From NCBI GenBank assembly GCA_036172245.1, contig JAYWIR010000004.1:2852001-2916000 (forward strand): a DNA stretch of 64,000 nucleotides, given 5' to 3'. Below the pieces are notes generated by a model. That model did not search any database, was not told the DNA's origin, and was given only the letters and a program-made list of their open reading frames with translations. Numbering within the stretch: the stretch's first letter is position 1; each line of letters opens with the position of its first letter. The translations under genes were made by a program, and so were the position numbers. The stretch is from Raillietiella orientalis. Lineage: Eukaryota. Below, piece by piece: positions 1-64,000 of the stretch.

Positions 1-301
1 ATCTCACACATGGATCCTGAATTCATGCAGGCAAACCTCGCCTGCCTTCGTGGGCGAACATTCCCCACTCCAGGAAATGCTGTGAGGATGTGTAGAGTAC
101 ACCACAACTCGATGATAGCCAATCGGGCCACAGTTTGTTACCGGTGGCAATTCAAAAAAAGATAAACTCAGTACTGTTCGTTTTGAGGTCTACCGACAAA
201 CATGATTGGTCTTATTCTTTGGACACGCTCACAACTGTACACAGATTCTTTGATTCGTTCCGCCCGAAAGTTTTGGAACGGCAGTGACGTCAAACTCGGG
301 A

Positions 302-330
302 GAGTGTTGTGTGTGTGTGTGTGTGTGTGT
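302..330. repeat. (GT)n microsatellite
   Basis: Run of GT dinucleotides read directly. Confidence 0.9.
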
Positions 331-1174
331 TGCGTGTCATGTCCGGAGTCCATCATTCTCAAATTTAGATTCTGGTCTGCGTGCCAGCCTCATCGGGAGG
401 GTTAGAACATACTTTTTAGAGGGAAGCCACAGACTGAGAACCGAAATTTAGGTCCCCCGCAGTCTCCGAAAGAGTCTTCATTTAGTATGAAAAGTCTTTT
501 CTCGTTGGGCTTGATTCATGTATCCGGAAGTTTCGAGCAAGTTCTATTTCACACAAGCCTGGCAGGAGTTTACTAATAAATTCCACTAAAGTTTCATAAT
601 TGAAAATGCGCCGTTGATTGGTTCATGCTTTGAACAGAATCATTCAGGATCTCCCACATACGAATTTCAGTTTTTTTTTTTTTTTTAAATCTGAAGGTCG
701 TGGCTTTTCATGGTGAACGCTTCATCTCCAACACGCTGTTAAACTCAAGTACATCATGAATTATTTTTCGGCAGTTTGTTTACGAGATATAGTCTGTGGC
801 TGTTTGTGCTCTGAGAAGCAAAATCGAGCAAATTCGCGGCAGCCGAATGCAGATGAAAGTGCCTTCTGATCTTTCTTCTTCTTTTCATAAAGCAAGAGTG
901 GTAGAGCATTTCCAAAGTATTTTTTCTAGCACTCTAAAATTTTCTTTCCGATTTTGTTCTTCATGGAAAACTTCTGATAAAATATTTTGGAAAACAACAA
1001 CGAGGATGTTTCGTGTCGTCCAACCCATGTGATGCATTCATGAGCATCTTTTCCGTCGGTGGCCAATGTCCTCTCTGCGGCATGCAGAGCGCTAATCGGT
1101 TTGTTGCTCCGAAATGAACGACGGAAAACTCCCGGAGCAATGTGAAAAGTATGCTGGAGATTCGAATCTCTTAC

Positions 1175-1867
1175 CATGGCGTTCCAGCTTGGCTTCAGGA
1201 AACGCTTGGGAATCGAAGAGATTCCTGTCGCTGCCGCAAGCTCTGGAAACGTGTGCGAGGCTCGTTTGCGGCAGGGCGTATGCTGCTGCTGCTGCTGCCG
1301 CCAACCTGTGGAAGAATAGGCTGCAGGTGGAATGCATTTGTCTCGACGGGATTGAGATGATGATCACGGAAGGGAGGATGTTTGCTTAAAACTTCTGCCG
1401 ACGTTCCTGCCCTGTTGCATCGACTACATAAGACTTCGGAGTTATGGAACACCTTCGATCTGGTTCCTATTTGCGCTGTTCCTGTTGATGCGATCACACC
1501 TGGTGTAGTGTTGTTTGTTTCTTTATCGTGCATTCGGCTGTCTCGAGAAAATCGAAGTGGGCAGTGGCTCTCCTGCTCCCCCTTTCGCTTTCGCTTCTAG
1601 GGGATGCTGCCAACGATGCGATGGGATTCCGATTCGCTAGTCCTGCCAGGTCCCGCATCTCCCAATCTCTTACCTATTAAAAACATCTCAGCTTTGAAAG
1701 ATTCGGAGTCGCAAGAGCGGGCTTTTCGATTTCGGTCTTCCTTGTTAACTTGGTCCCCTCAGCATGCTCTCGGATATGGAATGCCTGTGATTAGACTGAA
1801 CAGGTGCTATCCCCCCCCCCCCCAGTGGTCATCAGAGTTCCATGAATGCTCTGAAAGTTGTTGCATT

Positions 1868-1898
<31 letters not shown>

Positions 1899-4800
1899 GC
1901 TGTCGTTTTGCAATGCGTAAACATGCGTTTCCCTTGAGTGGGATCTCTTCGAAACAGCGCGACCACTTGTGACCGTGTGGAAGACCTTCGGAAATCGTTT
2001 TGTGAGAGGAAATTTCGAGGAGCAGGCGGGTCTCTCTGCGAATCTCGGCAGCCTGACGCATCCGCGTCGGGGGTTTCCGTAGGTGCGCAACCGAGTATGC
2101 GGGCTGCCTCCGCGCGTGGTGGCAAGAGCGACAACGTGGAGGATCGACGCCCAGAGATGGATGCGTCTTGGGTCTCGTCTTCCCTTCCCCCCTCTCCCCA
2201 GCAGGGCGATGCTGATGGACCCCGATTGACTTTGGTCATGATGGAAGCCGGAAACCGGATGTCCCCGTTGACTGGCCGGGATTGGAAGTCGACCCTCCGA
2301 GGTCCTTCCAGGAATGAAGGAGCGCCGGTCCTCTTCGGGGAGTGCCCTTCAGAGAAACTTGGAAGCGTCCCTTCGGAGTTCCTCACTCCCAAGTGTGAGA
2401 GGAATGGGCTCCCTCCTCCGGAGCTTTCCTGGATTCATAGGATGATCCCTCCTGGATCTCCCCCAATGACTTGAAGCGTTACACGCACCCTCGGGTGGCG
2501 TGGATAGGGTTCCAGAGCCCCTAAGGAGGCGAACGGTTTTCGAGTACGTAGCCGGAAGACGGCGGTGGTACATGTTGGCGGAGACTACAGTGATGTGTGA
2601 TTTTGTAATCCGAGTTGCTTGAAGATTGCTTTCTGGAAGATCGATGTCTCTTTTTCGCGAAAACGGATCGCGCGTTCGTTATCTTTCGATTAATTTCTTC
2701 AGCCGTGTTTCTTCCCGCCGTTCTTTGAGCGCTGCCAGTGTGGAGTGCGATCGGAACCCTCTTGTGTCTTTTCCACGTTCACGTCCATCGCTTTTTTCGT
2801 GTCTTAGTAGCTTCGAAAGTTGACGTATGTACGCATGTGGTGAAGCAGCTTTGTATGGATCTTCTCAAAAAGTACATGTACTACCGAATTTGTATTCATT
2901 TACCTCTGTTCATTTGTTTAATTTTCTGTTCGTGGGCTGAACTCGGACTTTTCGGTTCCTTCCCCGAATTTCCGCTCTCGGCCAGCGTTTCGAATTCTCT
3001 CGACGAAAAATTCTTGATGAGGGCCGATTGCTTCCGTGTCTCTCGACAAGCCTGAGAGAAGTCCGGCTTGAAAAATCACAGCTCCGCAGGTGCGCGAAAA
3101 CCGACGAATCCACCCTTTCCAAAGTACTGGAAAAGGTGAGTTCTTCGGAAGACTCCGTGCTGAAGGAAGAAGAAGAACACGTAAGCAGCCATGGACGCAA
3201 GCGGCCGCATTGGCAAAGTGGACCCAGCACTTTGGAGATCGGTAGGAAGGCCTGGCAGATTTATACACGTATTTTCCCCAGTCCCACAACGGGTGGGGTG
3301 AATTTATTATTATTATTTTTTTTCCATTCACACTACATACTCATTCATACCAAATATCCAAGTTGCTTTTTTTTCCACTTTGGGGAGTCACTATGGTAAG
3401 GTCTGCACTAGGGAGGACCACGTGTTGGGTGTGCCTGGACGATGCACGTAACACGTCTTAACCCTCTACAGGCCAGTGAGACTTTGAAGTCACGTACTAA
3501 TGTATCCTATTGATACGTTTAACTCCTTACCTCCAGGCGGCATATATACATCTTGTTGTATGACGTCTCCTTGGTAACCAACAACAGTCTTGGTGACAGG
3601 ATGCCAACTGCACCCCGAGATATCGAGGTAAATGCTTTAGGGAGTTGTCCACAGATAAAAGTTGCACGAAGCATCCTGTGCAGTTTGTCATGATTTTTTG
3701 TTCCATCGGTGTTTTGATAAGCAACAGGGAAAAGCCTACGTAATAGCTCTTGGTCTGTATATCAATAATCTCTTATTCGTTTGCACATTTACACAATCAT
3801 CTTGTTATTATTTTCACATGATATAGCTTTGTGACTTTCAAGTCACAACGAGCTGTAATGGTAGCATTCGGTGTATCGACGACCGTAGACAAACACTTGG
3901 AAGAGGAGGAGAAAAGGGGAACAAAGGCAACACTTCCAGTCGAAAACGTGCGAGAAGATGAAATAGCGTCTATTGACCGCCATAAGAGGGGACGCTGGAA
4001 AAAAACCGGGATAAGCAAAGGGGATCCAAAAACAAAATGTTGGAAATCTACGTTTAACTCCAAGCACATGCTGTTTTATGGAATTCCATGCTTGAGCTTT
4101 CCTCTTATACGCACAAGTGCAACCGTTGTAACTCCAAAGCTGCAAAGCATATTCGTCATAATAAAATCATTTAAACCACTGAATTCATTATTAACTTGTA
4201 ATTAGAGATGGATGTTTGTTAATTTCACGTTGCATAATTTCTTTTGTAGCCGTAACAAAAAAAATTCGGACTTTAGAGGGTAAGCTGATCGTGCAGAGTT
4301 TTCCGGTAATCTTCTTGATTTTCACAGGATGCACCAGACGAGCTCGAGCAGCATCTCAGTGTAACTGTGTTGTACTCTTCAGTGTACTTCTTCAGTGTGC
4401 TTGCATCCAGGAAAGCTATCTTTTACGGCGGGTTTGTAGGCAACTGCTAGTCCAGAACGAGTTTTCGGCCCGTCGGCACGCGTGGGTGGCACACCAATTT
4501 AACCCGGCACGCGAGGCAGATTTAGGGCAAGCCTGCAGTGTTGTTATGTGTGGCCAGCGGGAAACCTGTCGTCACTGGGCCAATGTGGCCTACACTCTTC
4601 CGTCATTCTAGCATGTGTACAGCCGAAGCGTGTCTTCCGTGATTTCTGTGCATACCGAACAAGGTTCCGGCTTTCGGCATGTACAATGCAACAAACTGTC
4701 GCGTGACTCGGGGCCGTACTGGTGTTCACCGGTACATGCTTGGGTGCATGTCCTCCCCCCGCCCCCGTGCTTTCTCGATCTGCGTCCTGCTCGCAAACTG

Positions 4801-7800
4801 TTTTCATTCGGAAGTTTTCCCTCCAGTCATCCTTTGCTGGTTTCGATTCTGCTCGAGAATTCACAGGTTCTGCGTGGCCGCCCTCGGTCGTAGATGGCTT
4901 AGAAGTTGAAGCGGCCACGCAGCCCGGGGTTGCGGGAAAATGCCCGCAAAGTGTTCCTTCATCCGCAAGACACTTGCTTGTCTGTTCGTTCCTTCCCGAA
5001 TTGGTGTGCACTTCATGAACCTGCGTGCCAGGATGGAAATTTCGCTGCCTGTGAATCGTCCCTGCCGTCAAGGACGAACGCAGCTTTCCCTGTTGACGAG
5101 TTCGTCTGTGAACACCCCGAAACTCTTTTTGTAGCTGTGGCACCCCATGTGTGTCAGCTCCGTAAGAGATTCGTATCGGAAAACGCGAATGAACCCGTAC
5201 GAATTCCCTGCACGTTATTTGCCAATCATTAACGATCCGCAAACGTTGACGTAGACGTTAAGTACACGTGACGTGCTCTCATTCAGCACGACGGGAAAAC
5301 CAGCGTGACCAGCGAACCACCCCAACGCAGGCAGAGTGCAAGAGTCCCCCATCTTTTTATTTTTTTTTTTATTCGTTTTGAAATGGTCTCGAAAAAAAAA
5401 AAAAAACAACAACATCCATCCTTCTACTAGAAGAAAGATGAGCGGAGTGTCAGGGTGCGTCTCGAATCCGTGCTTGGTGGGCAGCCGAACACTGGCCGCA
5501 CATCCGCTTCCTCCCGCTCGTGCCAGAATGCTTCAGTCGCCGCACTTTGGTGTGCGAAGTGTTGTGCACGTCTGAATGAAAAGGCTAAGCGCTAGGAATC
5601 TGCGGTCGAAAGTTGTGGGTGCTGCTTCAATTTTTGTGCATCAAAGAAAATCACCTTTTGCTCATTCACTGGTACCATTGTATTTCAGCATTTTCTTCTC
5701 GCAAATTCATGACCTCCAGTTACTTCGACGGAACGCCGTTGTTCATTTGTCGAGCATGTAACAGAACTTACCGACACAAACGGTCACTAACCCGGCACAT
5801 GCGGAATCGGTGTGGGCTGTCCCCCAGACGGAAAAAGGCACTGAGGTTTCACCAAGGCGACTTAGGCTACAAGATGGAAGACTAACACCTTCAGAAAGCG
5901 CAGTGTTCTGGCAAAGAATTACACTGCAAACGTTCGCTGGGCAGCTCAGTATGATTTTGATAACCCAGTGTACTCCTCCGCCGCCGCCGCCTCCTGTGAA
6001 CATCATCAGTCACTGATTGGAAGCATCGTTGGTCTCGCCGTCTTGTTGGTTTGTTGTGCTTTCAATCGGCTGATTTCGGAGTGGCACCACGGCGCCACGG
6101 CCGAAACAAAAGCAGCAGGAGGTGACTGCAGTGCTCAGACGTGGTGGGTTTTGCCGCCTCGCTCCCCCCCATATCTGTAGGCTTGCGAGCTTGCAGGATT
6201 GCTAGCAGCATGGAATCCATTCAGAAAACCAGAATACCTACCTTTTCGCACGAATGATGTAGTGCTTTATTACCTCCCACTTAGGAAGGGGCAGATGACG
6301 TGGGTCACCAGGACGTGCTCAGAAGAAATGCAAGCATTGCTGAAGAGTTTACTGTTCTGGGGGAGGGGGGGGGGGATCCGTAGAAAGCCGTCGCATCTGG
6401 AAATGGTTCCAGGTTGTCTTGAATCGGCCTTACCTCTCGATCCCGCTTCGATGGCGCATCATGGGTCCGAAGACTCATCCATTCTCCAGGTTGTTCTCAA
6501 GGAGTTTTAGAGTGACGTGTCGGGGGGTTCTCCGTACAGCGATGGAATCCTGGCACTGCGCCCCTGTGGGGAAATCGTGGCAGCAGTCCTGTCGTACTGA
6601 GGGGCGCGGGCGGTTCTTCTTCTTCCGGAAGCCGCACTCCCCTCCTCAACGAGTTCCGGAAAGTTTCAGGAGCAACGCGTTTCCCGTAAGCGCTGTCCGG
6701 ACGCCCGTGGACCCTGCACCACTGAAACCTAATCCACTGCTGTAGCGCTCCCGGGAATTCCATTTTGTGCGTGTGGTAGAAAAGATGACGGTCACGCCGC
6801 TCGGCGGCTCCGACCTTGCGCAAGCAAACCAGCTGCCCACCGTGCCTCTTGCCGGAAGGCTCGGTGTTTCCGAAGCGTGGCATTTTACCGGGGCGCTGTG
6901 CACACCAAGGAGATCCCAGAAGCAGCTGCATACGCGTCTCTTGATGGGCGATGCTTTCCCCAAAGGACTGCCCTCTTACCAACCCTTAATCTGCAAGGGC
7001 TTTTCCCAAGAACTGATGAAATGGTCAGGCCAAAAGAACAACTTTCGGCGCCATCTATCTTCCCGAACATCTGCCGTGGACGCTCGGACGGACCCAGCGC
7101 CCTGAGATCTCCATTCCGTGACCTTGGGCGGTCGCGCGACGGTGGAACCGACCACCCGGTGAAAGGGGGAGAGGGGGCAGATGGCACCCTTGATGATCAA
7201 CCATTCACACTCTGAGAAGGGATAATCCAGTTCGGACCCCTGTGGCGACGGTCTCAGCGACCAGGGAACCGACGCCCTCGGCATGGTTCCTTGCAAAGCG
7301 GGCAGACGTTGATGCAGCGCAGAAGGTCCAGAAATTCTTGCCGAGAGGGACGGCCGAACGCGCGTCCCACGAACTGGAGGAAGCAAAAACCACCACCCCT
7401 GATGACCAGGAACATCACCAGGAAAGAGCTCGAGGGTGCTCCGCAAAGGAACGGGGAGGAAGGGGCCTGCGACCGCAAAATGCGAGCCGAAGAGGCATGG
7501 GTCGCTGGGCCGTGCTGGGATGTCGAGGTGCCGGAACAGCCACGCGAAGAAGAGGATGGGCGTGATCAGCGAGGTCCATCCCGCGTGCCCTCCTCCAGGG
7601 AGTGAGGAGGAGTCGTGGGCGGGTTCCACAAGCGCTCCCCTCCTCGGTCGACCGAAGCGGCGTCCTCTGTTTTGCGTCAGACGGGAAGCTGGCGCTGGCT
7701 TCACGGGATTGCAAGTGCGGCGGATTGCCGCGAGAGGCGCTGCTGCGAGTCGGCCTTGCGGGGAGCCGCCGACCACGAAGACCGTGCACTTGTACAGTTG

Positions 7801-9901
7801 GCTGAAGACAGAGACAAAGAGGGACCTGGAGACAAAGAACGACCTTCACGCACCCTTTCTACTCCTCCCTCCCCTCCATCCTCCCCCGGCTCGGGAGACG
7901 ACGAGCCCCTGGCGGCGAGCGACCGCAGCACGAGGTTACAAAACCAGAAAGGGGCAGAAAGCGGGAAGCGGAAGCAAGGGAGGAGGAAGCAGAGTATCCT
8001 CGCTTTTCCGTCCGCCATCTTTCTTCCCCTCCGGACATTCCAAGAACCCCACTCCCTATGCGGAAAGCGGCTGCAGGGAAGCTGGAGGGCTTCCGGAGAC
8101 CACACAAGAGGGACGCATCTTCCCTGGGGCATCTCGGATATTCAGAGATCAAAATGGCTTCCAGGAAGCAGGGAAATGGAAAGTGGAGGGAGAGGGAGTG
8201 GGGGGAGGAGGGAGTGAAGACACGTGGAGGATGAGGTCTGATTGGGCTAGGAAATGTCCCTCCTCCCCTCTACTGGATGTTCTTCTTCTCTGTCCTTCTC
8301 TGGGTCAAAGCTCTCTTCTTTTTTTTCGTTGCAGATGCTGCTCACCACTTGTTCAGGAAGGCGGAACTCCGCATCCCGGATAAACTCTTCCACCACGGGC
8401 CAAGGGGAGAGACGAGACGTGGGTGGGTGAGGAGGGGGGGGGGACGGCGCAGGTCTGTCTCTTAATTCCGGGACAGACATGGGGCACCCACCATTGCAGC
8501 CATCCTTCCTTTCTACTTCCTAGGTCCCGGCCTAGCGCTCGGCGCCTCCCCTCCTTCCCCCGGGAGGGAGGTCCTCCGGGGTCCTCTGCAGTCCAGAGTA
8601 GAGACGATGGTCGCAGCAGGCCACGTTTCCCCCCCCCCTCTCCCTTCCTCCAGCGTACCGTCGAAAGTACTGAGACAGCGTCCTGTTCTCGCCGATCCAT
8701 TGCCGGAAGGACGGCGACCTCCTCGGAGATGGGGCGAGAGGAGAAAGTGACCATCCTCCCGAGACGGTGGGCCGCCGCCTCCGGCAACGCCACATCAGGG
8801 GTGGTGGTTTTTGCTCCGTAGATCTGTCGAGACCAGGCGACCTGCTGTAGATGTAGCCATGGCACCCGAGAAAACCTCAGAACCAGGGACGACCGAGAGC
8901 AGGAAAGGAGAATGAAGGGCGCAGCCGTTCTGCCACCCTTTTTGCCTGCGCCCCAGAGACCCATTCCTCCCTCGCGCCGCGATTGGCGAGCGAACGGAGC
9001 GCCTCGCCCACCCCGGCGCGTCCGAGCACCGAGTCTCAGGGAAGAGGAGAAGCGGGGGGGGGGATTATTGATCCTTTGAACCATCGCTCTGAGGCGCGCC
9101 CTTCTCTCGCGTGGTCCCTCCTGGCCTCTTCGTTCCCGGAGCCGCGCTGGGGAAGTGTCAACCCCTACGCGCGCTCCGGAGCAGGGCAAACTGCGCCGCC
9201 TGTGCGCCGATCCGTGCGCGACGCGGCCTCCCGGCGGGCGGCGACGTCGCGATCCTCATCTCTCCTGCCTCCCTTTCGAACCAGGAGAGGATAAGGTGGG
9301 CGTCACGCAGCGGCACCGGAAGTTTCGCGCATGCTTTGCTGCACGCGTCGCTGAGGAAGAGGTCGAGAAACCCGTGGTCCGCCCGTGAACCCGTGGTCGC
9401 GGCGGCGGTGCGGAGGCCTCTGGTCTAGGAAGACCCCCCACTCCACCCCCGTAGGAGCGATCCGGGAGCGGTGCAGTCGCGCCTCCATCCTCACCGTGCC
9501 ACCGCCACCGCCACGCGTGACCGTGAGAGGTGTAGGCAGATTCCAGGTGGAGACCTAGCGAAACGGGGGAGAGGAGCGTTCCTAGGAAGCAGCTCCTCTT
9601 CTGCGATCCGAGGGAGCAGTTGCCAACCCGTTGCGGCTTCCTACGAGTGACCCGGACCACACGTCCAAGCAAAGATCGTGACCAGGTCCTCCACCAGCGT
9701 GTTGTCCAAGCAGAGGCCCACCAGGGCGTCTCTCGTGATGCCAACAAAGCTGTTGCACGACGAACTGCAGCAAGCGCGACAAACAGGGAAATATCGGTGG
9801 CAGCAACTGTGCCTCGGTCACTGGTCTCCCATGGCCCAGCAGCACTTACCTAGCGGACGTTGAATGCAAAACACCCCCTGCTTCCACCATAACGAATGCT
9901 C
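1175..9901 (-). CDS. Candidate 5' coding exons (9901-9850 and 1305-1175) of an unidentified minus-strand gene continuing left of the window
   Basis: Both exons have a pyrimidine-rich acceptor (ttttttccccttag; ttcttccacag) and a strong donor (AG|gtaagt; TG|gtaaga). Phases fit: MVEAGGVLHSTSA-R-LAAAAAAAYALPQTSLAHVSRACGSDRNLFDSQAFPEAKLERH, ending in phase 1. No homology recognised. Confidence 0.4.
3458..4283 (+). mobile_element. Degenerate, internally deleted piggyBac-family DNA transposon
   Basis: Left end TTAA|CCCTCTACAGGCC (3458-3474); the right end reverse-complements to CCCTCTAAAGTCC (11/13 match) and is followed by TAA. Related near-palindromes gagactttgaagtcac (~3478) and gtgactttcaagtcac (~3831). 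Frameshifted peptides resemble piggyBac transposase pieces (KHPVQFV..FDKQQGK; VREDEI..KRGRWKKTG..KTKCWK / LRLTPSTCCFMEFHA*, like the Cys-rich C-terminus). Confidence 0.7.
5689..5885 (+). CDS. Terminal exon encoding a single CCHC zinc finger of lola/BTB-ZF variable-exon type
   Basis: Acceptor tgtatttcag at 5688, phase 1; peptide FICRACNRTYRHKRSLTRHMRNRCG (C-x2-C-x12-H-x4-C), the pattern of the first finger of lola isoforms; stop at 5883-5885. No BTB exons in the window. Confidence 0.65.
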
Positions 9902-12900
9902 CTAAGGGGAAAAAAATAGAAAACCAAGTTCACGCTGCTCTGTAGGTCCACTTTGCTTAGTTTTGCCCCAAATGGGAAGGTCTACACATGACCAAGGAAA
10001 CTTCTCCCCAAACAGTGATCCCCGACAACAAAAAACTCGGTTCTCCCAACAAGAAGGTCCGTCGCAGCGATGCCTGCCTCCAGCTAGCGATTCCCACCTA
10101 GAAAGAGGATTCGCCCCTCCCTCCCCTTTTGCCCCTAATTACGCGTTCTTCTATGTCTTCATGGCAGGAACCGCGAAGCTGTTCTCAATCACCGATTCGG
10201 AACCTTTTGAGGGATGAACCCAGGGGATATTCAGATAGTAGGGGCACCGTAGCCGTAGAAAGTGGGAACCAGCTCATCATGGATCGGCATCCTTAGGGGG
10301 GTCCACATCTCCGCTTAACAGACGTGGAGTAAACTAGTGCTTTGAGAAAGCGTCTCTGCATCTGCAAGACGAAACAGACTCTTCTGTCACTTACAAACAA
10401 GTCACGATAATTTCAAGGACCTGGGCTTCGCGAAGCAATTGGTTCCTGCGGCGGCGTGGGGACACGGAATCATTCCCTTCCAAAGAAGGTCCCCGATCGG
10501 ATCTCCGCCTTCGCAGTACCGCCATTCAAATTGCTCCGTGACAGTTCACTTCTCCAAGAATATATTCATTACGAGATCTTGGAATTCGTGTTCCTTCTTT
10601 GCTCCCGCTGCCTGAAGTCTGTCAAACTTTTCCCAACTTTCGAAGAATTATGATGCGTTGGATTCCAAATTGACACTCTAAAAACTGACTTTCTGCGGAC
10701 AATGAATGACTTTTTTCTTTCGTATTCCCAGCAATCCCTCTTCCATCCCATTGCTGCTTTTGATTTTGGTTTTCTTTTCTTTTCCTGTAATTGGTGAGAT
10801 TCATATGACTAAATTGCACTACTGACATCTTATGAAAACTGTACACTTTTTTTTTTTCCTTTCGATGATTCTGATTTTTCAGTGTGCATATTTGTTCACT
10901 ACAAAAATCTGTGGAAATCTGAAGAAAAGAATACTGGATGTGTGCAAAATTCTTCTTGAAATTTCATGCGCTGGTTCATATTTTGCACCAGGGACCATGA
11001 AAATAAAAAACTCTTGCTTCGCTTCAGGCTGCAAATGGACTCAGGGCTTTTACCGGATTTTAACATGAGTGTACTAAAGTGCAAACTTTTTATTGGAAAC
11101 GACGAAATGAAATCTGGATTCTAGTCGATTTTCAACAAATTCCGTTTGCATAAATATGCAAAATTCATATGCAGATGCAAAATCCTTGTGAAACCATATG
11201 ATACACGAGTGGTTTTGCCGCAGCAGGCTGCAAATCCGTTGAAGAAATGAGCGACGGACCACAAGTCTATAAACAAAGAATGCCAACTTCTTGAAATTTA
11301 ATTCTGTTTGTGTGTGTTCGTTTAATTTATATGAACGGCTTCTACTTCTGTCGGCGTGACTATTAGGTAGTTGATTAACATCAGCAAGGTCCATAGGGAG
11401 CTTTCGAAAAATTCTCTCGGGTCGCGTTAGCTACAACCTGTACTGCTGGTAGCTGCCAACAACGCTATTATGCTCATTCACCTCTGAAATTTATAGACCT
11501 AGTATGAAGGAAGGTCCTTCTTTTCCTCTGATAGGAAATTTTTGAATAGCATCTTAGAGGATGTATTTCGATGAAAACAGTTATTATCATTGATTGCTGA
11601 ATGGAAACATATGTACTTGATTCTATTTTATAGGAATTTATTGATTTCCAGCACACATGATAAACATATTCGTATGATGATAGCATAATTTATCGAACAA
11701 GTTCATTGAAATTATATCTACAAGCGTTACCATGGGTTTATTACTGTAAGATCAACTTGGAAGATATTGCAGGACCTTGCTTAAAGGACACTTGAGTTCC
11801 ACATAATGGCTTATGGTAGTGCCAATTATTGATTGTATCAAATATCAAGCCGTGCTGGAAATATTTTCATTCTTAAATGGAGAATAGAATGGTACTTTGT
11901 TCAAGATGAAGAATAGAGTATGGAGTAATGGAGTATGCAATCTGATGTAAAGTAGTTTCTAGTCGAATTCGAAAGGAAAAAGAACTAAGATTGATTCAGT
12001 GTCATATTCCTTAGTCTGTTTGTAGATTATTGCAAAAAAGCCGTAATCTTTTCAACGATAAGTATGAACAAGTTTTGCATTGAAATTAATTCTAGAAATA
12101 TTCTTGAAAGATTGATAGCTGAAGTCAAACATCTTTCCCGAAAACTACTTATCTTCTCAAGGAAGCCCCCTCTTCATTGGAAATACAGAAATTCGAAACC
12201 CTGTTTGGACATCTCTGCTTCCCAATTTAAGAATATTGCGAGTACTGTAATGCAATTGGGAGGTTGTTCATCGAAGAGTTCCCCTGCTCATTGTTCTTCA
12301 GGATGCAACATACGAATGTATCTGTATCTATAAACACTAGCGTTAGTAACATGACCTGAGTTCTAAAACTCGTAAGCCTAGTACAACAGCTGTTTCGTGC
12401 TTGATGCAACCATGTTTTTTATGTACACCAAATCATATATTTCCTCAAACTGTATGCGGCTCTTTGGAAAGAGTTATAACACAAGCGTGCCTTGAAGTAA
12501 GCAATTGTGAGATACATGGGTTGGCATTCTTGACATATTAGAAGCTCTTTAATCTTCCAGATATTTTGGAATGCTATTAAATTCTCATCGCGAACTTTGG
12601 TTTCTATAGGTGGAACATTTGTGATTGCAGTACCGATCCAGGGGAAAAAAGTAAAATTAGCAATTTGCATGATACTTATTAAAAGTAAACTGAAAGGTGC
12701 ACCAGATTAATCATTACGACTACATTCAAAAAATTTCACCTATCCCTTTTTTTTGTAAGCGCTAACTTGGTTTTGTATATGCCTTATAATTGTTGAAGAG
12801 AGATTCCTGTTCTTTCATTTAATTTTTGGAGAACTCTTTGCGCGAATATATCTGGCAATGACCAGTCAGTCCTTAAAAAATGTTAGTCTCAGGTGCATAT

Positions 12901-13373
12901 GCTACAGTGGTCGTCATGTGGTAAAGAAATGGTCAAAAATTATCAGCCGGAGATGAATAGTGGCTATTTTATATATTATTCTCAAGTTTCGCGTGCAGCT
13001 TTCGGTTGCGGTTATTGTTTACTGTAAAAGATCTAGTTAGTGTTGATCGGAATAGATCTTGAAAAGCAGAAATGGCATGCTGGGTTGTAATGTATGTGAG
13101 CGTGTGGTCGTGTGGCGTTTATAGGTTTATTCGTTGCTGATGATTCATTTTTCGAAAAGCCAACTGCATGAAATCGTTCTTCGTTGGTATCCTTTGAATC
13201 CCTTTTGGTGTTGCTGCACCAAAATTGCCGTGTATGTTAAGACTAACAAATTTCTTGTCACAAAGGAATGCATTCCGAAAGTAAACATTTGCATGGATGA
13301 AGTTGAATTGAGGTGCACTGCATTGCGCAGGAGTTGATGTATGTTTTTGTTTTTAGAAAATGTTTTTTTATCG

Positions 13374-14719
13374 ATGAGAATGTTTAACAGACTTTTGCGT
13401 TGGCAGCACAAGGTACCACTTGTGCATTTCATATGTGGTTTGAGTCGCGCATTGAAGGCACTAAAAGTAACAAAGAAAGGTGAAACGGTAAGTCAGCCGT
13501 CATAGTACAAACCCCACAAAGTGTTCATTTGCCTACAGCTATTGTCATTTGTTGATTATAAAACAATAAAAGCAATAGGAGGTAATGGGGGCAAAGGCTG
13601 TGTTTCTTTCATGAGGCTATGGTGCAATCCCACTGCAGGACCAGATGGAGGTGATGGAGGACATGGAGGACATGTTTTGTTGAAAGTAATGCTACTTTCA
13701 GTCATGGTGTATTTTGTTGTATAGGCATCTATTAGCACAAAATCTTTAGTTGATGTGCATGATGTCTTGAAAGCTGATGATGGTGAAAAAGGAACCACAT
13801 GTAATTGTAATGGGAAAAATGCAGAACATTTAATTGTCAATGTCCCTGTTGGAACTCTGGTCAAGGACCAGGATGGAAAATTAGTTGGAGATTTAAAAAA
13901 GGATGGAGCAATGTTTATAGCAGCTAGAGGAGGAGCTGGGGGAAAAGGCAATTGTTTTTTTGCAAGCAGCACAGAACAAACTCCCCAAGTTGCTGAGTGC
14001 GGTGGCTGTGGAGAAATGTGCCATTATATTCTGGAAATGGCAACTATGGCTCACGTTGGATTGGTAAGCATGTAGATAATTAGTAGCATGAAATGTATGC
14101 AGATTGGCTTTCCAAATGCAGGCAAATCAACTTTGCTACGTGCTATAACAAGGGCAAGACCTCGAGTTGCTTCATATCCATATACAACACTTAAGCCACA
14201 TGTTGGGGTTGTAGAATTTGATGACTTCGAACAAGTAACAGGTTAACATGGAATATTGCTTGCTAAACTAGTTTTCAAACATGGTGCAATGCAGTAGCTG
14301 ATATTCCTGGATTGATACCAGATGCACACAAAAACAAAGGATTAGGCATTGCATTCCTACGTCATATTGAAAGATGTTTAGGCCTTCTCTATGTGATAGA
14401 CATGTCTCAACCAGATCCACAACATCAGTTGGACCTGCTTTTCCAAGAACTGGAACACTACAAACCTGGCTTATCCCAGCGCCCCCATGCAATCATAGCA
14501 AATAAAATTGATTTGCTTGCAGAAGAGGTAAAGTTTAATCAGATAAAGTCATTTTTTTTAACATGTCATTTTTTAAAGGATAAATTGCATCAGCTGGCTG
14601 CTGACATCAAAGGAAAAGTAATACCTATCTCTGCCAAATATGGAAAAAACATAGGAACCCTTCTTAAACAGATTCGATACTTGTGGGATCTACACCAAGA
14701 ACATGGAAACCAAAGCTGA
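13374..14719 (+). CDS. MTG2: Mitochondrial ribosome-associated GTPase 2 (Obg family, GTPBP5), ~370 aa; exons 13374-13487, 13539-13685, 13725-14063, 14103-14241, 14295-14527, 14579-14719
   Basis: Obg Gly-rich fold ([28 protein letters not shown]), G1 [10 protein letters not shown]2 YPYTTLKP, G3 [13 protein letters not shown]4 NKID; basic N-terminal presequence; all introns GT-AG. Confidence 0.95.
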
Positions 14720-14763
14720 CAGGAAGGTTAAATCAACGCTGGATTACTGTGAGAATCTGTACA

Positions 14764-14769
14764 AATAAA
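14764..14769 (+). terminator. Poly(A) signal AATAAA of MTG2
   Basis: AATAAA about 45 nt after the MTG2 stop. Confidence 0.6.
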
Positions 14770-14796
14770 CAACAAAATGGTATATTCAGAAAAGAA

Positions 14797-17700
14797 TTAG
14801 AAACTTGCCTTGGGTTGTTGAGTAACAGTATTAAACCATCGTTCCAAGGCAAACAATTCTTTTTCTTCAGCTACTTGGTGCACCTTGTGACTTGCTGGAA
14901 ATAGCACTCCAGCCACACTTATATCAGCTAAAGTAAAAACATCTCCCACAAGATAGGTATGATGCAATAATTTACTATGCAGCACATTCAAGTAATATAA
15001 AACTTCCTGTTGACTACGAGCGTTCTTCTGCATCCACCCAGCTACAGCTGGTAAAAGTTCATAACCTGCAAACATCATCCACTGCAGAATATGGCTTCTT
15101 TGTAATAAAGTGCTTCCTTTGAATTCCTGTGAAGAAACATATAGGGAGGCTGCAATCCAGTCTGTAAGAGAATCTTTTGCCGATATTTGCAACTGTAGAA
15201 AAGAAGATTCCTGTACAGTGACTTTGGTGCCATATGCAGCTGCCATTTGTACTATTATTCCTTTCACTTCATTAGGATCACAAAGAAGAGTCAACACATT
15301 TTGATTAGTAGTAGTAGTAATGACAGAGGTAGCATCACACTTAACAAGGGTCGCAAATTTTTGCTTGGCAAATTCCTCAGCTACTTTCATAGCTTGTTGG
15401 AGCTGATTAGGGGCAGAACCAACACATTGGGCACTTGCAGCTTTGCCTCCTGATTTGCCACAGATAATGCTGGCCACAGAAGCAACCCATTCATCTGCTT
15501 TAAGGCCACTATTTAGGCCATGAGCAGAAACAGAGGCTAAGACTACGACGTGTTCTTTATTTGAATCCACAGAAAAAAACATTGCTGACAAATTAGGAGA
15601 TTTGTTTCGTACCAGTTTCAATGCAGCATCTAGAATCTGCATCCATGCTTGATGTACCCAACTAAGAAATTCATATCCATTACCTTTGCTTCAGAACTAG
15701 CATTGAACTGATGAATCCAGAAAAGGTTCTTGACATGAAAAAGACATTGTTCGCATTGCTTCAGAACTTGTGCTTGAAGCATAGCTTTCCAATTACGCTC
15801 TTGGTCATCCAACGCTCTCTTCAATGCTTTGAGTTGATCCTTGAACTCTTCCTAAAATTTCAGTGGCTATTCAATTCTTTCATTCCACACCTTAATCCAT
15901 AATGATATAGGAGCAGATGCTACATCCTCACTTAAAGACGTTACTTCTTTTTTGGTAACCAAGCCTGTTTTGAAATTGTTTTGAAGCTGGTCAACTTTCT
16001 GACTCAATTCCTGGCTCAAGTTTTTTGCCTGTGAATCAAAAACATGAACATCCTCAAATGCTATTTCACTATACCTTTTGAGCTAGATCACCTGATAATG
16101 CCACAATCCTACGAATACCTTTTGAGATAGCCTCTTCACTAATAATACTCAGATGGACAAGGTGCCCAGTTGATAGGAGGTGTCTGCAACTCTCCATAAA
16201 ACAATCAATGACAACTAATCACTTACGTGCCACCACACAGTTCTACAGAGGTAGCGAAGCCTAACGAACTATTTGGATCCTTAAGCAACTCCTGGGCTGG
16301 AACTCCAACTGAGACAACACGCACAGGATCAGGATATGTCTCGTCAAACACAGCTCGCAATCCTTTGATAGCTTTTGCTTGCTTTAGGGGCACATGCTCC
16401 ATATATACCGGTTCACTTCTTTCAATAAATTTTTGCACCAATGACTCACACTCCTTCAGCTGCTCTTTAGTTACAGCCCTCTAAAATGCTTGTCAGTCTC
16501 TTGTAGAGAAATTTGCTGATTTACTGGATGAGAGAAATCAAATCGAAGTCGATCCGCAGCTACAAGAGATCCTCGTTGCTCAACATCAGATTGAATTATC
16601 TGATGCAATGCAAAATTGAGCAAATGAGTGGCAGTATGATTCTGCATCAATTGTAGACGACGTTTAGAGTCAACAAACATACGGACAGAGTCCCCAACTT
16701 GTAAATTTCCTTCCTTTAAAATACCTCGGTGGATTACATATCCTCCTTTTAACTGAACATCAAGCACGCAAAAAACTGCAGACTAAAAAAACAAATATTC
16801 CATTCCAGCTCAATCATTGATTTCTTATTACCTGTGCTCCATCCTTATACATAACACCATGATCACTCTCCTGGCCTCCAGCTTCGGCATAAAAGCATGT
16901 TTGATTTAGAATTAGTGCAGCTTCTTGCCCTTCCATTAGTTGATCTACAAATCCATTCTGATTTTTAATACACACCACCTGTCCCAAGCAAGGAGGAAAA
17001 GCTGAGCCCAATTTTAGAGATTATCCAACTCACTCACAGTAATGGAAAATTTGTTGAGAATCTGCTTCTGCAGCATATTGGTATTTAAAGCTATCATTTG
17101 AAGGAGGGATACTCTGACGCAATTCAGCAATATCATGGACATTCAAGCTAAAGTGCTGATCAGAAGCACTAGAAGTGCCCTGGGACAGCATCTGCGCTTC
17201 ACGCTTGCAAATTTCATAGCCTTCCATGTCTACACTTAATCCCTGCTCCTCACATAACAATACAGTAAGGTCCACAGGAAAGCCATGGGTATCATAAAGT
17301 TTCCAGGCAATGTGACCAGGCACAATTGTACTTTCAGATAAACCCTCTACAGCTCGATTTAAAAACTGTTCACCTCTGTTTAGGGTTTTCAAAAATTGAA
17401 TTTCCTCCTCATTTATGATATCCTCAATTAGCACATGATCTTTAAATAACTACCAAACCCATCCTTGCTCACAAACTGCAACTAAAACACTTACTTCAGG
17501 AAAAATTCCTCCTAGACTGTTGGCAACAACTGGCACTAGTGATCCAAGCAAACCAGGTGCAGCTTTAAACTTATCAGCTGCATATCGAACTGCACGGCGC
17601 AGTATACGCCGTAATACATATCTGATCTGAATTTATTTCCAAATATGAAAAAGGTGTTCCTACCCTCTCCCTGTATTATCTGGTCTACCTCCATCAGCAA

Positions 17701-18860
17701 GAGCAACTGTTAGAGTGCGAGCATGATCAGCCAACACACGATAAGCCATGTCAATTTTATCAACATCTTCAACACCTACTTTGCCTCCATACGGTGGCAT
17801 ACCAGTTTTCTTAAATCAACAATTGAAAACAAATTTTTCACACTATGCTGACCTGTTGAATCGCTACAAATAACTCACAAAACAAGTCAGTATCATAATT
17901 AGATGGGCAGCCCTGAACAACTGAAACCAATCTTTCTAATCCCATGCCACAATCAATGTGCTTCATTGGAAGTGGGAGCAGAGTACCATCTGCCTCTCTA
18001 AATGCTAGAATGAATAACATGATCAAATCCTTAACATTACCGATTATACTGGATAAATACTAGATTCCAAATCTCCAAAACTTCAGGAACATCTTGGTTG
18101 ACAAATGAAGTAGCATTCCTATTACCCACACGGTCATAATGGATTTCAGAGCAAGGTCCACAGGGACCCACCTCTCCCATTTCCCAGAAATTATCTTTCA
18201 TTCCAAAAGGTAATATACGGTCTTCTGGTATACTGTGACAACTTATAGATCAGTTGAACTGAACTGAACTTCTGTACCCTAATGAAAGCCAAATCTGACG
18301 GCACTCCTCATCAGCAGCTAGGCCAGTGGTGCTATCCCCACCAAAATAAGTGATATACATTCTGTCTGCATCCAATTTGTATATTTCTGTGAGTAATTCC
18401 CAAGCCCATGCACAAATTTCCTTCTGAAAGCAAAAAGATAATTATCATAACTATTAAAATATGAAATTAGAACTTCACTTTAAAATAATCTCCAAAGGAC
18501 CAGTTTCCCAGCATTTCAAAAAACGTATGATGATAAACATCTTTTCCAACATCATCCAAATCATTATGCTTTCCACCTGCTCTGATGCACTTCTGACTGT
18601 TACAGACCCTTTTGAGTTTTGCAAAATCACTATTAGGATCTACAGTGCCCAGAAATATACTTTTGAACTGAATTTCAAAGACATTTATATGGATAGTAAG
18701 AATTATGCTAGATTTTAACCTGATTCATGCCAGCATTTGCAAATAGTATCGATGCATCATCTAATGGAATAGTTGAGGATGAATGGACATAAGTATGATT
18801 TCTTGTTAAAAAGAATTTCAAGAAAGTTGATCGAATATCGGCAGAACTCATTATCTTCAT
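14797..18860 (-). CDS. AARS1: Cytoplasmic alanyl-tRNA synthetase, 15 coding exons, with an extra C-terminal GST-like domain
   Basis: [66 protein letters not shown], editing motifs NHTATHLL and ELCGGTH, C-Ala GKSGGK; 14 GT-AG introns of 36-55 bp restore the frame. Last exon 15636-14797. Confidence 0.97.
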
Positions 18861-19411
18861 GATTATTGCAGTGATTTTTGAATACTAATCTAACACCGAA
18901 GGACCTGAAATACATCCGAAGATTTCACGTATATTAAATGGTGAAAATTACTTCAATCCGATGCAATTCTTTTACAATCTTTGAAACAGAGAGGTAAAAA
19001 CAAATTCTGCGAATCCCTCCGCAGTAAAATCACCATTACTGTAGTATAGATTTCTTTCTCATATATTTCAACCGTCCTACTGTGTCATGCATACACATGT
19101 CCGAATCAATGAGAAGTTGAACCAGAGATGCAGTTCTGGAGCTTAAGAAACGTTACGTATTCCTGTACTGACGGTAAGCAGAAACTAAGAATTCACAAAC
19201 TTGCAATCAACTTTATTTAGAGAATGCGCAAGCTTCAAGGAAAAAAAAAAAAAATCCATTCCAAAATAACATGAATAAGACATTCACAACAATTCGGAAT
19301 AAACTGAACACATTTCCTAAAAACGACGAATACAATAACCAATTACATTACAATTATAAAAAAAATATGCAAGCTTTACAAATGAATTGTGCTGATAACA
19401 CTATGCTTCGA

Positions 19412-20195
19412 TTATTCGATTTCAATCTTAATTTGATGTGATAAAACCGTCATTGACTTGGCATCCACTTTAACGTGCCAACCCTTCTTGGGGGGGAAAC
19501 CACGTGCCTGCGCTTCGTACGTGAAACAAAACAGCGTACTCTGGCGAAGCTTAATGAATTGGGAGGCTCCAGACTTTTTGCCTTGAAGTTCTATATGTTA
19601 CAGCATGTTCGTCTTTTATTACATCATTCTGTGTAACAAATGTATTCTACGATTGATAAATATTCACCTTTCAATACTTCCAAATATATATGTAGCACAA
19701 CTTGGAAATTTCCTTTAACCCGAGGATCGATGTTTTGATTTGCGTTTGAATTTCGTTTCCAGAAATCGAAATGTAAAAACTGATGTTTTCCTTTCACAGG
19801 AATTGCAGAACTCTGATCATGGGATAAATGAAGTGCTTTAGTTTGCAGCCAAATTGAGGGTAACACAAGCTAGAGATTCTTTTTTACAAGCAAAAACGTG
19901 CAAATCACGATTGCTTCCAGTATCCTCTGATCTCAATATGAGCACAATTTTTGATAAAAATTATGGTGAATTATTTAAGCTTCGTTGAGGGAGGAGCCAA
20001 CAACAGAAATGTGTCTAGAGAAAGATAAATTTCATATTTTCTTGCAGTCAGATTACGGAAAATGGCTTAAGAAATAAGCATTGCCTTAAGTTTATTTAAG
20101 GTATGGAAACGCACAATTAAAGTATTCCAGAAAATTAAGTATAATTGTAAATGACGAATACACTTTTGAAAAATCAAGCGAATGATTGGATACAT
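19412..20195 (-). CDS. Putative 3-exon orphan gene, ~153 aa, N-terminal hydrophobic signal/anchor; exons 20195-20115, 19869-19668, 19590-19412
   Basis: Phase-compatible GT-AG junctions (att|gtgcgt..tctctag|ctt; aaag|gtgaat..atatag|aa) give an open 462-nt CDS; TATAAA at 20231-20226 and AATAAA at ~19218-19213 on the minus strand. No homology recognised. Confidence 0.5.
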
Positions 20196-20555
20196 CTGAA
20201 TAATGTGAAAAAGAATTCATCAGTCTTTATAGAGGAATAATTGATTGAAAATGTGCGGGTTCTTGGACTGTCGTTGGGTCTCAAACACGACTGTGACTTT
20301 ACTGATGGAAACAAGCTGGTTCAATGAACTCATGTCGACATTACATTCCTAGTAAGGCATGCCATTTTTTTTCATCTACAATGAGAAAAAAATTCTTATT
20401 GATTACATCTCAGAAGTAGTCTTCTAAGTTTACAAATATACGATGACATTTATGTTGCATTTTGAAGTAGACCAAAATATGCTTCAACCAGAGTAATCCT
20501 GCCACTGATAAACGCGCGAATGATACCCAATTGAAAAGGTCAGCCCTGTAAGTTT

Positions 20556-22376
20556 ATGGCCCATGCTTGTAAGAGGTATGAAGATCGTATAATGAAATGC
20601 ACTGTCATGATTTGGGTAATTCTCATTCATGTAGAAAGCTTGAAGATGTCTTGGAGAAAGTACATATCGCAAAAGTGGATCAGAACGAGCTAACAGGAAT
20701 TTCACAGGCAATATATTTCACCGAGACAAAAAATTTAAGTGATGGCATTTTGATTGAATTGAATCCACAGCTTGAAGATTACATCATTAATGGCAAAGTG
20801 TAAGTCTGAATTAGTAAACCTATGTTTAACGAGTATTTGGCATTTAGTAGCATCACTACTAAGGATGCTTCTGCTTTCTATTAACCTGATTTGATTTAAA
20901 TGGATTAAAGGAACTGTATATTAAAATACTGCTCTATTTTAGATTAACACTCAGAGGGGAGCTACACGAAAATGCATGTATCTGTACAGCAGACGAAACT
21001 TTTGAGCTCAAAAAAGTTGAAACATCAGACACTCTATTACTATTGGAAAATGTCTTGAGACCTGAAGACACCAAGTCATCTGCTGGTAAGCAGTTATGCA
21101 AGCAAGAGGTAAAGTAACCAGCTTTCTAAATTGAGTTTTTTGGAGTTTTGTAACTGAAAACTAAGTTGTTCAACTAAGTGTAGGATTTTAAGAATCATTT
21201 CTTAGAATCTGTTTATGAAATTAACTAATCATATGGTGATTGAAACAAATATTGCGATGGATTTATCGATTTGTTTTGTTGAATTAAATTATTTATGTAC
21301 ATAATCTACACTGATGAAAGGTCTTTTATTGGCAGCATGAATCCTGTTTGCACAGGGTTTTGAAAAACATCTAGTAAATGTTTTTATTCATTAATATGAT
21401 TTAGTAATTGCATATTTTGAGGTATGTGGAATGCATTCATCATTTCTGGAAGCGAAAAAAATTGTGCCTTCTCAGCAAAAACTGAGAAATCTGCTTTTAC
21501 AAAGTGCTTACCGAGGTATTGCAGAAGAAGAGAAAATAACTCATCCCAAGTTTTCCACTTATGACTTCAAGCAAATTATTCAAGCCAGTGAAGCTGAACT
21601 GATGATTACTTTGCAGAGATTGCATGCCTTCAATCTGAATGGATTTTGGAGAGTTCTAGATTTCGATTATCAATTTTCTGTAGTTTCACTGATTCTGAAA
21701 TTTATAAATGAGAATTCATGGGATCTAACAGCCATCCGTAAAGATGAAATTGTGACTGAACTCGCTGTATTAGAACCAGCAGATATTCTTGAGCATTGCT
21801 GCAAATTGATTCTGAGATCAGTTAGTGAACAAGGTGTGTACTGATTCTGGTTACAACTAATAAGCAATCATCAGAACACTCACTGTATTCCTTGCATGAT
21901 AGTGTGGTGTGCAAGATTTTAGGTGAAATGTTGTTAAAGTCTGCTGGTCAGTTTCATTTGCAAGAATTTGAGCAGATTTGGCAGCAAAGTGTGCCAGAAG
22001 GTAGATTCAGCACAATATAAATGCAACTGTGGCTGACACATGTATAGGTTTGACGACTCACTTGTCACAACTAGAAGGATTAGCCCTAGTCAATCGTTCC
22101 ACACATCCAGAAATCATAATATATTTTCCAGTGTCCAGCTTGCCAGATGAACCATCAGAGCGATTTCGGTGCCTTTTTGAAGTCCAGGATAAATGGACCT
22201 ATGAGCAAATTCAGCCATATCTCTTGTAAGTCACTTGTTGGATTCAGTGTCTTTATTTATCAGTTTTCAGGGACTTAGCCCAAGATTCCAAACATGTTAG
22301 TGTGTTGCTTACCAGATATGCTCGTATTTCTCATGGTGATGGGAATAAGTATTACTCATGTAAACATGGAAAGTAA
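20556..22376 (+). CDS. DSCC1: Sister chromatid cohesion protein DCC1, ~388 aa; exons 20556-20575, 20635-20799, 20943-21085, 21405-21833, 21875-22000, 22048-22225, 22271-22376
   Basis: LRGELHENACICTADETFELKKVETSDTLLL, IQASEAEL, GFWRVLDFDY, WQQSVPEG, LEGLALV, ERFRCLFEVQDKWTYEQIQPY, LLTRYAR match the Dcc1 family. First exon less certain. Confidence 0.92.
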
Positions 22377-25300
22377 AAGATGGCAATGGTTGTTCTTTGC
22401 ATCTCAGATTGGCACAGGCTCTGTACCTTGTAAAGCACAGTTTAAAATGTGTCAAAAAATTAGTGACTAGCAGACTTCTAAGCCTTAAATAGTAGTATAT
22501 TCCGTTTAAAGGAAATGTGATAGAATCAAGTTGGAAGTAAGAAATCAACTCATGTCTCCAAAGTGCCTTCCTAAGTTTTGAATTTTGGTAGCAAGAAAAA
22601 TACATTCTAAAAGCCTTAATTTATTTTCGCCATTTTTTGCTTTAGAAAAAGAACTTCATTTGGAAAAGTGCAAAAAAAATGTATATTATTGAAAGTTTAT
22701 CATTTCGGTGCTTAAATTCTTTTACATTCATTTTTCCTCTTTTTAACATCCTTTCAGCTGTATCATGGTGTTTACTTACCTCCAGTCAAGTTTCAGTGTA
22801 AGTTTTCCTGCCTCTCTTTTCGTTGAAAACTCGCATTTATATGGAGTGAATGAATATGTCAAACCGGGTAAATAAACGCGGTGAAATGAGCATAATTTCG
22901 GTCCATGGAGTAAAGAATTATTAAAATTACCTGCATGCTTATGAGCATGGCTTGATAAGCAAGGCTTCTTCAGCCTAAATTTTCTGCATCTCATTTGGGG
23001 CAGTTGAGTCAAAACAAAAGTTCATCTGAAGAATCATCGGTGCATTATGCAGAGTATGATAATTATGTACGTACTGTAGTGTGGAACTCGATTTCAAGAA
23101 ATGAAAAACTGGCTCCGCCTTGCTACGCCTTCAGCAGGTGCCCTACTGCACGAGCGGAATGTGAGCTTAGGATTTTAAATGAACCAAGTGATTCTAAAAG
23201 CCCTGGTTGGCTTGAACGTTAAGGAATAGTTTGAGTAAACATTGTATCAAAGTAGCATGTTTAGCTTCGGAAAGGAAGGCGGAAGAGCAGTGGTGGGTCA
23301 AGAAGTTGGGACTGTAGTTTCCAAGACCAACATTGAACCCTCCAATTAAAAATTGCAAGTGATGAAGGGATGATATTGCCCGTAAGCTTAACATACATTT
23401 ATCAAAATTAGCCTTTATCGATAATTGTGTAGTTTACTGTTGATACATTGTAATGCATCAGCGTTGCATTTTCAAAAATTCATTATCACTTTTTTCATGG
23501 CATATTGCGTCTCGAGCGCGTCTTGCGAATAGTAAATTTCAAGGAAAAGTCCGTTCCATGATCTTTATCGTATATTATGTGGAAATTGTACCGTTAATGA
23601 GCTTCCCCAGTGTGGAGACACGGGAGGTGCAAGACGCGAGGCCAAATAGATTTCCTGCTTTTTTCCGGTTCAAGCTAGGAGCACTCAAAGCATGATGAAA
23701 ATCATGGGCGGTGGACCGCTGCTGTAGACTACGATTTTTGATCACCTCTTCGATTCTCTGCCACTTCGTTCCTCTTCGAAGTACTCACAGAATTTTTCCG
23801 GATACGTGTGTGGCCCATACCCAACTTTTCCTTAAGAATCACCGTTCCCTTCGGGACTACACGAGGCGAGGGCGTCGGAGCTCAACACCTTGATATGCAT
23901 GGCCTCGGCTCAAAACGAGGAAAGATGAAAGACTTGACTTTAGTTGGTGGTTCTGCCCGGTGCCGTGCTTAGTTTTATGTGAATAGGATTCCCATTCTAG
24001 TACACTCATAATCATCCTAATTAACCGCGTCATTCATTTTCTTAATCACATAAAAGGAACAACACCACGTCATCGATTATGATGATATGATGTAGTAAGT
24101 TTATTTTGAGATCAAGAAATTGTAAGGAAAATGGAAACTTCCTTTATTCGTGTTTCTTCTGTTTATTGTCATGTGCTTTGTGATTATTCCTGTACGTGTA
24201 TTTGCACTTTAAGGGAAACAATTCGAATGAAAAAAAGCGGCTGTCTCCGCAGCTGAAAAACTATTAGGCTTTAAAGGTATGCAGTAATTGCCACTTGTAC
24301 AACAGTTTCTTAACACCTTCGCCAACCTGAAATAGATTCACTGTACCACTCACCGTTTGCGTACATTCGAAAATCCACGGCGACGAGCCGGGAGTTCAAA
24401 CTTTACGAACGTAATGCGACAGAAATTGGGAACTCTTACAACAAAACACTTTGTATACGGGATAGTCGCCATGCCGCCCCATGAATTTCCACCCATACTA
24501 ACGAGTACAAAGTTCCATTTTGAAGAAAATAAGTCTTCTTCAGGAAGAGGAAAAAAAAAAAAAAGCTTGTTTATTTCAAATGACCTCTCAAGGAATGAAA
24601 CCTGAAGCATCCCACACGACCAGGGCACATCAAGTGCCCACAAAGAATGGGACACCAATTGGGAAAAGGTTCACACAACCGATTGCTGCTCACCTTTCCT
24701 TTTGCTGTATTAATTGCCTGACATCAGATTTGTCAGGCAACGAATTGTACTGATACTTTAAAGCAACTCCACAAACAATAAAAAAAAGATGCGAAGAACT
24801 GCCCTTAAAAAAAAAGAAATAAAGTTACAAATGTTGCTCACTGGAAAATCCAGATTTTAATGAGGAATGCTAAAAGAAATGGCTGCATTCAAGGAAGGGG
24901 GAATTTATTTTGTATCGCATATGCGATGTAATGTTTCTTCTTGTACTTTCGATTGCTGGATCACTGATCATCACGAGTAAAGAGAACTACATGTAGGAGC
25001 AAGGCTAAGAAAGTACGACTGGAGTTTTTTTTTAATTGATTGATTGATGTTCCGACCGAATGGAAAGAGCACTGTGGGAATGTGCGTCCAGCGAAAAGCA
25101 CGGTGATTTTGCTAAAAGACAGTGAAACTTTGCGTGGGCAGAGGGAACATTTTTTATCTTGGTATATGTCTGGATGAAACCTTTCTCTATTTGAAAACAC
25201 TGCTATGGAAACTTGCAGTAATGGACTGTCGTCGAAGGCTTTGCTTCTTTGAAGGATCTTGTGTAGTTTGGGTTGTTTCATTCGATTTTACTGATGAATT

Positions 25301-26977
25301 CAAAAGTCGGTGTGAAGTGACAAAAGGGACCTTAACAGAACAAGTGAGAGGTCAAGGTGAATGCGTGAAATTATCGCAAGAAAGCATTTGCAATTCAAAT
25401 CAATATTCTGTCGAAAGTGATAGGAGGGAGGCGCGCACATGAAACACATCTGTGTACTTTCAGAACTATTCTTTTTGTTCTTATACATACCCTAAACAGA
25501 GTGCGTTGCCCTTGCACACCCTGCTGCTGCCAGAATAGCCGCTGACCCATCTATTTTCAGTTAGCACGAAATTTGGAAAAAAAAAAAAAAAATGCATGCA
25601 AAGGACAGCTTTCGGTATGATCACTTTGCATGTGACAGGACATATTTTCGATCACTTATTCGCAAATGATTACGTATGCTTGAAGGTACGCTAGTGTACG
25701 TTTTCCCATGAATCTCTGAAGCGAAGAATGTGCGTGTCTATGCATCCCCCATCCACCAAGCCTACTTATGAAATAAAGGCTACTTATTACTCGGTTCAAA
25801 GCGCATTTAATTCCAGAAACTCTTCGTTGTAACGTTTTGTAATCGATGTATGCTAATCACTCGTTGAGACAAAGTGCTTTCCTTGGCTGGTTTCGCCGTG
25901 ATTGCTTGCTGGGCGAACACAAAGAAAGAACTGCACCATTGGGGCTGCTTTCATCATTTCTATGATGGGCTGATTGCTGCTTGCATAGGTAGCAAACATT
26001 TTTGATCCTAGGCATCTTCTGTGATGCTAACCATGATCGCTTCAATTCGATTCTAATCTTTCCGTAATTATTTTTGTTTATAATACCCAGCTTCATTACC
26101 GCGTGTAGATTGAACACATTTTCCGCTACACAGTGATTGCCTACCTTTACGACGTTACATGTGCATTCCCGGATATTTGTTGCAACATTTTTAATGTCTT
26201 ACAAAAATACAACCTTAGTCCGATTTCATTCCATCGCATGTTTTTTTCTGAACATCATGTAATGAATTCTTTAAGATCTTCCAACTTACATCAACATGGT
26301 TACATCTAACAAATTTACATAACTGACCAGTAAGAAACTTTCCTTTTCCATGAAATACCCGTATCCGTGGCATTTCTATCAAATACGGAACTTTAGTATC
26401 ATAACAGCATTTTGGTGTTACCTGTAATATTGAAACCTGTCACATTACTATGGGAGCATGGCTTTAAAATGTAAGGCAGAAGTATGCCATGTAATTGTTA
26501 AATGCCAAAATTGCATTTGCAATGCTTACAATTACGGCATGTTGTTATTTTTTTAAATATTCACGGATGCAAAGTTGAAACTTCAAAGCATTTGCTAATG
26601 CAAATACCCCAATTTACAATGGACTCAGATTACATTTGTTAGTTTGTTCAAACAATTTAGGCAAATAACAACATATAGTTGATAAGAATTAAGGTTCATA
26701 TTTATGGAAATAAAATACCTCAATGCATCCCCTGCTCAAGCTTTGCTCAAAATTACGAAGCTTGAGATCCAAAGTGTAAGCCCATTTTTGTTGTGCCTTA
26801 TTTTGCAACAAATATCGCACAATATTAATTTGGATCCTGCAAGTTAACTAAAAATACCTTCTCCAGTGCAGGAACTTGGGAAAATGTTATATTTAATATG
26901 AGCAAATGGTTTCAGTTTAAAAATATTGACAGAATAAGAAACATTTTGCATGTATCATTTTATGTCAACTTAATTGA

Positions 26978-28690
26978 TCATGAAGCTGCCAAAATCATTG
27001 TATGCTGACCCCCTCCTGCCACTCTCAGCACTTTCCGATTTTCAAGCTGAGCACTAATTACTCTGGTTGGGACATGAACATCGTCTTCTCCCAAACCTAA
27101 CTGATTATTTGTTCCCATTCCCCATGCATACAAGGCACCTTCACAAACAAACAAACAGTGGAAATACAAAGCATATTCCTAAATCTCACATACCTGTGTT
27201 GCTGACAGCATAGGACACAGCTTCTCCACAATCAATATCTGTACACTTGATGTTTTCTAATGTTGGGATAAGGGTGGGTTCTGATGCATCACTACAGGCA
27301 GCACCTAAGCCTAGACGTCCATACTCTTTTCTTCCCAATGAATAAACATGGCCTTCAAATCACCAAGTTCAAAGAATTACAAAAAAAAAAAACAGGTAAC
27401 CTTCTGAATCAAGTGCTAAGACATGATGCTGTCCTCCTGCAATTTTTTTCCATTGCCTCTTAGAAAAATTCCATGAGATAACAGCATGGTTCACTGTTTC
27501 TTTAGTTGGGACAGCTAGCTGATCATAATTATTCAAACCACACACATATATATTATTGCTGCTACGTTCTTTCATGTATGTGGCATAAGAGCTAGCCCAA
27601 CAGTCACTGAAGCAAATGTTGCGCTTTCTCACATTGATAGGCTTTGGAATCAAGCACATATCTGATAACATCTGAAGCATTTGTGGAAAAAAGGGAAATC
27701 TATGCCTACCCCGTCCTCTGCGTCCACCACGTGTTGCAAAAAATCTTGCTACTCGACCTAACTGGCCCTGCTCAGCTGACCCACAAGTGTAAATAAGCCC
27801 CTGATCGGTCAAACAAACAAGATGGTTTACACCAGAACTGATCTTAACAACTTTTGGAAGTGATAATTCCACAGGTTCTGATGATGATGATTCACTATTT
27901 AGTAATCCCAATGCACCAGATGAGTCCTGATAGCTGGGAGTACAGTAGGCATTCCCAAGATAGTTGGACTCACACGAAATATACCCCACACAAAGACCCG
28001 TCCATCAGTTAGTAGAGCAGCAGAATGGGAGTCACCTGCAGATATCTGAGTCACATCACCAGGTAAGGACACTTTGCCAGGCTGAAAATTTTCTTCTTCT
28101 TTTTTTGTCTCCCTGCCAAGAGCATTCTCATCATTGCAGCCCCAAGAGTACACCTACTAGCAATATGATGTTGTCTAGCAATTAATCTCAAGTTACCTCA
28201 TGATTTTCTGTAATGCACAAACTGTGCATTCCTCCTGCACAGATTGCCAAGACATGACCAGGTAAACCTGGCACTACAGCAGCTCTACCTTTATCCAAAA
28301 TATCAGGCCCCAAGCCTAGCTGGCCAACATCCCCTGTACCCATAGCCAATACATCTCCATGTGTCTCTGGTGTAGTAGGAAAGGAAATAGGTTCTAAAAT
28401 GTTCTTTATCATATGATTCTGCACCATCTATCAGGCATTACCTGGAACCAGTTTCCTTGACCTTTTGGCTGGTAATTGTTGGACTTCATTGGCACATAAA
28501 GTTGCAACCCATGGATCAGAAGGGACTGATTTGGGATGTTTACTTATTTTCTTGGAAGTTTGCTGCACACTGTGTAAAGATTTTCCAGCCTTCTGCTTGT
28601 TCTACAGGAATCAGTTTGTAACCTAGCACCTTACCAACTTACCACCAGCTTGGATTTTGGCATATTCAGAATAGCATGTGCCCTTGTCAT
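26978..28690 (-). CDS. RCC1: Regulator of chromosome condensation 1 (Ran GEF); start at 28690 or 28663 (MPKSK)
   Basis: RCC1 repeats: GTGDVGQLGLG, AGGMHSLC, YSWGCNDENALGR, SAGDSHSAAL, VWGIFRDSSGALG, GSAEQGQLGR, RGGRRG, GLNNYDQL, GGQHHVLAL, GRKEYGRLGLG, WGMGTNNQLGLG, GGQHTMIL; basic N-terminal tail; short GT-AG introns. Confidence 0.95.
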
Positions 28691-28960
28691 TGAGAAGACT
28701 TTGTTCTGAAAAGATTTTGGTGATTACTCAATGATTCAAAAGAATACATGAAATTTTCTCATGATATCAAATGACTCGGGACTGTGGGGTTGTCATACCC
28801 AAAACAGACTGCTGCATCTGCTCCCTGCAGAAAAACCCTTTTTCCCATACCCAAGAATTACACCAATTAAGTGGTGAAGTGCTGCACACATGAAGTATTA
28901 TGACAGATTGCAGTAATTAGAAATCTCTGATAACATGGTCGGGGAGTTACAAAGCTGGTC

Positions 28961-30257
28961 TTAACTGGGATAAGGAGCACAACTAATTCCTTGGCTGTCT
29001 TCAAGATATGTGTCTTCCTCCTCACCATCCAGATCATCTGCCAACAAATGGTGCTTGTGGCGCTGTCGAAGAGGAAAGTCAGTGTCCTCACTTGACCTTA
29101 ACTTCCTAAATTCATAGACTAGAGGGAAGATTTGTTCAATAGCAGCCTGGACATTAACAACACTAGGTGCTGATCACATAAGTGGATTTTTTTTTTTTTT
29201 GATAGCTAACACTGTCCCACTCACCAGTCACTGTAATGCTGCCAGTAGAGAAAATCTTGAGAACTGCACGCAATTCTCGAATTTTGAAAGTGGAGCCAGG
29301 ATGAAGTTCTGGTTCATAACTGTAAAGAAAACAATCAAGTGCTGCAAGAACTTTATCTTCTAAGAATCAGTAAATCAGCAAAATAATACTTTGTTGATTT
29401 ACACACCTTGCTTGTGGCTTGTACTTCTCTGAAAAATTTGCAATTTTAATACCAAAAGGCATTGTGCAGGTGCCCAGAACATTGACAATGCGGAAATTGT
29501 GAAAGCGAACTCTAAATCCCAACTTCTGTAATGCACGGGCGAATTTTCTAGCAGCTTTTTTTGAATTCTCTTCACTAAAAATAAGTTTTAAGAGGGTTCA
29601 TCTTTTCAAGCAAGCCAACTGCATTTCATGCAACACTGTTACTAAAACACAGCTTAAAAAAAAAATAATTCAGATTTATATGCATCCATAGCTATGGATA
29701 CATCTGTTTTTCTGCATTCACTGTTTTAAACAAACAAACCTTGTAGCACCAGTACAAGTGATTTTTCCAGATGACCAAATGCTGGCGGTGCATGGTGGAT
29801 TTCGTATTTTCATAGTAACCATCTGAAAAAATTTTTTTTAATTGTACACTGTATTGCAACAATGAAAATTGATTTTCAACGAATCCTTCAAACACATAGG
29901 TACTCCTCACATGTCCCCCAAAACGATTAACAAAGTGCATACAGCGTCAAGATGAAATAAATGCATACATAACTTAAATAGACATTCCATTCTTACCCCA
30001 TTGGCTTTTCGATATTCCACGTTTAATCCATTCATTGCGATTTGACGCAAATTCAAATGGCAACGAACATTAAAATTGCAAACAACATTATTGATTACAA
30101 CACCAATAATAGGTTCTTCATCTTTATTCGTTTCATCAGGTTCACAATCTCTTGTAAACAAGTTTGGTAGGTGACAATTTTCATTGGGAGAAGTATTATC
30201 AAGTGTATTTTTGAGAGTATTATGGTGTTCTGAATTTTCTTCCGAACTTTCTGCCAT
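28961..30257 (-). CDS. TBPL1: TBP-related factor 2 / TBP-like protein 1, ~271 aa; exons 30257-29997, 29822-29740, 29574-29407, 29319-29225, 29169-28961
   Basis: INNVVCNFNVRCHLNLRQIA, TASIWSSGKITCTGATS, ARALQKLGF, IVNVLGTCTMPFGI, SYEPELHPG, LKIFSTGSITVTAP are TRF2-type rather than TBP-type; acidic C-terminal tail. Confidence 0.95.
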
Positions 30258-33200
30258 GTCTAGGCATCTTGAAACATGAGATCTGCTTTCAGATAATACT
30301 TAAATTGCATTCTTTTCAATTTGATTCGATGAATAATTTTTTTTTTTTTTTTCTTATGGAAAGCTTTATAGAATATCAACCAACAACCACGACTGTTTTA
30401 ACTTCAAATTTCGCAATGTAAATTCTACCATAATAAAGCCGATGAACATTTTTGCAAAAATTGCTTCGAGTTTTTCCCAATGACTTTGCTCATCAGTTCT
30501 GAATTTCGGATTTTCTTAGAAACACCAACACGCGTGCGCCGCACACCGAACCGCAATGCAAACTAAATTGCCATTTTAAATTCCCGTATCACACACTCCT
30601 CTGCGGAAGTACGATAAATTCCCAACTTTGCACGAATCTGTGTTCGTCAGATCGGAGTGTGTACAATTTACTGCTTGAAATTATGCTGCTGCATAAATTA
30701 AAATCACGTGTGTTCCCTGCTCTTCCTTTGTTAGGGATGGTTTCGTTCCCGCTGCCAAATTCACGAGGAGGACGGGGATGTTCTGCTTCCTCCTGACGAC
30801 AGGAAATAATCGGAAAAAAAAATATATATATATATAATCATTTTCCAGGAAAAAGACTGTTCTGAAAGATTGACCGGAAAACATGGGAACAACAGGAACA
30901 TCGTACCGAATGCACATGTAACGATGATTCCTTAAAGTATATGCTCATGTAAGCCACAGTAAGAATTTTTTTTTTTTTTTTTTTCCCTCACCCTCAGAAA
31001 GGCTACTCATCACGATAAAAATTTTAATACGTGATGTCGTCAAATAATTAGAAGGATTAAAACAGACGATATTATTAACAAATCTACTACCACTCGTGCT
31101 ATATGTGTAGCTGATCAGTGGGCATGCACAGTTTGTGGTCTTTGAACAGCTTGATGCCTCACAATCCAATTGTGGAATATAATATGCAATGTTTAAAGGG
31201 CAGCACAAAACGAAAGGTATCCAACAGGGAATGGAAAATCGAATTTTTATTTTTATAAACGCCGGAACGAAATTATAAAGATATATATATATATATACAC
31301 ATATAAATACGTTACTGCGGTAAATTGCAAACAGGAAGTTTTAAAAGCAGAGGGAGAATTGCTGCTCACGATTGGCAGTTCTTACAAGACGAAAAGAGAT
31401 GAAGGTACAGTGGTCACAGCATGACATATAAATCACCATTTTTCCAATTGCACACTGCCTTCATGACAGAGCAATTGGCCAAATGGCATTAAGCGCAACA
31501 ACACGAATTCACGGGAAACCTTCTGTGGCTGTGAAGTGAAATTTTTACAATAAAGAATAATGTATTTTTACATTACACTCTTGCGAGTTTGAGGTGTACT
31601 TCACACCCAGTTGATCAGCCCATGCTTTGGAACTCGGAGTTGTATTCCCGTCTGCTCTTTAGCTTTTCGTTAGGTTTTCATACAGTTATTTAAGTAATGA
31701 TTATGGCATGCAGTGTCACTGCAGTGATCTCCTCAATGGTGACTGAAGATTCTTACGGAGAACCTTTCGGATCTACAGAGAGCTTCACACATCTATAGGG
31801 ATTTTGGAATGGCGTGAGAAGGTTGCCAAATTTAAATTGCGTTCTTCAGAATTGCTTAAATCCAAAGGAAGATTGAGTAGCGAAATCATGCAATAAAAGT
31901 CACATTGATTTTCTGCACAAATCGAAATGAGGATTGTGATTTTTCTTTTTTTTTTTTCGACCGCAAGAAAGTTTCATTAATAGTCATGGTCGATATCTGA
32001 CAGCGAAGAAGACCTTGCACCCCAATGTGAAGGGAATGCTCCCAACGTGGTTTCTAAAGGAGCGAAAGCAAGTTATCGATGATTCACGTACTCTTAGATT
32101 GTGTCAATTCCAAGTCAGGAGTGACTTTTGCACCGTTACCACAGTTTGCAATTTCTTAACGTACATACAAAGGATGCTTTTAATGTTTATCTGGAATGGA
32201 GGTTCATTTCGAGACACATATACCGATGATGGCACAGCAGCAAACATGGCCATTCGCTATGAAAACTGGATACAAATAATGTACTTACATTAGCATTTGT
32301 TCCGTCAATAATTACATTCGTTATCATCGTACATTCGATATGGGGAATTCATTGTTGCTTACCGAAAAATCGAAAACAAAGCTTATCGAAATTTCTTGAA
32401 AACACAGCCAACGGCACCGCTGATGTAAACCCATTTTAGCTATTCTGAATTTCTCGATGAGTGATGCAATGCAATGCATTTCCCTTCAGACAATAGCTTT
32501 CGGATACTTACACTTTTACATGCAATGCTTGAGGCACCTTTCGGATCCGAGGAACCCTCTTTTGAGATCCTCGCCTTGGAGCAACCAGGAAAGCCCTCCC
32601 TTTCTCTCCGGTTATGTTGTACTCTGTCGATTCCCACCCGTGCAAACTCTGCCAAAGAAAAGATGCATATAAATCAAAACTGGACGGGCATACTCTTTCC
32701 CTAGTCAATATTTGATAAGCACGTAAATAGTAAGGGAACATTCGACAAGAGCTCTTGAATCTTTTGAAGCAAAATCTCTTTGGGATAACTAGATAAAAAC
32801 AAAGCAAGGAAATTCCTAAGAAAGGAATTATTGCAAGGGGGAATGAACTGATGAATTTTTTATAATCGGTAGTAAACTTGCACTTGAAAAATAGGAATTG
32901 CAGTTTTAAGATTATGCAAAACTCAGAGCCCATGGACTTTTTAATGGCCAACAGAGAAACCACGGAACCCGAATTATGAATGCCCGCTAAAATGCTGAAA
33001 ATAAGAACTCTTGAGACTTCTAGGAGATGTTCTTGAGCATCAAAAATCTGGACAATGCATCACTGTAAAGAATGAAGCGTATCTTTCTTGAGGTGTTTCT
33101 AGACATCATACGAAAAGACTGAAGATTCCCCCAAACCGGGACTCATTAGCAAATTATAGAGAGTACAGATAGATGATTTAGAAGAAGAAGAGAATAGCAC

Positions 33201-36200
33201 TTTTGCAGTCACCTTTGGAGAAATGGCAACACACTGAGCGAAACACATTCCGGCTTGGAGCGAAAAGTACCTGATGGCAATTGTTCAGTAAAGAAAATCA
33301 GCAGCAGCATCCATTCAAAAATTTCATAGAGGAGCGAGTGGGATCAACCGAGGAGAAAATTGGGAAACAAGATAATTAGGCTGTGTTGAAATTTTCATCT
33401 ATCTAAAGATGGCACGTCCCAAACGTGCAGTCCGCGTGTTCCGTTCGGTGCATTTTCTAAACTACCATGTCACTTATGCAGTCAAATCGATTTGCGGACA
33501 GAACGACTCCAGTTCTTCTGGAATAGTAAACAAACAAATAATATAAATATTTTATTGATAATGATGATTTTCTTCCGTTCTTGAACGCGCGGCACACGCA
33601 TCCCTGTTTGTCTTTTAAAATGTTCCAGGAAGACCCAACTCTCCGGCTGAAAGTTTTACCAGAGTTCACGCCAACCAGCAAAGAAAGGCAGCAATCTCAC
33701 GGTGGGTAAAAAGTGCAGTCGCCACCTTCTCACCTTTCGTCATCATATCGACCCATCACTGCGTTCCAGCATCCAATATTGGTCCTCCGAGAGGAGGAGA
33801 AGCCTTCACGTTCTTCTACTCGACGGAGCCGTCATCTAGATGGCTTGCTTGCGCTCAGCCGACTGGGAGCACGAACGTGGATGGAACTCTGCGTCCAGTG
33901 TGAAGAGGGTTGCAGGTCAATTCGACCCGAAAGTGGCACAAGTTCTCGTTTCCCTTCCGAAAGAAGGTAGTGTTCGTGGAGCGGTGGTGGATGTGACATC
34001 ACTAGGCTGTAGATCGACTCACAAATCATGACAACGGTGAAACATGTTTCGTATCTGCTGGTCCAGCGGGAGAATGCCCACTGTGATGTGAGCGAACACA
34101 GTCACTGATCCGCATCATTCAAGTTCTTCACGGAAAAAGTGGAGAAAGATGGACGAAACAACACCGAACGCCTTCCCCATTCTCAGTCACCTGACGGCAA
34201 TCGGTCGACGATGGGGGGGCATAGGTTAGGTCACAAGCGGCGCAAAAAACGATCATATAATCCCGCTGGCAGACACCGAGATCGCATGAGAGCTCCGAGA
34301 CATTTCGAAAAAATAACGAGCAGGGAGGATCCTCAGGTGAGGAGTTCAGGAACGAGAGAAGAAGAGCTGGCTTTACGGATGGCTGACTCCGGTCCATTCC
34401 TCCTCGGAGTAGAAGGGTTTTTGCTCCTCATAAATTTTACTCAAGGGGGGAAAGGTCCCGACACCCTTTTGCAGGCTTCACGGCTGGGCATATGGCGATC
34501 CCAAAGCCGGAATCGCTGCCACCTCCCTTCTAGCCGCTCTGATCCTTACTCCCTGTTTTTCACAGAGATCGCGGCGCTTTCATCGCGGCTCCCCTTGGAC
34601 TTTTCTTCCCCTCCTTCGCCCCCCTTCCCGAACCGACTTTTCCTTTCATTTGTAGGTCGATCTTCTCGTGACTGAGCACTCCAGCGAAACGTAGGTTCCC
34701 TTACAGCAGGGAACAGGGACTCAGGGATATTCAGAGCAAAAAGCCTGTTTTTCTTGTTCCATGGCATGCTGCTTCTTTGATCGGCGACCAATTGCCAACC
34801 AAGCACGGCGGTCCCTGTGCTGGAGCCTCCGGAGAGTCGTGGTCTCCTTGCTCCGAACCTTGACCCCAGGGGAGCGCTTCCAATGACAAGAGACCACAGA
34901 GGGCGTGCGCGCTTGCTGAGCATGTGGTGCACCTGGAAAGAGGCAGGCTGACACTCTTCGTCCTTGAGTAGAAAAACACTTAGCGTTTTTCCACTCAAGA
35001 ACTGAAGCATCATTCCTGTGAACCCACCCATTCAGAGAATTTTTCATGCCAGGCACTCAAGCAGGAGCGGAAACATGCCTTTTGTCTTCCCGAATTTCCA
35101 TATTCCACTTGAGGCCGTTCGCAACTGCTCTCCGGGTTAGGAGAGCTGTGGACTTCCAAAAGCGAACAAGTTAAAGCAAGTTCCCTGAAAAACCGTCGCC
35201 GCTGTTCGTGATGGATTGCGTGGAAGGCGAATAGTAGTACAACTCCGAAGCCATCACGTTTCCTCTTTTGGGATCCTCCCCAAGCAAGGTCCTCCGCTTC
35301 TTCCTTTTTCCCCTTACATTTCCACGGCGCCACCACGCTATCTGAACCCCCTTTCCCCGCCTCTTTTCCCAGAAAACTTCATTGCGGATCCCGGAAACTT
35401 CTCGGGGCAGCAGCGAGAAAGAAATACCGAGAGGAGAAAGGGTGGCAGATTCTCTTGAACATTCAATTCCCATTGGATCTTCACGAGGTTCCTCATCTCT
35501 GGATCACCCATTCGTTTTCTTTGAGTGGACTGCGTGTGCCGGCTGGTACTCGTGTACCAACCTGACCTGTCCGACATGCATCAGGACCATCCGGTTCGAG
35601 CATCCTAAAAGCCAAAAAGAGATGGAGAGAGAGTGAATTATTCGAAGGAGTCGGTGCGAGGAAGATCCAATGAGCAAAATCCTCTCCTGCGTTCCCAAGT
35701 CCGTGGACCCTTGGACGGCGAGGAAATTCCAAAGCTAGGGAGGATGAAATCCAGAATTCCCAAACAGCAAACAATAGACCTTCTTCCTCTAGTGCTTTAC
35801 TGCACACGAGAGGTAGCACATCGCAAGTTTGGACAAGTTCAAATCGGAAAACAGAAGCGAATCAGACACCACATAATCGGCGTGAGCGTAGGAGCAGAAA
35901 TGAAGACAGATTAGGAAGGAATTTGCACAGAAAGAAAATGGTAGAAGATCAAGAAGATGCCATTGCAAAGGTTACTTCGATGAGAAAAAACGCTGGAGTG
36001 TTTAAGAATGGTTTACCACTGACTGGTGCACGGCCCATAAGCACACAGGTTATACCGTTTTTCGTTTACATGATGTAATGTCTGCCTCCTGGACGCTTAC
36101 TTAGCCGGATACCGCGTAACCTTGAAAGAGAATTACACCGCAAAGGTGAAAGTGCTGCTCCGCAATCCTCCCCCAAAGCATCGTCATCCTCGCTACCGTA

Positions 36201-39200
36201 TGAACGCAGAGGAGTTCGTATCTACAAAAAGCGTAACGACGTTTAGTTTCCATTTCATCATGAAAATTTCTCTCCTGCAGTGAATACCATCAGAGTCGAA
36301 CTGAACCTTCACTCCAATTCACATAATCAAGATAAGGAGAGCTGGCAACGAAAAAGATGCTTTCGATGACCGGTTGTAAGCAAGGACGAGAAGCATGCCC
36401 CGACAGCCTTTCATGCTTTCAATGAGATTTTCCCAAGCTGAGAGAGACTATGTCTTTCTAAGGGAGATGCGCCGCTGGTGTGTTCTACACACCTACTATA
36501 GGTAGACGACGAAATACAGTAAAAGAGAGTGAACTGAGGAACACGTAGTGCACACCTCAACTTCAACAGATTCTTGTAGCAAATGTATGTATCTCTAATG
36601 GTACCAATAATATCATTGGCGGTGCGAATACTTCTTGAAGTCAGTGATTGTTGCGAGGTATTGGATGATTAATTTCTCATATCTCCCCGATGGAACTTAC
36701 TCGTGAAACTGGAGGGAAGGAAAACTTCCCCCAATAAAATAAGGGCAGTTTAGGTAGTTCCCGAACACCTTTGCCATATGCTAGTCACCTTGAATGGAAC
36801 AGCACTCCTTGGAAGTGAGTGCTTTATCATTACGTTATGCCTTCTTGCTCATGCCTTATGGGGCTCCCGAAATTCTTTGTTTAAAAATTTGGTGCTACTT
36901 CCTTAGAATGACGCTCGAGTCTCAGAGAACCAATTTCGTTCTACTCCAAGAAGCAACTTTTCATTACGTTTTTGACACAGCCTGCTTTCCTTCTAGACTT
37001 TGCATCGATCCAAAAGTTAAAAGTTTCCTCTTTTTCCTGTGTTCTGGGGGGGAAGAAGCAAAGACATCGCGACTAAGGGTTCATTTTTTTTTTTTTTTTC
37101 TTCTGTCCAGATAAGCAGAATTAGCCTATTTTCGGAGGGGGAAATCATTTCTTTATTCTTCAAGTATTTTCCTTATACGGGATAACGCAGGCCAAGCCCT
37201 AGGATGTGTTGTTTTATTCTTTACTTGGTCAGTGTATTCAAGCAAACGCACGGCGAATATGCCTGTGCGATGAGTAGGTCCGTTGTGGTTCTCGAAGGGT
37301 CAACATAGCAGACTGATGTATTGATTTTTATGCGTATTATAGATAATAGGGCGCGTAATTCCACAATCTTCCCGCCAAGAGAGATATTACCTTTATACAT
37401 ACGGCACAGCATTACAGCTTGCCACATGCCAGTCGCTGCCACCTTTTTCGGACTTTGTCCTGCCCTCAACCTTTCAAATGACAGACTTTGTCGACTGTGG
37501 CACACCTCTTCTTCTACCTCTGTCAACGCTGCACTCCTTTCTCATTTCAAAAATGAGTTCCCAACTCGCAAACCGCTCTTCCAAATTTGTGCGATGCCTT
37601 TTCATGGACGACGTCTTGGCAAATGTAATGTTCATCATCCATTTTGACAAAATTCGGTCCCTCTCTTCGCTTGCTTCTGGCACCACTTGCAATTTTATAT
37701 TACTGCATTCATGAAACCGTAGAAGGAAATCTCGTGTCGCTCAAGGACATTTCAACTACATTAGACAAACTGAAGTCTAAGAGACATCATTCAGTTCTTG
37801 GATTTAGGTGCATAACTGCTTCGGACGATGCGTTTCAGTGTATACTGTCGACCCCGAAATATGAGAAACATTTTTTAAAAATTTTTTTACATCATTTGAG
37901 ATGGTTACTTTTTTGGAATCTTCCCCATGTTAATCATTATGACATTAGGCAGTTAGTGTCTTCAACATTTTGAGCAGACGAATGAATGAGCAGGAGATTA
38001 GGCACAAATAAAGTACAAAATTTACTACGATATACTTCTGCTTCGAAGAGTGGATGCTGCTCCTCCGAAACTGGGAAATTGGAAATCAACTTTGCAAGCT
38101 ATCGTTAAGCACTCTTGGTAAGCAAAAGGAAATAAGAAAGACTGACACCAGGAGAATTTAACCTCGAAGCAGGCAAAAAAGAAAACTTGGATTTCGGTAA
38201 ATCATTCAGAAATTTGAAACCGGAGATTCAAGCAAGCTACTTTCAGCGTTAAAGATGAATAGCAGCACTCACATGTGATGAGCAAACAATTTGATGACAG
38301 GCAAAATCAAACACTGCTGTAATGGAATGTAGAACGTTCGTAGCATAATGCTGTGACGATTCATCCACTTGAATGAAAATGAAAAATAGAAAATGGGCGT
38401 ACAATAAGGATTCCTACGTGAAAAGAAAGCGATAACCTTAGCGTAAAGTAGGATTTTGATATTTTCATAAATAGCAGGAGATCCGAAGCTCTTAACAGAC
38501 CACAGGAAATTCATAACACTTATTATGACGAAAGCCACGACACTCAAAACTCTGGCAGCAACTTCAGCTTCGTTTTACTACATCCAAAAATCCCCTGGGT
38601 CGTTCGGCCTCCCTCGTGTGCAGCTTCAATTTGGGATTCTAGTTGTAAACAGCGTGTCCCGCCCAATACACTGACAGAGCAATACCAGTGTTTTGCTTAG
38701 TCGAACGGCCAGTGTCTGAACAAATAGCTTGAAAGATCTGATTACAGGCCGAAATTCTTGATCTGTTATCTGGACTGAAGGAGTGAAAACTCAAAGTATC
38801 TTTCGGATGATAATTGACACACGCCTTTTTCGCATCCAAGTAAAGATAAATGTCCAAACTTTGCTGCATATCTGCAGTTTGCGTTCATTTCCGATTTATT
38901 TGATCTTTGTGTGATCGTTGGTGCAGTTTATGGTTGCAGGATCCCTCGGCACCTTCTCAGCTGCCTCTTGGACTTTCTAATTCTATTGAATAGCATTCGA
39001 ACAACGGTTTTTCGTCGAAACATGAGAACTTCAGAATTTTCTCCCAAAAGAAGACTTTCATTGGATCCAACGTACCCGAGATAAAAAAAATATGGCAAGA
39101 TCCGTACTCCTAACGATAACATATTTATAGGGTACAGTAATTCGCAAATGCATTAAATTTGTATGGATTCCAGACCTAAAATAAGATTTATCAAGGAACA

Positions 39201-42200
39201 GATGTATACTTAGAGATTCAATCTTCCAAATCCAGATGTGAATATCTGCCTAAATTCCACAGTTTTTTTATCTTTAATCAGTCAAAATTGAATTCCTTCA
39301 CTTATGCACTCTGTTTTATGGTTAGATAAACTGCCTTTCCTTAAAAGAAGTCACTACGAAAACGTACAATTCAAAGAGGCTGCAGCGTAGAAACAAGTTT
39401 GTGGGACATACATTTACTAAGTGCAGTTCAGAATGAACCTCAACACATTTGTAATCTGTAAAGAAGCAAACCGACCGATGACGAGGCAGACAAAACAGCC
39501 ACGAATCGGTTGTGATACCGAAAAATCTCAAGAACACGGCGTTTAGAAAGACGAGGTCGTTCTCGTTGATTCTCAAGCGTTTCCATCGCAGCAGCAAGGA
39601 GCCGAGAGAAGATTTACTCCACTCGAGTAATGTGGCAACAACCGGATGTTAAGCACGAGAATGGCTAAAATGAAATCTGGCACAGAACCAGAAAGTTTGG
39701 GACCACTCTGATGCTGAACTACATCCCAATCACTATCAGGAACTGACTCTTGGAGATGTGTATGGCAGACTGCTGGACATTTCAAGTCGGAGTTTAGTCT
39801 TGCTTTCCATAATGCTAATAAGAAATTGCCCGATTTCTAAATAATTTTTTTTTTTTATCAGGCTTACAATGCTGCGGTTTCATGTCTGCACTGATTACTT
39901 TACTCAATTTATGCACAAATGGAGCCTTACTATGGATCCAACTCTTCACTTGTTGTCTGTCTTCATGATCGCAGTCTGCTTAATTCGAGGACTTCTATTT
40001 TCACATCGTTACCAGTTCTATTTGCTCATAAAGTTCTATTTCTTTGCAAAAACGGTAAGGCCGAAAAACTAATTGCTGACAAACAATCCATCACGTCAAT
40101 TTTGTTCAACGCACTCGCCCCACTGATTCCTTGGGATGGCAAGCATTTATACTCCCCAATTAGAATTAATGATACACAAAAAAATTGCTCTTCAAAGAAT
40201 GTATTCTGCCATTTAATGCTTGAATAAAGAAAAGGTTACTTTACTACCATCACCGGGGAGATTAATTTCGAGAGGCAAAAACTTCAAAGCTTCTACGAAA
40301 TATGAAGGATGGAAAGTAACACAAAGACTTTCTATTGAGCAATGTGCGTTGAATGAATTGGGCTTACGTGTTTACATCTGAGAAACTCGAGGTGAACACT
40401 TCCATACAACCTCATTAAACTCTTCACACTAATGCGTGCAGGAAAAATTCTTTGCTTTGGACACAGGGAAATTAACCAGTAATTAATCATTCTGCTTGTA
40501 CACTTGAATTACTTACTCAATATTACTAATCATTTTTCAAAAAATATTTATTTGTATTCATACTCAATTCTTCATATTCCTGGCAGTAGGATTTCTATCT
40601 TTCTTCGTTGGATCATAAAATCGAATTTTGAGTAATACTTTTCAAATATAGGTGATCATTAGCACTAACATGAAGTTGGGGTTTTAGATCTTTCCAGTGG
40701 GCAGCAAGGGTCTGTTATAATGTAATACATGATGGAACATTTATAAAAGTTTGAAATTTCATGTTTATAACAATGACTAATTGGCTTAATATAATTCTAA
40801 AAGTATCAAAGTACTTAGTAGATTCTACATTTCCAAAACAATCTGCAGTATACAGTGGAATCGATCTTTGCTTTACTGCTCAGATTGTTTCATTAAATGT
40901 CTTTGATATTAACATCTTCTATCTCCACAAATGCAAATATAGTCTGAAAGAAATTTTCTTCAATTTCAACTGATCAAGTCGACAAAGTCACAGCTGCCAT
41001 CATCAATAAATCAATTTTTCTTAGTCAAAATCTTTTTTTAAAAGATCTTCACTTTCTCCAGCAAACTTTTTAAAAACCTTTAAAACAGTTTGCTAAAGAA
41101 AATAACATATATGTTTAATGTATACTTAAAATAACATATTTATGAGTGAGATATCACAAACGATAGAAAGATACCAATGTATAAAACACATTTATAAAGC
41201 TTTGGAATTCTGATGAGGATTCAAAATGCTGAAATGAAATGAGGCAACTTTGTTCCTGACCAAGTTTGTTTTGTCCAAACTATTCAAATTCTGAATACTA
41301 TTCAATTTCATTCTCAATTTTTGAAGCTACCAAACTTAATATTTTACAGTATGAAAAAAATCTCGAGCATCAGGAACAAACCGAAATTAATTTCAAGAGC
41401 ACACAACAATCACAAGTAGTTTTTCTGTACATTTGTAAATAAACCTCCCATTCAAAACTGAAGTTCTCACTTTATATGGATCCCAATCACGATTTGTAAA
41501 TTCACACCTAATTTTTTCCAAAATTTGAACACATTAGGGACCTTACAGATAAGCTACTTAAATTAAACTGTAAAGAAACAGAAACAATGTTCCCCGCCCC
41601 CCTCTTTTTTTCTTTATGGGATATCAAGTTCCACAAACAAAAAACAAATGAACAAAACAAAATTAAGTAATTCTAAAATACTATTTAAATTAACAGTTTG
41701 AAACTCAGTATTAGTGAATTGAAATTTGAATGAAGTGAAAACAGTTTGCTATGGGCTACTTGCTTAATCCATCATTTAAGTGTCGAACTTCGTGTATGTA
41801 CAACTTCTACATAGCAAAAAGTAACAGCAGTTACAGAAAAAAAAATGAAGCTTATATTCATAGTATTCTATGTTTACATGACATTTGTTTCGATGAATGG
41901 ATACAAGCAACACCATAGAAAACAGCAAAGATTAGCACTACTGTTTACTAAAAAACACTTATAATATCAAACTGGGTGAAATATAAAACTCTGCTTGACT
42001 GAACAGGATTTCCTTCATGAAATCTATACCTTTTTTGTCATACATCAATTTTGTTATAATCCTTCTATTGATCAATTTTCCGACTTCTTTAAATCCCTCA
42101 GTTTTTATTGTCCCTCTGAAATGTGATTTTCTTTTTCTTTTTTGGACTTTCTTTTTTTGGGGGGATTGTTTCAAATTTGCTATTTGTGAGGCTTTGTTTC

Positions 42201-43390
42201 TTTGACATCTTGTTGGATCTGTAACTCATCATGCATTCTGATTCCTTTTCTTCAGTTCGCATCTTATTTGTTTATGAATTGTAGCCTTATTTTTCAAATT
42301 TAAAGCTTTAATCCATAACGATCCATAAATTATGACTACCATCACTGCTACTCATTAATTACACAATTTCTTATATAAGAATGACAAAAGCGACCAATAC
42401 ACAAGATATTGCAACTTCTCTGAAATTCTTGAGGAAACCTGAGACTACACTGGTGCATCAACCTAACTTAAATGCAGCGACAAATTCATTGTAAGCAATT
42501 CACCAAGAAAAACTGTGTTGATCCAGAGCAAACTCACTTTTAATAGTTACTTAGGTTTGTCTTCAAATCATGCAAAATCTACATAACCAGAGCTATCAAA
42601 ACTCCATGAAGAAATTGAATCCCTGATCCTGATCTAAAAAAATGAATGAAAACCACATTACTCCTTATGCAATAATCAAAAGCCCAAAAGGCTTCAAATG
42701 ATTGCAAAATATGATTGGAATAGATGTAGTTTCTTCACATAAGTTGCAACTGCAATATCAAATTCAAATACTCATTCCTAAATTCAAATGCCTTCTGTAT
42801 AAGATATGAACCATTATTGAAACTGCCATCTCCTTCACTTTGTGACAATTCATTGATTAACGTTTTCATAACATCGCTCACAAATAATGCATTTTCAAAA
42901 AATACATCCTGAAGAAATTAACTAACAGTTTCAAAAACTGAATCCAAAAAATAGTACTTTTTAACAGTAAATAATTAGAGCCATTTCTTGTGTTGCTCTT
43001 CCGAGTAATTATAAAATATTCTAAACACAATACATCATGAAGGTTAAAAAGGATTTCAAACTAAACAGTTACAATTAACTTTTGTTTATTGGTAAAAATT
43101 TAATTTTTTTTGTTTTACAATTTTATCCTTTTTATGTTTGTACTTATTATGTATACAATATGGGAAAATATTTTATTGCTTTATAAAAAAAAGTATCTGA
43201 AATATACAACAGGGAATATGTGTAATAGTTATCCATTGTATAAAGATGGTGCACAATTTAGATGGATTTACCTAAGTTTTATGGTATATGATTTACTGAA
43301 ATAAACACAGGAGAAAATTGATTTGATGAAATCCGATCCAATAAGTAAAGCACCAAAACAATTCTTAATACCAAAAAAAGCTGCCTTTTC

Positions 43391-44327
43391 TCAGTTACAT
43401 CGAGGTGGAATCATTTCACTCAATATAGTAATTTCTATCTGCATACTGAATTAAGATGATGAAACAACTCACAAAGAATTACAACATGACTTTCAGAAAA
43501 GTTAAAATTGGAGAATAATACCTTGTGGTGAGTAATTCATGTAAAAATTAATTTAACTGTTGCATCTTCTATATATTAGATCTAGTAATAGTGTTAAACC
43601 TTTAGAAAAGGATACAGTTCTTAAACCTTTCACAGTAGGATCCGTCAAATGCAATGACCGAGGCAACCACACTGTTTCATTCTGTAACTGTATAAAATGC
43701 TTAGCTTTTCGGAGGCACTGAAAAAACATAAAGCTACTATAATAAACTGACAGCCATTTAGAATTCTACACTACATGTTCTAAATTTACCTTTTCATAAT
43801 GGGTTTCCGCACAAAGAAATGAGAAATAACCAGTTATGCATGCAAAACATCCTTCACAAAACGTTTCACAATTAATTTTTTCAGCTTCAGCATAAATAGC
43901 ATTTAAACCATTAATAGTTTCTTCAAAATTAGATTTCTCAATCTAAAGAATGAAATTACTTGAATGTTTCAATCCAGCAAATATGAAATCGTACAGATGA
44001 AAATGTTGCATTCTACAATATTCTGAAAAATTCTAATAATGAACTACATAAAGATGCACACTACAAACATGATTATGTTTATGGATTGCCTTTCATAAAT
44101 TAGTTTTGAGGAGGCATTCAGACAATTTGCATTGCTTGGATATAAAAAGCAAAAGTCAATCGTGATAATACCCTTCCTTCCAGTTCCACAGGAAACTTGG
44201 TTTGAAACTTCACTGCTGTTCCTTCACTATAATCTCTTTCAATAAACACTTTCATGTAACTAGGTGAGCTAGTTATGGGTTTTTTGAGATCGCTCATTAA
44301 AGAATGTTGAGGATCACTCATCGTCAT
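43391..44327 (-). CDS. GOLGA7: Golgin subfamily A member 7 (GCP16/Erf4 family), ~152 aa; exons 44327-44172, 43942-43790, 43717-43616, 43438-43391
   Basis: [67 protein letters not shown]. Confidence 0.95.
43439..43615 (-). other. U12-type (minor spliceosome) GT-AG intron in GOLGA7
   Basis: Donor GTATCCTTT at 43615; branch-point-like CATCTTAAT just upstream of the AG at 43440-43439; no polypyrimidine tract; splicing gives GLRT|IEITI. Confidence 0.9.
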
Positions 44328-47300
44328 GATTTTTAAACTTTGACAGGTATTTAGTATTTACACATTTTGCTTTTGACAGTAATGGCATAACGAGTTCTGC
44401 AGACTTTTACGGTTTTCTCCGAACCGCCAACACGGCTGGCACTATGGGAGAAAGTGTCATTACTTCGAAGAAAACAATCTTGATGAAGAATATTTGTTTA
44501 TGACATTGCATACATTAAATGGATGTATCTTTTTTGCGATAGAAAGTAGAATCCAAAACGACATGATGAGTGAAACTGATGAATTAAAATTTTCTGTTCT
44601 CCCACACAATTAAATCTTAGAACTGGCTCAACTTGAAGTAAAGTTTCCGCCTACCTTGCAAAATGAATAAATTTAGGTGGTTAGAAACAATACATGTTAA
44701 TAAATTGCAAATGCAAAATCTAAGACTGCGCGAATAAGGATGAATAGAATAATTCAGCTTTGAAAATATTCTTTACTTGCAAGAGATTCATGAAACATAA
44801 GCCATCCTTAACGAAGAAAATTTTTACAATAGTGCTCATGGAAATTAAACAGAAATCGTGAGATGTATCAAATGTTTCAAATATTTCATCCAACATACTT
44901 TCGGAAATTGTTCCGCAATATTTAACCAGTAGGCAATCCTGTGCTCTCTACTAGTATAAGTTTGCCTTCTTATTCAGTGTAATAATGATTGCGAAGTATA
45001 AGAGCATCAATGAAGTTAAATAGAAAACTGTATATATTGGAAGCTAAAAATCACCCCTCTCAGATCTTTTTTTGTCTATCACACACAATTTAGAATCATT
45101 TATCAGCATGTTGTAGTGGACTAGTTCGTTGGTGGGAATAATAACTATTGGTATTCCAAGATGAAAGTTTATTCAACATTTTATTATTTAAATGTATTAT
45201 GATGAAATTTTGTTCCTGTCAGCTACTCGTGTTTCAAGCTCCATATTATGTAAAATGTTCCATTTTGCATCTTTTGTGGGGCTCACTCGTATTGTTTTTG
45301 AAAATGAAAATCATAATAAATTGCATATGTAATAAATTTCACTCTATTTCGAGAAACGAACTGAAGTTCAATCCCTATTTTCTTTTGTCTCTAACAGTAT
45401 GTTCTTAGAGAGGTCTTGATTTGCATTCATGTGAGAATGGTTTTGTTAAGTGGAAGGAGTGCTTTGTTTGTGCACAGATTGATTGATCAACGAAGATCAA
45501 AGGAAGCTGAAAACTAAAAGATACAAAGAATTAAAGAAATGCACCGTTAAGCTTTTTTGTGTGTGTGTTACTATAGCAATAAGTATAATCAAACTGCTAA
45601 TCAAAGAAGGGGTGGGGAGATAAATATCATTGCAAAGTGTTAAGAAAAGATTCAGAAACAAAGCAAAAATGAATTTTGGGTAAACGTATTTCGACAGAAT
45701 TCGAATTTTTGGAACTTTCATCTTCTCTTCATGAATGATGAAATTCGCATCCTTCACATAAGTGAAGTCATCTATTCGAGCTCTTATAAACTGTTGCAGA
45801 AGTGGATGTCAAAGATGAAAAGAGTATAACGCACACAACAATTATTTAACATTGTATTTTGTTACTTACAACATTTTCTTTTGACAACTTTGGGGTATCA
45901 GTGATGAAATGGTGTTTGAACTGCAGTAGATCATAATTGGCCATTTTATGAGTAGATTTTGTTATCGGTGAAAGAGCACTCCGAAGTCTTTGCTTCCCTA
46001 ACAAAATTCTTCAACTGCTCGTTTTCATCTTTTGTTTAGAAACTTTTCATTTTTCCTTACATTATTTATTGGTGGTGGTTCAACAGCGTGTTTATTCAAC
46101 TATACAAAAAGACTGCATTTCTTTCCCTTTAATTTAGCTAATTCATTTACCACTAAATCTATAAGCAACCATCTATAAGCAAATACCGTACGTTAATTTG
46201 CCATAGCGTTCTGTAAAAAAAAATTATCAGTTATACTTCCACTGCATTTCTGTTAATGTATATACGTTTCATTGTCACGTTCTTAAAACATGACAGCCTT
46301 AAATACTAGAATATGTTCTTTTGCCTACCTTCGCCCGTGTCGCCCATTTTCCTTCTAATTTTCTACAGGAATTAGCGACTCTTCCACAGTCTGAAGTTGT
46401 GGTAAAGGCTGATTTGCTATGCCCTCGTCCTTACATCATAATCTCAAGATGTTTTTGATTTGTGGAAGTTGAGAAACTAAACAGGTAAACGAAAAACTGA
46501 ATTTTTGCTGAGGCAGGAAACTAGATAACACCTTATGAATCTAAATACTAGCTGCGATGTTCAAATGAAACATTTATGCATAAACATAAATTTCAGTATG
46601 AAAGTAACTGAAGACGTTTTCAATTTTGGATTTTACCATCTAAATTCTCCTTTAACGCACAGTTCATAACCCTGCCTTTTTGAATGGTTTTATATAAATT
46701 ATCATTTTAATTAGATCTCTAAAATCTTTATCTTCAAGGGCATTCTACAGATTCTAACATGAACTTTTAGCACGTTTCAGCAAAGACTTCAAAAGGTCGG
46801 AAATGATGCTGCTTCAGGAGATAGCTTAGAAAGTAACCAAGGAGGATGATTTCATGGGGCCGATTACGGAACTTCTATTCACAAGACTTATAGTTGTATC
46901 AGTGTGGACTATGAGGAAATACTTGACGAATCCATATAAGAATTTGATGTTGCAAACACGGAAATTAAAATCAGAGTGACTTTTGGGAATTCTATAACCT
47001 ATTCTATAATATTGGTGGAATTGGTTTATAGTCAAGAAATGCTGATATCAGACACCCTTAGCATATCAATCCATGTGTTAACAAGAATCGAGATCTGAAA
47101 GCTCAAGTTGTATATGGGAAATCTTGCACTGTAGCAAGAAATGGAAGAATATTTGCAAGAAAATGGTAAAATTACGGGAAATAAGATATGGTCCGATTGA
47201 TTAGGAAGTATGCGAAATCCACCGCACTCCGATGTGAAAAGGTGCTTTGACAAACAAGAAGGGACAGTATGCTGCTACGAAGTAGGAATCTGACTTGAGT

Positions 47301-50245
47301 CTTTATTTCACGCAAACATTGCAGGGCATCAAAGTAATGAGTGTAGAGAAGATTCTTGTTTCTTGAATCAAATTGATTAAATCACCTTGGGAGTTCACAT
47401 GCGATGCTATGGACCAACACTTTTCATTTCGCTTCCGCTTTCAGACAGAGAAGGCGCTCCTACATATTCCTTCGAGGGAAACCAGCGTCCCTATCTAGCA
47501 GGAACCACAGTGGTCCAAATGTTGAGTATACTCAAACTGCTTGCTTTGCAAATCTCCCAGAAATCAATTAAGGCCTTTGTTCCTGGGAATATGCATGAAA
47601 CAAGATAGCCTAATCTGGGCGTAAAAATCCAAGAATGCCTAATCGAATTACGTTGGTGTCCAAATTTTTATTCTGTTCATTACTTTGATTCTCTTTTTTG
47701 TTGTAGTTTGTAACCCTTATTCCTTAATTAGTTGTGCTTAGCTACCTTGTGCGATTGTGATCTTATGATTGTAATGTCCCTTGAAGGATTTCTAAGAGGC
47801 TTTCCTAAGGTGATCTTTTGTTTAATTTGCAACAAAAAGCTCGGTGCGGGTCAAGTTCCCATGATCATTCCAAAACATTACCGTCATCTCATCTTTATCT
47901 AGAACATTTTTGTTCAGCACTATTTCACGGTTTCTTGGTGTTTCCTTGATGATTTTCCATTGAAAACAAAAAACAAAAGAAGCATTCCGAATTTCTGAGA
48001 TATTCCACTGTCAAAATGAAGCTCCTGATGCATTCAGGAGAGGATCAGGTCACTTGGTTATAATTCACTTTTCTTCAAGATTGCAATTTGTTCCGAATAC
48101 CGAGCTTGAAAAGGAATTTTGGATAATTAAAAACAAGATCATTGGCATTTATTCTCGAAGATGTGTTTTTAATTGAGATTTTTTAAATTCCAATTTTTTT
48201 CAAGGGAAACAGGGTTCCCTCCCTCCCCCCCCACTTTGATAAATCAGAAAATTTCACCATGGAATCATTCGTGGTGAACCGATATGGCTCCATACTGAAA
48301 CTCTGATTTTATAAACAAGAATTCCGATCAGCTACATCGGTTTGACATCGCCAGTATTATCAGCCTTAGTGATGCTCCTTGGTTTGTTTTAAAATGGGAT
48401 CAGCAATTTCTTTGTTTTCTAATATTTCGAATCCCGTTGCTGCTTAGCACTTCAAATATGCAGTTGTTTACTCTTGTTTCGATTACTGATCTGCTATTTA
48501 GGCTCATTATTTTTATTCATCATCACACGAAATTTATCATTATGGTGCACTGCCAGTCATACAAGTATAGTCATTGTGCTAATATTTAAGAAGCAACGTA
48601 TTTACAAGATGGAAGCAACTGACTTTTGCAACTTGGTGAATACCATTGACGGCGCCGTCATGTTTTGCATCACATTACCAGTATACAGATTTCTTGTTGC
48701 ATGGCGATCTAAGAAATTGAAAAGATGTTTCAACACTTCATTGCTACTTAGTTGGAACATACTTGGATCATTTGAGATGCAGATCCACCGGCATTTGCTT
48801 TAGCCTATCCGGCTGTTAGAAAGGCCGTCCGTGAGGAAACTTGAAATGCTTATGCATGGAATCGAAGTGCAGGAACAGACAAGAACGGCGTTCAGGAAGA
48901 CAGGCATCATTTCGAAATGATGGGAGAGGGATGGATGATTAGAGGGAGTTTTTTTTCCCTTTTCCAAGCAGTGGATCATTCTGGTCTAAACTTTACAGAT
49001 TCAGTGCTCCCCAAGCCTCCCCAGTTTGATTACAGAAAGGTTCCGTACACAAAAATCGGAATTCTCCTTTGGAGAAGTCTACCATCCTTCGGGATTTAAG
49101 ATTACCTCCGGTGCGTGAAGAGGCATTGAATGACGTCAACAAGCCCAGGGAAACGAATAAGCGTGCAAACAAAAACTCTCAACAGTTGATTAAAAGTGTT
49201 GTTCATCTTCACTTTTTTTTTTTTTGGATTTTTTACTTTCCTTCAAGTCCGATCCACCTTCCATTACTTGGAGTGTCGTTTTTTTTCAGTTTGCATTTCC
49301 ATTTCTGTGCAAATATATAACATACTTGTTCCTTCCATTACTGATGATGATAAACAAAAAAATAGTATTCAGGGCTTACTAGTTAACCATGATAATTGCA
49401 TGAATTCATTACCCTCTAGTTTATTATCTGCGACTGATTCATCATTTAAGGAATTCTAGCAGCCATATACAATCCTACCTTCTTCGATATACAATAAAGG
49501 AATCAAAGAGAATTGATGAAAAAAAGGAAAAAATGGCACTTTCAAGATTCCATTTTCATTTTTCTTACATTTTTTCGTCATTCCTCTGAACCACTTTCAA
49601 ATAGCAGAGCGTTCCTTTAATTCGTAGGGCTGTTAATGGATTATCAATTTCACTTGTATGTATCATTATCGTATTTTGATATGTACTTTTTTTTCCCCTC
49701 TCTCATAGGGATAGCAATGCATTCGTTGCTAGCGAGTAAATTCACGATGCAAACGTGCCATGCGTCTATGGGAAGATGCCTCGAAGGTCCAGATAATTTC
49801 TAAGATCGTGCACCGAGAAAGTGCACGGACAAAAAAAAAAAAAAAAAGAGCACCACTGCGAACGCACGTCCACACGGACGCGTCGCGCTGGCAACCGTGT
49901 CGGAACTGCAGAGCGCGAATCCCGCGGCGAGACCAAGACTTTTCCCGGACGTCACGGAAACGAACAAGGTATTATTTTTACTTGCACTTGTGTTTCACAC
50001 ATGCGCCGTAAACAAAGCTCAGCTATCAAACAGGCAGGAACTTTCTCATTCGATGAGCCCGAGCCGTGTTACACCTCCCCGCTAGCAGAAAAGGAGGGAA
50101 AAAAAGAGAGATACAGCAGAGAGAGGGGAAAAAAAAATTTCCCGTTTCGAGTTCCTTATGCATGCGAGTTCCCTTCCAGTGCTCTCTCGACAAACGGGAT
50201 GAAGTAAACCGAATTTCGTGGTATGCAAATATCCATTTTTCACAA

Positions 50246-53200
50246 ATGGTGACCATAATACATTTCAACGATGTGTACAACGTGGAACCGACTCCCATGG
50301 AGCCAGTAGGTGGTGCGGCCAGATTTTGTGCGGCAGTCCACTCGTTCTCGAATCTGAACCCCTTAGTTCTGTTCAGCGGAGATTGTGTGTCTCCTTCCTT
50401 GAGTGAGTACGAAATTGGGAAACGATGAAATTTCCCCAAGCTTCCGTTCATTTTTTTTTTTTTCTTCATTTTCTTCCCCCCTCCCCCCCCCCTCCCCAGT
50501 AGATTTTGAGGCCATGCTTTGCATTTTTTCAAAATGTTGCTCTTTATCCAACGAGTATGTTTTACCCTCCGTTCGTTTCATGACTTCGGTCCTTTGGAAA
50601 ATGCTGCCGAATTTGAATATGCAGAGCATCCCTTTTCCAAGGACATCTCTGTTCGTGTTCTTTGTTGATGATTCCGTGTATCTATCCCAGGCTAATCTTG
50701 GACACTTTTTAAAGCTTTGTTGTCTAAACTAAAACTGGAAGGTGCCGACCAGAAAATCCGAGTTGGGTTTCTGCTCATAATGGGGTCTTGTTAGGTACTT
50801 GTAATCCTTTTTTTGCAGACCAAAACCGGGTGTACACCAGTTTTCTGTGAGTGATTCCAAGCGTTCGGAGATCCGACACGAGAAAAGCATCAATAAAGAA
50901 CGAAAACAACCGACCTATTTTGCAGGAAGGCGGATGCTGGGGGCGCGTTTCATCCAGAGGACTATCACGAATCCCAGTGTCCTTCCGTTGCGAACTGTGT
51001 TCGTGTTTAAGGGAACGGTGTTACACATTCCATTCAAGAGCATTCGAATCACGATGCGAGTTTGCGCTGCATTAACAGATAAAAGTACTCGCATTAGGTA
51101 TCCCACTTCGGAAATACCCTATTTGACCCATTTTTTTCCAGCCTGAGAATCCCGGAAAACGGCCTGTTTCTGAATCATGTGCATTTATTGACACACAAGA
51201 AAAAATCGTTTCAAGAACAGCCATTAGGAACGCACCACATACCTCTCTACTTAATCAAGTTGGTAGTAGAAGTATTTTTCCGTTGGGTTCTCTCTTATTT
51301 AGCGTTCATTTATGTAAAACTCTTTACTAAATTACGAACAGGGCTTTCGTTGCATTTCTTTGGAAGCGATCGGGATCTCTTGGCAGTGTGACGTAAGCGC
51401 CGAGTCCGCCCATTGTTGAGACCGGAAGGGTGCTCTCCACGGTGGGGGGGGAGAGAACTGTGCAAGGGAATCACCGAGGTTTCTAAGGCTCTCTCGTAAG
51501 CACTGTGATGTAAACCTATGGCAGTCATTTAATGACGACTTTGGGCAGAAACCTCGCTGAACGGGCGCTGTGGTAGCTTCCTTTCAAGTGTGTTGAACTG
51601 AATTTTCAAATAACAAATTTGCTTTCAGGTAAAGCTAGGTCTGTGAAACGCTTGCGAGTAATCCTGGAGAACTGGAAGATTTCAAATCGCAAAGCTCGTC
51701 GAAGACGTGAAACTGCGATGTTTTCTTGGATGATTCGTGTAGTGCTATTTATTTACTCGTTGTGTTGAAAGCGGAAAGAAGAAATTTGGTTTTCATTCTC
51801 GACGTAGATCAACTAGCGAGTATCACTTGATTTATCTGGTTAGGTCCATAATCGGTAATCAGATTGGCAACTGATTAGCAAGTCTCAGTTGTGAAAAATC
51901 TCCTCACTTGAAAACATTGGGAATTATTCTGCGTAGTCATCATTGCGTCGAATCTCACCTTCTACTATGCGGATTCCAAGTGGTTTAGTTTTGGGGTAAC
52001 CGCCCCCCCCCCCCCCCAAGGTGAAGTCCTAGGGAAGATGACATATTCAGAGGGGTTGCAGCGTTTCGCATGAGGATGAAGATTAGGCTAGAGTGTTGCG
52101 TGTGTTCCGTGCAACGGCATAGAAAGAAAGAAAGTGGAGTCAAAAATAAAAACCTGCAACCAAGAACGGAAGCTGCAAGCACTCCCTGAATTGGGTTAAA
52201 GGATGGTTAATCAGGGTCTTGCGTAAAGAAGGAATCTCTGCCCCATAGGCTTTCATTATAGGTATTCCACGGGAGCATTGATATGTATTCAGTGAGAAAT
52301 TCCTTTTGTTCCCTTGATTGATACACAGAAATACCGCAATCAGATGATGCGTGAATTCGAATCTCTGAAAGAACTCTCCACTTGGTATTCAGCACGAAAA
52401 GTATGACTGGTACTAAAAGCCTAAAAAAAAAAAAAAATGTGTTAAAAATTCCAGAGGCAATTTATACCTTAGATTACATCATGTTTGAATTTTCATGACT
52501 GTTTCGAATAAAGGATGGTTCTAAAATGCTGTACCAAAAATGGTCTGTTTCGTAAGTGTGCGTTCCAAAAACGAGCGAATTATCCTTAATCCTGTCTTTG
52601 ATCAAAGCATGATTAATTATGATCATACACAGTTTTGATTGTGGTCCACAGAACAATGTACAGACACGAGCTGGGATCCGATATCTTATCACGAGGAACG
52701 AATTGTCTGTTTGTTCCATCAAAGGCGAAGAGAATAGACTTGATCATCATCTAACGGTGATGGCAGATTAGGTGTCCACCCGGTTGTATCATGAAAAGAA
52801 GGGAACAATATCATAAGCACTGAGGAAGAGCAACTCGCACAATCGACGATAGAAGATGTAAGAAAATGATGAAGCAAAGCAGCGTGTAAGAGATGGAAGA
52901 ACCGAATTCTTTGTGTGTAAGAACACGCGGGCGTTACTTCTAGAAAGGACTGGCGAAAAAGCAGTTTTAAAAGGAAGACTCAACGAAGGAGTCAACGAAG
53001 ACATCGGAACCGGGGATTTCATTCAGTTGATAGGTATCGATAAAGATTACTTTGTAATAACCTAAGATGAGAAAATTAGTAAGGGTGATAACTGTCAGTA
53101 AGAATGAAGATTTGGTTACCTTTTCCAGTTGAACTCTATGTCAAGCGGTGCGCTTCAAAGAAAACCTTACAAAAAGCTCATGCTCCAGAACACGCTCTGC

Positions 53201-56200
53201 TCTTTATCCGTACGTTTTAGGAGGAAAAAAGTCAGCAAATAAAGCGAAAATCAAATTTCGTGCTTCAAATTTGCTTTTAAAACAATACTCTCATTCCGGT
53301 TTTCATTTGAAAGCTTTGATTTTCATTTATTCATCCATTTATCCAATACTGTGTGCATCCATGTTAGCTCGTCCGCAATTCGGAGCTCACGAAGCTCATA
53401 ACGAATGCAAGCGATAGCGACTCACGTTTCTAAACTGGAAGCTGAAAAGCGGGAGATTGTATACACGCAATCAGACAGTCTGGGAATCGAATGGATGCAC
53501 TGTCAGAGACGGCCAGACGCATCTCCCCGGAAAAGCGAAAAAGCCAGTGAAGGAGGTTCAGCTGGAATGGCTACTCTCTGAATCGAATGAACATACAGAT
53601 ATGCATACAGAAAGATGAAGAAAATGGTGAAGAAAAGGGCGCGACGAAGACCGAACAAAGATCGCAAGATGATACTGGGTGAACCAGCATTTTTTTTCTT
53701 TCTGTCCCCTGCTGCCAACTCTGGAAAGACCGAGTTTTCCTTTCCCATTCCGCATAGCACTGCCTGCCGTTGCCCGGGTGATGTCTTCGCGCCTATCGAT
53801 CTGCATTTCAGAGTGTGACGCGACCTCTGAAGGAAGCGGCGGGCGACTCCGTTAAGATGGCTCTGAAGAGACGCGACAGGACGGCAGGCAGCAGCACGCG
53901 TGCCCTATTTCTCGGGTGGGAAAAGGGAACTAGCCACCTCCTACAGACAGCGCACAGTGGAACAAAGTGCTGCACGGTCGGTCCACTCTGACCAATTCGT
54001 CTCTCAGCGGAATTTTCCCCCAAGATCGCTGCTCGCGGATAGGTGTTTCATTCTGCTCGGAAGCTTCTGCAACTCGGGTTCGGTCGGCCGACCAGCCAGG
54101 CGTTCCTGGAGCGGTTGGCCGTGGGGCACGTCCTGGTCACCGGTCCGTGCAGAGAGAACTCTCGAGGTGGCACGGGAGTCGGCCGTCGTCTCGGTGCCGA
54201 CCGTTCAGATTCGCTCAGTGAAATTACCTGTTGGCGCCGCGAGGATCATTCGCGCCACAGGGCATGTCCTCCGTTGGTCACCATCGTGATGCCAGTCCTT
54301 TTCAACGGAGATCACATGCGGTTCGCGGGCCTCCGCTTCGTATACGCGGCTCAATTAAACCTAAGGCCAGTAAGAGCCACACCCATTAGGAACGGTATTA
54401 ACCGCGTGTGCAGGAGATGCTTCTGGAGCTTCGAAGACACGGTTTGCGCGCAGGGTGTCTCGTGCGCAAACTCCCTTTGATGGCCAGAATCGCAGAAGAA
54501 TCCGGACTCAGTCACAGAGTCCACTGCTTTGCATCTTTCCGGTATTGTTTTGCATACACAGTACACTGATCCTCAAGGAAAGCAGGGTCTCCCGGTGTTT
54601 CGGACCAGTTTGTGGCTCATTTCGGTGAGATGTTTCGAGAAAGCTCTGCACACAGGGTGATCTCTCTGTGTCTCCTTCGATCCCTTTTCAATGAGCGCAG
54701 TTTCTTCAGTTCTAGAGTTCGTTTTGCGTTTGCCCCACTGTTTATGTAGATCCCTTTTGATTCGGCATTCCCTCAGTGGGATCAGGAGCTCTGGAGCGGG
54801 ACGAATGACAAATCACGCAGCCAGATGAACTTGCTAAGCATCATGCACATCGTGGGGTAGCTGGCAAGGCAGCGCGCCACTCGTGAACCGAAGCTCCTTC
54901 TGAAAGTGTTCAGCAGAGTAGGGACAAAGGACACGGAAGCAGTCGCCGTACAAGAATGAAGGCAAAGGAAAGGAAAGTTAGTTTTTCGAGAGGAACACAC
55001 ACCAGCACACATTTTCAAGATTGAAATTCCTTTATAGTAAAGTGAGAACTTGGCAGGCGAAGAAACGCTTGAGAATCTACAGACTGCAAATAGGAACTGT
55101 AAGAGGAAAGTGAATGCAGAGATGTGTCTGCCACATTGTGGCGTAGATGGCACAATGTGGCAGACATCTTGTTTTACTCAAACACGAATGTACGGCGACA
55201 AAGTAAAAACAAGTACAAGCAGGGAGTATCTGGTAACCAGCAAGAACGATCGAAATGAAGTCACATAAAGTTGAAATCGATTCTGCAGCTGGAATTCGGC
55301 AGGATTGATTTACAGGACGAGGAAGCAAGAAAAATGTGCGTGAATTTTTCAAATTTCACACACCGAGGAAACTGTCCGTGCACGTGCTCTTTGATCTGAA
55401 GATCGAAATGGCGTGAACTCACGGCAAAAAACTGAACTTGGAGAAATGTTGGCTGTCGAGCAGTCAGATTAATATTCGTTCTTCTCCTGACCATAAAGTG
55501 AGCTGTCTTTCTTCTTTTACCTTTTTCATCTGCCGACAAGCTATTCGTTCAGTTGAGACGTGAGGAAAGCAACGTGATTTGCGTGTATACTTGACACCTC
55601 ACAAAAAACACGTCATTTCAAAGTATAAAAAGTATGGCTTTTTGTGTGGATTGCACCACGTGGCATTGTCCACGCATTGGGAGCCTGAGTGGTTTGCGAT
55701 TGTGAGGAGGAATGTTGCGTTTTTGAGGCTGAACTCCCAAAACCTGCTCCTAAAAAGGAGCTACATTCGAGAGTTCTCTGTTTTAGACGTAGACTTTTTG
55801 TGTTTCTAACATTTCATTTATCTACTTTTATTTTTCTATCAAAAGAGTTCAGAAGCGTTGCGAAACCAAAATGCAAAACGAATCAACGAACATCTTTGAT
55901 ATGAAAAAAAAAAAAGAATCAATGTGTAATCAACGATTTGTTTTTGTTTTTTTCGTTATAAATTTTAGATGTACCAATCAATATACACCCACTTAACTTG
56001 CCTGATTTAGAGTATCTGTTGACAAATGAATGCATACACAAATGTTAAATCCAACCGATAAAGTTTGAATGGATACGTAATTGGATATAATTTCCAATGC
56101 ATTAGAAATCAAAAATTGTCAACTGTGAATTGGATAATTCCATAATAATGTTCTATTTTTGCAGTGAGTAATTTCACCAAAGGAAAACACATGGTCAATG

Positions 56201-59200
56201 TGTTGAACAGGACTGGTGTTCATTGTGCTGTTTACGGCAATCATGATTTTGGTGAGTTTTCCTGATGCATTGGTACGTTGGAGAGAGCTTCCTACTTGGT
56301 TATGGTCACATTTCCTTGTTACTCTTGCAAGTTTCTGACGCAATAAGAAGAAATGTGAAAATTACGTGCATTTTATAATGAGATTTTCCTTCACATTAAG
56401 CTTGTTTATTTTATCCTTTCAAACTACTCTTTCGATGTTCTCAGGAAGTGAATAGGAACGTGTAAAGTTGAGTTTTCGGCATCTCGAAAATTAAGCGGCC
56501 AAAACAAGCTTCATTAAGCACGCCGTCAAATTTGATTCCTGCTGCCTTTTATCTTTTAGATTAGCAAATTACTCTTAGTCAACTATTTCCCATTTGATTA
56601 ACAGTTGCCTTCTGGAACCGGTTAATGTGATTTGGCATGACAGAATGCCATTAGCCGAATTTGAGAATTTTTTGCTGTATTTGCAGGTGGTGATAATGTA
56701 GCTGAGCTATTAATATTTATATTTTCCTTATATAATGGGTTTCTCTTTGTCAATCTATTTCTTGTATCCAACACGTTTTCCATGTGTAAATCGTAATTAT
56801 CGATTTTATGTTTAGTTTTAGAATATATCGGCATTTCTCTTGCAGAAATCAATAGGCATCATGGATACTTACTGACCAGTGACAAAAAATCTTGCAGACT
56901 TTTGATTGATTCGTTACTATCAGATTCTATTGCTATTAGAAAACTCAGTATTTATCACTCTCACATCAACATTATCATTATCGCTGAAGTCGAATTCTAC
57001 CGATTTTCCCAAATGCAGCTAATTAGAAGTGATATGTGATGCCTGATTTATGATGATGTGGCGAAAAATGTGTCAAGGTCCTTTTTGCTTGTGTAACACT
57101 GCGTTGTTGGGGATTTTCTCTATGGGCTTCTTGCCCACCCTAGGACTTACGTTCTCGCAGCAGGAGCACCATGACTGGACATGTCTTGGGTCGCTCTGCA
57201 GTATTTCGAATCCATCGAACATCCCTTGTGTTGATCCGTTTCCTAAAGCCGGAATTTGTGCCAAGTCATTCTCATTGAAAATCGCTCACGAATTCCAAGT
57301 TCCCAAAGACTTCAGAGCGTTTCTTTTGTATTCACTTTTGCCACCTGAGTTCAGATGAGTTGGAGTTGCGTTTCTTGATATTTTTCAAATGGATATCCGA
57401 ACTTTACACAGATAAGGGACGTGTTCGTTTACGTGTAATTTCATTGTTATGTAGTAGTAGTAGTAGTAGTAGTAGTAGCTATCGCTATTTGTTACTAACT
57501 GCAAATTCTCTGCGAGTTTTCTTAAATAAAGATCACTACCTCGCCGAAGTGATCAGACGATCTGTACCAGAAAGGGAGTTTCGCAGAAACCAACAGGCAA
57601 CCAAACAAAAACACATCATTCGGGCATTTTATATTGCGGCACGATGAGTTCTGAAATACGGAACTCTTGCCTACAAATCGTAGCTCCGCACGCTAGTGTT
57701 TGATACACAGAAAATGCAATGTTTATGAAAAGCAAAGTGACTCGTAGCAACTCGTGCGGATGATAGAACACAAGAATCAGGATCTCCTTCGAGTACATCA
57801 CGCGTTTTTTTTCCCTGGTCAATAACGTTTCTATATTCTATTCGTGCAACCTGAGAAACGCTTTCCAAGTTCTCTTTCTTCCGTCGTGGAATAGCGTTAG
57901 TAGTATCGAAGATTGCCTAGTATGACTTGCCTGCGATACTTATTCCCTGGAGACGACCGTTTTTTCGTTTTCCTTCTCGTTTGATCTTTTGCTTTCCTCT
58001 CACGTCCAACGGTACTGCGTTCCATCTGGCCTTGGGTATTGATGATATCCTCTAGACTGCGTTGTTTGCATACCTGTCTGCGTTGCACTTGTCGAAGTTG
58101 TCACTGGTCATTTCTTGCACCAGCTCCAATCACCAGTAGCATTAGGTGCTCCATGTCATGCACTGAGATGCTCAATCTTTGCCGGAATCACATGCGTGAA
58201 TTTCCAGGAAACAAAAAAAGTTTTGAAGAGTTTATATTTTGATCTTTGTTGCTGTAGTTGTGATGCTTTCTATGTGTAATGGATTTTATGTTCAAAAGAG
58301 CAAACATTGACAGTAAAGCCTGCCAAGTCTCCCGTCAGTATTTCATTCGAAAATTCTCCTGGATTTTGAATAGGAGACACTTCAGGACAAATGACTCTTT
58401 ACTTTGGTACACCGCATTGTTTATCACCCACGCGTCAGTGTTCAGCTTCACTGCGTATTCGGAATTCTCCGCTCTCGATCTGAGACGTTACGAAAACCTT
58501 GATGTTCGACCAGATCGCGATCTTGGGTGCCGTCTGATTCCTTCAGTTCTGGAAGTGCGCTTGATCTCTACCCCCTCTAATCTTGATCACGTTCCGAGGT
58601 GCCCTCCGCTGCCGTGGCAAACGCCACCGGGACGGATGAACACAGGGAAGCAAGATGACCAAGTACACTTCACGAATTGAAGGAATATCCCTCTCCTTGC
58701 GTGAAGTGTCGCAGAACTAAAGGAGTAACAAAACATTTGTAATTAATGATGATGCGTTTGGCAATCAGCCAAGATCCCGTGCCCTCTCCCGCTTATCGGT
58801 GAAAGGCGGTCACGAAACGTTAGAAAGGGCACCTGTTCGTCTGTACTCTCAAGGAATGCAGCGCAGTTTCTGCTTGCAGATTTTGGTCTCGAGGCCCTGA
58901 CGGAGATCCGAGAGGCTTCATCGTTTGACTGGCTCATATCAAACGTTGTCGATAACGAGACCAGCGAACCCATAGCTGAGGGAAAAGTGACCTGCATCCT
59001 CGAAAACAATGGGAAACGACTCGGTCTGGTAACTGCAATGTCCACTCACTTTTTCTTGCTTGTTGAGGATGGCGCGAATCCTGTCCGTGCCCTGCGTAAG
59101 CTCCTTGTCCTGCACCAAAGTACTGGTGTGCTTCCTTTGCAGAGGGCATGCAGGTGCTCATGTTCCTTTCCTGAACTCTTCAAGAACTCTGTTCCCCACC

Positions 59201-62200
59201 GTGCCGTGAACAGCGAATCATTCAACTTTCAAGGGTTTTTGTGAGATGTGAGGGGGAAAGGGAGTTGGAACGGATAGCACTTTGAGTCTGGTGCGATTCC
59301 ACTATTCTTTCGAAATTTTCTTTTGAATGCGTCCAGCCATCATTCCTTAGAGTCTTCAAAAATTTCCGTGTTGACTGGATGTTCTTCGAAGATATGGCCG
59401 ACGAAGATACCAACGCTGGCGCCGTCTTCTCAGAGCCTCTCATGGAATAGCAAAACTGCTCGAAACCTCCGCATGGTCGCTTCGAGTCGCTGTTGAAGCG
59501 ATGGGAGCGTGGTGGAAAGTCTCACAAAAAAGGGGTGCAGCCCATTGTTGGAGGGACTTCACGAAACACTGTTTCAAGTTAACCCAGAAATGGGTTAAAC
59601 ATTCTCTTCTACGGACGGATGAATGTGTAGGAGAAGATCTCAGCCCCTCACAAGTGCTTCTTTGCACGGCATTGTGCCTTTGTTACTCTTTGCAGACAAG
59701 GTGATGCATCCTCTTGTGCTAAGACAAAGGGGCAAAGACGAATCATCTCTCACCAACGACGAAGAAATTTGGAGGACTTTGTTCACGTTGACGATAGGAT
59801 CATCAGCGATACGCGAGTCTGCCCTTTGGAGGAACGGACGCCGGCAAAAGACGAAGTCAGAGGCATAAGCGCTGAAGCATTTGTCATTTAGTGATGTCGA
59901 GGAGAATTCAACGGTGCAGCATGATGCCGGAAGTTTGGGATTTGCAGTTCACGTGAAAAATCTACAGCATGCCTCAACTGTTTTCAAATGGCGACGAGAG
60001 GAGGCAGACAAAAAGTTGCAATGCACATTTCGCGACAAAGAGGAAGGTCGTTGTATCACTGAGATCCAATGGCAGCAGAAAATGAAGAGCCAAATCAGTG
60101 GCCAACTCGTCCTGGTTCTTTTCAGGGAGTCTTTGGCAAGCATGAACAAGCACCCGTCCTCTCAATCCATATATGTGGCTTGTAAGAAGCAACACTCTTG
60201 GACTTATGCAACGCAGCTCCTGTCAGACATGAACGGCAAGCAGGAAACATAGACTTCCGCATGCGCATCTGTCCAAAATTCTCTCTGGATTCATGCCTTG
60301 GAGGTAGATAAGAGTCAACTGCAGGATTCGGATCATGGCAAAAGAAAAAAAAACCTTTGAAGCTACGAGTTACGTCGAGAATGTCGCATTTGTGGCTTTG
60401 GTGACTACGAGTTAGTTTGGAATCCAAAATCGATCTGCTGGAGACAAAAAAAAAATCCCTAAATCTTCCACCTTTTAGGCAACGCTACGTCGTGTGTGTT
60501 GCAGTCTCCCCCCCTTTTTATCATTTCCTCTTTTCTCTGTGCAGCCTATCAACTTGATTCTGCTATTTGCGTAAAGCTTCAGCCTCGAATCTGGGTCTCG
60601 AGTAGTCTCCCATCTGGAACATTTCCTGGCAATTTCTAGAGCCAATTTGGCGGTAGAAAAGAAAACATCCAGTCGATTCGAAAATCCTTAGGAAAAAAAA
60701 GGAAGTCATGTCCCCGTCTATTTCCAAAATGCAAACAAATGTGCCAAAAGCAAATCTCGAAGATAATCTGAAGACAATCCTTGCGCTCCTTTTGGACCAG
60801 CTCGGTTTCTTAACTCTCTTGAGGGCTTCCTGATACAGATCCCTGGAGCATTTTAGTGCACTCAGGGGAAAAGGGCACAAGAGATTGATCCAGTGCCTCG
60901 GCAGTCCGGAGGTTGAGACGAAATCCTCCCTTTTGAAATGTGGAAACTAGCCTTCTCAGCTCGACCTTGTGTGCGTGAGACGATTGCTCTTTGATAGGCT
61001 ATTCGGACCGGTGGGAAGGAGGGTAGAGACAGAAGCCACCGAATCTGCGAGGACGAGTGCTTAGAAGGTCCGAAGCCTCCGCAATTCCTGCACACGGCCT
61101 CCCCGTGAGAGCTGTCCCTCTTCGCTGAGAGCTTCATGCCCGGCTAACGCCGAGGATGCATCTCGGAGTCAAGGGATAAATGTTGGCAAGGCAAGGGGAC
61201 CAGAATCGGTGCATCTTCGTCTGCTTTTCTGCAAGTCGAACGTTCACCGGTACCCTAGTTGTTGTTTTCTCCAATAGTTCTTGTAGACCCGTCTTCGAAT
61301 ATCCTTGTGTTGGGTTTGTTGCATGCCAGTGGCGACGGAGGCTCTCATGGGTCCAAGTGACAGCGATAAAATCTTCTCCTCAGATTTGTGGATGAGAAAT
61401 GAAAAGTGGCACTTTTTTACTCTTTTACATGGCGTCGTCGTACAGGATGCGTGCCATCGGTGGTCCACAAAAAGCACTTCAACATGCCGTCCATCGGTCG
61501 AAGGACAACTGCTCCTTTTTTTTTAAAAAAAAAAAATCATTTAGTGCTATTAAGATGAAAGTAAGGAGAGGGATATCTCATGATTACTGCAAGGTCGTCA
61601 AAGAGATTACTGGATCGGAAAGTGGAAGCAACAGTTACGATTAATAATTGGCTTTGTTCCATTATTGACAACTTGAATTTTCTAGAAAAGGGATTTGACC
61701 ATTGTTTTAGGGGAGGAAGGGGAAGATTCCTTGAATAAGACTTGATCTAGAAGAAGGTTATGACACGATTCCCTCTATATAATGATCATCCTTTCATAGT
61801 ACAAACCGAGCGCATCCTCGCAGATGAAGTTTTCTTCATGCTGAAAAGCTTGTTCTTCTCAGTTATGCAAATGAGGTCTTGGAGAATACGTGGAATGGAA
61901 AAAGAACACCATCTGATCAGCTTCAGCCTCAGGAGTTTCACCTGAGACAAAAGTCGTTGTTAGAGGAAGAGAATCCCACAACAGACTCTGGACGTTAGCT
62001 CCGGCTCTTAGTGCTCAGTGAAAAAAAAAGGCAGATTGAATTAAATAACGTTTGAGGGCTGTCTCCACGCGTTTCTGGATCTTCAGAGTTAGAATGTTGC
62101 CCCAGCCACCTAACATGTCCACGTGCAGTTTTTCTTGCGCCCAAAATTACTGGCGGGCGTGCCAACGCTTCTTTGCGTTGAACAGTGTGCAGAAGCCGAG

Positions 62201-62401
62201 ACCCTTCGTTGTCCGATGTATTATGGCACATGTGTTTGTGATTTTCTCGATGCAAATGAAAAAAAAAAACGTCTTTGATCCCAGATAGGCTTGGTGGAAG
62301 TGGAATGGCTGGAAACTCTGTCCACCATCAATGTAGAGGAACTGTCTTACCTGGATTTCGTGGACCAGGGCCGGTTCTTGAGCGAGGAACTGAGATCTCA
62401 G
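50246..62401 (+). CDS. 5'-nucleotidase family metallophosphoesterase (CG11883/YfkN-like), partial; exons 50180/50246-50402, 56165-56251, 58880-59028, 62285-62401; continues beyond the window
   Basis: Spliced peptide MVTIIHFNDVYNVEP..EPVGGAARF..LVLFSGDCVSPSL-MSNFTKGKHMV..AVYGNHDF-DFGLEAL..WLISNVVDNETSEPIAEG..KRLGL-IGLVEVEWLETLSTIN..YLDFVDQG; canonical splice sites, phases 1,1,0 consistent. Confidence 0.92.
57451..57478. repeat. (GTA)n microsatellite in a nucleotidase intron
   Basis: About nine tandem GTA units. Confidence 0.9.
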
Positions 62402-64000
62402 GTGAGTTCTTTTCTACCCCCATGACTTTCAAAGAGAATCGAATGATCGATGCCAGCTTCCGTGATCTTCCTCTTGAACACTGACTGTAGACGCTGGTGT
62501 TCAGATAGCTGAGAAGAGTTCCCGTGCACTGAGTTCTTTGGCTTTGTAGATCCAGGAAAGTGTGATCCAGGAAACGACATAAAATGATAGATTGTTGGTG
62601 CTGCTTTTGTCGCTTTCGCGAATCGGGAACATCCGCTGACGTGTATGACGGTAAAAAGCTGCAGGAAGAAGAAAACAGTGCTTTTAACCAAATCAGGGAG
62701 CGCAGTGGAGAAATCGGAAGTGAGTTTTCGAGCCAAAACAGAAAAAGAAAATAAATAAAACATAATTTCCACACTCGCACATTTCGAGGAGTTTCGTGAT
62801 AATCACACTCCATCAAAGATCCTGATGAAGTATGATTTCGCACATTTGGCATTCTTGAATTTGACGAAGGAATCAGTGTCGTAGGAAAGATGCGATGAAT
62901 AGACTGGTTTGGCATTGAACGAGTGAAGGACGGACTCACTTGCAAAATGATCACTAGAAAGGTAGAACATGAAACATCTGAGAGAAGAATATTGCAAAGT
63001 TTTGGGTTGGCACGAGTAGGGCTGTAGGAACCGGCGAAGATACGAAAACTGCAACTTCTCCAGCCCTGGGCACATCATCTGGAATGCACACTAGGAGCGT
63101 GTGTACGAAAATGCTGGTCGTACCGTCCCAATCAGACGCTGGCATCACGTGTGGCTTGGAGAGCTGCGAACATCCCGACTTTACGTCCATCTGAATCGAG
63201 GAGCATAGCTGCTATGAAGGCATGAGGCATGCAGAGCATGGCGGAAAGAAGGGAAGAATGGAGAGAAGAAGCGAAGGTCCGGGAGACTGCCCGCGCCACC
63301 CTCTCACTTGAAGCCAAGACGCTCACGGCAACCATACAGCCGATTGATCAGACAAGAAAGTTGCTCAGCCCTTCCCTCGAGTGTAATCAGGTGAAAACGG
63401 ATTATTCATACCTGACTGGGAGTAAAGGAAACTAAACCGGAAAGGAAGTTAACATCTATCATATTGTGACTTGTAGGCAGAATGAGCTGACTCATCAAAC
63501 AGTTCTACTGTTGAAAATCGAACAAGAGAACGCGGGAAGAAAGGAAGAATACAGATATCCCAATTGAGCATAATCCCCGGTGATCATCGTGTCCTGCACC
63601 ACTTGCTGTTAAATCCAAATCACCAGTGGCAGTAGACGCAAATGATTTCCTTTAAGTACATCTCCACAGTCGAGGAAAAGAAATGCCGCAGGCTTTCTAA
63701 CGAGGTGACGATGAACTGAGAACACAATCTGATTTCCTCTGGACGGACTGCATCTCTTTGGGGATTCGTTGACCGAGATTTGCAAGCTGGGCCGATGCCC
63801 AATGCCCGTAAAAGTAGGGAGCACCCAAAAATTCCGGTATGAATGGAAACGATGAGAAGCGGCGGCATTTAACAATTCCCCAATCCCCTCATTTGCGAGG
63901 AAAAAAACAGGACGCTTGCTCTCTCATATCATACAGAAATCCGAGAAGCAACTCGATCCACTCACCCTCACTAGAAAGCAAAAATGAAAAGGGAGAGAGG

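Follow-up and report, generated by a model that had tools for sequence, protein, structure and literature searches.

A C-terminal GST-like domain of eEF1B-gamma type in the reading frame of an alanyl-tRNA synthetase gene from Raillietiella orientalis

GST-like domains on synthetases and elongation factors

Eukaryotic synthetases and elongation factors are held together in their assemblies by appended GST-like domains. To our knowledge, alanyl-tRNA synthetase (AlaRS) has been treated as a free-standing enzyme without a GST-like domain. The GST carriers given in AARS Online are CysRS, GluRS-E, MetRS and ValRS; AlaRS is not among them. Reviews, in their accessible parts, place GST-like domains N-terminally on MetRS, GluProRS and ValRS but describe no such domain for AlaRS, which makes a C-terminal placement on AlaRS unusual, in line with a first-pass annotation of the present DNA that had called these domains typically N-terminal in synthetases and AlaRS normally free-standing. 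A full-text literature search outside subscription journals and supplements returned, in the text available, no description of a C-terminal GST or EF1G fusion of AlaRS. In the window (the whole 64-kb stretch of R. orientalis DNA that was analysed), an AlaRS frame continued into a GST-like tail of 185 aa, which was compared with the closest described systems.

The best match of the tail among solved structures, by both sequence and fold, was the GST-like domain of human eEF1B-gamma (5DQS, with eEF1B-alpha; 5JPO, with eEF1B-delta; 9A9S, the EF1 complex). Tail residues 68-182 aligned to chain residues 76-201, residue 68 falling on residue 76 of human EF1-gamma (phmmer), and the motifs QW..FA, TYLVG(E/D)..TLADI and RWF.T...QP were shared; identity in the Foldseek alignments was only ~22-24%. 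Unlike its human counterpart, the window domain is located at the C-terminus of an AlaRS and has neither helix alpha2 nor a Lys-rich linker nor an EF1G C-terminal domain.

According to the accessible part of one report (PMC4394549), vertebrate ValRS cannot bind the EF1B-beta subunit without its GST-like domain, which seems to be confined to Deuterostomia. As a synthetase docking on eEF1B through an EF1B-type GST-like domain (the ValRS-eEF1H complex), it is the proposed functional analogue of the window AlaRS. ValRS is a class I enzyme with an N-terminal domain whose binding was shown experimentally, whereas the window AlaRS belongs to class II and carries a C-terminal domain whose binding is proposed. 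The GST-homology domains of the multi-synthetase complex (MSC; MetRS, EPRS, AIMP2 and AIMP3) have the same fold as the tail and are likewise protein-assembly modules on synthetases, but they are N-terminal on the synthetases and their sequence match to the tail was much weaker (E 1e-3 to 2e-2).

An AlaRS gene continuing past its normal end

The AlaRS-GST gene was intact on the minus strand (18851..14797), where splice mapping placed 15 exons separated by 14 introns of GT-AG type, each 36-67 nt long. The features of the gene and of its 3' surroundings are listed below, with a slash at splice sites.

14797..18851, minus strand: complete AlaRS-GST coding region (tblastn with AlaRS P0157 and P0155, splice mapping, PF01411 on single exons)
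14797..15636, minus strand: last exon, holding the C-Ala/DHHA1 end of AlaRS and the whole GST tail (acceptor GCATGGATGCAG/ATT at 15636, closing a 47-nt intron; DHHA1 and GST_C on one ORF)
15355..15636, minus strand: C-Ala/DHHA1 end of AlaRS, last residues ...EEFAKQKF (Pfam DHHA1; aligned with the C-terminal ends of cnidarian AlaRS that have no tail)
14797..14799, minus strand: TAA stop, in the reading without terminal splicing, after ...QQPKASF (read from ORF and sequence)
14757..14808, minus strand: candidate 52-nt GC-AG terminal mini-intron, AAG/GCAAGT ... TTTGTACAG/ (read from sequence)
13521..14719, plus strand: convergent neighbouring gene for an Obg-family GTPase (ORFs; GTP1_OBG, E 5.7e-27 on 13755..14075)

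The assembled model of 1134 aa (1141 aa if an alternative junction 12 is used) contained no internal stop and aligned end to end with AlaRS. Its residues 1-1133 were 51.5% identical to the Blattella protein P0157, while identity to cnidarian AlaRS (53%) extended over residues 1-949 only. Translations of single exons matched PF01411, the class II(A) catalytic and tRNA-recognition domain (E 3.8e-32, 2.8e-22 and 4.6e-29). Both zinc motifs of the editing domain were present, HxxxH as HTATH within the exon ORF 16471..16782 and CxxxH as CGGT/H across the exon junction at 16227; the editing region aligned to AlaRS P0157 and P0155, and the single-exon translations all stayed below the Pfam threshold for tRNA_SAD. 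Judged from its sequence, the gene apparently encodes a full-length, functional class II AlaRS of eukaryotic cytosolic type. An Rfam search of the window gave no match.

The AlaRS end and the tail belong to one exon, because splice mapping placed the last exon at 15636..14797. The minus-strand ORF over this exon (14797..15642, 281 aa) matched both DHHA1 (E 1.3e-10, ORF residues 2-93) and GST_C (E 3.6e-8), with no stop between the normal AlaRS end (...EEFAKQKF, 15355) and the 185-aa tail (15354..14800). The tblastn alignment of the Xenia AlaRS P0155 (963 aa) reached its residue 960 at window position 15358, and its own sequence finished a few residues later. The first-pass annotation had read the frame as passing the normal AlaRS end near 15355 into a tail of ~185 aa through a Thr-rich linker, and this reading was confirmed. 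A run of 185 stop-free codons in DNA of ~39% GC, together with the GST_C score, is far more than expected by chance.

No ATG was found from the junction to the first strand of the tail domain. A separate gene for the tail, with a start of its own, was rejected: the first tail methionine is residue 37, which lies within helix alpha1.

At the 3' end, splicing of the candidate mini-intron would change the C-terminus to ...QQPKILTVIQR, with the stop at 14735..14733. Its size fits the 36-67-nt introns of the gene, and ILTVI fits the QPxVxxVV pattern of homologues. The stop of the Obg-family GTPase gene is 77 nt from the AlaRS-GST stop, and therefore there is no room for more tail exons before that gene.

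Fold, kinship and recurrence of the tail

The tail alone matched Pfam GST_C (PF00043) over residues 113-181, with an E value of 1.8e-8 and 34.9 bits against a cut-off of 20.7, and it also gave a sub-threshold match to Arc1p_N_like. Its AlphaFold2 model (pLDDT 91.4, pTM 0.85) displayed both GST subdomains at pLDDT >95, but without helix alpha2. Three parts were delimited.

15295..15354, minus strand: Thr-rich linker of ~20 aa, predicted disordered (pLDDT <50 at tail-model residues 1-3 and 7-16)
15136..15294, minus strand: reduced thioredoxin-like N-subdomain, beta1-alpha1-beta2-beta3/4-alpha3, without helix alpha2 and its loop (DSSP E21-25, H30-40, E45-49, E54-56, H66-73)
14800..15135, minus strand: helical GST C-subdomain (GST_C) of EF1B-gamma type (Pfam GST_C on residues 113-181; phmmer 5DQS on 68-182; H83-108, H112-129, H142-164, H168-178)

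From beta1 (residue 21) to residue 67, the tail has 47 residues against 75 in human EF1-gamma, which makes the N-subdomain 28 residues shorter; the last ~15 residues seen in homologues are absent as well. All seven columns that were invariant or at least 90% conserved in a 68-row alignment were kept in the tail (W92, T133, A143, D144, R172, W173 and T176).

Among solved structures, the best match by sequence was human EF1-gamma (5DQS/5JPO, E 9.4e-10), followed by Gtt2 (1.7e-4), EPRS (1.3e-3), MetRS (2.3e-3) and AIMP3 (7.9e-3). The six best rows of the Foldseek search against the PDB were all eEF1B-gamma (four 5JPO chains, 5DQS and 9A9S; TMq 0.73-0.80), with TMq values of 0.74-0.80 for 5JPO. 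These comparisons place the tail closer to the eEF1B-gamma GST-like domain than to other GST-like families. The earlier identification of the tail as a GST-like domain of EF1B-gamma type was thus borne out by the GST_C match above its cut-off and by the rank of 5DQS/5JPO in sequence and fold, as was its expectation that a domain search of the last 185 aa would return a GST fold. The EF1G C-terminal domain (PF00647) was not found on the AlaRS-GST ORF by Pfam, nor elsewhere in the 64-kb window by tblastn with P0157 and P0059; therefore the tail is an eEF1B-gamma-derived domain and not an eEF1B-gamma.

The same junction was found in other organisms. Among the 150 representative matches listed, nine joined the AlaRS C-terminal end to this GST in one ORF, and 37 carried the EF1G C-terminal domain. 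P0157, a cockroach protein named in NCBI 'Alanine--tRNA ligase [Blattella germanica]' (1403 aa), comprises an AlaRS and a whole eEF1B-gamma (PF01411, PF07973, PF02272, GST_N, GST_C and EF1G). As in the window, the EF1B-gamma-like GST domain follows its AlaRS directly and without a start methionine; unlike the window gene, which ends after GST_C, it keeps the complete GST_N, the Lys-rich linker and EF1G. Two neighbouring genes could, in principle, have been merged in the Blattella gene model. In P0059, a single ORF of 650 aa runs from the AlaRS end through GST to EF1G, and the fragment P0111 from the stick insect Dryococelus australis joins the AlaRS end to GST at the same junction as the window. 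The highest identity of the tail to any relative was ~33-41%.

A HisRS record (P0058) carried a C-terminal GST of the same kind, which hints that such fusions are commoner than catalogued.

Word-based searches, in which a null result is weak evidence, returned only one EF1G-like protein for the tail alone (325-2000 aa; E 7.8e-4), only two tail-less cnidarian AlaRS for the last exon (493-2000 aa), and Blattella as the sole match in the alignment search restricted to 1139-3250 aa, with no other named full-length AlaRS-GST. In the ESM Atlas, no usable match was obtained for the last-exon product, and the Blattella C-terminal part met only ordinary EF1-gamma clusters (0.82, below the level that counts).

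In a careful tree, the AlaRS-fused sequences P0012 and P0059/P0121 formed a group with the window tail (unstarred, support 90/80). The Blattella P0157 tail fell in the other group of fused tails. The window tail was on a long branch (2.33) and inside no starred clade, and a quick tree of 68 rows had no starred clade and was too poorly resolved to place it. Monophyly of the 10 fused tails together with the window tail was not rejected (p-AU 0.24). The C-terminal AlaRS-GST fusion is not unique to the lineage of the window; the first-pass suggestion of an acquisition peculiar to this lineage did not hold, given the same junction in nine of the 150 representative matches listed, in B. germanica and in D. 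australis, and a common origin that was not rejected. The relatives with a whole eEF1B-gamma behind AlaRS (P0157 and P0059) suggest that the window tail is what trimming has left of a fusion between AlaRS and eEF1B-gamma.

Proposed docking on eEF1B and alternative readings

The gene is probably a genuine fusion of AlaRS with an eEF1B-gamma GST-like domain, whose tail would be a docking module linking AlaRS to the eEF1B complex. A full-length AlaRS of cytosolic type would have gained the domain at its C-Ala/DHHA1 end through a flexible linker of ~20 residues, and the window copy would then have been pared to the GST module, with loss of helix alpha2, while P0157 and P0059 kept the whole eEF1B-gamma including EF1G. 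We infer that the tail is expressed and that protein docking is its most likely role. It would attach AlaRS to eEF1B by binding the N-terminal domains of eEF1B-alpha/delta, like the human gamma GST-like domain, or alternatively may pair in GST fashion, either with a true eEF1B-gamma or with the tail of another AlaRS molecule. Through such partners, Ala-tRNA might be made beside the factor reloading eEF1A and be channelled, as in the vertebrate ValRS-eEF1H complex.

It is unlikely, though worth weighing, that the tail is chiefly a self-association module giving an AlaRS dimer independent of eEF1B. A homodimer prediction for tail residues 21-185 scored 0.32, against 0.00 for the best of three controls, with 100% contact agreement between runs, a partner pLDDT of 90 and an interface at residues 57-98 (alpha3/alpha4), the canonical GST dimer face; the model supports binding and does not show it. 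This score is exactly at the mark; 21 of 30 one-chain pairs among solved proteins attained it, none of 23 solved as single chains did, and among eukaryotic proteins 17 of 29 did. GST dimers are abundantly represented among solved structures, and since only one of the seven eukaryotic cases without an older solved relative reached the mark, the pass may reflect memory of them. The predicted face could equally pair with a genuine eEF1B-gamma GST domain, so that the prediction also speaks for the docking reading, and no advantage of dimerisation was indicated by the analysis.

Recruitment of AlaRS to the MSC rather than to eEF1B, by pairing of the tail with MetRS, Glu(Pro)RS, AIMP2 or AIMP3 through their GST-homology domains, is improbable. 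Two articles, in their accessible parts, name AlaRS among the proteins associated with the complex of Trypanosoma brucei (PMC4394549, PMC8319005). The sequence matches of the tail to EPRS, MetRS and AIMP3 (E 1.3e-3 to 8e-3), its fold matches to 5A5H, 5BMU, 5A34 and 5Y6L (TMq 0.65-0.70) and the sub-threshold Arc1p_N_like match are also consistent with this reading, but EF1B-gamma matched better by at least five orders of magnitude in sequence and ranked first by fold, and the eEF1B-gamma-specific EF1G domain is present in relatives of the tail. Helix alpha2, which forms part of one MSC GST interface, is absent from the tail model.

Absence of the tail from the mature protein, through an assembly error that removed a stop, 3' processing before the tail, or decay under no selection, is very improbable. 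Over 14700..15700, one DNA run (share 0.29) and no RNA run were listed; the contigs of the DNA run (14600-14729 and 14828-15146) were identical to the window, and neither spans the junction. The tail is shortened in both subdomains relative to homologues and lies on a long branch, and the missing alpha2, last ~15 residues and EF1G domain could mark a decaying remnant. Against this, the 185 codons are free of stops and encode a confidently predicted GST fold, all seven conserved columns are kept, the tail carries no separate start codon, the DNA run agrees with the window over 14828-15146, and the same junction lies within one ORF in nine other sequence clusters and two named insects.

Catalysis by the tail as a glutathione transferase, a second activity for AlaRS, is the least credible reading: the GST_C match and the plant phi-class and bacterial GSTs among the fold matches would allow it, but helix alpha2, whose region builds the glutathione site (G-site) of GSTs, is missing with its loop from the modelled N-subdomain (47 residues against 75), the nearest relatives are non-enzymatic translation-factor domains, and a glutathione-dependent enzyme is therefore very unlikely for a tail trimmed to the GST module.

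Docking on eEF1B is the preferred role of the tail. More tentatively, and with considerable doubt, AlaRS may long ago have been fused to a duplicate of eEF1B-gamma, and this fusion may be common to many invertebrates (insects, possibly crustaceans, R. orientalis) and other eukaryotes, and may build an AlaRS-eEF1B 'heavy' elongation complex as the counterpart of ValRS-eEF1H. Different animal branches would then have hard-wired different synthetases to the factor recharging eEF1A, with the R. orientalis copy pared to a minimal docking module.

If C-terminal fusion of AlaRS to eEF1B-gamma is recurrent, the GST carriers of AARS Online would grow to five synthetase families, AlaRS being the first of class II. 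The graded forms (whole eEF1B-gamma, GST only, GST without alpha2) constitute a natural deletion series for the docking requirement of eEF1B-gamma. The fusion would also offer a testable case of tRNA channelling beyond ValRS-eEF1H, and through it the charging of tRNA may be coupled to elongation.

Gene structure and the AlaRS/tail junction

The 3' end of the alanyl-tRNA synthetase (AlaRS) gene was carried by a 281-aa ORF on the minus strand (15642 to 14797), encoding the AlaRS end and a GST-like tail without interruption. As the first-pass annotation had proposed, the AlaRS frame ran on in-frame into a C-terminal GST-like domain, with DHHA1 (residues 2-93, E 1.3e-10) and GST_C (residues 209-277, E 3.6e-8) matched on the same ORF (Pfam). 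The junction, expected at about 15355, was confirmed there, since one ORF carried both domains and the alignment of tail-less cnidarian AlaRS from Xenia (P0155, 963 aa) and Porites (P0156) stopped at 15358, where both proteins end. Tail residues are numbered from this junction. The following features were mapped.

15636..14797, minus strand: last exon of the AlaRS gene (splice-site search)
14799..14797, minus strand: stop codon TAA, end of the 281-aa ORF
within 14733..14809, minus strand: candidate GC-AG mini-intron, with a consensus GC donor (AAG|GCAAGT) just before the stop
13521..14719, plus strand: convergent Obg-family GTPase gene (ORF and domain matches)
21395..21841, plus strand: Dcc1 cohesion factor
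27372..28427, minus strand: RCC1-repeat protein
29163..30299, minus strand: TBP-like factor

AlaRS proteins gave 15 collinear blocks (18851 to 14803, tblastn), and searching for splice sites with the Blattella germanica AlaRS record (P0157) as guide gave 14 GT-AG introns of 36-67 nt; given the extent of the last exon, AlaRS end and tail lie in a single exon. The assembled model (1134 aa, or 1141 aa with alternative junction 12; no internal stops) was about 53% identical to cnidarian AlaRS, limited to residues 1-949/956, and 51.5% identical to P0157 over residues 1-1133, i.e., tail included. Single exons matched PF01411 (E 1e-22 to 1e-32), and both motifs of the editing site, HTATH and CGGT|H, were found. 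From the uninterrupted model, the AlaRS identity, PF01411 and these motifs, the enzyme part looks functional.

All 14 introns of the gene (14797..18851) were tiny. Most measured 42-55 nt, as would suit a genome whose introns are generally compact; the window DNA was eukaryotic, with very short introns. The candidate mini-intron was GC-AG, in contrast to these GT-AG introns, and had a pyrimidine-rich acceptor (TTTGTACAG) 52 nt downstream of its donor. Its splicing would change the C-terminus from ...QQPK-ASF (stop) to ...QQPK-ILTVIQR (stop), the latter sequence fitting the QPxVxxVV helix of homologues better. The Obg-family gene ended at 14719, its stop 77 nt from that of AlaRS-GST. No Rfam family reached threshold in the whole 64-kb window. 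G+C content was 0.59-0.62 at 6001..10000 and 0.51 at 34001..36000, against about 0.38 around the AlaRS gene.

Identity and fold of the tail

On the last 185 aa alone, GST_C scored above the Pfam curated cut-off (34.9 versus 20.7 bits, E 1.8e-8), as anticipated. The proposed EF1B-gamma type was upheld by sequence and by structure. Among PDB chains, the top sequence match was the human eEF1B-gamma GST-like domain (5DQS/5JPO, E 9.4e-10, tail residues 68-182), followed by yeast Gtt2 (1.7e-4), EPRS (1.3e-3), MetRS (2.3e-3) and AIMP3 (7.9e-3). Foldseek against PDB ranked eEF1B-gamma first (four 5JPO chains, 5DQS, 9A9S; TMq 0.73-0.80), then EPRS/AIMP GST-like domains and plant GSTs. The AlphaFold2 model, computed from an alignment of 68 rows (mean pLDDT 91.4, pTM 0.85), displayed three parts.

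Tail residues 1-20: disordered linker
Tail residues 21-73: reduced thioredoxin-like subdomain, beta-alpha-beta-beta-alpha, without helix alpha2
Tail residues 83-178: four long helices

Because the EF1G C-terminal domain was found neither on the ORF nor elsewhere in the 64-kb window, the tail is, judging from sequence, a GST-like domain derived from eEF1B-gamma and not the whole protein.

Relatives and phylogeny

A HMMER search with the tail against 1.84 billion representatives returned 154 proteins at E <= 1e-3 (closest 41% identical) and none at E <= 1e-30. Among the best 150 of these 154, 37 contained the EF1G C-terminal domain, and nine had the last part of AlaRS directly before GST in one ORF (P0007, P0012, P0026, P0029, P0059, P0103, P0111 from Dryococelus australis, P0112 and P0121). 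The best relative, P0002 from Daphnia pulex, was a partial 193-aa record, its upstream context lying beyond the record.

P0059 encoded an AlaRS C-terminal region, GST and EF1G domain in one 650-aa ORF. P0157, recorded as 'Alanine--tRNA ligase [Blattella germanica]' (1403 aa) and recovered when long proteins were searched with a profile, harbored AlaRS domains, GST_N, GST_C and EF1G, its eEF1B-gamma part starting without a methionine of its own. Two adjacent genes might have been merged in this prediction, but single ORFs of the P0059 type speak for a genuine full AlaRS-eEF1B-gamma fusion in one organism or more. Entire eEF1B-gamma behind AlaRS, EF1G included, was seen in the P0059/P0121 cluster (ENA, six members) and in P0157; P0121 itself had lost the EF1G part and had a low-complexity end, perhaps intron read-through. 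Fused records other than Blattella and Dryococelus were Logan, ENA or JGI sequences.

In a careful tree (32 rows of known context, with ten fused tails besides that of the window), the window tail grouped with AlaRS-fused P0012 and P0059/P0121 at an unstarred support of 90/80, the remaining seven fused tails formed a second group, and a third comprised 18 of the 20 canonical EF1-gamma rows. A single clade of the ten fused tails and the window tail was not rejected (p-AU 0.24). The exact place of the window tail is unsure because its branch is long (2.33). A quick 68-row tree was poorly resolved.

Proposed docking on eEF1B and standing of the architecture

By entry title, 5DQS pairs the human gamma GST-like domain with that of eEF1B-alpha, and 5JPO with the eEF1B-delta N-terminal domain. 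According to PMC4394549, the GST-like domain of vertebrate ValRS binds eEF1B; it is N-terminal, whereas the window AlaRS tail is C-terminal. From these best-matching complexes and the ValRS analogy, the tail may be read as a docking module that would place AlaRS on eEF1B, joined to the enzyme by a flexible linker some 20 residues long. We infer this docking, and likewise expression, partners and channelling.

The tail might instead serve purely for dimerisation. A homodimer prediction of tail residues 21-185 scored 0.32, versus 0.00 for the best of three controls, with 100% contact agreement between runs and a partner pLDDT of 90. Of proteins solved as same-chain pairs, 21 of 30 reached the mark, against none of 23 solved as single chains. 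The eukaryotic figure was 17 of 29, yet only 1 of 7 where no relative had been solved earlier, and the pass may therefore reflect structures memorised by the predictor. The model supports self-binding without demonstrating it. The predicted interface comprised tail residues 57-98 on helices alpha3 and alpha4, the face by which GSTs canonically dimerise; either a second tail or genuine eEF1B-gamma could bind there. A role in joining AlaRS to the multi-synthetase complex is less likely, similarity to the GST-like domains of that complex being weaker. An active GST is disfavored by the helix alpha2 missing from the model, a loss that, given GST structure, makes glutathione-dependent catalysis unlikely. 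An untranslated or decaying tail agrees poorly with the uninterrupted frame, the high-confidence fold, the recurrence of the fusion in other organisms and the seven alignment columns that are invariant or at least 90% conserved, each of them listed by its residue in the window tail.

Two further architectures were observed. P0058 (JGI metagenome protein, 673 aa; cluster members P0171 and P0172) joined a histidyl-tRNA synthetase core and anticodon-binding domain to a complete, EF1B-gamma-type C-terminal GST_N+GST_C, a second class II synthetase with an appendage of the same kind. P0014 (1852 aa, representative library) was a predicted protein repeating GST_N, GST_C and EF1G four times in tandem; the gene caller probably merged neighboring tandem genes here.

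In the domain table of AARS Online, GST is given for CysRS, GluRS-E, MetRS and ValRS and no others (PMC11580382), and no description of an AlaRS bearing either GST or EF1G was found in the open full-text literature searched. The novelty raised by the first-pass annotation holds in part: AlaRS-GST recurs in nine of the 150 relatives listed and in Blattella, and is unremarked rather than unseen, because the public Blattella and Dryococelus records carry it. The window AlaRS belongs among the synthetases with an appended GST-like, putatively docking, domain.
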